Origin: Azolla caroliniana | Lineage: Eukaryota > Plantae > Polypodiophyta | NCBI GenBank assembly: GCA_043228905.1 | Contig: JBHGNT010000020.1 | Location: 4,960,001-5,024,000, forward strand | DNA: 64,000 bases | Reading direction: 5' to 3' | Part shown: positions 1 through 64,000 of the stretch, in pieces | How the letters are laid out: the number at the start of each line of letters is the position of its first letter | Numbering within the stretch: position 1 is the first letter of the stretch | Notes under the pieces: model-generated | Seen by the model: the letters and a program-made list of their open reading frames with translations, nothing else | What the model was told of the DNA's origin: nothing | Databases searched by the model: none | Position numbers and translations under genes: made by a program

Positions 1-80
1 TAAATTACCAACTGCAGTGCATCTGTTAGAATGGTGTTATCTCAATGTGATATTGATAGAAAAAATACATGTGCATGCAG

Positions 81-477
81 GCAAGTCTCCATAGAAGAGG
101 GTGACGCAAAATCTAGAGAATTTGGAGTCATGTTCATTGAAACCAGTGCAAAGGCAGGGTTTAACATCAAGGTATGCATCTGCACCTTACGTAAATGTGC
201 ATGTCATCATTTGGTCTTTTATTTGGTATGAGTCTTTCTCCATCTTGGTATACTGTTAACCCTTCTAAAAATGGCATGCAATCACATGATCTATTTTGGT
301 ATCAATCATTCTCTTTTTTCTTACACTTGTATGTAGGCGTTGTTTCGTAAAATAGCTGCAGCTTTACCTGGGATGGAATCCCTCTCAACGAAACAAGAAG
401 ATATGGTGGATGTGAATCTCAAGTCTACAGCTGCTCACCTAAAGTCTGATAGCAAGCAAGGTGGATGTTCTTGCTAG
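81..477 (+). CDS. RABH1: Last two exons (81-171, 337-477) of a RabH/Rab6-class small GTPase; 5' part lies outside the window
   Basis: Spliced translation (R)[30 protein letters not shown]|[29 protein letters not shown]...GGCSC*. G5 motif ETSAK, CXC prenylation end, GT-AG intron 172-336. Confidence 0.93.
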
Positions 478-1239
478 GTCTGTCCACATTAATTCATGAA
501 TACACACTACTGAGAAGTTATGTGATGTCTCTCTGCCTATCTGTGAATGTCAGAATTCCATATTTAATTTTGGCTTCCATTAGAATAGTGTGAATCGGCG
601 ATCTTAAGACTCCGGTGGTCCTACTGATTAAATATGCACATCGGAAGTCATTGCATGTATTTCTGTTCTTTTTTCTTCTTTTTATGAAGTTGGAATAGCA
701 TGTTGAGCTATATTTACTTGGATTTTGGAAATTAAAACTGCGATTATTTGTTATACATCTTTAAAAAAAGAACCATTCCTTCCTAATTGCGTTTCCCTCA
801 CGTTATTAGCTTACATTGAAAAGATTGGATTATGGTAGCGTGCGATTTGTTCTGAAATGTGCACACTATGCAGCAGCTGTTTGGGTTTTCTGATGCAGAT
901 TTTCACATTACCTTGTTAACTGGATATGAAAATCAAGATTTATTTCAAGTTATTGATAATTTGGACGAAGAGGAATATTTTAATATAAACAACCACATGG
1001 GAAATTGGATGGTATTGAAAAACAAATTTCTTTCATCCAATTGTGTCCAAGATATGCAAATTTGGCCTGCAAAATGCATGTTAATGAAAATTTGGATGTG
1101 CATGTCAAGGAAAATAACGTCAGCAATGTGAAAGCTCATGAAGGTGGGCCGTGGATCACATTGATGTGTACACACTAACACATTCAAAATAGAAACTTGG
1201 GCCAAGCTAAATATTGAGTAGAATAAGAGAATATGTTGC

Positions 1240-1801
1240 CTTATCAACATGCCTTTAATTAGCTCGTCAATTGATGAATCTAATTCCTTTCCTTTTTCTC
1301 CTGTTGTAGTTGATTCTTGTGTTGGACTATTTTTGGCGACAATCTTCTTTGAGATTTCTGCGTCCTCCATTTGCAAGGAGTATAAGGCAAACTTTTAGGA
1401 GCTTGGCGTAGTTGGACAAAGGTCTAATTCTGCTTGTTTGATTCTCCAGAAGGATCGCTAGATATTTTGTAAATGATTTGCTTGTTGTTTGAACAAACAA
1501 ATCCACCTTTTCAGATTAAAGAAGCTCTTGATCCATCACTTAGACCTTGTTGTACTTATTTTGAAATTCTCTCAGTAATTCTGATATGGAGATTTTGTCC
1601 CTCCTTTCTCGGTCCATTAGAGAAAGGTTTTCTTTGTGACTCTAGTATGGTTGGCAAGCATATATTCATCTAACAAGGGTTGACGAAATCCAGTTCAATC
1701 TACTTGGAATCTTTCTTGAAATTCCACAACCTTTACTAGAATATCTAGAGTTACCACTTTGTTGAATTGTGCCACAACATGTAGCCTAGTTGCACCTTTC
1801 T
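1240..1801 (-). pseudogene. Degenerate gag fragment of a Ylt1-like gypsy, related to Y1 gag
   Basis: Interrupted translation (…LLDEYMLANHTRVTKKTFL*W…LREFQNKY…; …DSSIDELIKGM) parallels Y1 gag (LLEKYGLDDALRLSKRGFMEW…LLREFEERF…LEELTRAVK). Confidence 0.55.
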
Positions 1802-2900
1802 TGTTACTCCCCTTTGAAGAAACACACGGTCCGTTACTAAATCCCGAGTAACCAAATCAAGGTCTTGTAGTAGGAAGGAGGGGAAAGGTTTCGGGTTGTC
1901 TCGTCGACATTGTAGTTAGTCGGATTCGGGAAGCGGGGTAACTTTACACAAAGATTAAGTTGGTATCTCACACCGAGGATACCCCAATTGTTTTCCTTGG
2001 ACGACACTCGGGAATACAGACCAATCACTATAGGCCCAAAAGGAACGCAAGGTATGGTATTCTGTAGAATCGGCTACAACCAATGTGTGCATATGATTTC
2101 ACAGTAATAATCGATACACCATAGAGAACTTAAAGATCAAGATACAAAGTTCCCCACAAAGAATTATATTACTTATATAGAACTATCACAATAAAAATTG
2201 ATCGAGTGTCGGTTATGACTTTCTACGCTCTCAGAGACACTCACCTCTTTGTATGACCTCTCGTTCTATCAATACAACCCACCAACCCTCTCTATGACAC
2301 AACCCCTTATACAAGAATCCATGCTTCCTATTTATAAGAAGCATGATCGATTAAAAGAACGTGAAATAAAACGTTACTAATCATTAATTTTCATATGTTC
2401 CAGTTCTGCCACATTGTTTGTCTTTTCCCGATTTCGGTTGACTTGTGCTTAGCCTTCTGTCCCATTTCACACCTTTGGTTGTCCTACCTGACCAACACCT
2501 AACACGCTTGTGGGATAGTGCCTTGCACATGGAACCTACAAAAAAATTTCGCAAAAATCGAATTACAAAAATCAATTACTTATTCCTCATAAAAAATATG
2601 CAAGATGGCGCGGCTTTTGAGCTGAGTCATCTGAATCATTGTTGTCCTCGGTTGTTCGTTGTTTATTAGTTGCTCTTCCTCGGTTGGTTGTTGGCCGCGT
2701 GCTTCTGTTGATTCTTGTTTGGGTTGGGGCCTTTGCTCTGTTTGGCTTCCTTCTCAGCTTGGTTGTCGGCTCGCTCCTCCTCGACTTCAACTTGTGCTTT
2801 GTGCATCAATTCCTCCTCTTGTTCTTCCTTGGCTTCACGGTTTCTTCTGCTCCTCTTTGGTTCTTGGGCTTGGGCTTGGCCTGGATTTTGTCCTTTTCAT
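1802..2900 (-). mobile_element. G3: 3' end of a G1-family gypsy (3' LTR ~1802-2497, tRNA-like tract 2500-2539, tail of ORF2)
   Basis: TGTT...AACA termini. The minus-strand LTR starts TGTTGGTCAG (G1: TGTTGGCCGG). The preceding tract aligns with G1 28028-28067. Confidence 0.65.
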
Positions 2901-2904
2901 CGCA

Positions 2905-3687
2905 CCTAACTTGAACCTTTTTCGTTTGGGGGTTATAACACTTACAACCCTTATGCTCGTCCGAGTAGCTGACCAAGATACATTTCTCGGCTTTGGCATC
3001 AAGCGTCCTTCGCTTCTCCTTTGGCACATGCACATATGCTATGTTGTCGAACACCCTCAAGTGTGCCAGATTCAGCTTCTTCCCAAAGGAGAGCTTGTGT
3101 AGTTCTACATGGCTGAGGCGGTCAAGCCAGCTGTTTACCTACAGAATCGAACATCTACACATGCAGGATTGGGCACGCTCTTCTCTTCTAGCATTGCCCT
3201 AGATGCTTCCTCAATTGACCAGTTCTTCCTTTTGGCTACACCATTCTACTCCGGCGTATATCTGCAGGAGAATTCACGGCGAATTCCCTCCTTTTGCAGA
3301 TTGCTTGAGAACTGGTCTAAAAAGTACTCTTTCCCGCCATCGGACCTTAGGCACTTGATTTTTTTGGTAGTCTCCCATTCGACCAGGCTTCTCACCTTCT
3401 AAAAATAAGAGAAGACTTCGCTTTTCTTATCGATCAAGCACGCCCAAGTGTGCCAAGTGTAGTCATCGATCAAATTGAGCTGTTTCGGCTTTGATTACGC
3501 TCATTGGGGAATGGAAGCTAGTGTTGCTTTCCTAACTGGCAAGCTTTGTAGACTTGGCCCTTTCGGACACTAAATGTGGGCAAGTTGAAAACGATGTTCT
3601 TCGTCTGCATTTCTTGAAGCCGCGGGAAGTTGACATGGCCGATCAACTTGTGCCACATGTTGATGTCTAACTTGACCTTTTGCCCTT
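2905..3687 (-). pseudogene. Ty1/copia GAG-pre-integrase/integrase fragment
   Basis: WHKLIGHVNFPRLQ…KACQLGKQH and AYVHVPKEKRRTLDAKAEKCILVSYSDEHKGCKCYNP, with stops and deletions. Confidence 0.85.
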
Positions 3688-4050
3688 TGTTAAAGTTAAT
3701 GTGTAGAAGCTTTGACAAAACCGGTTACACCGGATAGCAACAGAGAATAAACACTGGTTTAATGGAAGCTTAGAATACACAGTTCATGGGAGAGACAGAG
3801 AGAGTAGAATAGAATGAACTCAATTCAAAATAATAACGCTCTGTACATACAATGTGCTCAGTGAGCACTTTTATACAAGTCCTTAAAAAGGATTGATAGA
3901 AGTCCTGACAAGTACTTCAATGCTCATACGAGCGACTAACACTGACTCCTAAAAATATACCTACATACTAGGCTAGATTCGTAGGCCTCTAATGGTTTGG
4001 CCTACTAGTTACAATCTGATCCAGCTCTTGGTTTCGGATACCATCCGGAT
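3688..4050 (-). mobile_element. Truncated copia LTR (C3-like)
   Basis: Starts TGTTAAAGTT and aligns with C3 LTR 37399-37848 (GGTTTAATGGAAGCTT, GAGCACTTTTATACAAGTCC). Confidence 0.7.
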
Positions 4051-4686
4051 GTTAACTGTTTCTGGGGGAAACACCTTCGATGAGCCCACAGGCTATCGGT
4101 ATCAAGGGGTCGTGTTACGTGGAAGCCTCTCTTGCACCGAGAAGACGTTATGGGAACGAGGAGCGTACACGGGCTACAATCCGTTATACATAGATGTAGC
4201 TCGGTTTACGAGTACGGGGAGACTACACATATGAAGGAACGGTAAGAGCGAGACTTATATTAAATGAGTAAGCTCACAATGATTACAGTACACGGTTCTT
4301 GGCCGGAACAGTTTGTGTAGAGCTCCGTGCTACGATATTAATCTTGCTAAATAATCTAGATATCCCCCCCCTTTGAGGTATGCAGATCTCGGTTTATATA
4401 GTTCTCTTCTTTAGACAGAGCCGAGCCATCGGTTGATTGTGAGGGCTAAAAACTCGACTTATTCTAGTTCTACCTATTTCCGCACCTACTTTTCTACCTA
4501 CCGACGAGTTTACATATTATTTATTTATATTTCTGGCCTATGGACAACACCTGGCATGCCCGTGGGACAGGACTTTGTCCGTCGGACCCACGATTCACAA
4601 TGTGGAGGGATAACCACAGATTTTGCAAAAACAAAAAAGTTTACAAAAGTTGCCCGTTTATACAAGGGCTTATGGGTTTGGTCTGG

Positions 4687-7672
4687 CTACTCGGAAGGTG
4701 GGGTTGGTGATGGGGGTTTTGCTGCCAAGTTGGGGATGGTTGTGTCTTCGCGTGTGTCACTCTCTGTTGGTTCCGATTCAGGTAGGGTCGTGGTCGTAGT
4801 TTGTGGCTCGGTTGTGATGTGGGGATCTGTAGGGGCGGATTCCTCCTGTCTAGCTTCCGTGGTGGGTGGCTCGGGTTCGTGCTCATCGGTCGTGGGAGCT
4901 CTGTTAGTCAGGGTAGCTAGGCGTTCCTCCTCGTAAGCTTCGGCTTCTAAACGGAACATCATTTGATCGTCGTTGAATTCCTCTAGAAGTTGCTCGATGG
5001 CCGCGGTGTGGGATGCTGCTAAGATATGATATTCCTCAATCAAGTCTTCACGGAGGGTCTGGATGCTACTGTCATCCATCTTGTAAAACCCTTGACGCTC
5101 CTTCCTTTGGTTCTCGGCGTCTGTGCGTAATATGTGTAGTTCAGCAGCTTGGGCTGACCATTCCTGCCGTACACGGTCGAGCGTTTCCTCGATCTTCTTG
5201 GTGAATTGCTGGCAATACTTGTTGATTAGGATCTTTATTTTAGTATCGTCCATGCCGATGCTAGCTCGGTGAACTTCCACTTCCTCCCTTGCGTCCTTGG
5301 CGTCTTCTTGGCATTTGCGGATGAGGAGCGCCATAGTAGCTTGGTTATCTTTTGCTTTTGCGGTTATGAGCACGATTGTCTGCTCGTAACGTTTGGTGAG
5401 CTGAGCTACAGTTTCGTCCATTTCCTGTCTCCAAGCGTCCTGTTGTCGTTCCCTAGCGGCGATGTCCTCTGTTTGCAACTGGTGATAAGCATCAAAAATT
5501 TTCTCCCTTTGCTCTTCAGAGATCCTCCACTTTTGCATGTGTTCGTTTGCCAATTCTTGTAATGCCCTTTGTTGATGGCGTAATTCCTGGTTGTCTACGA
5601 ATAGCTCGCGTTCCCGTTGGCTATTCCTCTCTGTTTCTTTGAGGAATCGTTCTTTGGCCTCGGTGATAGAGACCTGAAGGTTCATCACCTCTCTTTCTTG
5701 TCCTTTGAGTGCGGCCGAGCTTTCAGCAAGCAGTCGCTTGAGGTCAACTTCATGGCCCGTGGCTTGTTCCCGTAGTTGGCCAATAATGTTATTGTGGTTT
5801 TGTTCTGCTAACTCAGCCAGAGTGATCTGGGCCTTAAGCTCCTCCTGGTAGTCACGGAGGGGAGGCCATGTCTGGGTTGCAGCTTGTTGGTTCCGGGGAG
5901 TGGGTTCCCTGTCCATCTGTGTAGATCTTTCCATGACGACAGGTGGTGGTGGCGTTTGTGTGGAAGCGTGGCTGGTTTGGGGGTGCGGGCTTTTATCTGC
6001 CAGTGACGATGTCTCGCTTGTCTGTACCGAATCCGTCATTGTGCTTGTAACGACCGTGGCTACCCTGGGGTGAGTTGTGTCATCGTTGTGTGCTTCGGTA
6101 ACATTAGCACTTAGGCTCGGGTTCAGCGGAGGGGCTGGTAGGACATCGTTACTCGGGGCAAGGAGGGTTAAGGGTGGTTGTTCTTGATGTTGCTGCTCTA
6201 ATGACGCCAGTTTCTGCTCGGCGGCTTGCCATAGCTCGGTGGCCCGTTTGGCCTGCTGATGTGTTGTTTCGATACGTCGGGCCATGTCCTTGGCTGCCCG
6301 AGTTGTGTGGTGCAGATTTTGATATGCCTCAACTAAGGTCGTGTTCAGATCTGGTAACTCCATGAGGAGAGAAGCATTCTGTGCTTGCTTCTTCTGCCCT
6401 ATCTTTTGTAAGTCTCGATCCTCGTGCTGTTAGATTTCTCCCATTAGGGCGCTTTGGATCATCTTGGTTTCTGCATGCTCCTCAGCCATACGAGTGTCGG
6501 CAGCTACTTGGGCACGCGCGAGGAAATCCATTAACTCATATGTTGTGCCTAGTCGAAGTAGTGCACTGAACTCGTATGCCTCTATGAGGAGGTCTTTGTA
6601 ACCGAGGACTTCCTCCTCTGATATCTGCGTTGTTTGTCCATGCTCGATCCTACCTACTTAGAGCCATGACTCTACGGGTACCATGGCCGTGGAGGTCGGG
6701 CTAGCCTCCTTTGCTTTCTGATGTTGGGTCCCCTCCGGTTCCGTGGTCGACTGGCGATTGATGCGTCGTCTTGTTTTCGGTTGATCCTATGAGTCTGGGG
6801 CCTGTGGTGTTGGCTCCTCGGCTTGTTTCCTCTTTTGTTGTCGTATGCCCAAGGGTTGCTGGTTTGTGGGGCGTGGGCTCGGTTGTGGAAAAGGCATCAA
6901 CGTCCTTGGTGTCTTTTGTCGTATGGTGACATCCTCAGTGACGGGCTCCTCGGCCTCGTCCCATTCAACACGGGTCACTGGTAATGCCCGTTGCTTCTGT
7001 GTTTTTTGTGGGGGTGGTGCCGAGGTGGGAGTAGGATTCCGAACGGCCGAGGGAGGTGAAGAAGGCGGGATCTTCCCATTCTTCCTAGGTTAACGCCAAA
7101 ATTTTCTCCCGTTGTTTCCATGGTGGTGGTGGAGAGGTAAGGATGCGATGAGGGGAAAACAGAGGTGGGTAGAGGACTGTGAGGTAATGATTCATCACAG
7201 ATAACAATCGCTTACCGATTTGAAAAGATTCTAGCGCTGCACAGACTCCTTCACTAGTGATGATTCCCCAATCGATTTTGTCGCCTTCGTACGTTTTGAT
7301 GATGATGGTAGCTTTATTCTGTGGCATACTCGTGGGATTTGTATGCACAAAGGTGTATTCCATCAAAATCCGGGCGATCTCCCCAAAAGCCTTGTTTGGT
7401 CCTCCGTAACTGCGGTAGGCTTTTCCCGACATCGAATACATCCCAAAATATTCCTTGAGGGTCAAGTGGGGAGGAATTTCGACCTCATGGTCTCCACCTC
7501 ACGCAAGGTCCAGAGCAGCGCGAATCATGTTGTCGGTTACTGTGTCAGGGTGGATTCTGCGTGCTATTGCTTGGGCGTTAGGGTGCGCTAGGGCATCGAT
7601 GACTCGTACGTACCCGCCCAGTCCTCGTTGTTGTAGCCAATAACGGGTTTCCTGTGATGCTACGAGAGGCAT
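4687..7672 (-). pseudogene. G2 extra 3' ORF2 (disrupted): conserved N-domain plus long coiled coil
   Basis: ORFs 7499-7765, 7085-7465 and 4687-6363 align with G1 ORF2 (EYFG.YS...KAYR..GG.N..FGE.AR..MEY; EWS.QAAEL..LR.DAEN.....FYKMD). Confidence 0.85.
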
Positions 7673-8442
7673 GGTGGACTCGAAGGTTTGCTGACAGGGG
7701 CGTGGGGGGAAGCGATAAGACGAGGGCGATACACAGAGATGGAAGAAGATGGTTGGGGAGGACACCGTTGTTCTGTGCAGGGGCTACAAGGGCGAGAGGA
7801 GGCCTGTTTGTAGGAGCGATGAGAACGCAAGAGAGCTTGGGAGCTTGAAGGTGGTGAAGGCAAGAACGCTTATGTGTGAGTGCGCGCATTGTGTGTGGGG
7901 TAGTTTCTTTTATGTGACTGCCTAGGGTTTTGTGCAAGGAGGAGATCCTTTAGATTCTTGGTTGTGGCTACCATAATAAGGTCTTATGGCCATGCATCAC
8001 AAGAGTGCTATGTTTGGTGTGCATGTTCCTTAACTATTCTACTTTAAGGTGAAGGTGACTAGTTGGTGTGCCTAAGAAAATGTTGTTATTTGGGGTGATT
8101 TGTTAGGTAGTTTAGGTAAGGCTAATTTAAATGCTAAAACTCTTCCTACTATATACATTTGGTGGGTAGGTCATTGTTTTACCAATGGGGACACGTGGCC
8201 TCCTTCGTGGCGTCGTCCGTTAACTGGTCCATGCCGTGGGACTCGGCAAAGGGATTATATGGGGTATCTCCGAGGTAAGCTCGAAGTCGGAATCCATTTA
8301 TCCAGCTTTTGACGATGTCTCCGGCAAGTGTGCTGAGTTGGAATGTGCCATTAAACTTGTCAATTATCCAGAAGGGGCTTGTCCATCGAAATCGTAATTT
8401 CCCCAGCATAGCACCAAGTCATGTTTGGAAGACCAGTACCGG

Positions 8443-9237
8443 TGTCGCGAAGTTTCGCGAGTACGTGTAGATCCTAGGCGGGACCACAGGGGTCTTGGAC
8501 TAGGGAGAAGAGGAGAAAGGTTAAGACAACGAATGGAAGATTAGCTCAAGAGGAGAAGAGAACGAATACGAAATTATGATAGAAGAAGAAGAAGAAGATG
8601 CAATCAAGATACTCAACAAGAAGTTCTATTAAGAAATGAATGATTACAATAATCGTGGCCGCATAGGCCGCACCCCCCCCCCCCCCCCCCCACGATATAT
8701 GAAAACGTAAGCGAATTAGTAGGAAGAATAAGAAATAAGAAAACCCTAAGCGAACTCTAACCCTAAAACGAAATGGGAAGAAGGAGGACCCTAGACTAAG
8801 TGGTATACCTCACTCACACTCAAAATTAGGCAACCCCTTCAAATGTGACCCCTCACTCCCCTTTATAGATGTAAGGGGTGAGGCCCAATACAAGATGAGT
8901 GGTCAAATTCCCCCTTCTCCTTTTCAAAGGAGAATATTTTATCTCAATCTTGAGACTGTCAACCATAACTCTCACTCACCTAGCCGTCCTATTCAATGCC
9001 CATCACTCCTACACTCTTGTTCCTTATGTATCTCTCCCTAGTCTACAAGTGCACATCACATTTACTCTCCACAAATTCCGTGGTGCCCCTTTGGCACCTT
9101 ACATTATTACCCTTCCCTTACATTTTGGCTATCTTATTCTTATTACACAAATATACAAGTGCATGTGCACATGTTGCACACCACCGATTTGCCCTTTCTA
9201 TCCCGGTTTCACACCGTGGCCGGAAATCTTCACGACA
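8443..9237 (-). mobile_element. Solo LTR of a Y1-related (Ylt1-like) gypsy, 4-bp TSD CCGG
   Basis: TGTCGCG...CTTCACGACA, the same termini as the Y1 LTR. CCGG at 8439-8442 and 9238-9241. Removing it restores integrase GKPVLVFQT. Confidence 0.88.
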
Positions 9238-9824
9238 CCGGTTTGCCGATGGTAAGTGTTTTCTCCGTACCTTTCCGGTGATGATAAACGAAGGCTTTGC
9301 ATTGCCGTTGGCATTGTTCCAATTGAGCCATGCTGGCCACTTGATGTTCGTCAAGTTCGAGGAGTTGTTCGAGCCGATATTGCTCTGATTGGGCCTCGAG
9401 TAGCCTTTACCTGAACTCGGAGACTCAGAACTTGGAACTTGAAAAGAATGGCGTGCGGAAGCAATATAGGAAAACCGAACAACAGAAAACGCAGGTTTAA
9501 TGGAAAGCTTAGGTTTTCACAGTACGCACAGGAGAGACAAAGAGAGAGTAACACAAGAACTCAAATTCAAAAATAATACTCAATCTGTACATAGGATGTG
9601 CTCAGTGAGCACTTTTATACAAGCCCTGACAACGGCTGACACAAGTACTGACAGTACTTGACTGCTCATAAATGAGCCTCGACACTTACTCCCAAAACTA
9701 TTCCTTACGAGGAATATCTTTCTAATGGCCTTTCGGTCTACGCACCGGTCTGCGTACCGGTTTTATGCACCCAATCTACGCACTGGTTACGCATCGTATT
9801 ACACACAAATGTTGAGCTTGTCTC

Positions 9825-12800
9825 TCAACACTCTCCCTCAAGCTCAACTTGAGGTTCCGCCTGCTCTGTCGGACCTACGCTCCGGCTTCTCCTAGCTCCA
9901 CGCCTCGCTCGCGCTCCTCGGCCTATTCGACTCCGAGCGCTTCGACCCTTCTGGTCGGCTTGTCTGCTCCCACGGCCCTTCACAGGTCCCTTGCTGTCGC
10001 GGTGTTGGCGCTTCTCCTGCTGCCTTCTTTCCCGCTTGGCCCTCAATTGATTCAGTGTATCTGAATCAAACATCCGAACTGACTCGGCTACCTCCGATCG
10101 GTTTTCGCTCTCATCCGAGTTGGCTATCTCCAACTCGTCTCTGGTCTTCTCGCCCTTGACGGCATCACCTCCCCCATGCCTGGTTGACTTTGGCTCTTTC
10201 TTTCGGCTACTCCCCTTGTGTCCGCTTTCGGACTCTTCCGCGGATCCGCTCTCGGCTCCTTCAGCCAATCCGAGGTCTTTTCCGCTCCTTTCCTACTCCC
10301 TTTCATGGTCATCTGGGACATTTCTCCCCCTCAAGTTCAGCACGTCCAAATGACGCAACCGAAGCGCACCCGAAAATTGCCGCAACTTGTCTAGACCAAG
10401 AGGCTTCGTGAAGATGTCGGCGATCTGCCGATCCGTCGGAACATATTGAAATTCGACTTCACTAGAAAGGACACGCTCACGGACAAAATGGTAGTGCACT
10501 TCAATGTGCTTGGTCCGTGCGTGGAAGACGGGGTTCTTCACGAGTTGGATGCTGCTGAGGTTGTCGCAGTAGATCTTCGTTGGATCGGACACCTCCACCT
10601 GCAGATCCTTAAGTAGCCGCTTCAACCATATGGCTTCGCATGTTGCGACAGCCGCTCCTCTATACTCGGCTTCGGTGCTTAACACTGCAACTATCGGTTG
10701 TTTCTTGCAACTCCACGCTATCGCGGCACTCCCAAGAGAGAACGCATGTCAAGACGTGGATCGGCGATCGGCGACATTGCCGGCCCAGTCGGCATCAGTG
10801 TAGCCGACCAACTGCGGGGCTGTATCGGTCCGATATAGCAGTCCGCGGTCCTTAGTGCCGCTTACGTACTGCAGTACGCGTTGCGCACACTGAATGTGCT
10901 CCTCGGTAGGTCGCGCCATGAACTGACTGATCACCCCGACCGGATAACTGAGATCGGGTCGGGTGATTGTCAAGTAGATAAGGCTTCCGACAACTTGTCG
11001 GAACCTTGTTGGATCGCAAACCTTGCCGGAATTGGGGCGAAGCTTGACAGTTCTATCCAGAGGAATCGAGACGGACTTACAGTCTGCCATCCCGAATTTG
11101 AAGAGCATATTCAGCGCGTAATGACATTGGCTGATTAGTATGCCTTCGGGGGTGCGGATCACTTCGATCCCAAGGAAGTAATGAAAGTCCCCCAGATCCT
11201 TCATGTCGAATAATGCCGGAAGTTGGAGCTTCACGCGGTTGTTCTCACCTAGGTCGGCGCCGATGATGACCAAGTCATCAACATAGAGTAAAATACTGAC
11301 CAGCCCGAGTCGACCTTTCCGAATGAACAACGAGGAGTTCGATTTTGACGTCGCAAAGCCCATCCGACGCAGTCGATGCGTGATTTTCGCATTCCAGGCA
11401 CGCGGGGCTTGCTTCAGTCTGTAAAGGGACTTCTTCAATCGGCATACTGCCAACGTGTTCGGTCCGGAGTGAAATCCAGGGGGTTGTACCATGTACAGTT
11501 GGTCCTCAAGCTCACCTTGCAGGAATGCATTCTTTACATCCATCTGATGGAGGTGCCACCCTTTGGCCGCGGCTACTGCGAACAAAACACGGACGGTCGT
11601 CATCTTTGCGACCGGCGTGAACGTCTCATCGTAGTCGATGCCGTGTTTCTGCGCGTAGCCTTTTGCCACTAACCGGGCCTTGTATCGGTTAACTGAGCCG
11701 TCGGTGTTGTACTTGACCTTGTACACCCACCTACATCTGATCGGCTTCACACCCTTCAGTGCGTCAACCAGGTCCCAGGTCTCGTTTTCCGCCAATGCGT
11801 GCATCTCTTCCTCCATCGCGGCGCGCCAATTCGCGTCCTTTGCCGCTTCTGCGTAGCTCCCCGGCTCACGCACTTCCGCTACACGGGTCATGTACGCATA
11901 GTGATGCACCATGCACTCGTTGTATCCAAACCGCACAACTGGGTTCTTTTGGCGGGTAAATCGGCGTAATTGGTTATTAGCTGATGTCGAGGTCTTCTCG
12001 GCCGACGTGGACTTCGTTCCTGAAGGCCCGTCACCGCTTCCCTTGGAGTCGGACACGCGTCCGATTGACTCGTTCCTATCCGTGCCGGAATGCGACACCT
12101 TCTTCTTCCCTTTCTCTTCGCGCGTAAGCCGTCTCCTCAGCTTCCTACGCGGGGAATGCACGGCCGAGTCTCTACTACTCGCCGTCTCTTCATCGAACTG
12201 GTCGTACTGACTCAATCGTCCATTCGATCCACTTAACCGAACCGAAATCAGACTCTCTTCGGGGGTCCCAATTTCAAGCTCAACCAGAGGAACCTCGGCC
12301 TCGCTGTCCTCATCGTCAGAACTCAGATTGGAGGTGAGGTCCAGAGTCGGAGGCAAGTACCAGGACGCGGACTCATCAAACACAACGTCGCGGCTCACGC
12401 GCGGGCGGTTGTTTGGTACGCGGGTTATAGCACTTATAATCCTTCTGCTCGTCCGAATAGCCGACCAAGATACACTTCTCGGCTTTTGCGTCCAACTTCC
12501 TCCTTTTCTCCTTCGGCACATGTACATATGCAATGCTACCGAAAACTCGTAAGTATCGCAAGTTCGGCTTTGTTCCAAAGTATAGCTCGTACGCCGACAC
12601 TTTTTCTCCGATCCGGTTTTGGATGTATACTGCAGTTCTTACCACCTCGGCCCAATAGAACTTGGGCAACCTCTTCTCCTCCAGCATTGCGCGTGCAACT
12701 TCCACAACTGACCAATTTTTTCTCTCGGCCATGCCATTTTGCTCCGGCATGTATCTACAACTGAATTCGCGCTGAATTCCCATCTGTTGTAGATAACTGT

Positions 12801-14623
12801 TGAATTGACCGGAAAAGTATTCTTTTCCGCCAACCGACCGCAGGCACTTGATCTTTCTTCCTGTTTCCATTTCCACGAACCCTTTGAGGTCTCGGAAACA
12901 GTCGAAGACTTCGCTTTTCCTCTCAATGAGGTAGATCCACGTGTGCCGCGCGTGTAGTCGTCGATGAAGGAGACAAAATATCGGCTCCCGCCAAGACTAA
13001 CGTTTTGTGCCGGCCCCCACACATCAGAGTGTATCAAGTCTAGCTTGTTCCGGCTCCGATTACGCTCGTTTGGGAAAGGAAGTCGGTGTTGCTTCCCAAG
13101 CTGGCAGGCTTCACAAATTTGTGCCTTCCGGCCACTAAATTTGGGCAATCCAAACACCACTTGTTTCGATTGCAGGTCTTGAAGCCGCTGGTAGTTGACG
13201 TAGCCTATCCGTTTGTGCCATAAGTCGATATCCGACTTGACTTTTTGTCCCTTCGCGAACATTGCGGTGCCACCGTCAGTAGATTCGAGGATAAACATCC
13301 TCCCATCTCTGCGCCCTTGCGCAATAATATGGCCTTCTTCCTCAATGAAGCACCCAAGATGCGTAAACCGAACCTGCATCCCCTGGTCGACGATCTGCCC
13401 GACCGACACCAGATTCTTCGTGATGGTCGGGACGTGTAACACGTTCGTAAGTTTCCATTTCTGCCCGACATGGCTCAAGGGAACATCACCGACATTCGCG
13501 ATCAGATGGGGAGTATCGTCTCCAGTTGCGACTATTCCTGGTTGCGTCGGTTTCTCAAGGTATGAGAACCACTCCTTTTGGCACGTCATGTGGTTTGACG
13601 CGCCGGAGTCGACATACCACACCTCGTCTGATTTCGGGGCAGACTGTTTCATTGGGTTTGCTTCGTTTCGTGTCTCATCACGAAGACTGACCCTTTTCCG
13701 GCTTTTCCGGATCCTTCGACGTAGTGCGATCGTTGCCGATTTCCTTTGTCGGTATGTCCGGAACCAGACCTCTTCGACTCGGCGCACTTCTTCCAGCACT
13801 CGCTCTCCCTGTGGCCTTTCTTGCCACAGTACCAGCATTCCGTGGCAGATTTCCCTTTCTGGTTCTCGTCGCCTCGACTCCCCCTGTTTCCAGAGGGTTC
13901 GGAATTGCTGTCGGTATCACTTCGGTGCTTTCTTCCTTGATCCCGTCGGCTGCCTCCATTGCGTACCGACTCGCCTCATCCGCTAGGACCACGGGGTCTT
14001 TCTCCCTCCGTGTACAACATCTTGTTGTCGGTTTGCATGCTCGTCGACACACCCGCGTGGTTCTCCTCTACCAGGAGCATCGATTGTAAGTCGAAAAAGG
14101 ACGGCGTATTCTCCCGGGTACACACTGTAGTTCGGAACGCCCCGAACTTTGACGCCAAACCCTAGAGACAGACCTGGACCATCTCCCTTTCGTCGATGTT
14201 CACATCGATGGAGGCTAAGGAGTCGCATATTTCCTTAATCCTCGAGGTATAGTTAGCCACCGACAAATCGCGTTGTTGTAGGTTGCTCAACTCCTGTCGA
14301 AGCTGAAGCTTCCTGGCTGTGGTGCTCGCGACGAAAATCTTCTTTAGATTTTCCCATGCACCCTTCGGCATTTTTGCATCCCGAACGTAGCTTAGCAATT
14401 GTTCACCCACACAAGACGCGAAGCAATATAGCACTTTGCTCGCCAATTGTTTCCACGCCGGGAAGTCTTTGTGTGTCGAATCGGGTGCTGTGTCATTTGC
14501 TCCATCGACATAGCTCCAGTAACCGTGTCCAAGCAGGTACTGGTGCATCTTGTAGGACCAAGATGCGTAGTTGGTTCTGTCGAGCTTCTCCGTTGGAAGC
14601 GAGCTAGCCATTCCTCTATCCAT
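9825..14623 (-). pseudogene. C1 gag-PR-INT-RT-RNaseH polyprotein with frameshifts/stops and a charged C-terminal extension
   Basis: WYVDSGASNH (PR), DLIHSDVWGP (INT), YVDD (RT), YTDADWAG and TKHIEVHYH (RH), split over several ORFs. Confidence 0.93.
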
Positions 14624-14692
14624 CGGTTTTCTTGTTCTTCTTCGTTGGTTTTTCCTTCAAGCAAAGTCAGTTGCAGAGGTTCTCAACCCTCA

Positions 14693-14705
14693 CGCTCTGA
14701 TACCA
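14693..14705 (-). promoter_or_regulatory. C1 primer-binding site, tRNA-iMet
   Basis: TGGTATCAGAGCG directly after the 5' LTR. Confidence 0.93.
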
Positions 14706-15122
14706 TGAAAAGAATGGCGTGCTGAAGCAATATAGGAAAACCGAACAACAGAAAACGCAGGTTTAATGGAAAGCTTAGGTTTTCATAGTACGCACAGGAG
14801 AGACAGAGAGAGAGTAACACAAGAACTTAAATTCGAAAATAATACTCAATCTGTACATAAGATGTGCTCAGTGAGCACTTTTATACAAGCCCTGACAACG
14901 GCTGACAGTACTTGACTGCTCATAAACGAGCCTCGACACTTACTCCCAAAACTATTCCTTACGAGGAATATCTTTCTAACGGCCTTTCGGTCTACGCACC
15001 GATACGGCCTTTCTACGCACCGGTCTGCGTACCGGTTTTATGCACCCAGTCTACGCACTGGTTACGCATCATATTACGCACAAATGTTGAGCTTGTCTCT
15101 CAACAGAAGTCGATCGGCATGA

Positions 15123-15412
15123 CTGCTCTGATTGGGCCTCTAGTAGCGTTTACCTGAACTCGGAGACTCGGAACTTGGAACTCGGGGACACGTGGCCTCC
15201 TTCGTGGCGTCATCCGTGAACTGGTCCATGTCGTGGGACTCGGCAAAGGGATTATATGGGGTATCTCCGAGGTAAGGTCGAAGTCGGAATCCATTTATCC
15301 AGCATTTGACGATGTCTCCGGCAAGTGTGACGAGTTGGAATGTGTCGTTAAACTCGTCAATTATCTAGAAGGGGCCTGTCCATTGGAATCGTAATTTCCC
15401 CGGCATAGCACC
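15123..15412 (-). repeat. Templated filler DNA at a deletion junction (copies of ~9381-9439 and ~8188-8417)
   Basis: Direct sequence match to two G2 integrase segments, with short microhomologies at the joins. Confidence 0.85.
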
Positions 15413-17043
15413 AGTGCCGGTGCTGCGGCAAGAGCCTCCTTCATCTTTCGGACTGACTCCGCATGCTCGTCTCGCCACTCGAATTTTCGCCCCTTCTTCA
15501 GCAACCCGCATAGCAGCTCGGCAACGTGGGCGTAATGCGGGATCCATATGTGGTAGAACGCGCATGCTCCCAAGAACCTCCGTACCTCTGTGACCGAGTT
15601 ACAATCAGGCTTCATAGCAGACATGGCTTCCACCTTGGCCGAAGATGGTTTCCGGCCATACGGTCCGCATAGATGTCCGACGACCATGATCTCTGATTGC
15701 CCGAAGGCCGATTTCTCCCCGGAGAAGGTGAGCCTCGCGTCCTCTAGCCTCTGCAGCACCCTCTCGCAGTCGTCAACGTGTGTCGCCACGAATTTCCGGC
15801 ATCTGTCCGGTCCGATCGTTTCGTCCTTGTCTTCCACCGGACATCCCTTGATCGGGATATCGTCCAAGAACGGCATGGTGATGTCCGGGATACAATCCCT
15901 CAGCACGTTGTTCATCGCATTCACCATGTGGGCCACCGAGTTCGTCCCTCCTTGTGGCAGGGTACACATCCACACTAGGCCGAGAGGAGTCCGCATCGTC
16001 GTAATGTCTCTGCTCTCTATGGCTAGTTGGAACTGATCGTACCCCGAGTACAGATCACCGACCGAGTAGATCGACCTTCTGGCGAAGGCCTCCGCGAACT
16101 CGTCTATCGTTGGACCGATTCCTGCGTTCCGAATGGTCACTCTATTGACCGGTTGCAGGTCTTGAATGAAGCGCAACGTCCCGTTCTTCTTTGGTACGGT
16201 AAACCACCGGTTCGAGTACGGGGCACTCGACGGTTCGAGGATGCCCATATCAATTTTCTGCCTTAACAGCTCCATCAGCTTCGGGATGTGAGCTCTCGGT
16301 ATCAAAATTGGCTTGAGATTCCACGGCACATGCGGTACCGTGAATATCACCATCGGTTTCACGACTGTCGGGTCTACGCACCCGATCTCTTCCGGTGAGA
16401 ATGCGAAGGCTTTCCCGTGCCTTCCGAGCATTCTCCGAAACCGGTCTTCTTCCGCCGGCAGTAGGAACCCGCCCCCACCGATTTTGAGCTCCCGTAGCGT
16501 TCTGTCGGTGAAGGCGTGCCCTATGCAGGCCGGATCTCGTAAACTAGGGTCCGACACGACCCCCTTGATTCGCAACTCGCTGCCCTCCGGTAAGGGTGCC
16601 GCGACTGGCCTCACCTTCCGGTCCACCGTCTTGTACTTCGTGTTAACCCGGGCTGTCCGATCCGATTCGAGCCCTCGACTGAAGTCCGCGATGACTTCGT
16701 ACATCTCTTCTGAACAAACCGATATCGTCCGGTCCTCTTTAAGGCCCTCTTCGACCACCTCTCGCAGTATTCCCAAGGTATCGTCGAAGGAGACCGCCTC
16801 CACGGCTCCGTTGATTTCCTCGCTGGGCCCGAGAACTCCGTACGCCCGAAGTCTCTCTTCCGCCCTTGTCTTTTCTCGGCCTACGACGCTGACTATCGTA
16901 CACCCTCCGTTGTCGGAGAAACAAAACTTCCTACTTATGGTACAAGGTTTCTTTGGCTTCGCTTCTATCGTACATTTGTGGGGTTTTCCCGGAGTGTCTG
17001 GACTGTCGCGGCCCCACGCCTTGGCAGCCATCTCTAAAAATCC
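15413..17043 (-). CDS. Y1 pol (reverse transcriptase), truncated after the RT thumb/connection
   Basis: ORF 15361-17343 with gypsy RT motifs (DLYSGYDQ, FLDD, VRRFLG). Confidence 0.9.
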
Positions 17044-18680
17044 TCTCGGTTCTCGCCACCGAGGGACTCGCGGTTTCACTCGTGGTTCGGTCGTACTGTC
17101 AGGAACTGGACCGAATGTCGCCCGTCCTGAGTTTTGACCCTTGCGTAAGCCGACCCGTTGTCCAACACCTTGGTCTCCATTCGCGCTGCCGTAATGTACG
17201 GTTCTCCTAGTATGATCGGGTGCGAGGACGTTTCCTGCACAAAGAAGTGCTGGTCTATCTCGACGTCGCCGATCTTGACTCGCACGTTTGGGCAGGCCCC
17301 GTGTAGTTCCTCGGTGGCGCGCGTCGCCGCCCGTATCTTCCACCCATGCTTAGTGTTGATCGGCCATTTCCCCTTCTTGTACAAGTCCATGGACATCAGG
17401 TTTATTTCCGAACCGTGGTCCACCAGCGCCACCACCGGTTCCTGAACATCTCCAATCTTCACCGGGGTTTCCGTGGTCACTCGGGCCCAGTGTGGCCTCG
17501 AATAGTGGCTCTCCGCCCACTCGTCTTCCAGCGCCATGTCCTCTATGTGCGCCGTCCGCACCTCCACCGGCCTTTCCGGTTCTGCCTCCGTCGATAGCCT
17601 CTTCCTCTTCACCAAGTCCACGATGGAGTTGTGGAACTCCTTCTTGGCGATTTTGAGCACCTCCCGCAACGACAGTTCCACCTTGTTGTCGAGGATTCGT
17701 TCTTCCAGGACCTTTCGTAAGTCCGTGGTTCTTTCGATCTCCGTGCCCAAACGGTATCCGCCCTTCTTGTGGTTATCCCGGGCACTGGACTCACCAGCCT
17801 CGTTCCGTTTCGGCCCGAATCGGGTTTCGTATCTTTGTGAGGGTCCGGCCCCTCTGGTTTTACCTACTCGTTTGTCTTCGACCAGAGCCTCGTAGTTCTG
17901 GCAAGCTGCTTCGACGAAACTCGTCTTTTCTTCGACCGGGTCACTCCACCCGGTTACCTCCTGGACCCGCTTCTCCGCGCAGTCCGCCTTGTCTCTCTTT
18001 AGTCGGGCACCGGCGAGGCCTTCCAGCACCATCGGCCAGAACTCGGGTTTGCTCTCCTTCCGGGCCTCGCTGCCTCCGACCCGAATACCGGTTGACGCTG
18101 AGTAGTGGACGGTCTCCGCGTGCCGGGCCGCTGCCTCTTCCATCAGCCTTTTCATTCCTCCTCGCCCATCATTTCGGTTCAGGGCCCTCCTGGTATCGCT
18201 GGCGTGCACCCGACCTTCCCACAGGTACACTACCCGGCTTCTCAAAGCCTCCATAAAGTCCCCGCAGTCTTTTCGGATGTGGCCGACCTCGTCGTTGTTG
18301 GCCGGTCAGAAGAGCAAGGACAAGTGGGAAGGCGGATCGGATAATAGGAAGTAATAGTAGAATTATTATTCGGAGGGACGGATTCGGTACAGTTGTACCG
18401 ATCCGGATCCGAACCGATTCGGATGTCGGTTGCCTAAGCGCACCGATTGTAACCTTGCCGGATGCCTATAAAAGGATCCGATGATTTGTAAAGTGTTCGA
18501 CGGAAGTAATACAATAGTAATTGTCGTGTATTTATCTGTATCTCGTATTGTTTGCCGTCCGTGCTTAATTGTAATCATCTTATGCGTGTAACCTAGCATC
18601 CAATCCTTACCACCCCTTTGGAGAAGTGTCGGGTAGACACCTGTGTTGAGGCTAGTCCGGCCAGACAGACAACACTATTT

Positions 18681-18691
18681 TGGCGACCACG
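18681..18691 (+). promoter_or_regulatory. G1 PBS, complementary to the tRNA-Arg(UCG) 3' end
   Basis: TGGCGACCAC(G), 6 nt after the 5' LTR. Same motif and spacing in G4 (40941-40951, minus strand). Confidence 0.75.
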
Positions 18692-18726
18692 ATTCCTGCA
18701 AAGTGCAGAGGACAACCGGGGGATGG

Positions 18727-21700
18727 ATGTCTAGACCAAATGACGACCACATCACCGAACGAGGGAGACGATACACCGAACGCGAGCAACGACGGGAAGC
18801 CCTGCAGCAAGCCGTCGACGAGATCCGGCGGGATCGATCATTCTCCAAAACTCTTCGGAGAGTCGCAGAAGAAGCACTACAGTTCCGGGTTCTGCAAATC
18901 CCCGACGAAGGCAGTAGCATAACAAGCCTGCAAGAGGCGGAAACGATACTGCAGACGCTCGCCGCGGGCGACGGGGACTCGGAAGCATTCGCAACACTTG
19001 AGGCGGAGTCGGAAAGCGACGGAAGCGTTGCATCCCGGTATAAAAGCAGCCACGACACACCAAACGACCGGGAGGACGAGGGGTCGGAAGACTCAGTAAC
19101 ACCGGCGCCAGAGGAAGAAATAACCCTGGAATTCGGTGACCGGCAACCGCCGAGGAAGGCTGACCGGATACCGACAACAACCGCGAGGGAACCGAAGGAG
19201 CGGATACCGACAACACCCGTGGAGGAACCAACGGACCGGACACCGGCAACACCCGCGGAGGAACCAAAGGTTCGCACACCAACGCCAACAGCGGATAGGG
19301 AACAGGAGAGTCAGTTGGACGACACGATGTCGTACCCATACCCAAAGTACCGGGATGAGGCCGACGCGGAGGCACATGTGTACGCATTCCTCCAAACATG
19401 GGAAGCCAACCATATCTCCCAAAGACTGACGGAGCCCGAAGCCGAACGATCCAAAATCGCCGAATTCGGCATAACCTTAGAAGGACCGGCGGCCCAATGG
19501 CACGCAAAGCACTTACCAGGCACCTTTGCCACATTCGATGCCTTGAAGGCCAGATTCCTCAGGTTTTTTCACAGACAATTTGAGCAAAGGGAATTGGTCG
19601 GGCAGTTCTACACCACCCGGCAAGAAGAAAACGAGACTATGCCACAATTCATCATTCGGTTCCAGACCCTGCACAGCCAACTGACAAGAGCACCACCCGA
19701 AGACGAAGCCAAAGCAGTCTTTTTGGCCGCGCTGAAAGAGCCACTTCGAACAATGTGCGGAGTCCTTGATTTCCAAACCAGCACAATGGACCAAGTTATT
19801 GATCGGGTTTTAGAAATGGACAAGACTAGCCCCTTCTTGTCGATGGGGATGTTACACCGGGCACTCCCAAAAGAGGAAGACCTGAGGTTCCGACAGGCCT
19901 TACAATGTACAACATGCCTAAATTCGGGGCACTCAACAGTAGACTGCACCCTGCGGACACAATGTGTGATCTGCAACTCTCGAGCCCATACAACGGACCG
20001 ATGCGAATACAACCTGTTAAATCGGCAGGCAGCACCGGTTCGACACATAGAACCGCGCAATCAGAACCCGGACGAGGATCGATTCCGGAGAGACGACCGC
20101 TACCAACGCGAACGCGGTAACAGATACGCTGATAGAAGACGCGACAACTATGACCGAGAGGAGAGACGCAGAGATAGCTACCCCCGGGACCGGTATGACA
20201 GAGACGAATCCCCGGAAGACGACAGACGCGGAGAAGAGAGGCGACAAGGATACGCTGATAGAAGACGCGACAACTATGACCGAGAGGAGAGACGCAAAGA
20301 AAGCTACCCCCGGGACCGGTACGACCGAGACGGAGCCCCGGAATACGACCGACGCGGAGAAGAAAGGCGACAAGGGAACCGAAATTTCCGACGGAATCAA
20401 AAGCGTGGATTTTTCCGAAGAGAGGAACGTCGGGAGGCAGCAAGGAATGACAACCCGGTATCCGTACCGGATAACCGAAAAACCGAAGACGACCGCCGGA
20501 GCATACCCACCCTCCAAACCGGGGACAAAGGAGAAACGAGCAACAGTCACAAGGTGTACTGTTATTACTGCCGCAAGGAAGGCCACTATAGTAACCAATG
20601 CCCAAGCAAAAGCTATGACAAGCAGCCGGAAGTCAACATGGTTACAGCCGAAATAACAGAAGTACAGCAGGTCACAACCCGGTCAAAGGGAAAGACCGCC
20701 GAGTGGGAGGACCAGGAGGCAATCAGAAAACAAGCGACACAATGGATCAAGGAGGCCAATGAACAGAATGCGGCAAAAGTAAGAGACCAAAATATGCCAC
20801 AAGACGAAGAAATCATACAGCCAGGCGAGAACCCGACGTGGCAAGCGCTACAGGACTGTCAAATCGTGTTGTCGTTAGCACGACTACTACAGTTAGTGCC
20901 ACGATTTACGGCAGACCTACAGGCATCCGTCAGCAAACCGAAGCCGACGCCAGCACCGGCATTCTTCTCCAACCCGGAGGAAGGACCAGCGGTGGTCGAT
21001 ACAAGTAGCCCGGCAATCACGACAATCGTGAAAGGAAAGGAAATTGCTGGAACGATTATTGACGGAGGCTCTAGGGTAAATGTCATCAGCCAACAGACAT
21101 GCAACGACCTGGGCATTCGGGAATGGGAACCATGCCCCTTCTGGTTACGCATGGCGGATACTAGCTCAGTCCGACCGACCGGGCTTATCCGGGATTTGGA
21201 AATCACGATCGGAGGCCACGTATTCCGGATATCGGCCGTGGTGCTGCAGCTGAATGTACAAGGCGCGTACCCCCTACTGCTAGGACGACCATGGCTGCGA
21301 ACGGCGCATATCAAGCAGAACTGGCAAAAGAACATGATCACATTCCGGCGAGGGAAAACAAAGGTACGAGTAACGACGCAACCATGGGTGATCACCAGTA
21401 AGGAAGCAACTCCATTGTATGCGGAAAGCATTAACATGTTGGAGGGATTACCGGACGAGGAAGTCAAGCGGTACCTAGAGGAACACCCACGAATCGTCCC
21501 ACTATTTGAGGTGGATATTACGGCGGCAGTAGAACCGTACATTACGACGTCGGAAGAACCGGACCAAGCGGCGATCCGGGAACTACGACAAGCGCAGGAA
21601 TCCCTAGAGAGGGAAATGACGATATCCCAGAGGGTAAAAGCATCCCAACTCGAGGAGGTGGACCTCGGCACAGCAGACAAGCCCCGACCAGTAAATGTTG

Positions 21701-24633
21701 CAAAGGAATTGCCGAAGGAAGAAAAGAAGGCAATGGTAGCATTGTTAACAGACTTCAAGGATGTGTTCGCGTGGTCGTACGAAGACATGCGAGGGCTGGA
21801 CCCCCAGCTCTATCAGCACCAAATTCACCTAAGTACGGACGCGAAACCGATTGCTCAACGCAGGTACCGGATGAATCCGAATTATGCGGCAAAGGTGAAG
21901 GAGGAAATTGATAAGCTCCTCCGGGTCAGATTTATCCGACCGGTCAAGCAGGCAACCTGGCTAAGTCCGATAGTGGTGGTCCCGAAAAAGAACGGAAAAA
22001 TCCGGGTATGCGTGGACTACCGAAAACTAAATGCCGCGACAGTGACCGATGCGTTTCCACTACCATTTACGGACGGGGTGTTAGATGCGGTAGCCGGGCA
22101 CGAAGTTTACAGCTTCCTGGATGGATTTAGCGGCTACAACCAAATACGAATGAACCCGGCTGACCAAGAGAAGACAGCGTTCGTGACGGAATGGGGAGTG
22201 TTCGTCGCGGTAGTGATGATGTTCGGACTAAAGACGGCTCCAGCGACCTTTCAAAGGATAATAATGGAAATTTTCGGGGAATATATCCCCGGTTTTATGC
22301 AGGTCTTCCTTGACGATTTCGCGGTCTACAGCCGGCACGGAGAGCATCTCGATCACCTCCGGCTGTGCTTGGAGAAGTGCCGCGAGTACCGATTGAGCCT
22401 GAATCCGGCCAAGTGCGTCTTTGGAGTGGCAAGCGGCAACTTGCTAGGGCACGTGGTGAGTAAGGAAGGAATCGCGGTAGATCCGGATAAAGTCAAGGCG
22501 ATTCTCGATGCACCAGCACCAAGTAACGCAAAGGCTTTAAGCCGGTTCCTGGGCCAAATAAGGTGGCATAGCCGGATGATACGGCACCTCGCGGACTTCG
22601 CTACACCGTTACATACCGCCGTACATAGGGTACCCTTCCTATGGGCAGAGACGGAGGAGGAAGCCTACAAAGCGTTGAAGGTCATGCTGTCGCAAGCTCC
22701 GGTGGTGCAACCGCCGGATTGGAGTAAAAGCTTTCACGTCTTCGTCGACGCGTCGGACGTAGCAATCGGCAGCGTTCTGATGCAACTCACAGAGCCGAAA
22801 TGGTACCGACCGGTGTACTACGCAAGCCGGAAACTCTCAAAAGCCGAACGGAATTACTCTACGACGGAACGCGAGGCATTGGGAATGGTGTATAGTGTCA
22901 CAAAGTACAGGCACTATCTGCTCGGAAGGAAGTTTTCCTTCCATGTCGACCATTCGGCACTACTCTACTTGGTCTCGAAGGCATCCCTGACGGGAAAAAT
23001 TGCACGGTGGACACTACTACTACAGGAATTTGAATTCGACATTTTCCACCGACCCGGGGCATAGCATGCGGTAGCGGACTATCTAAGCAGACTTGAATCC
23101 GGAGAAGCAGGGGACGGCGTCCAGGATGAGTTTCCCGACGCCGAATTGTTCCGGATCACGACGAAACCGGCAACGGATACAACGGTAGCCGACGAAGACA
23201 CATGGCTAACTGAGATGCACCAGTTCCTGAGCACCGGAGTTCCCCCGGACAACATGGACCGCGATGAAAGGAAAAGGGTAGCAGTAAGAAGTAGACATTT
23301 CTGCTTGGTTGGAGACACCCTCTATCACAAGGGGGCAGATGGCATCTGGAGGCGAGCAGTGCGGAGCGATGAGAAGGATCTAATCCTCAAGGAAGCCCCG
23401 GACAACATGGACCGCGATGAAAGGAAAAGGGTAGCAGTAAGAAGTAGACATTTCTGCTTGGTTGGAGACACCCTCTATCACAAGGGGGCAGATGGCATCT
23501 GGAGGCGAGCAGTGCGGAGCGATGAGAAGGATCTAATCCTCAGGGAAGCCCACTGTGGAATTGCCGGCGGGCATTATGCCAGCGACACAACCGCTCGGAA
23601 AATATGGCAGAGCGGACTGTGGTGGCCGACCACCCTAAAAGATGCCGTGAAGTATAGCAGAGAATGCGATTTGTGTCAACGACTGGGCCAACCCACAGAG
23701 CAGGCCCGGATGCCACACCACCCGGTCTTGCCCTTAGAACCGTTTCAAAAGTGGGGGTTGGACTTTGTCGGTCCCTTCAAACCACCGGCAATGCGAACCG
23801 GAAATCGGTATGTCATAGTGGCGACCGACTATTGCACCAAATGGGTAGAAGCAAAGGCCTTACGGGACAACACGGCCGCTTCCACGGCAAAGTTTCTGTA
23901 CGAATGCATATGGTGCCGGTATGGATGCCCGATCGAGCTTATAAGTGACCAAGGAGGACATTTTCTTGGGCAGGTAGTAGAAAGCCTGACGTCATTTTAC
24001 GCGGTGGTACATAAAAAGAGTACACCCTACTACCCTCAAGCCAATGGACTAGTGGAATCAACGAACAAAACTCTGCAGAACATCCTACGAAAAATCGTCA
24101 ACGAGAACCGGACCGACTGGGATACGAAATTGCAAAGCGCGCTATGGGCGTACCGAACAACGTACAAAACCAGCATCCGGACAACCCCGTTCCGACTAGC
24201 ATTCGGGTTAGAAGCGGTCATGCCGGTAGAGTTCCAGATCCCCAGCTTACGGATTCAGATAAAGGAGCGCTTAAGTGAGAACGAGTCCGAACGAATCCGA
24301 CTGGCAACGCTGTTGGAATTAGAGGAAAACCGAATAGCCAGCTTACTACAACTCGAACTGGAGCAAAGGAGGAGAAAAGCCTTCGTGGACCGACACCGGC
24401 GTGGCAATGAAAAGGAGTTCGAAGTCGGGAAACCGGTGCTACTATTCCAGACAAGGATGGGGAACATGCCGGGAAAGTTGCGGTTTCGATGGACCGGACC
24501 GTTCTGGATCACCAAGGAGTACAATGGGTCGTATCAGCTCTGCACGTTGTCTGGAGATGTCATCGGCAAGTGGGCAAATGGATTTCGGCTAAAGCCGTAT
24601 AAAGGAAATATGCCAGCCAACCCGTTCAAGTGA
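18727..24633 (+). CDS. G1 Gag-Pol (gag, 3 CCHC knuckles, PR, RT, RNase H, integrase); one premature TAG at 23062 and a 153-bp in-frame duplication
   Basis: IIDGGS (PR), FLDD (RT), VDASD and TTERE (RH), HCG..GGH…C..C and WGLDFVGP (INT), WTGPF (GPY/F). No chromodomain. Confidence 0.95.
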
Positions 24634-25004
24634 AACCCGGAAATCCGGCAAGAGGAAGAACCGACACCGACAGACGCTGCTGAAGACATTCGGACCGAGG
24701 AAGAACCGACACCGATACTGACGATGACCATCCCGGAAAACCGACACGAACCGACCCGAACAAAGCGGGGGGGACCAGCAAATGACGTGGTCCAAGCAAA
24801 AAAAAAAGAAAAAAAAAAAAAAAAAAAAAAGACGTGGGCAGAATTGACGCGAATCATCGTAATGATGGGGAGATCACAAGAGGTGGGAGCGCCACCATGC
24901 AACGAAGAGGCGCCATGCATTAAAGAAAGACGTGTGCGCACTTGCTATTTAAAGCAGAGAACGTGGGCACTCACACGCGGCAAACAAGAAAGGACATACT
25001 AATT

Positions 25005-28000
25005 ATGGCGGGAGAGGAACATGCGGGGGAAACGAAAAAGGACGGCTCGAGGCACAACCCACTATATAAGACACAGGCCTGCGAAGGGCTCACGTTTTAC
25101 GAATTTTCCTACATACAGGCGCAGAAGCACAGAAGAGCGACCCGACGCACAGAGCACACACAGCGCGATCCCGAACACCAGGCAGCAGACGAAGAATTCG
25201 AAGCAATGGTACTGTCGGAAGAGGCACGCCAATGGATGAGGGAGAACGGGTTAAAAGGCTTGCTGCGGATCGCCGACGCTCCACCACACGCAGAACCAGA
25301 GCAGGCGGCAGCATCGATCGATATATCAGAAGTCACGGAAGGAGCGGTGCAGGCACTCACGGGGATCAAAGCAGGAGGACTGCAAACAATCGAAAACCCT
25401 TCCAGTGAAATCCTGTTCGAATATTTCAGGGAATACTCTATCACCAGCAAGGCGTACCGAACGCAGGGCGGAGAGAACCTGCTGTTCGGAGAAGTAGCCC
25501 GCGCTATGATGGAATACGGATTCGTGAATCCCCGTCCCCCAGCCATAGCCAAGTATCGGGCAGCATTCTTGATAGCAGCGTACGAGGGCTTACAAATAGA
25601 CTGGCTCCATTTCATAACCGAAGGATTGAAGGAGGCCATCAAAAATCTGGTGGAAGGAAAAAGGCCATGGGCCGGGATAGCACAATGGCTAACGGTGTTA
25701 GTCCCACCGGTACTCCCCATCACACAAAAGAAAAGAGGTCGGCAGGAGACGACGCCGAAACAGGTCACAAAGCGCCGACAGATCTTGGAGAAACACACCC
25801 CCGGATGGACCCCGCAAGAAGCAGAACAGCAGGGGGAAGGACCATCCCGACAGCAACAGGAACCGGCCACAAAGGCAAAACCGGCAGGTAAAGGCAAAGG
25901 GAAAGCGGCTGAGGAGGAACCGGTAGCGCACAAACCAATCCATATAACGCTGCGACGGCCGGAACCGGAACCAGAGATCTCTAGACAAAAGGTCCGTCTG
26001 GTACCCACACCGGAGGAGGAAACTGAAACTGAAGACTCATCCGAACCCCTGGTAAGACTCCCAGCAAGACAAGGTCGGGAGAAACGGGCGAAAGGACCGG
26101 CTCCACCAGTGGACAGAACTCAGCAGAGGGCGCAAGGACCATCTCCAGTAGCCGAGGCGGAAATAGCACCGGAACCTGTACCCAGGGAAGCAGCACCGAC
26201 ACCGGTTGGGCCGGACTTCAAAAAACCGGTCATCCCAGAGAAGAAGAAGGAACGAGCGCCGGAGCCAGAGCCAGAGAAGAGGCCGGAAAATCAGCCTGGC
26301 TTAAGTGAGAAAGGCCACCCCGAAATCGGAAGAACAAAGCCACAATGGCTGAGATGGCTTTCGGAGCAGTTATCGGGAGTAGCGGACCAGTTAGAGAAAG
26401 AAGAAACGTGTCGGCAACAGCTGACGCATACAACAACGCAGGAGTTGGTCGCGCTCCGAACACAGATCGAGGAAATGCAAGGGGAGCTGTTGCAGGCAAG
26501 GGAAGGAATCCAACAAGCACAAGCTGTCACCGAGCCGGTCGGGACAACAAGGAAGCAACCAGAACCGGAACCGGAACCGGTAGCCTTGCAAACCGGCCCT
26601 GAGACCGAAAAAATAATAGAAACCTTACGAGAGGAGTTACAAGCTCAGGAGGCATTAAGGGAAAGAGAAAGGGAGCAGCGGAAAGCGGTGGAGGATGACA
26701 GACGAAAAATGGAAGAAGGCCTCCGGAAAGGTCGAGCCGCTAATGACCGACTGCAAGAAGAAAAAGAGAAGTTGCAGAAGGAGAAGGACCGACTACGTCG
26801 ACATGCCGAACAAGAGATAGAACGACTGCAGGAAGAACTCCGACAACAGAAGGACCGGGACGATCGGTTAAGAGCTCAGACAACCCGACGCCTGAAGTAG
26901 AAGACGGAGGACTTCGACCGTCTCTACAGAGATCACAAGCAGGCCGAGTCGGACAACAAAAAACGAGCAGCAGACTACGACCGGCAAATAGAGAAGCTGA
27001 AAGAGCAGGTCAAAGAGACCCGATTAGACCTGGCTAAGGCGATGGATGAGGTCAGTGCCAACAAGGAAGCATTGTCGGCGGAAATAGCCCAAGCAACGGA
27101 GAGAAGGAAGGAATTAGAGGCGCTAAGGCGGGAAAAGCTGGACCTGACCAAGATCAGGAATGAAGAAAAGGAAAAATCGACCTTCACGATCAGCAAACTG
27201 CAGAGTACCTATGAAAAGCAGAAAGCAGATTAAGAGGCCCAGGCTCAGATAATGGCCGACATTATAAAACGGGCAAGGAAGGAAAAGCAGGAAGCTTATG
27301 CGCATGCTAAGGCAGGAGTTGACCGGATCAAGCTCATCATGTCAGGATGGAGTACCCGAGCTCAGGCAAGTATCAACGAAAGTACGGAAAAGCTATGGAA
27401 GGAGTGGTCACAACAGGCAGCCGAGCTGCAGACACTCCGAGCGGATGCTGAGAATCGGAAGAAGACCGGCGACAGGTTCTACAAGATGGATGAAGAAAGT
27501 ATCGTCGCCATTCGGGAGGAATTGTCGGAGGATTTCTACACTTTAGCAGAAGAACACCTCAAAGAAATCCGAGGGTTGGTAGAGAGGTTGGATGACGGGC
27601 AGCTCGCAACTCAGTTGGAGTTGGAGAGATACGAGCAGGACCGGGTACGACAGGAAGCTAAGGGAAGAACGACGCCAACCACTATTGGTGAGGGAACGCG
27701 ACCAGATGAAGAGGAACCAACCGACACCGAACAACCCTGACAAGGAATAGGCATATCAAGTCGACCAGTCGAGACCGGAGAAAGCGACACCGGTAACAGA
27801 ACAGAGCCAGGAACGGAGGGAGAACAGGAAGAACCCGGACGAAGCGGTGAGGAAGCACCGGCACCACGGAATCAAGCAGAGCCGGAGCAGAAAATTTTTA
27901 CGGAACAGCCTACCCAACAGGAGGTCGGAGACCAGGCAGGCAAGGAACAGGAACAGGAGGAAGAAGCACCACTTGACACTATCGAGCAAAGTGTGCTCGA

Positions 28001-28019
28001 TATTTTGGAGGAAGACTGA
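25005..28019 (+). pseudogene. G1 extra ORF2, ancestrally ~1004 aa, with three in-frame stops (26898, 27231, 27738)
   Basis: One frame from ATG 25005 to TGA 28017. Each stop is explicable as one C>T change. Homologous to G2 ORF2. Confidence 0.88.
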
Positions 28020-28027
28020 GGCCGGGT

Positions 28028-28067
28028 GTGGATTCGAAGTGCAAGGCACTTTCCCACGGGCGTGCCA
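28028..28067 (+). other. tRNA-Arg(UCU)-like 3' tract (inverted second PBS) in the PPT position
   Basis: GTGGATTCGA[AGTGCAAGGCACT]TTCCCACGGGCGTGCCA, 2 nt before the 3' LTR. No purine tract present. Confidence 0.75.
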
Positions 28068-29340
28068 TGTGTTGGCCGGTCAGAAGAGCAAGGACAAGTG
28101 GGAAGGCGGATCGGATAATAGGAAGTAATAGTAGAATTATTATTCGGAGGGACGGATTCGGTACAGTTGTACCGATCCGGATCCGAACCGATTCGGATGT
28201 CGGTTGCCTAAGCGCACCGATTGTAACCTTGTCGGATGCCTATAAAAGGATCCGATGATTTGTAAAGTGTTCGACGGAAGTAATACAATAGTAATTGTCG
28301 TGTATTTATCTGTATCTCGTATTGTTTGCCGTCCGTGCTTAATTGTAATCATCTTATGCGTGTAACCTAGCATCCAATCCTTACCACCCCTTTGGAGAAG
28401 TGTCGGGTAGACACCTGTGTTGAGGCTAGTCCGGCCAGACAGACAACAGTCGCACCACATGCACCTATTTCCTGCCGGTGGCCAACGGTCACGAGCCTAA
28501 TCGCCGCCTTCCCTCCGAGCCTGGGCGATCTGGAGATCCTTTACCGCTCGTGTCAACTCCTCCAAAGCTGCTCCCCCGGACGAGCCTCTGACCACGCCGG
28601 TCGAAGCCGAACCGGTCTCGAGCCACTCCCGGGTCTCTTCCCTTCGCGCCTGCGGTATCGGTTCGAGCTTCCTTGCTGCGACAGGTCCCGCCCCGGTCGC
28701 CTCTGTATCAGCCCACTCCCACCGTTTGTCAAAACGGCCGCAGACTCTTTTTACCGCGGCCCAGTCGGCCGTCAACCCGTCTTCGGTTTCCAGTAAGGAG
28801 CCCACATGCCCCCGATCTCGTGCGTCAACCGATTTGACAAACAGTAGGACAAGACTTGTGTCCACAACGGTCCGATCGAGCGCCGAAAGGCGTGCAAAGC
28901 GTTCCTCAAACTCCCGGAGGAGTACCGACGCATTTCTTCCTTTGTTAGGGGACTCCACCCACTCCATGAAGCCCCGCTTCGAAAGTCGAAGCGCGTCATC
29001 CAGCCCGTATTTCTCCAAGAGCCGTCCTTCGAACTCCTCCCAGGTCCGGCTCTCTACCCGGACTTGGAGCACCTCTGCATGGATGCCCGACATCGCCACT
29101 CGAGGGAATCCGGCAAGACGCCTCTCTTCCGGAATATCCCTCATCAACATCTCCGCCCGGTAGGACGCCAAATAACTCGTGGCATCCTTTCCACTGAACC
29201 GGCCGATCATACCGACGATCGCCTCAATAGCCCTGTCAAGGGCTCCGGTGCCCTCACGCGCGCTCACTATCCGGTCCACGGCCGAAGCCATGGCCTCTGC
29301 AAGATCTGACCCCCTCATCTTCTGCTCCTCTACCGCCTGT

Positions 29341-29358
29341 TTCACGTCGGGTTCACCA
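29341..29358 (-). promoter_or_regulatory. Y1 PBS, tRNA-Trp
   Basis: The plus strand reads TTCACGTCGGGTTCACCA, matching the 3' 18 nt of plant cytosolic tRNA-Trp as I recall it; 4 nt from the LTR. Confidence 0.85.
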
Positions 29359-30013
29359 AATATGTCGCGTTGTTACGCGCGTGCGTGGAGAAACGAGGCG
29401 GGACCACCGGGGTCTCGAACCGAAGAGCAGGTGATAGGAGGGGAAAGAGAAAGAGAGAGACGACCGGTTACGTATGAGCAAAGAAACACAGGGGCACGGC
29501 CCGTCAGCGCAGAAAAACACGAATGGACACAAAGACAAAGAGACACGAATGTTTGTATATTAACAGATGACACCAAAAACAACAGAGCACGCGAGCGGTT
29601 ACAACCGAACAGGCCGGCGAACAGATGCCGATGCATGTTCGTCTGCGCACGAAAGGGGATAGGATGGAGGTGCTGCCGGAAGCACACGGGCGTTCCTCGA
29701 AGCAGCGCGAGCCTCCCGAAAACCTGCAGAGAAGAGCTACAGAGAACAGACAGAGGAGAAGCGTTCGGTTACGGTCCGACAACACTTCGTCCTCCTCAAT
29801 GCGCGATTCCTTTTCTCCCTGCGTCTCCCTCTCCTTTATAGCTTCAAGAAGGGAGTCGTCTCCCTCCTTTACTTCCTACCTACCGAATCTAACTACCCGG
29901 ATATGCCTTTGTACTTAATTCCCTATTATATACATTAAGGGCGCGCACACGTGAAGAGCCGGTTCACGCGCGCTATGCACCGATTGCGCCAAGGGACGGT
30001 TTTCTTCACGACA

Positions 30014-33000
30014 ACGTCCCACAAGGAGTGGTTCTCATACCTTGAGAAACCGACACAACCAGGAGTAGTCGCAACTGGAGACGACACTCCGCATCTGATC
30101 GCGAATGTCGGTGAATTTCCCTTGAGCCATGTCGGGCAGAAATGGAAACTTATGAACGTGTTACACGTCCCGACCATCACGAAGAATCTGGTGTCGGTCG
30201 GGCAGATCGTCGACCAGGGGATGCAGGTTCGGTTTACGCATCTTGGGTGCTTCATTGAGGAAGAAGGCCGTATTATTGCGCAAGGGCGCAGAGATGGGAG
30301 GATGTTTATCCTCGACTCTACTGACGGTGGCACCGCAATGTTCGCGAAGGGACAAAAAGTGGAGTCGGATATCGACTTATGGCACAAACGGATAGGCCAC
30401 GTCAACTACCAACGGCTTCAAGACCTGCAATCGAAACAAGTGGTGTTTGGATTCCCCAAATTTAGTGGCTGGAAGGCACAAATTTGTGAAGCCTGCCAGC
30501 TTGGGAAGCAACACCGACTTCCTTTCCCAAACGAGCGTAACCGGAGCCGGAACAAGCTAGACTTGATACACTTTGATGTGTGGGGGCCGGCACAAAACGT
30601 TAGTCTTGGCGGGAGCCGATATTTTGTCTCCTTCATCGACGACTACATGCGGCACACGTGGATCTACCTCATTGAGAGGAAAAGCGAAGTCTTCAACTAT
30701 TTCCGAGACCTCAAAGGGTTCGTGGAAACGGAAACAAGAAGAAAGATCAAGTGCCTGCGGTCGGATGGTGGAAAAGAATACTTTTCGGGTCAATTCAACG
30801 GTTATATACAACAGATGGGAATTCAGCACAAATTCAGTTGTAGATACACGCCGGAGCAAAACGGCGTGGCCGAGAGAAAAAATCGGTCGGTTGTGGAAGA
30901 TGCACGTGCAATGCTGGAGGAGAAGAGCTTGCCCAAGTTCTATTGGGCCGAGGCGGTAAGAACCGTGGTATACATCCAGAACCGGATCAGAGAAAAAGTG
31001 TCGGCGCACGAGCTATACTTTGGAACAAAGACGAACTTGCGACACTTACGAATTTCCGGTAGCATTGCGTATGTACATGTGCCGAAGGAGAAAAGGAGGA
31101 AGTTGGACGCAAAAGCCGAGAAGTGTATCTTGGTCGGCTATTCAAACGAGCAGAAGGGTTATAAGTGCTATAACCTGCGTACCAAACAACCGCACGTGAG
31201 CCGCGACATTGTGTTTGATGAGTCCGCGTCCTGGTACTTGCCTACTACGGACCTCACCTGCAATCCGAGTTCTAATGATGAGGACAGCGAGGCCGAGGTG
31301 CCTCCGGCTGAGCTTGAAATCGGGACCCCCGAAGAGAGTCCAATTTTGTTTCGGTTAAGTTGATCGAATGGACGACTGAGTCGGTACGACCAGTCCGATG
31401 AAGTGCCGACGAGTAGTGGAAACTCGGCCGTGCATTCCCCCCGTAGGAAGCTGAGGAGACGGCTTACGCGCGAAGAGAAAGGGAAGAAGAAGGTGTCGCA
31501 TTCCGGCACGGATAGGAACGAGTCAGACCGATGCGAGTCCGATTCCGAGGAAAGCGGTGATGGGCCTTCAGGAACGAAGTCCGCGTTGGCCTAGAAGACC
31601 TCGACATCGGCTAATGACCGATTACGCCGATCTACCCGCCACAAGAACCCGATTGTGTGGTTCGGATACAACAAGTACATGGCGCATCACTATGCATACA
31701 TGACCCGTGTAGCAGAAGTGCGTGAGCTAGAGAGCTACGCAGAAGCGGCGAAGGATGCGAATTGGCGCGCCGCGATGGAGGAAGAGATGCACGCATTGGC
31801 GAAAAACGAGACCTCGGACCTGGTTGACACATCGAAGGGTGTGAAGCCGATCGGATGTAGGTGGATGTACAAGGTCAAGTACAACACCAATGGCTCGGTC
31901 AACCGATACAAGGCCCGGTTAGTGGCAAAAGGCTACGCACAGAAACACGGCATCGACTACGATGAGACATTCGCGTCGGTCGCAAAGATGACGACCGTCC
32001 GTGTTTTGCTCACAGTAGCCGCGGCCAAGGGGTGGCACCTACATCAGATGGATGTAAAGAATGCATTCGTGCAAGGTGAGCTTGAGAACCAAGTGTACAT
32101 GGTACAGCCCCCCGGATTTCACTGCGGACCGAACACGTCGGCAGTATGCCGATTGAAGAAGTCCCTTTATGGACTGAAGCAAGCCCCGCGTGCCTGGAAT
32201 GCGAAAATCACGCATCGGCTGCGTCGGATGAGCTTTGCGACGTCAAAATCGGACTCCTTGTTGTTCATTCGGAAAGGTCGACTCGGGGCGTTCAGTATTT
32301 TAATCTATGTTGATGACTTGGTCATCATCGGCGCCGACCTAGGTGAGATCAACCACGTGAAGTTCCAGCTTGCGGCATCATTCGACATGAAGGATCTGGG
32401 GGACCTTCATTACTTCCTCGGGATCGAAGTGATCCGCACCCCCGAAGGCATACTAATCAGCCAAAGTCATTACATGTTGAATATGCTCTTCAAATTAGGG
32501 ATGGCAGACTGTAAGTCCGTCTCGACTCCTTTGGATAGAACTGTCAAGCTTCGCCCCAATTCCGGCAAGGTTTGCGATCCGACAAGGTTCCGACAAGTTG
32601 TCGGAAGCCTTATCTACTTGACAATCACCCGACCCGATCTCAGTTATCCGGTCGGGGTGATCAGTCAGTTCATGGCGCGACCTACCAAGGAGCATCTTCA
32701 ATGTGCGCAATGCGTACAACAATACGTAAGCGGCACTAAGGACCGGGGACTGCTATATCGGACCGATACAGCCCCGCAGTTGGTTGGCTACACCGATGCC
32801 GATTGGGACGGCAATGTCGCCGATCGCCGATCCACGTCCGGATATGCGTTCTCTCTTGGGAGTGCCGCGATAGCATGGAGTAGCAAGAAGCAGCCGACAG
32901 TTGCATTGTCAAGCACCGAAGCCGAGTATAGAGGAGCAGCTGTCGCAACATGCAAAGCCATATGGTTGAAGCGGCTACTTAAGAATCTGCAGGTGGAGGT

Positions 33001-34172
33001 GTCTGATCCAACGACGATCTACTGCGACAACCTCATCAGCATCCAACTCACGAAGAACCCTGTCTTCCACGCACGGACCAAGCACATTGAGGTGCACTAC
33101 CATTTTGTCCGTGAGCGTGTCCTTTCTAGTGAAGTCGAACTTCAATATGTTCTGACGGATCGGCAGATCGCTGACATCTTCACCAAGCCTCTTGGTCTAG
33201 ACAAGTTGCGGCAATTTTCGGGTGCGCTTGGGTTGCGTCACTTCGACGTGCCGAACTTGAGGGGGAGAAACGTCCCAGATGACCACAAAAAGGAGCAGGA
33301 AAGGAGCGGAAAAGACTTGAGATCGGCTGAAGAAGCTGAGAGCGGATCCCCGGAAGAGTCCGAAAGCGGACACAAGGGGAGTAGCCGAAAGAAAGAGCCA
33401 AAGCCAACCAGGCATGGGGGAGATGATGTCGTCAAGGGCGAGAAGACCGGAGACGAGTTGGAGACAGCCAACTCGGACGAGAGCGAAAACCGATCAGAGG
33501 TAGCCGAGTCGGTTCGGATGTTTGATTTAGATACACTCAATCAACTGAGGGCCAAGCGGAAAAGAAGGCAGCAGGAGAAGCGCCAACACCGCGACAGCAA
33601 GGGACCTATGAAGGGCCGTGGGAGCAGACAAGCCGACTAGAAGGGTCGAAGCGCGCGGAGTCGAACAGGCCAAGGAGCGCGAACGAGGCGTGGAGCTAGG
33701 AGAAGCCGGACCGTAGGTCCGGCAGAGCAGGCGGAACCTCAAGTTGAGCTTGAGGGGGAGTGTTGAGAGACAAGCTCAACATTTGTGCGTAATACGATGC
33801 GTAACCAATACGTAGACTGGGTGCATAAAACCGGTACACAGACCGGTGCGTAGAAAGGCCGTATTGGTGCGTAGACCGAAAGGCCGTTAGAAAGATATTC
33901 CTCGTAAGGAATAGTTTTGGGAGTAAGTGTCGAGGCTCATTTATGAGCAGTCAAGTACTGTCAATACTTGTGTCAGCCATTGTCAGGGCTTGTATAAAAG
34001 TGCTCACTGAGCACATCCTATGTACAGATTGAGTATTATTTTCGAATTGAAGTCTGTGTGTTACTCTCTCTCTGTCTCTCCTGTGCGTACTGTGAAAACC
34101 TAAGCTTTCCATTAAACCTACGTTTTCTGTTGTTCGGTTTTCCTATATTGCTTCCGCACGCCATTCTTTTCA
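30014..34172 (+). mobile_element. C2: 3' part of a C1-family copia (PR end-INT-RT-RH, PPT, 3' LTR 33761-34172)
   Basis: ORFs 29951-31363 and 31655-33640 closely match C1. PPT TTGAGGGGGAG. Cut by Y1 inside the protease; inserted in C3 RNase H (TKHIEV|). Confidence 0.93.
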
Positions 34173-37100
34173 CACTTCTATGTGCTTTGTTCAAGCATGG
34201 AACACGCGGTTCTTGGCGAGTTGTATGCTGCTTATGTTGTCGCAGTAGATCAGGATCGGGGTCGGTACCTCAATCTGCAGGACTTGCAACCATCGCCGAA
34301 GCCAGATGGCTTCACAGGTGGCGACGATAGCGCCCCGGTATTCAACCTCAGTGCTCGACAAAGGAATTGTTGGCTACTTTTTGCTGCTCCACCCAACAAT
34401 CGCGCTACCAAAGGAAAACATGTAACCGGAGATGGAGCGGCGATCCGATGCATCACCGGCCCAGTCGGCATCTGTGTATCTGACAAGCTCTTCAGTTATA
34501 CCATGCCGGTATAACAGTCCCCGGTCCTTCGTGCCGCTCACATACCGCAATATTCGATGCGTGCACTAAAGATGCTCCATGGTTGGCTTTTGCATGAATT
34601 GGTTGATCACTTTGACCGTAAAACTAATGTCAGGTCGGGTGATTGTCAAGTAGATGAGGCTTCCAACCATTTGTCGGAACCATTTCTCATTGCAAGATGG
34701 GCGGGAGTTGGGACGTAGCTTCAGGTTCTGGTCCAGGGGTGTAGAGATCGGTCGGCATTCCGTCATGCCGAACTTGTACAACATATTCAACACATAATGG
34801 CGTTGTGAGAGAAATATGTCGTCAGGTGTTCGGATCACCTCAATCCCAAGAAAATAATGAAGGTCCCCTAGGTCCTTCATTTCAAATGCGTCTGACAGTT
34901 GGGACTTCACTCGACAGATTTCATTGACTCCGAGTCCGGTGATGACTAAATCATCTACATAAAGCAAAATGCAAACCGGACCGTCCGGACCATTCCGGAT
35001 AAACAATAAAGAGTCAAACTTAGAGGCCACAAACCCCATCTTACACAACCGGTGCGTGATCTTCGCATTCCAAGATCGGGGGGCTTGTTTCAGACCGTAA
35101 AGCGACTTCTTGAGTCGGCACATTGCCAATTTGTTCATCTCCGATTGGAAATCGGGGGGTCTTATCATATAGACCTATTCTTCAATATCACCTTCAAGAA
35201 ATGCATTCTTCACGTCGATTTGGTGAAGATGCCATCCCCTTGCCACAGCAACAACCAGTACCATGCGAACCGTCGTCATCTTCGCTACCAAAGTGAAGGT
35301 CTCGTCGTAGTCGATTCTGTGGGTATGTGTGTATCCCTTCACCACTAACTGGGCCTTGTACCAGTTGGACGAACCGTCCGCATTGTAATTTACCTTGTAC
35401 ACCCATTTGGAACTAATCAGTTTACAATGTCGGGGAGGGTCAAGCAAGTCCCAAGTGTCATTGGCATCAGGTGCCCGCATTTCTTCTTCCATAGCGGCAC
35501 ACCAATTTGCGTCCTTTGCCGCTTCTGTGTAGCTCGACATCAAACTCGACATCTCGGCTTACTCGACATTATGGAGCTGGAGTTGGAGTCCGTAAGGAGT
35601 ACCATGATGCCGTCTCATCAAACTCGACATCTCGGCTTACTCGAACTTGCTTAGTCCGGGGGTTATAGCACTTATACCCCTTTTGCTCATGCGAGTAACC
35701 GACTAGGATGCACTTCTTCGACTTCGGATCCAGCTTCCTTTGCTTCTCATCCAGTACATGCACATATGCTATGCTACCGAATATCCGAAGGTGTCTCAAA
35801 TTCGGCTTCCGCCCGAAATACAGCTCATGTGCTGATACCTTGTCTCCTATCCGGTTTTGGATGTAGACGGTCATCTGGACCGCCTCAGCCCAGTAGAATT
35901 GGGGCATGCTTTTCTCCTCCAGCATTGCCCTTGCAGCGTCGACAATCGACCGGTTCTTCCTTGTGTTGAGGATGAACATCCTCCCTTCTCTACGCCCTTG
36001 CACAATTATTCGGGCTTCTTCCTCGATGAAGCACCCGAGGTGTGTAAACCGCACTTGCATCCCTTGGTCGACGATTTGTCCAATCGACACCAGGTTCTTT
36101 ATGATAGTCAGAACGTGTAGTACGTTCATCAGCTTCCCCTTTTGTCCAACATGGCTTAAAGGGACTTCTCTGACATGCACAATTGGGTGAGGGGTGTCAT
36201 CTCCGGTTTCGACAATCCCCGGTTGTTCTGGTTTCTCCAAAAAAGAGAACCACTCTTCATGGCTTGTTATGTGGTTGGACGCTCCGGAATCAACCTACCA
36301 TACTTCCTCCGATTTGGAAGTAGTCTTCTTCATCGAGTCAGCCTTGTGCTTCATCACGAAGGTTGGCCCTTTACCGATCTTCTCGATTCCTGATCCTTCT
36401 GATCCTTCTATGTAGTGCGAGCTTTGTTGGTTCCCTTGTCCAGCCTTGCCGGATCCGGATTTATCCGAATCGGTGCGCTTCTTCCAGCACTCATTCTCTA
36501 TATGGACTTTCTTGCCACAGTACCAACATTCCGTGTCGGGTTTCAACTGCTAGTTTCCGGCTCCGACTTGACTCCCCCTGCTTGTGGAGGGTCGGGAACT
36601 ATTTTCGGCACTGTCTCTGTGCCTTTGGTTCTACTCTTGTCGGTCGCTTCCATTGCGTGCAAACCCACCTCGTCCTCCACGCCCACGGGGTCGATCCGCC
36701 TCCGTGTACAACATCCAGTTGTCCGATCGAGTGGTCCTCAACCCACTCGTGTGGTTTTTTTTTACCATCAACATTGATTGTAAGTTGAAGAAGGACGGTG
36801 GCTTCTCCCGCGTGTAGATCGTCGTCCGGATTGGCCCGTATCGTTGTGCTAGACCACCGAGGCAGATTTGAACCATCACCGTCACATTGGTGGACCCAAG
36901 TGCATCGCAAATCTTCTTTATCTTGGTCGTGTAGTCCGTAACCAACATGTCTCTTTGCCAGATGTTGTTCAGCTCTTGCCAGAGCTGCAACTTACGAGTT
37001 GTGGTACTCGCGGCGAAAATCTTCCAAAGATTTTCCCAAGCCTCATTTGGCGTTTTTTCATCTTTGATGTAGTTGAGCATCTGATCGTGCCCACCAGACA

Positions 37101-37848
37101 CGAGACAGTACAATACTCGGCTCACTCCTTGCTCCCATGCTAGGAAGTCTTTGTGTGTCGGCTCCGGTGCTACCTCGTCGGTTCCTTCTAGGTAGCTCCA
37201 ATAACCATGCCCCAGTAAGTACAAGTGCATTTTATATGACTAGGACGCATAGTTGCTCTGGTTGAGCTTCTTTGTTGGAAGTGAACTCGTCATACCTCTG
37301 TCCATACCTTTCTCTATCTGTTGTTACCGGTTATTAGGGTTTGTCTTCGAAAGCGTATGTTGGCTGCAGAGGTTCCCAACCCTCGCGCTCTGATACCATG
37401 TCAAAGTTAGCATGCGGAAGCTTATGCCAAACCGGCTCTTCCGGATAGTAACAGTAAAGAGAAGAAGGTTTAATGGAAGCTTAACACATAGAATAAGCAT
37501 ACACAGGAGAGAGAGAGAGAGAGAGAGCAGAACATAAAAATCTATTCAAAATAATACTCTAAAACTCTGTGTACATAGAATGTGCTTAGAGAGCACTTTT
37601 ATACAAGTCCATAAAGGACTTACAGGTACTTCAATATTCCTACGTGCGACTGACACTAACTACGAGACAATGATTACCTAGTAGTCTAGGCTACTACTAG
37701 GCTTCTAGTGTGCACTCGAATCCGGCTCTCTGATCCGTCTCCCCGATCCGGCTCTTGTTTCCGGATACCGATCCGACTCATCCTTCCAGATGTCGTCCGG
37801 ATGCCGATCCGGCTACGATCCGGATCCGGTTGAGCTTGCCGCTCAACA
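34173..37848 (-). mobile_element. C3: decayed, internally deleted copia (5' LTR 37399-37848, iMet PBS ~37386-37398)
   Basis: gag, CWYCGKKVHIENEC knuckle, YVDD RT, RH. Integrase N-terminal part deleted. Confidence 0.9.
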
Positions 37849-38897
37849 CAACACATATTCTTTATCTTGGAATCTGCGGGGGCTCATCTTTCTCTCAAAG
37901 GGTATCGTCTTCCTCTATTTTCATCAACCAGCTTGCCCAGATCTTCCTCTTCTCCTTCGGGTGGTTCTTCGTTTGGGTTGGAGTCAACTACTTCTTCTTC
38001 ATCGTTGAATCCGTCTCCCAATTGGCCTCCTATTGACATGACTCCTTTGTTGAGAAGTAAGCTCAACAAAGGTATGTGATGCTTATTGAGAAGTAAAATC
38101 TTACATATTAGTTATTAGCTAATTAGCTACTAGTGGACATAAAGGTGAAACAGTTATTTAGCTATGCACAACGATTTAGCTACTTACAGCTATTTAACTA
38201 TAGACAGCTAATTAGCTGCATATATAAGTCACTTATAACTTAGGTAAAAAGAGAAGTAGTGAGTGTGTAGTGAGTAGAGAAAACAGAAAATAGAAAGATT
38301 GACGAGAGCGAGTTGAGCTCTACGTGTAATGAAATAGAAGAAGCTTTTTGGTTTGCTACACAGAGGTAAGTCTCCTTCCCCTTCCTTTCTGTCTTGAGCA
38401 CTAAACTATCCAACACATCACGATCTGTTGTGCACACAGAAGAGACCTAGCGCCTTGGTAACATCCTTGTCGGAATTCGATCGACTCTCCATGTTCTTAA
38501 GTCGGCGTTCAATTTTCGACTGATCGGGAGGATGTGTTTGACTTCTCCTTCTCCCAGTCGACAATAGTCTTCTCCTCCATGAAGACTATCTCTCGGCTCC
38601 GAATGACCTTGTTGTCCGCTAAGTTCCACAACCGATAGTTGAACTCGTCATCGCTGTATCCGAGAAATAATGGCCGATATTTCAGATCTACTTTTCCCCT
38701 TTGGTCCTTAGCTACATGCACGTTGGCAAGTCACCCGAACACCTTCATGTGTCTGTACGATATGTCTTTGCCAATCCACACCCTTTGTGGAATATCTCCA
38801 TCCAAGGATGTTGAGGGCGATCTATTTATCACATACGCTACTATCATCAGCGCCTCAACCTAGAACGTCTTGGAAAATTTGGCATGTGCCAACATAC
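37849..38897 (-). pseudogene. C5: old Tnt1/Tork-like copia integrase fragment, with an unrelated AT-rich insert at ~38050-38440
   Basis: HVAKDQRGKVD…FLGYSDDEFNYRLWNLADNKVIRSREIVF; RRYPLRER. Confidence 0.7.
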
Positions 38898-39770
38898 TAT
38901 TGGGAAGTCGGTCTCTCCAGATGGGATCCGGTTATGAATGAAGAGGACCCGGTGAGAACCGGATCAGATGGACCTGGTAGAACCGGAAGAGAAGACATAT
39001 TTGTAAATATGTTTTGAGTAAGCCTATTGAGGCTATATTTGTAAATAGCCCTAAGTTCATATGAGTATAAATATGACCTAGGGCAATCACAATAGATAGT
39101 GTGTGTTGTCATATTGTTGTATGTGCATAACTGTTGTATAAAGAGAGAGAGATACAAAGCGATACTCTGTTGTAACCGCCGCTTGGCGAAGATATAGAAC
39201 TCAAGGTTGTTGCCTCCGAGTCTCTGATTGTACCAAATGTATATTCATTACATGCCCATAAGGGGTTTATATAATACATCCAATGTAACGGTTACATGAC
39301 CGTTATAAATAAGACCGTTACGCATTCTTGTACACATGCACATAATTGTGCATGTGTCCATACACATACTCATCCTCACACACTCATTTACTTTACACAT
39401 ACACATCAACCACATCATTACACCTACCCTTATGCCTCCTCGTATATTCTTACGGCTAACAATCTCTCCGTTGGTCATCATACCAGTATCCACCCTTTAG
39501 TCTATAACGGTCCTCTCGTTGGAACCAAACCTCATCCGGTTGTCGGTCATCCCGTGGTTCAATCTGTCTTGACTGTTCGGGTACCGCCTATCACCTCTTC
39601 TCCGGTCATATTCCGGAGAGTAATCTCTTTTGTAACGATCCCAGATATAATCGTCTCTTTGTCGGTCATCATACTAGTATCCACCCTTTAGTTTATAGTA
39701 GTCCTCCCGTCGGAACCGATCCTCATCCGGTTGTCGGTCATCTCGGGGTTCAATCTGTCCTGATTGGCGC
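38898..39770. repeat. LTR-like fragments plus an internal ~120-bp diverged duplication (~39470-39580 / ~39660-39765)
   Basis: TATA-containing LTR-like composition; visible direct repeat CTAGTATCCACCCTTTAG…GGTTCAATCTGT. Confidence 0.45.
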
Positions 39771-39779
39771 TACCTACCG

Positions 39780-41411
39780 ATTTAATCAATTGTACTCACA
39801 TCGGTCCATGGTGTGTGCCTTGGAGTGACATAGCAAACATTGTGTCCGCATTGTACATTCTACAATGGAATGGTCAGGGCTGAGACATGTTGTACATTGC
39901 ACTGCATGTCAGAATCGTAGGTCCTCCTCCCATCGCCATGTAATTCCCGTTCTGGGCTTGATCCATTTCGAGAACCCGATCAATGACTTTCGTCGATGGT
40001 GCTTGTCCGGAAATCCAACACTACTAACATAGACTGGAGTGGCCCCCAGATTGCAGCCAAAAATACTGCCTTAGCTTCATCCTCCAGGGGTGCTCTTGTC
40101 AGTTGGTTGTGCAACATTTGGAACTGGATGATAGATTGAGGTACGATTTCGTTGGGTTCTTGACACATAGTATAGAACCATCCAACTAACTCTCTCTGCA
40201 CCACCTATTGATGAAACAACTACAAAAACTTATCCCATAGAGCCGAAAATGTAGTGAAGGTCCCCGGCAGGTGTTTTGCATGCCATCATGCCACCAGTCC
40301 TTCCAGTGATAGCCCAAATTCGGTTATTTTCGATCTTTTGGTTTCTGCTTCTGTTAATCGTTGTGAGACCGATTCCAATTCCGATAAAGGTTCCTATGCC
40401 AGTGGTGTCGGTATGCATTCACCTTCCTCCTCTGGTTGTTGTTCCGGAATCTCTTCTTCCAGTCGCATTGGTTCAACCACCGCCTTCGGTGGTGTTGGAA
40501 TCGGGATTTCTTGTTTCGTTGGTGTTGGTAACGGAGTTTTCGACTCTAGTGTGTGCTCTGATCCGTCTTCCTTCGGCTCGTTCGGGGGTGTCGTGACTGG
40601 ATCCGTAATTCAAGTGGATGTTGTTTGATCCCGACTCGAGTGCCGAAAAGGCCTCCGAATCTCCAGTGCATGTTGCTAAATTCTATAATATCGATTCGAC
40701 GTCGAGTAGATAAGGTTGCTTCCTTCGTCTAAGTGTCGTTGATTTTGTATTCAGATCATTTTTTCCACGACCCACCAGAGCACTTTGGGCAAAGATCGAT
40801 CCTACCGGATCTCTTGTGCCACTTGTTGGTACTCTTCCCTCCTTCGCAGTCGTTCAGCTAATCTTCTCGCTCGCTCGACTACTAGGTTGTTCGTATGCCT
40901 AGACATCCATTCCCCATTGTTCATTGCTCTATGTAGGAATCGTGGTCGCCAAAATTGTGTTTATCTTGGGCCGGACTAGCCGCAAACACAGGGTGTCCTA
41001 TCCAAAACACATATCCAAAGGGGTGGTAAGGATATGGATGATTATCCGGTACTGATCCGACAAATTATATACAAGACTCCGGCTACCGGATCGCTTAATA
41101 CATATCTTATCCATAATTGTATGTGTATTAGTAATAATTACATCGCAGACGGTCGTCCACAAGAGAGACAATAACATTAACAAGAACCACGCTTAAGCCT
41201 GTATTACTTCCGTAAAGTTTATACATCGATCCAGATCCTTTTATAGGCATCCGGTAAATATTACAAAACGGTGCCTTACTGGCTACCAGCTACTATTCAG
41301 TGCAGATCCGAATCCATCCATTCCTATAAAATTACTAACTAATATTTACATTATTCAATGGACTCTTTCCCGTCCACACTTCTCCTTTGGATCATACTCC
41401 TAGGGCCAACA
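39780..41411 (-). mobile_element. G4: 5' end of a G1-family gypsy (5' LTR 40958-41411, PBS, degenerate gag)
   Basis: QRELVGWFYT…LHNQLTRAPLEDEAKAVFLAA matches G1 gag. PBS TGGCGACCACGATTCCT. Confidence 0.85.
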
Positions 41412-41459
41412 TTTCAAACCAAACCATTGTCGACTGTTATCCACATTCTCAACAACATA

Positions 41460-42745
41460 TTGTTGACTCAACGACATTATGTATTGAATATGTTGTTCAA
41501 GTTCAACATGACGTAATGTCGAACTGTCTCGACTCCCCTCGGCCGCAATCAGTATCTGCACCATGACTTGAGATCGTCATATGACGAAATATGATTCATG
41601 CAAATTGTCGGGAGCTTAATCTATCTGACAATCAGTCAACCGGATCTAAGTTATCTTATCAACTTGATCAATCAATTCATGTAAAAGCCGACAACCAAAC
41701 ACATGCAGTGCGCACATCAAATATTGAGGTATGTAAGCGGCACTCTTGATCATGGGCTTTCGTACAAACATGGTGTTGTCAAACAACTCAAATGCCGACA
41801 AGGCCAAAGACGCAATAGATCACCGATTGACATCGGGTTTTAGGTTCTTCCTTGGGAGCGCAAAGATCTCTTGGAGCAACAAGAAGTACCCAACAATTGC
41901 GTCATCAAGCACTAAAACGGAGTATTGAAGAGCGATCGTTGCAACATGTGAGGGAATCTAGCTAAAAAGACTATCGAGGGATCTACAAGTGGAAGTTGCC
42001 GAACAAAATCCTAATCTACTATGATAATCTCAACACCATCCAACTTGCCAAGATTTCTATCTTCCATGCTCGCACAAAGCAAATTGAGGTGCATTACTAT
42101 TTCCTGTGCAAGTGAGTCCTTCATGGTGAAGTCAAATTGCATTTTTGTTCGAACTGATTGGCAAATGGCCGACATCTTCACCAAAGCACTAGGACTGGAC
42201 AAGGTAGTTTTTCCGTAGATGCTTGGTTTGCAGCATCTCGACTTGCCCTCCTTGAGGGGGACAACAGGAGAGGAGAATGAGCCATCCAAGCCAAATGAGC
42301 CTGGGGGAGAGACGAGCCGGAATGAGACAAATTGCAAGGGGTTGATTCCAAGGCTGAAAGGGGTGAAGAGAGCCGAAAAGGCCATATGGCTGAAAGGGCC
42401 GAAGAACTGAGGAGACTAGAAGGCTGAAAGCTCAAAAAGAACGAACGCCGAAAAAGGTCGAAAAGGCTAAGAGTCAAAGAGCTTGGCCGAAAGGCTGTCA
42501 ATTGATCAAGGTCGGAAGGGCCAAAGGCCAACAACAACTTGAGCTTGAGGGGGAATGTTGGCATGTCATGCTCAATTATCTTTAGTGTGGACTTGGGTAG
42601 GTTCTAGTTAGACTAGAATTTAGTGCTCGTTTACGAGCCGATTGTATTCTTCTCAGCCCTCTCTCTTTATGAGAGAAATAACAGGCATTGTATAAAAGAT
42701 GCTCTCAGAGCAAGTTGTAATTGTTGAGAATCAAACTCAACTTCC
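41460..42745 (+). mobile_element. C4: decayed copia RT/RH 3' end, PPT and start of the 3' LTR (42556)
   Basis: ISWSNKKYPTIASSSTKTEY; QMADIFTKALG; CTTGAGGGGGAA|TGTTGG. Confidence 0.8.
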
Positions 42746-45700
42746 TGTGTGTGGGAACACACTTTAGGATACTCAAGTGTGTGAACACACCCCGCCTCCT
42801 TGTATAGTAACTAGTGTGTCATAGAAGTTAATGTTCTAGGACACATATTCCTTAGGTAATTAAGACATGACCTCTTTCCCAAGAGGTGGTACTAGTAAGA
42901 GAACTTAGAGAGAAGGTGACTACATAAACCTTCTCCGTCTCCTTGTAATGTTGTTGGTCATTCTTGTCTCCTTGTTAATACAATTTTTCTGTTTTTTCTA
43001 CCAAAAGCATTTGCATGACTATAAAAGGCTTATTCAAAGAAAGAGACGAATATGGGAAGTTACTCAACAACTTCTCCAAACGCAAGAGAAAGCACATGCA
43101 TGTGCTAAATTTTGGGGAAATCTAAAGGGGAAACGTGTTGAGAGTTATGGTGACTTAACTCTTCATGACTTGTCTATGCATTGTAAGAATTTATATGAGT
43201 TATCTCTTGCCAGAAAGATGATGTGTTATGGTTCTCTTTCACATATGTCTCCCTTCTTTACAATTGAAGATATATGCATAGGACTTAAGAAATTAGCCTC
43301 TCGAAAGGCAAGCGATCTTCAATGTATAAAAGTTGAAATGCTCAAATGGACGGGAAAGTAAGCACACATATGGATATGCGATATGTTTAATGATGCATTG
43401 CAACATGGTATGCCATATGATTGGACTACAAATTGGATCAAACCTTTACATAAAGGTGGAGATGTAAATAATGTAAACAACTATCGAACCATCATGGTTG
43501 GCTCCTTAATGGCAAAACTATTTGGATGTATAATGGAATCAAAGATAAGTGTATGGGTAGAAAAAAATGGTAAGAGAGCTTATGGACAAGCTGGTTTTCG
43601 AAAAGACCATAGCACAATTGATCATCTTGTCACTCTTCGAGTATTAATGGAGGAAAGTCACCTTAGAGGTAAAGGTTTATATAGTTGCTTTGTAGACTTC
43701 AAGAAAGTTTTTGATATGGTACCTTGTGAGCATCTTTGGAGGCGGATGGAAGAACTTGAGGTGCCAAGTGAATATATGATTGCAATTTCCCGAATATATG
43801 AGAAGGGCATATGTTGTGTGCGTATGAGAGATAGACTTTCAAATTTTTTCAATAGCACTATTGGTGTTAAGCAAGGATGCCCACTCTCACCAACATTATT
43901 TGGTCTATGCACTGATGAATTAGAAGAAATGGTTACCAAGTTTGTAAAGGAAGAATGTGTTGAAGAAGTTGCCATTGGGAATGTTGTGATTATGCTTTTG
44001 TTATATGCGGATGATGTAGTGCTTTTTGCAAATACTTCAAGAGATGCACAAAAGCTTATGAAGGCATTGGAAAAATTTTGCATGCATATTAGATTAAGTG
44101 TCAATAGCTCTAAAACAAAGATTATGCTTGTGAAGAGTCAAAAAAGAGATAAACCATGCATTATGTACGACAATGAGCCACTTGAATGTGTGGAAAGCTT
44201 CAAATATATTGGCCTTGAAGTTCCTTCAAATCATAAATGGAATGAATGTGCTACACACCGCTTAGAGGCGGGTAAGCGAGCGAGCATATTATGCATTTGA
44301 GAACACATGCAATCTTGGAGATATTAAGTGTTGGGTCCTCAAGAAATATCTTTTTGACACTTTGGTGACCACGGTTCTTCTCTATGGGGTGGAAGTATGG
44401 GGCGGTAGCATCCCTAAATCTACGTGGAAAGAGTTTGAAAATGTCCAAAAACATTTTCTTACAAAGTTTCTACAAGTTATGAAACAAAAGCCCTACACCC
44501 TCCTCCTCCTTGAGACGAGATCGCTTCCCATTGAGATCATGGCCATGGAAAGGGTTGTTGAATACATGCTTAAGGTTCAAAAAAGCCTCACAGTATTCCG
44601 CAAGTACGTGTAAGATCTTAGGCAGGACCGTGGGGGTCTTGGACTAGGGAGTAGAGGGGGAATGGAATCTTAGCTCGAGAGGAGAGGAGAAAGAATAGGA
44701 CATAAACATAGAATGGATGGAGGCAAGATACACAAAGCGAGTTATATTAAGAAACACCAAAGGCTTTACAACCATGGCCACATAGGCCGAACGAAAACAC
44801 TATAAGGAACCCTAATCGGATAAGTAAAGTAAAGAAGATGATGAAGAAATAAACCATAAGCGAAACCCTAAACCCGAAATGGTAAGAAGAAGAAGAATAG
44901 TAAAACCCTAAAACTAAATGGTATACCTTTCACACTCAAAATAGGCAACCCCTTCACAAGAGACCCCTCCCTTCCCTTTATAGCCCAAGGAGGGAGGGAC
45001 TTTTCAATGTGGGATAAATTCTCCCCCTTATTCTATACACCATTTCCCTACTATACATGTGCACATGTTGCACATTGCCGACTTGCCCATTCCATCCCGG
45101 TTTCACACCAAAGCTGGAAATCTTCACGACAACAGGATTGCTTCCCATTGAGATCATGCCCATGGAAAGGGTTGTTGAATACATGCTTAAGGTTCAAAAA
45201 AGCCCCTCACATCGACTTCCTAGAATTGCATGGGAAGCAAGCAAAAAGATCCAAAAGACGCATAAAAGCAATTTTTTGTGTTCCGGTTGGATGCAAGATT
45301 TAGAAAAATGGTTTGGTAGATGGGATGAAAGACACTTGCTTCATGATGCGTCACTAGATTCCTCTGTAAATGAGGCCTTTTTGCAACACCAATGTATCAT
45401 GACATGGGACAAATGTGGTGGCTCATGCTTCACACATTATACTACAAATGTTGCACCTAACTACAAAACCATATTCTTCGCGGAACGGGGAAGCTGTACA
45501 CATCGATACATGTTAGAGCCCATCCCAATATCTACCATTCGAACCATTGCTTCCATGCAACTTAGCTCGCACGCATTGAGATGTGAGACGGGGCATTGGG
45601 GCACAAGTGATGAGAGTGGCTGACTATGCACACTTTGCCCTAAACAAGTTCGAGAGTCTGAGCATCACACTTTGATACAATGCTCTGCCTTCGATCATAT

Positions 45701-45925
45701 TCGACCATGCTTTCCACATCTCTTCAATCGAGCCCAATCCTTGCATGAATTTCTCTCACAACCACGATATGCACTCTCGATTGCAACATTCATTGGTAAA
45801 GTTCTTGAACATCGAGAGTCGCTACTCACCTTCACACGTATCACGTGAAATGTAATATTTTTGGTCTCATAGGTCATATTTGACCCCGGAAGATGATAAT
45901 ATAGTTTATCTATCTATCTATCTCT
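42746..45925 (+). mobile_element. RTE/RTEX-like non-LTR retrotransposon, decayed; no endonuclease domain visible
   Basis: RT motifs QAGFR, FVDFKK.FD, GVKQGCPLSP, YADD. C-terminal LSSHALRCETG..W…CTLC…EHHTLIQC zinc finger. (ATCT)n tail. Confidence 0.88.
44588..45131 (-). mobile_element. Solo LTR (same family as 8443-9237) inside the LINE, left end imprecise
   Basis: Shares AGTACGTGTA..GGGGTCTTGGACTAGGG and the GGAAATCTTCACGACA end. Confidence 0.85.

Positions 45926-45926
<1 letters not shown>

Positions 45927-45972
<46 letters not shown>
45927..45972 (+). repeat. (CA)n microsatellite; a second one at ~46631-46697
   Basis: Direct observation. Confidence 0.97.
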
Positions 45973-45976
<4 letters not shown>

Positions 45977-46204
45977 GTTCTTTCGCTGCACAGAATCGTC
46001 ACCGATTCCCTATAGGAATAGTCGACCATTTTTTATATTAATAGTTCTTTGTCTTTTGGTGCTCTCTATGTGTATGTGTATTGTCTCCATCTTAGAAGGT
46101 TAACCTCCATCTCTGTATTCTGTCATATCGTCCTATCTATGTGGTATACTAGTCGCTCGGTTCTGCCGGTTGTGTACATCAACTTTTGCATTCTTCACAT
46201 TAAA

Positions 46205-46625
46205 GAGGGGATACCATTTGAGTGTTGGGAAAGGTACTTGCTTATCTCGGCTTCATCCATCCCCTCAAGCATATCAACACCTTCTTAGTATAGAGAACTG
46301 ATAGTGGGGCTATGTTGGCACCTTGAATGTGGTGGCTCTAGTATTCCTTATGGGCGGGGCAATCATGTCACTTTGACAATATTATTAATCCAAATGATTC
46401 TAGGATAAGTTGAAATAACAACTATCTTGAATAACGTGCACAATGATAGTTGTAGTGGCCTCGATAATCAGGTGGCATGACTTGATACGGAGGAGCCATA
46501 GGAGAGTATGTTGCTACATCCAAACCAGGATGCATTCCATTATGGTTTCTAGGTTGAGTTGGTGAAATCCATGAGTCCAATCTTGAGTGTGACGTGGTTT
46601 GTTGAGGGAATTCCTTCTCGCATAA

Positions 46626-46630
<5 letters not shown>
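46205..46630 (-). pseudogene. G5: highly degenerate G1-family protease-region fragment
   Basis: LY*EGVDMLEGMDEAEISKYLSQHSNGIPLF aligns with G1 LYAESINMLEGLPDEEVKRYLEEHPRIVPLF. Confidence 0.55.
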
Positions 46631-46699
<69 letters not shown>

Positions 46700-47345
46700 T
46701 TCACATTGTGCACAAGACACCATAAACAGATTAGAATGTAAAGAAAATACAATAGAGAGACTTGATTATAGATGTCACAAATGGTAAGTAAAAACTTTAC
46801 AATTGAAGTTCTCTTTTTTTGTTACTATGGTCAATATTTATATTCTTTGGTCGGTCGCGACCTTGTCATTTGGCCTTAGAGGTAGATCCACTAATGGACT
46901 GAGCAATGATACCTTTAAGCTTAAATAGGTACCTTTTCTATTTAAGGGGCCTTCTAGCCGTATTCACCCACTAGACTAAACAACTACCCTAATGGACATC
47001 CTTTAAGCTTAAATGGACATCCTTTTGGTAAAACAAACATAGAGTTGAGAGCACATATGGTCAGAGCACTACCCTAATTACTATAATATTTACCTTTCTA
47101 ATTTCCTTTTATCATGCCCAAATTTCATGATGCGCTTGATTCATTTTGGTTTCCTATAGAGAGAAAGGGAAACCTTGTTGATATTCGAGAAATTTTGCTC
47201 ATGTTAGTGTCCCTAGGAGGTCAAATCAAAATTGGAAAGGGGAGAGAGGTCTCAAACCAAGCAATTGCATTATCTTTACGAATAACACATATGTAGTTGC
47301 CGCAACATACATCCACACATACATATATGTATATGTCAGCCTAAT

Positions 47346-47483
47346 ATCATAGACAAGTCAAGCATAATAGTAAAAACAATAAATGCTACATAAATCTCCT
47401 TTTCTCCGCACAACATCATAGACAAGTCAAGCATAATAGTAAAAACAATAAATGCTACATAAATCTCCTTTTCTCCGCACAAC
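47346..47483 (+). repeat. Perfect 69-bp tandem duplication
   Basis: ATCATAGACAAG…CCGCACAAC x2. Confidence 0.9.
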
Positions 47484-48376
47484 TGATAATCAAAGTGGAA
47501 AACGAGAAATATGCACATATTTTAATACGCCTAAAATACCATTTGTGTGAAAGGGAAGGAAGAAAGTGTGTACATAATACATATACATACATACAGATGT
47601 ATGTATATCATATGTATATGTATCAGTATGTATGTATGTATGTATGCCGCCTGTAGGTTCTTTGGAGGAAACTGCTTTGAAATGTTTAAAAATTGGCGCC
47701 TGTTTTTCCCATTCGTTCGTTTCTACACCAAAACAAAACAAAACAAAACAAAACATGACCACCAAAACTATTTCTCTGTCAAACTTACTTACATCAGAGA
47801 GACCATCATCGCCTTCTTCTTCTTCTTCTTCTTCTTCTTCTTCTTCTTGACATGGGAAGGATAGACATCCGGACTCAAGGTACAAAAGCTATGGATTCCT
47901 CTTCTTTTTCTTGGAGAATATTTCTCTTCTTCAAGCTTCTGCCATCGAGAAGAGAGACACCTTAGAAACCGAACCAAAGAGCTATGGATTTTTTGTGTTC
48001 TTCTTTCAGCAAGTATTTGTTTAGACCAGGAAAGAAAGGAGTAAACAAAGCAAAAAGCTACGGATTCTTCTTATCATCGACGTTAGGCTTCTACTTTTTA
48101 CGTAAGTAAAACAAATATTCCACTTTTTTTTTTGTTGTTGTCCCAGTTTAGTCGCTCGTAACATCCCCGTGTGCTTACTTACTGTCTCAGAGATCTTCTT
48201 ATTTCTGCAAAAGCAAACTCTTGAGATTTAAGCTATTTATTTGGAAACTATACATACACAGAGGGATTTCCTCCTTCTTCTTTGTGAATTTTACTTTGAG
48301 AAACTCTTTTTCTTCGGCTGTTTTCCCTGTTTTTGTCTTTTCCTTTGTTTGTTTGCGGGAAAATGAAGCCTGAAAA

Positions 48377-49818
48377 TTAATAGCTTGGTGTTTTCTTGCT
48401 TTTCGTTTGTTTGCTTGCTGGAAAATGAAGCCTGCAAATCAAGGGCTTGGGAGACCGTGTCTTGCGATCAAATCCTCTCACACAAACATATCCTGTACAG
48501 GTCATAGAGTGGGAGTCTGTGTGTGTCAGTCTATGCAGTCCAAATGATATGAAAACCTTATGAAATCTAGTGACAAAACCTCCATACAATACAGAGATGA
48601 CGCAGAAAGATCATGAAAATTAGTGACAAAACCACCATATAATACAGAAATGATACAGAAAGGAGAAAATTAATATACATAAATTGATGATAGAGAAAAC
48701 AATAGAGAAACTGTGGTGAGAAAAGAAGAGTTGTACGAATATGTTATAAAAACTAATGCTAAATTAAACCCTTGTATGATAGAGAACTAGATAGATTTTA
48801 TTATCATCTTCGGAGGTCAAACATATGACCTATAAGAAGAAAAAGATAACGTTTTCATGTAACGCAAAAGTCACGGTGACTCTCAATATTCAAGAAACTT
48901 AATAATGAATCTTTGAGAGTGCAAGTTGTGATTGAGAGAGAAATTCGTGCTAGGATTAGGATGGGTTGCATATCTAATGAAAGCATAGTCAAATGTGATC
49001 AAAGGCGGAACATTCTATCAAAGTGCGATTCTCAGACTCCTAAACTTGTGTAGTGCAAAATGTGCATTGTTGACTTGTCTCACCACCTATACCCCAATGT
49101 CCCATCACATCTCGAAGCACGTGTGAACTAAGTTGTATGGAAGCAATGGTTTGGATGGCAGACAATAGGATGGGCTATAACATTTATATATGTGTGCAGC
49201 ATATGCAGTATAATGTGTGAATTGTGAGCCTCCTCATTTTTCCCATTCCAAGATACATTGCCGTATAGAACAATAGAGAAACCAATGTTAAATCTAGTGC
49301 ATAACAGAGATATATGAAAATACAAAGCGAGGCTTCTACTTACCATGTAAGAAAAAGCTTCGAATTTCTGATGTACTTAAACCTGTGATCAACAATTAAA
49401 ATAGTCAATAGAAGAATCCAAACAATCATTTTCTGCATGTACTTTTGCTATAAAATTCTGCATGTAAGTCTTTTATGGCAGATGTACCTCAAGAGGTATT
49501 TTATTACACCATAAAACTTATAATTTATAGTAGAAGCACATCTAGGATTATTTTATCAGCATTTGGGGAATCACAAAAGAGTTAATATATTGAGCTTTTC
49601 ATATGCATATTTCATAGCATAAGAACATTTGGAAATATTTATTACAGATGATTCAACATACACATAATTATTACAACATATAAATATTTCATTGCATAAG
49701 AACCTTTGGAAATATTTGTTATAGATGATCCAAAATACACAAATCGCCTTTGCAAGTTCCAGATTTCTGAACGCTGCACTTGAAAAGGGTGGAGACTGCT
49801 CTCATGGTCGGCAAAAAC
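48377..49818 (-). CDS. DME: Last three exons (RRM fold) of the DME/ROS1 gene
   Basis: VFADHESSLHPFQVQRSEIWNLQRRFVYFGSSITNISK|GLSTSEIRSFFLH|GYVCVRGFDRKTRSPKPLICRLH…*. Confidence 0.92.
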
Positions 49819-52800
49819 CTGTGAATTAAGGACATCTTCTTCATAAGGAACAACTAGGCCTTTACTTAGATACTTAAAATGATACATTCCTTAGTGATGA
49901 AAACAATGTTCTATAGTTATGTCATTTCTTTTAGCGGCTAATAAAGGGTTCTTGATTCATTGTGGTGCCCTCACCAAATGAAAAAGATGTTCTAGCCAAA
50001 ATAAAAAGTGTCATTCAAGCTACTACAATATGTAGTCGCTGTGATTTTTCTCTGTAATTAGGATAAGACAGCCATTCAAAAAACCTTAGATACATTTATT
50101 CCAATGTAAAACGAAAGTCTAGGTGTGTATAATAATAAGTTCAAGGAAAAGTAGTTCTAATGTTGTTGAGGTGCCATTCTTGATGACACAAATATAGTGC
50201 ATAAGATTCTTGAAAAGCTATTTCCTTTTGAAATGGAAATGTTATTCTTATGATTAGTATTAGATAAGAAAAGAAAGTGATAGAATGCATTGCAAAGCGT
50301 TTGCTCAGACCATTTTTCTTTAGCTCATGCGATTGAACAAGTTTGTAAATTGAATTTGCGGTTAAGTGCTTCAATTTTAATAGCAACTTTATGTTTCGAA
50401 AAAATACAATGATTGAGAGACTAAATATAAAAGGACTTCAAATGCCTTGCAATTCGATGGAGAACCTAGATACAAAAGGAACGCAAATGTATTATAAGCT
50501 TAGTTGTCAATTGTTCTTTATTCATGGTGTCAATTAATACTTTTTCCTATGAAGTTACATCCTTGTGTCATGGACTTTATATTTGTGTTAACATCTTGTA
50601 CATTTGTTGTCTTCATATTACCAAGGTTATCTAGCCAATAAGAGTTATATGGACTCCTTTGAGCACTTCTGGTCATAATAAGAGGGATCTTTCTAATGAA
50701 CTCCCTCTTTTGACTAATAGAAGTTGATTGTGCCTCATATGGACTTTATATTTGTGTCAACATCTTGTACACTTGTTGTCTTCATATTACCAAGGTTATC
50801 TAGCCAATAAGAGTTATATGGACTCCTTTGAGCACTTCTGGTCATAATAAGAGGGTTCTTTCTAATGATCTCCTTCTTTTGCCTAACAGAAGTTGATTGT
50901 GCCTCATATGGACTTTATATTTGTGTCAACATCTAAGAGTTGTATGGACTCCTTTGAGCACTTGTGGTCATAATAAGAGGGATCTTTCTAATGATCTCCC
51001 CCTTTTGCCTAATAGAAATTGATTGTGCCTCATATGGACTTTATATTTGTGTCAACATCTCGTACACTTGTTGTCATCATATTACCGAGGTTATCTAGCC
51101 AATAAGAGTTGTATGGACTCCTTTGAGCACTTCTGGTCATAATAAGAGGGATCTCCTAAGGAACTCCCTTTTTTGCCTAATAGAAGTTGATTGTGCCTCA
51201 TTTTAGTTGTAAACAATCTTGAGTATTAAAGAACTAAAGCAATCTGTACACTTTTCGTTTGCTTTGTTTCAATCACTTTGCCCTAGCTTTGTTGTGTTAA
51301 TGTTTCTGCCATAGTCTCTATGTCAAACCTTGTGACATTAATGTCTTTAATCTTTGCCTTGTGTTAAGCCCTTTGTTCTGTTTTGTTAATGTATTTCTCT
51401 TAATATTTGTGTTAGTCTTTGTTCTATGTTAAGGTCTATAAATACTTGATCTTCTTTAATGCCTTTTAGTCCGTTGCCTTATGAGGTATACCCTCATCAA
51501 ATCAACCTTCATGCTATTTCCTGTAGAGTGCTTGGATACCATGGACTTCTAGATTGGCAATGAATGGACATGAAGCTATACAAACTCATGAAGAAGGAAT
51601 AAATATATAGAAAACCACATAAATATATTGAAAAGGATATGAAGAAGGAATAAATATATATAAAACCACATAAATATATTGAAAAGGAAAGGAAAGGAAA
51701 GGATGGAACCATCTTCAATACAAATGTGGGGAAAGAGGATGTATTATGACACTTGATTAATGAAGACATCTAATGTAGTGAATGTCTCCAAGAAGACAAT
51801 GTAAAGGGAGTGTAAATACACCATATGTATATGCCATTTAAAGAAAAAATCAGAAAAACTATGTAATGAAACTATAAGCCTCGTTAACTGATCCTTTATA
51901 GAATTGAAATTAACCAAATCAAGTAATATCATTATAAGTCTACAACAATACACATCAACTGTGTTTTCTCTATCCCATAATAACATTGATTAGAGGTGCA
52001 ATTTAAAGAAAAAATTAAATAAACCAAAATTGATTTTTTTATTTCTTCTTTGAAGGCATTTTATATATTATTAGAGTACATGCATTTTTGGTATCTTGTG
52101 TGCCCTTTGAGCACTTGCAAGGTGGCTCCACCTAGGGATCGGCAACGGCTCGGTTCAAGCCTAAACCGGTTTGGTGGCTTGAGCCTTGCCAAACCTGCTC
52201 AAGCCGTTTATGTAATTTAATTAGGGTTTAGAAAGTTAGAAGTTAGAACTTGAAAGTTGAGAGAGAGACCAAACCATAGGCAACAGACTGTTGAGTGACA
52301 AGAGAGGGAGGGACAGAGAGGGAGGGACAGAGAGGGAGAGGGAGCCTGCATAGTGGACGATTAGAGGACCTCCTTGCTGTTATAAACATTCTTTCTGTAC
52401 GTATAGGTGAAATTTTAGTTCCAAATTCTAATTTGAGTTGGACCTAGGAGCTCGACCTGAAAGTGGTTGAGGGATGGGCAATAGAAATCGAGAATGGACA
52501 TATTGAGGTCTGGAAAGGGTAACATCGACCCTCTCGTCGTGAGCTCACTATATTGGAGGTGCTTGAGAGTCGGGCGGTAGCAATCTTCAAAGGAAGATGA
52601 GAGGAGGATGGGGCATGTCAAATTTGGAGAAGGATTGTATCACTGAGAGTGAGAGGCCGCCATAGCCTCGGGGTTCAGGTGGTGGGAGGCAAGGGATTCG
52701 TGGATGTCAGCCGACCAATCATAGTAGTCTATGGAGAGGACGTTGAGGTGGGACTTGGAGTTGAATTTGGACTCATCAGTGGTAAGGTTGAGAGTGTGGG

Positions 52801-55800
52801 AGTTATGAGGAGGAGAAGAAGAGTAGGAGGAAGTGGTAGTGGTGTTTTTTGGTTTTCTTCACACCTCTAAAGCTTTTTTGTCCCAAACCACTTCACAAAC
52901 CGGTTTAAGGATTGGTTCAGGTCAGGTTTGAGAACCCCAAAACAGTTTAGGCTTAACTGGTTATGTGCCCCTTCTTTGCAAGTCTCTAAAACCTCACCTC
53001 TATTAGTTGTCCACCCAAAGTTGATGTATTTAGATTTTCCATTGCAGATAAAAGGAAACTTAAATATTGTAAGGGTTAACCTTATAGGACAGAATTAAAG
53101 TGGAGGTTACAGATATTAACGTAGATAAGGGATTATGACAAAGATCCTAACATAGAGATTATGGCAGGGGCATAACCACTATAGAGAGGTTAATGCAGTG
53201 CAAGTAACATATCGTTTGTGTAGAGAGATTGGTTATCGGTTATGCAAACATGTTTAAGTTCCAAAATGGGTCTACCACCTTGGATAACATATTGGTGATC
53301 CCTCTGAGCCCTTATTGAGGAATGGAGAGTCCACAAAACGTGAATTGATAATTTCTTTGTGGATTTTTTTAAAGCCTTCGATATTATGCCACAAGTTTGG
53401 CTCATGCAATGCCTATTGGTCCTTGGTGTCCTGATATATGCGCAATTCAGAATCTATATCACTATATGCTAGGAAAAAGTGTGTGCTCCTAATGGGTCAT
53501 CAGAGGTTACGGCTCTGCGAGGTAACAACAGAATACAAAGACCAACAATGGATGTTTCTGCTAGAACTCAAGAGACGGGGATAGAAGTTGTTGTGGAACA
53601 ACAATACAACCACAATTCATCAATCAAGACCCATCAGAACTTTCATTAGTTTCATCACTTGTCGAATACAGGCACAACTAAGTCAAGAGCTACACATGCA
53701 AGGTCTTGACCACAGCATTCATTTGTAAGGGGTTATACTAGAGTGGGCAACAATATTTTGTCGTGCACATAGACCACCTCTATTTGAACCATGACATGTC
53801 ACCCTTGTTTTCAACAAAAAATCAAGGTTATTCTCAATTGAAACTGAAGGTGCTTCCCTTGCGCCCGAGACCTCTCCATTGTGGATAGGCACATTTTGCT
53901 CATCTTTTCAAAGGTAAGTTTTACTAGTTTAGTTGTATTTATTTTAGCTTGTTATCAAAGATGAGGCAACAATATTTTGTCGCGCACATCGACCACCTCT
54001 ATTTGCACCATGACATGTCACCCTTGTTTTCAACAAAAAATCAAGGCTGTTGTCAATCAAAACTAAAGGTGCTTCCCTTGCACCTGAAACCTCTCCATTG
54101 TGGATAGGCACATTTTGGTTATCTTTTCAAAGGTAAGTTTTACTAGTTTAGTTGTAGTTATTTAGCTTGTTATCAAAGATGAGACTACAGTTCGAGATGC
54201 AGTCTTTTGTTTGGTTTCATGAACCATTTTGGTCTCTTCAAAGATTAGATTTTGGTCTTTTGCCCTTCACTCAAGAAAAAATCATGATGAGTCAGTATTA
54301 TATTATGACAACCTTTTTCCATTCAAGTGTTGAAAATGGTTGTTGAATGGTATGTAATGAATGCACATTTGTCATTCAGAATTCTCAGAATAGTTGGTTT
54401 TGATTGCAAAAGGTTGATACCTGACGTATTGTCATTGAGCTCATAAGTAGTGGGCGATGTACCCTTTCTGATGTCTGAATACACGACTCATGTCAGTTGA
54501 GTGGTACAAATTCCCAAACCTTATTGACACAGAAAAACTGATGAGTAATTGATAAAATCTGCCGTGAACCAAAGCTAAAGCTTCCTTTTCATTTGTTTCT
54601 TTTGCATCAGTAAAAGATCTCGTTTGGTAATATTGGAGGTCAACAGCCTTTGAACTTATAGAAGAGCCCCTTATATGAAGCTGAAGCCAACCTGCGTCAA
54701 CATAGAACTAGAGAAGGAGTGGGTGGTCGTTTGGGCAAAGGCAAGGGAAAGGTGATTGAGTGGTGGAAGGGTAAAACATGAGCATGCTGGCAACTGTTGT
54801 AGAGTATCATGCATTTATCCCTTAACATAACTTATTTGGGAAAAACTTTGAAATACCCTTATGATTTTCTTCATTTTCCCCCAAATCCCCTTGGTCAAGT
54901 AGCACACATGTTTACTCAAGATGGGGGCTGACCAAAGGTTTCTTTGTTGTAGTAAAGAAAAACTTGGGACTATTTTGGAGTTTTTCCAATATATTCAGTT
55001 GACAGTATTGCTTGATGAGTTGGAAGATGATGATGACATGTGCATCAAGTTTAGTCAAATAGAAGGTTTTGTGGTTTTCAATGATAAGAGCATGCACGGT
55101 ACGTGATCTCTTTGTGTCCTACAAGTTCTATGGCCTTTTATGACCATCAAACTTGTCATGTATAGATGTGGATAAGTATTAATGATAAAGGAAGCTAAAA
55201 CACCCATGGATATGGAAACATAGTGTGCATGGGATGTAGTGTATTGGTATCTTGGGTTTCTAGAAGATAAAGAACTTGAACAGATTATAATGATATTTAA
55301 AGTTCAAAACACAAAAAGCATTAAGCGTTCAATTCTTTACTGAAATCATTGCAGCAAAAGAAATTATACCTCGTTAACCTGAAAGTAAGTTCCATTTAAT
55401 GGAAAGCTTCCACGCATTGCTGTTCTGCATGGAATCTGTCAAATGGTTAACAATCAATGACATGATGTGGATGCTGGTCAAGTGAGCATGATCACTTGAC
55501 TTATGCACATAAGAACATTCATTCAGATGTACTCACTAATAAGGTGCCTGAAACTACTTCCTCAGCTGTAAATGCTTCTGCAATTGCAGGGAATGGTTAG
55601 TGTGTGGTCGTCACACCATATTTAAAGTTTCAGGTTAACAATAAGCTACGTTAATCTTTATGCTGTAAATGTTTCTGTACGAATTCCCCAAATAGAACTA
55701 CATTTATGAGATGTGGATAAACCTGGACTCCAAATTGCTAGGAGATATGGAGAAGGATCGTCCCTTTCACGAGCAGTAAACTGCCCATATTATGAATTTT

Positions 55801-58800
55801 TTCAAAAGCTAATTAGATAATTCTTAGAATTATTTGGAAAATCTACTCTTGCTAACATTGTGTTTACTATACAAATTTCATATCTGCAAGGCAAAGGAGA
55901 ATTATCATCTAGTAGAAATCTACCTTTTCTAACAACAAGTGATTATCAGGAAGTTCATACCTGTGGTCAAAAAGAAAATTAATATATATATTAGAGTATT
56001 GGAATGGCAATCTCATTATAAATTCAAAATTCAAAATTTCATTAGCATACACATAATGGATTGTTCGAAGTCGATTAATATTCTTCAATTTTGGAGCTGG
56101 AAGATGTGTGCCTGATGGCAGTGGAACAATAGCACTGTGTGCTTCTTTGACATCATCCAATGCTTCCTCGGTGGTGTTCACGTCTTTGTTCTCTGTTCCA
56201 TAATTTTTAGTAATTTTGACTGGAGGTTGTACATGGGGAATAGGAAAATGAACTTGCACTGACTGGTGGCTGGAGCTCTCTACGACAAGCTTCTTTGACG
56301 TTACACTGTTCATGATACTTTTCTCATCCTTCCCGTCATGGCAAAATGTATCAGCTTTATAATAGTTAGTCTTAGAATGCATTGACGAATGGAAGACAGT
56401 GTGCCCTTGTTTATCTGTTTCGTTAGTGAAGCTAATATTATCTGTCTTAGTATTCTCATTTTCTCTTGTAACGTTTCCTGCTTTTAACAAATCATCTGTA
56501 AAGTCTTCTAAATTGTCATAGATAAATGGAAAGTCCTCAATATCTCCAACCTCATGTTCATTTGTTTGCTCAGGTGATGCAGGTTCTTCAACAAAGAAGA
56601 TATGATCATCTGAATGTGAACTCATTGTATTGCAAGATACTTCATAAATAGATGGCTCCTTGCTGAGATTTTGCTCTAGATACTGTCCGTTTGCAGAGTG
56701 TATTAACAATATATTGCCACATCTGTTCCTATGCGCAGCATCTAAAGGTGAGTGTGTATCCATGTCTTCATTGTTGTCTGGTGCCGTTAAAAGAGGCTTT
56801 GCACTGCCCAATAATTTCATGATTAACTTGACTTCATAAGCATGCTATTCATTATAGAAGCTGAATGATGCATTTACAAAGACAGCTCTTTAGATGAGAG
56901 CCAGTAATTCACATGTTTGGATAAACTTATTGGTCTCTAACCTTGCGTAAGCACTTGCAAAATGCTTGCACTCTGTTTTCATTGGACATGCATTACAGTT
57001 TGGTTTACTCTTTGTGCAAAAAACCTACATCCAATCAGACAGTTTAAATATCTGTACAGTAATTTTGCAGAATGGAAAGAATTCGTCATTTCTTTTTATG
57101 TTATTAGTGCAACATGCTGTTTATTAATTGCGGAATGGTTAGGTTAGGATGGATAGAAAGATGCATTTAGAGAGACCTTGCCAAAAGTTATTAGTTGATA
57201 GTGAAATTCATACCTGCAAAATAGCAACATTAGTTCTTATAATTATATATGAAATACCAATGCCAAATTAGAGAATCACGAATTTTATTTTATTTTTCCA
57301 GAAGAAAGTCAAGGTAATGTACAAAGTCTTCTGGTCTAGAGTACAAAGGCGTGGCCATAAGTACTTTTGGATAGTTTCTTGAACAGGATACCTGCAAATT
57401 AGAAAATATGTCATGGGGAGGTTCAAAAGAGAAATAAAGCTTACAATTGCCAAAGAAGGTACAAATGGGAACGGAACAACGGAAATTGTGACAAAAAAAA
57501 CCATGAGGGACCCAAAGATTGGCCTTGGCCCATTGATAGAGGTTCCTTAATATTGTTTGAGAACTTTAGAAGTTAACTACTTTTTCATGTTTTCGATATC
57601 TTTATGCATTAACCTACCAGCATGCACAAAATGTTCCAGAACTCAAAAGACTGAAAACCGTGATTTCTCTTGACAGCAGAAACCTTAATTTTTTCCAGTT
57701 GTAGAAACAGTAATCCCTAATAATATCAAACAGAGTGTAGAGTTGAAATCTATCAGCTGCACATATACATTTTCTAGGGGTCTTAATTGTTGTATTGTTT
57801 GTGTATTGATACTAATTGGTCTTGTGCTCTTTAAATCTGGATGAAAATAAAGACAGGAGTGTCTGAAGGATACTTCTCTAACATTCTCTGACATGAGACT
57901 ACCATGTTTTATAACAGTATTTATGTGATACAGGTTGTAAGAGTAGCTGGTAGAACATAGTTTTGGAAGTTCATGGGCTGTGGGCTCTGTGACTATGTAC
58001 CTTTGTGTTTAAATCACTTGATTTTCTGCAGCAATATTGCGTCTCTGTTGTGAACAGATTGTTTCTGTCTATCAGTATTATGCTAGTTGTGAATAAGTGT
58101 TACCAGTTCCAAATGGTAACTACACATTCCTAACTATCATAAAGTTCTTATCCAAGTACACCCAAGTTATTATAATAAATACATATTAATCATGGAAGAT
58201 TCTCAAAGGATTTATACTCACATCTCAAGAAGATGTAATTGAAGTTCTTCGGGTAATGGTTCAATGGGCACCCAGCCAAGCCTTACACATATCCGTCCAA
58301 CATTTACATCGACCTGATTTTAACATGCTAAAGTATTATTATCATTATTCAGAGTTCCCTACATTAAGTAAAAAAAATGCATAATTGTAGTAGAGCTATC
58401 CCAGGAAGGAAACTTTGAATTGCCTACTGGGAAAGCAACATGATGAAGTGTGAGCAGGCGGATGCATTCCACACTCTTCACTCCAAGGCCATGTATGCTC
58501 ATTAGGTATGCCCTGGCGAATGTGCAAAACTTAGTCACAAAAAAAAAACAGGAACTTTTTTAGGAGTAGTCACAAAATTTTCAGTTCTAATTACTTAGCA
58601 TCTTCTGGTGTAAGTTTTCTTAGCCACTCTAGATCAATACTGCCATGCTCATGGTGAACTGTCTTCAGGAAAGCCTGCAATACTAATACTACTCAAGATA
58701 AAACTACAGAGAAACCATGATGAATTAGGATATACTAGATCATAAATGATACATATAGAATCATATATACCTTAATTCTCCCACTCAAGACATGATGCAT

Positions 58801-61800
58801 TCCACGTTCTTTTATAGTATCTGCCAATTCTTCAACCTTTGCATAGTGAACAGCTTCCCAGTTTACTGAATCTTTGTGTTTTTCTTCTCTTAAACTTTCT
58901 TTGTATGCAAGGTCCATTTCATCATGAAGGCCCAGAGTTTTTTTCCTCATTGGTTCCCAGTCTTGTTTATGATTCTTTTTTCGCCCATTTTGATTCTCTT
59001 CAAAGTGAGCTCTTTCCATACCGGTAATCAGAGGAACTCTTCTTTTCTTGCCCAGTAATGAAGGTGATGAATTTATACTTTCTGCAGTATTTTCAGGCTC
59101 CTGAAATTGGTGGTTTTGGATCTGGTTTCCATCTTCAGGAACTGTCACTAATGCTCCTTTCTCAACTGCTGGCATTTTATGGGGTTTTTCTTTGAGGGGT
59201 CCTTGTTGGATGTTTACACTGTGAAGTGATTCAGATTGTTCCCAGTTATTTTTGTCTATTAGGCTCATTGACTGCAGTGGATAATGATGATTGAGATTTT
59301 TTTCAGAAGTAGCATGTTTAAGGATGTTGGGGTCCTTAAAAAGACGTTTGCGAGCATGGCTTTTGCCATAGACTTCATGTCGCTGGCAACCTGTTTGCCA
59401 ACCTTCCCCTACCATGCCTTCAACATCTTTACAATAATTGTCAATATCACTGTCTTTTATATTCATGGAATTTTGTGTTGTAATTTCTCCATCCTTTATA
59501 TCACATTGATTGTTGTTATTAGATAACCCACTCTGCACTACTCCAGAATAATTCATTTCATCCAGTGGCAATTCACAATCTGAGTTAATACATCTATTAT
59601 CGAATGACCCTGTGGAAATGCAAATTCCAGCAGTTTTATCCTGATCAGTCTCACTAGTCACCATCTCTGTTGGTGAGAGGCAGATGTTCTGCAAATATTT
59701 TTGCTTGTGATGTGAATCTGCAATTGAGTCTGTTAGAAACCGGTTTCCATTTAGGTAACCAGAGATTTCTTGTAAATCCCTGTATTCCTTGGTTGGTTGT
59801 GAGTCCAGACTAAATTTGTTGCCATCTGTTACATAAGCATCACAAGCAATTTGTTACTAATGATATAAGAAGATTTGTTTTAATAAACAATCATTATATG
59901 CTAAGTAGAAGACTTCACATAGACTATCATGAATTATAGCCCAGTTAACAGCCCCCTTCATGTGATAAGTTTTGGTCATCATATACCTGTACTGAGGAAG
60001 GCATCAGAGATTCTTTGTAAATCCTCATCCACCACTGTCTTAGGATCTCCAATTAACATCTGATGCATCACTCCATCACTATGAAATGATTTTTCAGTGG
60101 TTGCCTTTACACAATCGTTGGCAACAAAAACGCCCTTTTTGTGAGGGGTTTCTCCTATTGTGACATGAGGTGTCAGCTTATCCTCTATGTCCTGTTGCAT
60201 CTCACAACACGGTGTAATGATTGCCTGCAGAGATGCTTCTTCTTTATCTTTTCTTTTTATGGCTGGGTAACGTGATGCCACAGACATAAATGCTGAACTG
60301 CAATAATGCAGAAATAACCATTGAACAAGAAGCAATTTTGGATTAAGGAATGGGTGAGGAGTATGTGTACCTTGATAGATGATCAGAGACATTTTGTGTC
60401 AGAAATGCTCCAACCACGGAATCCACAATTGATCCTTCCCAAGGTGAAAAGCGTCTGTGACCTGTACACAAAAGGCTCTTACCTTAGGAGTACTTATCAA
60501 AGTACTAAAATTCCTCAGTTTTGCATGATTTATTACTGTCTTTAATGTTAAATATAGAAAATTCTACACAGCACAAATTTTGGTGGAGGATTTCTAAGTT
60601 ATAGCAAACCTTGGACAATCTGCATTCGTTGAATGAATAACTCAACCCTTTCCTTCATCATGCCTCTCTCCTTTTCCCAGTATTGGTGGTCTTCAAACTC
60701 CTGTGGTATACCACCCAGTGCAAGGTGAGGCCATATCCTTTCGTTTTCAACGTCCATTTGAACTTTTGCTCTTAGTTTAGTTGATGTTTTTGCTGATTTG
60801 GCTAGAATCATCTCTCTTTTGTGGTCATAAATGACTAATTGCGAATTACTGTCTGTCTCCTGTGCCAGGAACAGTTGCGTAGAATGTTTCTCAATAAAAG
60901 ATGATTTATTTGTGCTCTTATATAAAGGCGCAGTGGTATGCGTGCTACTTTGATCATTGGTTTCCATTGACTCTTTTTCAAGCTTGTTACTAATTGAGGC
61001 AGGTACAATTGCATACATAGTGTGTAAGTCAAGCTTATTATTGTCCATGATCACAGCTGTGTGGTTTGGTAAGGCATGTAAGGAAAAGTCACAATCCTCT
61101 CTGGGATTGGTTATACTAACATTCATTATGGATGTATGGTTTTCTTTGCCAAATCGTTTTAGCGAATCACAAAATCCAAGCTTACTGTTACTTGTAGGTT
61201 CTCTGTCTTGTTGAACCATACTCTCTTCTGTAGTCGAGATGCTGAGTTGGTTCATTGAATGACACAATCCAGGTATGGTTCCCATCAATTGCCTATTTTG
61301 CTGAATCCTATTTGCTGCCCATTTTGCAATTGACCTTATTCTTGTATTGGAAGTTCGTTTCTTCCTAACAGAAAAGGATGTCTTCAGGATAGTATATTCT
61401 GTTATGGGTGATATATTCCCTTGCAAACCATTTCCTTTCTTAGGTTTGCCCTTTCTTTTCACTATATTGATGTCTCGTTTAACTCTGGGACGGTGCTTCT
61501 TTCTCTTTGTTTGACGATTATCCTTCGTATCGACTCTTCCTTTCTTGCTTCCTCCATGATTCATGCTTTCAGAAGTTTTATCATCATCAGTTGCAGCCTT
61601 CAGCAAACATCCAACCTCTTGTAAAGTTTCTGAAGCTGTCCTGGATGTTCTAGTTCCATCAGATGCTTTGCTATTTAATTTGTCAATGGTTGCAGACTTT
61701 ACTGAGCAAATACAAGACAATTCATAGTCCGCTGGATAGTTTTGTGAAGAAGCAGAAATTTCTGATACAAAAAGACACAGTTAGTGTTTTCAGATAACAG

Positions 61801-62930
61801 GATAAAATGTAGATACAATTGCAGTTCTGTATCGTTTGACACCCCAGAGTAATTGACATTTCATATCAAAATAGTTCTGCATTTGATATTTCATGCTGAT
61901 CGGGATGTGAATATAGAAAAGTCATTGCCACAAGTTCTGAGGTGTATGTTGATAACTCAGCAGAAACCCCCAGTCACTAAAATGCCGGGTAAAGTTTGTT
62001 ACTTGCTGATTGGACATATTAATCAAAGGAGGGAAGTTTGTAGTGTTTCCTGATAGTTTCTACAGAATTTATAAAATGTTTGAGGTATTTTCTCATAATT
62101 TCCTATTATTTCATGTATGGGAAGAAAATCCATCACATAACTTACTTGTGCTCATAATGTCAGATGGAGGTACAACTTCATATAGCTGACTTGCATTGAT
62201 GATGTCAGGTTCAGGTTCTGTTACAGAGGAAGAGGCACTCCTGGCCGATAAATCTTCTTGCAAGTTGTCATGCATACATTTGTGCTCTGGCAGTTTCATC
62301 TTTTCATAACTATGCTGCAATTTTTTTCGAATTTTACTATTACATGTCGTCAATTGTTGCATGCTCGAAAACTGGGATTGAGATAATACCAAGAGCTTAT
62401 GATGACCTTTGTGTTTTCTGGAATTGAAATTAGTTGACTGGCCAAGGGTATTGATACTCACAAATGTTATGATTGACTTTGGCTTTGTATTTCTACGCTG
62501 TCTCTGTGGATAGATTCTAAGTCTTTTGTGACCCCAAGTTGGAAACTCCAACTGCCTTTTTACTATAATACCATGGGGTTGCAGTGTGTCTGGTGCTGCT
62601 CTGCCCTTCAATTTATATTGTAACAGCACTTCATCTCTGTAATGACCATTCTCATTCTCATGATCAATATCAATGTTCTTATTGCTGCTTTGATTATCAT
62701 AGTCAACATCATTGTTTTCAGTTATATTATCTTTGTATTTGTGAACCATATTACTTAGGGTTACACGATACCCCTTGACTTCTCCACAAACTTCTTTATA
62801 TCTTATACGGAATCCTTTATTCATGATGCGATTGGAATGACGAGCCCTGTTCTTCTGATGCTTGGTCTGAAGATTGTCAGGTTCATAGTCTTCATCAGAG
62901 AGGTACTTATTATTATAACCTCTAGGCCTC
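48377..62930 (-). CDS. DME: DEMETER/ROS1-family 5-methylcytosine DNA glycosylase/lyase (multi-exon; N-terminal exons and start uncertain)
   Basis: GT-AG exons: ~62930-62146(?), 61761-60610, 60461-60371, 60297-59987, ~59717-58771, 58674-58595, 58512-58428, 58313-58222, 57391-57323, 57213-57177, 57024-56942, 56803-56051, 55960-55924, 55780-55723, 55577-55537, 55435-55370, 49818-49704, 49382-49344, 48492-48377. Motifs: domain A GSIVDSVVGAFLTQNVSDHLSSSAFM; HhH GLGVKSVEC; FPVD.NVGR; FeS CTKSKPNCNACPMKTEC; RRM IPCRTAMRGSFPLNGTYFQVNEVFADH…CVRGFD. Confidence 0.95.
48790..49250 (-). mobile_element. Degenerate 3' fragment of the same RTE/RTEX LINE family in the last DME intron
   Basis: Reverse complement resembles 45500-45915 (ATAGGTCATAT.TTGACC.CCG.AAGATGATAA…ATCTATCT; GATGTGA..GGGCATTGGGG). 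Confidence 0.7.
50570..51200 (+). repeat. 169-bp tandem repeat x4 (unit 3 has a 43-bp deletion) in the long DME intron
   Basis: Units begin TGGACTTTATATTTG at 50571, 50740, 50909 and 51035. Confidence 0.92.
53290..53520 (+). pseudogene. Short degenerate LINE RT fragment
   Basis: LIEEWR…FFVDF.KAFDIMP resembles LINE RT 'CFVDFKKAFD'. Confidence 0.45.
53746..54183 (+). repeat. ~219-bp tandem duplication in the DME intron
   Basis: GGCAACAATATTTTGTCG at 53746 and 53965. Confidence 0.9.
56942..58674 (-). CDS. DME: HhH-GPD glycosylase and [4Fe-4S] exons of the DME/ROS1 gene
   Basis: Catalytic Lys (GLGVKS), catalytic Asp (PVD) and four cluster Cys are present; exon phases are consistent. Confidence 0.95.
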
Positions 62931-63842
62931 TGCTTTCAGAACCCGATATATATTTAGAAAATGAACTAAATTATCTGTAGGTTTGAATTGAAGTTGTGCA
63001 ACTTGTTCTTGTTGAAAGCAGGCCAAGCTGATGAGAATATGTACTAGATTACTTGTGAAATATACAAAATTTACCTTTTGATTCCTCATTTTTAAAGCAT
63101 TGATTTATCAGAGGTGTACAACTTATATGTGGGCCGTATTGATGCCTTTGCTGTTGAAAGAATGCAACCTGTGAAGGAAAATGAACTAAAAGGTTAATTA
63201 AGAATTCAGACGAATATTTAACTCTGTAAGATTCAGTATAGTTTGTCAATCTAGCAGAGCAAGAACATTGTTTGTACAACTGATGTCTGCCACTGAAAGA
63301 AAGCAAGGCAATGTGAAGAATGAACTAGAATTGGGTGATACTTTGCAAATTGTGTAGATTGTGTAATTGATATAGAAAGAAGGCCAAAATAGATGAGGCT
63401 ACGTGCGCTTAAAGGCTTGAATTAAGAGATGTTTCCGAAAAAATAATCAGTCTTAATTTCCTTCTGTTTAAACCTTCATTTTTATAGAGTTAAAACACTG
63501 TTCGTTCTGTACATATGAATGTTCACTAGGGTTAAGTCGTGTATTTAATGACGTTAAGTGTTAAATTTCAGGATGAGAAATAATTCATTTAGAAAGTCCA
63601 AATTTGGAAGGATCAAAGAATACAAAATCATGTCCCAAAAACCCATGGAATAATGACAGGAAAACAGACATGCATATATGTATTTCCCTTAAATCATGGC
63701 AAGAAATTCTGCTTGAGAGCCATTAGAGAGTAGCAAAAATATGCTTTGCTAATTAATGCAGGTAAGAGAACAGCATGTACAGGAGGAACAGAGGAAGATG
63801 AGTTGGGTTGCGTTGGTTCTGGTTGTACATAGTGTGTTTTAG

Positions 63843-63844
<2 letters not shown>

Positions 63845-63884
<40 letters not shown>
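63845..63884 (+). repeat. (GTA)n microsatellite, probably in the DME 5' UTR/promoter region
   Basis: Direct observation. Confidence 0.9.
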
Positions 63885-64000
63885 GGCTGTTGTTGAGGAC
63901 ACGGAAAAAGAGGGTTCTTGAGGTGAGCACACTCACACTGCATTAATAAAAGCAAGAAAACACAAACCAGGAGCATAAACAAATTTGTTTGAATTTAGTT

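Follow-up and report, generated by a model that had tools for sequence, protein, structure and literature searches.

A sense copy of the tRNA-Arg(UCU) 3' end in the position of the polypurine tract in a Ty3/gypsy lineage of non-seed plants, and its possible role in plus-strand priming

What primes the plus strand of an LTR retrotransposon in which no polypurine tract precedes the 3' LTR? Plus-strand priming from a polypurine tract is, to our knowledge, treated as universal for retroviruses and LTR retrotransposons. The tract is a usual, not a defining, feature of the Ty3/gypsy family, and annotation tools take it as a defining landmark. The question is raised by a Ty3/gypsy element, here termed G1, at 18296-28448 (+ strand) of a 64,000-nucleotide stretch of Azolla caroliniana DNA (the window; contig JBHGNT010000020.1, positions 4,960,001 to 5,024,000), for which an earlier, sequence-only reading had proposed that a second, inverted tRNA primer binding site stands where the polypurine tract is expected. 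The features of G1 are as follows.

18296-18674, + strand: 5' LTR, 379 bp, TGTTGG...CAACA, with a TATA box near 18468
18643-23064, + strand: gag-protease-RT-RNase H frame (Pfam Retrotrans_gag, zf-CCHC, RVT_1, RT_RNaseH)
18675-18692, + strand: spacer CTATTT and 5' primer binding site TGGCGACCACGA (site proper 18681-18692)
23146-24633, + strand: integrase (Pfam Integrase_H2C2, rve), in the frame of the upstream ORF
24942-28019, + strand: extra ORF 3' of pol, coiled-coil-rich, with three internal in-frame stops
28028-28037, + strand: tract segment B, GTGGATTCGA, corresponding to nt 49-58 of tRNA-Arg(UCU)
28038-28050, + strand: 13-nt hairpin AGTGCAAGGCACT, inserted after nt 58
28051-28067, + strand: tract segment A, TTCCCACGGGCGTGCCA, corresponding to tRNA nt 59-76 minus nt 66, with the CCA end
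28068-28069, + strand: 2-nt spacer between CCA and LTR, TG in G1 and GG, AG or TG in relatives
28070-28448, + strand: 3' LTR, 379 bp, one mismatch against the 5' LTR

The sharp borders and near-identical LTRs that had been described for G1 were borne out, the LTR ends reading TGTTG...CAACA, while the target duplication, previously given as a 5-bp repeat, matches at four of five positions (flanks GTCGT and GTCGC). Pfam returned the Ty3/gypsy domain order gag-protease-RT-RNase H-integrase, with a weak protease match, and a tRNA primer site follows the 5' LTR. The first frame closes at an in-frame stop ahead of the integrase, and the extra ORF, a charge-rich frame of about 1000 codons with no Pfam match, ends 8 nt 5' of the tract; because of its own in-frame stops, G1 may not be autonomous. 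Two tandem duplications were also seen, one in gag (126 nt twice, 93% identical, 20123-20374) and one near the integrase N-terminus (153 nt twice, 99% identical, 23243-23548). G1 is inserted in another gypsy-like element on the minus strand (17076-18254 and 15439-16461), and the ORF on its left flank matches DUF4100 and, weakly, an aspartyl protease, with a distant RT further left.

The absence of a polypurine tract was confirmed, since the 20 nt 5' of the 3' LTR are 40% purine with a longest purine run of 3 nt, and no polypurine tract was found before the 3' LTR at the related junctions either. The closest purine-rich run, GGAGGAAGA at 28009-28017, is the end of the extra ORF, where it encodes an acidic C-terminus, and is 50 nt too distant, on the upstream side, to define the edge of the LTR. 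The last 42 internal bases of G1 (28028-28069) read GTGGATTCGA-AGTGCAAGGCACT-TTCCCACGGGCGTGCCA-TG, followed by TGTTGG of the 3' LTR, as had been described: on the minus strand this is the layout of a primer binding site with a 2-nt spacer, and its CCA lies exactly where a plus-strand primer must end. In sense, the tract reads as nt 49-76 of mature tRNA-Arg(UCU), CCA included, and being sense-oriented it has a complement on minus-strand DNA that forms a mirror-image primer binding site.

The earlier assignment to tRNA-Arg(UCU) was upheld against eukaryotic tRNA-Arg(TCT) genes in metagenome contigs (found with a T arm and acceptor scan), which end ...GATTGTGGGTTCGAGTCCCAC[C/T]GGGCGTG. The minus strand of the tract is complementary to this 3' end over its last 10 nt exactly and over 16 of 17 positions with one deletion, the contiguous match being limited to 10 nt because nt 66 is absent. 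The 1-nt deletion noted before is thus present in G1, and it is specific to one sublineage, two older full-length relatives (L133 and L135, described below) having kept nt 66. Similarly, the likeness to the tRNA 3' end holds and is wider than was first seen, since it takes in all of the T arm (nt 49-58), with an inserted hairpin: segment B comprises the 5' strand of the T stem together with the T loop as far as A58, with A at nt 53 in G1, and in some copies the likeness reaches back into the variable loop (GATT). CCA is absent from eukaryotic tRNA genes, which makes a mature tRNA the source of the tract. A 16-mer with up to three mismatches is expected by chance 0.24 times per window, and tract copies occur at three LTR junctions in the window and at every related junction retrieved; judged by sequence, the match is not a chance one.

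The relatives of G1 in the window, all on the minus strand, are these.

2500-2539, - strand: G4, a decayed third tract ending …AAGCGTGTTA, with spacer GG at 2499-2498 and the LTR (TGTTGG) running leftwards from 2497
4552-4591, - strand: tract of G2, a divergent element, whose 3' LTR runs leftwards from 4549
39611-41314, - strand: G3, a truncated relative that retains 5' LTR and gag and shares the 5' primer site of G1

The extra ORF of G2 is 36-38% identical in protein to that of G1, and the G2 hairpin stem differs by two compensatory pairs (GTGC/GCAC against GGAC/GTCC). The plus-strand match at 4552 was also considered as the ordinary 5' primer site of a plus-strand element, with the G1 tract as a captured inverted leader, and this was rejected because tblastn placed G2 on the minus strand, with its extra ORF and integrase extending down to 4550.

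Ordinary polypurine tracts are present in other elements. An element of the liverwort Riccia sorocarpa, with an RT 53% identical to that of G1, carries AAAAAGGGGA 4 nt before its LTR, and in an unrelated LTR element nested in G2 (9440-15105, minus strand) a canonical GAGGGAGAG tract abuts the LTR; the nested element has a tRNA-iMet primer site (TGGTATCAGAGC). A 59-nt stretch, longer than a target duplication, is present on both sides of the nested element (9381-9439 and 15124-15182).

Beyond the window, ENA metagenome contigs contain about 99 relatives of the final 162 aa of the extra ORF, and the closest named RT relatives are from liverworts and a fern. The tract adjoins the 3' LTR in six short metagenome contigs (L001-L004, L127 and L012) and in the two older full-length relatives. 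Among the contigs of the ORF-end group that reach the junction (L001-L004 and L127), five out of five have the tract followed by TG and TGTTGGCC; L005, L126 and L128-L131 stop short of the junction, and L132 is broken by another insertion. L133 (RT 67% identical to that of G1; LTR pair 86% identical) ends CTCCACCAGGTGTGCCA-AG before TGTTGG, and L135 (RT 61% identical; LTR pair 84% identical) ends GCCCAGCCGGGTGTGCCA-GG before TGTTGG, the LTR start of L133 being set by homology and its 5' LTR being cut by the contig start. Both tracts are altered by transitions, two of the four in L133 being at CpG sites, and L135 has one extra base. L133 carries a different, 18-nt hairpin at the same place, so that the sequence and length of the linker vary and its position at nt 58/59 is constant. 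The CCA followed by two variable nucleotides and TGTTG was present at all junctions examined (G1, G2, G4, L001-L004, L127, L012, L133 and L135), and the deletion of nt 66 was confined to one sublineage. With the Riccia element as the nearest relative that has a polypurine tract, the replacement is bracketed here by RT identities of 53% and 61%.

The nearest match for the host's own tRNA is a tRNA-Arg(TCT) gene on L012, the contig with a G2-like fragment. This complete tRNA-Arg(TCT) with CCAA (1190-1266) lies at the contig end beside the G2-like 3' end, in opposite orientation, and starts where the G2 homology ends; it may be a true gene next to the element, may have been inserted there, or may reflect a join made in assembly. 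In a further set of loci (L006-L125, from termite-gut and other JGI metagenomes), about 100 contigs have in common a tRNA-like end, GTGGGTTCGAATCCCACCGGGGCATG and then GATG or GATA, which looks like an abundant, tRNA-derived, SINE-like repeat unrelated to the tract. A scan of viral contigs gave a single chance match (L136, in GC-rich DNA).

The element is present in four DNA runs of the host, evidence that consists of contigs. Leaf metagenomes are among the other listed holders, which marks the host as a plant. Summed contig depth was highest in the bin 28044-28075 (about 278,000 in run X1); in the same run, the ORF end lay mostly at 5,000-20,000 and large parts of the LTR at 100,000-170,000. 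Within 28028-28069 one variant at ≥5% was listed in the host runs (28032 A/G); A53 was the majority form in two runs (85% and 79%) and made up about half in the two others. Host contigs leave the tract into other LTRs (ATTGTGTTACCCC... and AATGTGTTACCG...), from which it follows that several LTR families share the block, and enter it from other upstream sequences at 28027 and 28039. An ordinary polypurine tract in young copies would have spoken against the earlier proposal; the abundant young copies keep the tract instead.

These data bear on whether the tract is a non-functional relic, that is, a tRNA fragment captured once by template switching and passively carried since. Such a capture is the likely origin of the tract: a switch of template from the U3 border to the CCA end of a packaged tRNA, in the course of minus-strand synthesis, would explain both the mature CCA beside U3 and the discontinuity at nt 58, and m1A58 is known from retroviral biology to stall RT. 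Passive carriage is nonetheless very improbable, given that no other stretch varies so little or is so abundant among host copies, that the hairpin covaries, and that dead copies decay at CpGs while the tract persists across divergent lineages. Its conservation across those lineages and in very many copies thus identifies the tract, on comparative grounds, as a selected feature.

Strong conservation alone is silent on which function is selected, and a role in packaging, dimerisation, RNA stability or transport, or in regulation by tRNA-binding factors, with the plus strand primed in some other manner, was therefore weighed. tRNA-like sequences have been reported to affect mRNA behaviour in plants, and in L002 and some other copies an upstream GGCAG or GGCCG can pair with the 3' strand as an acceptor-like helix (z = -3.3). 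This pairing was not seen in G2. ARAGORN found no tRNA genes in the whole window, Rfam gave no tRNA or tRNA-like structure match in 27000-29000, and neither these programs nor the folds returned a cloverleaf or an acceptor/T-arm fold for the tract; RNA and DNA folding gave no consistent structure except the T stem and the hairpin, with RNA fold z values of -1.2, -3.3 (L002), -0.2 and +0.3 between copies. Moreover, the fixed distance of 2 nt between CCA and LTR edge is predicted by a primer 3' end and is not required by other roles, and the LTR edge has no alternative primer candidate. A function other than priming is accordingly regarded as distinctly unlikely, if far less so than a relic.

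At the other end of G1, the separate primer site that had been reported after the 5' LTR was found with a 6-nt spacer, and G3 has the identical site with spacer CAATTT (40960 region). This spacer is unusually long in G1 and G3, compared with 2 nt in L133 and L135, and would leave 6 nt for trimming at the right end. The 5' site of L133 is CT-TGGCGACTCCGCTGGGGA, of which L135 has a decayed version; it is fully complementary both to iPBS primer 2395 and to a small plant RNA ending in CCA, and we take it to be that of plant tRNA-Arg(ACG). The sites of the G1 group presumably also belong to an arginine tRNA of the tRNA-Arg(ACG) type. TGGCGACCACGA is complementary to the 12 terminal nt of human tRNA-Arg(UCG/CCG), in the sequence given by bioRxiv 10.1101/2021.02.06.430044. 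The retrieved loci yielded no further arginine tRNA genes, and the 5' primer tRNA is therefore assigned provisionally, from the human sequence, iPBS primer 2395 and the plant small RNA. By sequence comparison, the 5' primer sites match a 3' end other than that of the tract, and the G1 site shares only TGGC with it. Self-priming or pairing between the 5' and 3' regions was discounted, as neither the 5' site nor, with up to three mismatches allowed, any other part of G1 is complementary to the tract.

Since the plus strand starts at what becomes the left LTR edge, the conserved CCA two nucleotides before that edge points to a primer ending ...GCCA as the most likely one. The reading that we prefer, with a probability of roughly 0.45, is that in a lineage of Ty3/gypsy elements of non-seed plants a sense copy of tRNA-Arg(UCU) has replaced the polypurine tract and serves plus-strand priming via the host tRNA. 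A slightly more tentative proposal is that both DNA strands may be primed by host tRNAs, tRNA-Arg(UCU) for the plus strand and a second tRNA, presumably of arginine type, for the minus strand. No RNase H-resistant polypurine primer would then be needed, and the ends of the element would be mechanistic mirror images.

From the anatomy of the tract, its identity with tRNA-Arg(UCU) and its conservation, we infer a scheme in which the minus strand would be primed as usual at the 5' primer site, the site itself being what is observed. Clearing of the template RNA by RNase H would expose the complement of the tract, LTR-CA-NN-TGGCACGCCC..., as a mirror-image primer binding site, to which host tRNA-Arg(UCU), probably co-packaged with the other arginine tRNA, would anneal. 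The last 10-17 nt of the tRNA would pair with segment A and the 5' strand of its T arm with segment B, with the DNA hairpin looped out opposite the m1A58 region. RT would extend the CCA end through the 2-nt spacer into U3, thereby setting the left LTR edge; RNase H would remove the tRNA as at the other end, and integrase would trim 2 nt, as at primer-site ends.

The alternative closest to this scheme places the primer in cis: the tract of the genomic RNA would itself survive RNase H, be cut after CCA (or after CCA and 2 nt) and prime the plus strand as an unconventional, tRNA-derived polypurine tract substitute in which the host tRNA takes no part. The position of the CCA at the LTR edge serves this explanation as well as the trans-acting tRNA. 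It asks for the fewest new steps, the primer being already in place; the conserved loss of nt 66 indicates that a perfect tRNA match is dispensable, and an enzyme that already cuts at a tRNA primer end might recognise the same sequence. The G-rich core GGGCGTG or GGGTGTG also resembles the Ty1 tract, GGGTGGTA, which is short and not purely purine. A primer in cis gives no reason, however, for the anchoring of the tract to the tRNA, CCA included, across lineages at 61-67% RT identity, at which divergence polypurine tracts normally vary, and it leaves the retention of segment B and of the variable linker unexplained; the abundant A53 and the inconsistent RNA folds oppose a conserved T-arm fold. 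Priming in cis is held to be less likely than the trans-acting tRNA but close behind it, because nt 66 is missing and the G-rich core may resist RNase H.

Several features of the sequence lean weakly towards the host tRNA as primer. That the tract has stayed tied to the tRNA across 61-67% RT identity, and 36-38% identity in the G2 ORF, hints at an external reference in preference to a co-evolving signal in cis. The bipartite site (nt 59-76 and nt 49-58), with its variable linker at the unpairable m1A58, is somewhat reminiscent of primer-site complexes in which the T arm is contacted. On the plus strand, G1 and G2 depart from the tRNA by G>A or T>C changes alone (G53A, U55C, G71A and, with less certainty, G44A and U47C), and after each of them tRNA and minus-strand DNA can still form a G.T or G.U wobble, a pattern that may slightly favour pairing of the two. 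If the element's own RNA folded here, G53A would disrupt the T stem of that fold, and yet this variant is abundant. HIV-1 co-packages lysine tRNA isoacceptors, and an arginine tRNA at the 3' tract together with arginine-like 5' sites faintly suggests a similar co-packaging here.

Against the trans-acting tRNA stands the absence of nt 66 in the most successful sublineage, as selection for tRNA pairing would be expected to favour a match longer than 10 nt. The wobble argument rests on three to five substitutions, one of them CpG decay, and the G-rich core GGGCGUG could itself resist RNase H. We know of no precedent for the annealing of a folded, modified tRNA to DNA, followed by its removal from the plus strand. 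Primers in cis and in trans can be told apart by sequence, because the tract lacks nt 66 and contains the hairpin.

When compared with known systems, the minus strand of the tract resembles a canonical primer binding site in its order (LTR-CA, a 2-nt spacer and TGG..., the complement of a tRNA 3' end), and the complementarity includes the CCA when eukaryotic tRNA-Arg(TCT), not the host's own, is taken as reference. It differs from that site in lying on the opposite strand next to the 3' LTR, in its 1-nt deletion and in its hairpin linker; a canonical site is part of the genomic RNA, just 3' of the 5' LTR, whereas the tract would act on minus-strand DNA. As in the extended T-arm contacts of HIV-1 PAS and RSV U5-TψC, a second segment is complementary to the 5' strand of the T arm. 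With polypurine tracts it has in common its position directly upstream of U3 and a presumed role in the start of the plus strand, and it departs from them in base composition and in being a tRNA 3' end with CCA.

Ty3 reportedly has a bipartite primer binding site (Gabus and colleagues, 1998), and, as in the G1 group, a tRNA-related sequence lies near the 3' end of its genomic RNA. The 3' part in Ty3 is complementary to initiator tRNA and aids minus-strand priming, whereas the G1 tract has the same sense as its tRNA, so that the genomic RNA cannot bind that tRNA. In the Mauriceville retroplasmid, RT starts at the CCA of a tRNA-like 3' end, and Weiner and Maizels are said to have put forward the "genomic tag" idea, with 3' tRNA-like structures as replication tags. 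Like the tRNA-like ends of plant RNA viruses and of the Mauriceville plasmid, the tract ends in CCA and is tied to a start of synthesis; unlike such terminal structures it is internal (followed by U3-R), comprises the T arm and the 3' strand of the acceptor only, and is not folded as a tRNA. The self-priming of Tf1/Sushi and Tcn1 likewise departs from the standard primer, and a primer in cis would likewise be cut from the element's own RNA; self-priming of the Tf1 type concerns the minus strand and needs complementarity between the 5' end of the RNA and the primer site, while the tract is not complementary to the 5' site of G1. In a literature search that covered full text, with most subscription journals outside its scope, no report was found of a tRNA-derived tract replacing a polypurine tract, and a tRNA-derived tract in this position is probably new. 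Only 5' primer types are covered in the plant LTR element survey of Neumann et al. 2019.

In this very successful plant lineage a tRNA 3' end thus stands where a polypurine tract would be expected. Should plus-strand synthesis start from a tRNA or a tRNA mimic, transposition would depend on a second essential host factor, a different RNase H specificity would be needed, and the lineage would be a living example of the "genomic tag" idea, linking tRNA-like ends with the start of replication. For annotation, tools that seek a polypurine tract will score such elements as incomplete, and the inverted tract can lead annotators to the wrong element orientation.

BLASTP gave almost no similarity among the extra ORFs of the G1, L133, L135 and Riccia elements, for which reason the gain of the extra ORF cannot be linked to the loss of the polypurine tract. 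Elsewhere in the window, (CA)n microsatellites and several tandem repeat arrays with units of about 169 and about 219 nt were seen at 45911-46725, 50470-51201 and 53732-54163.
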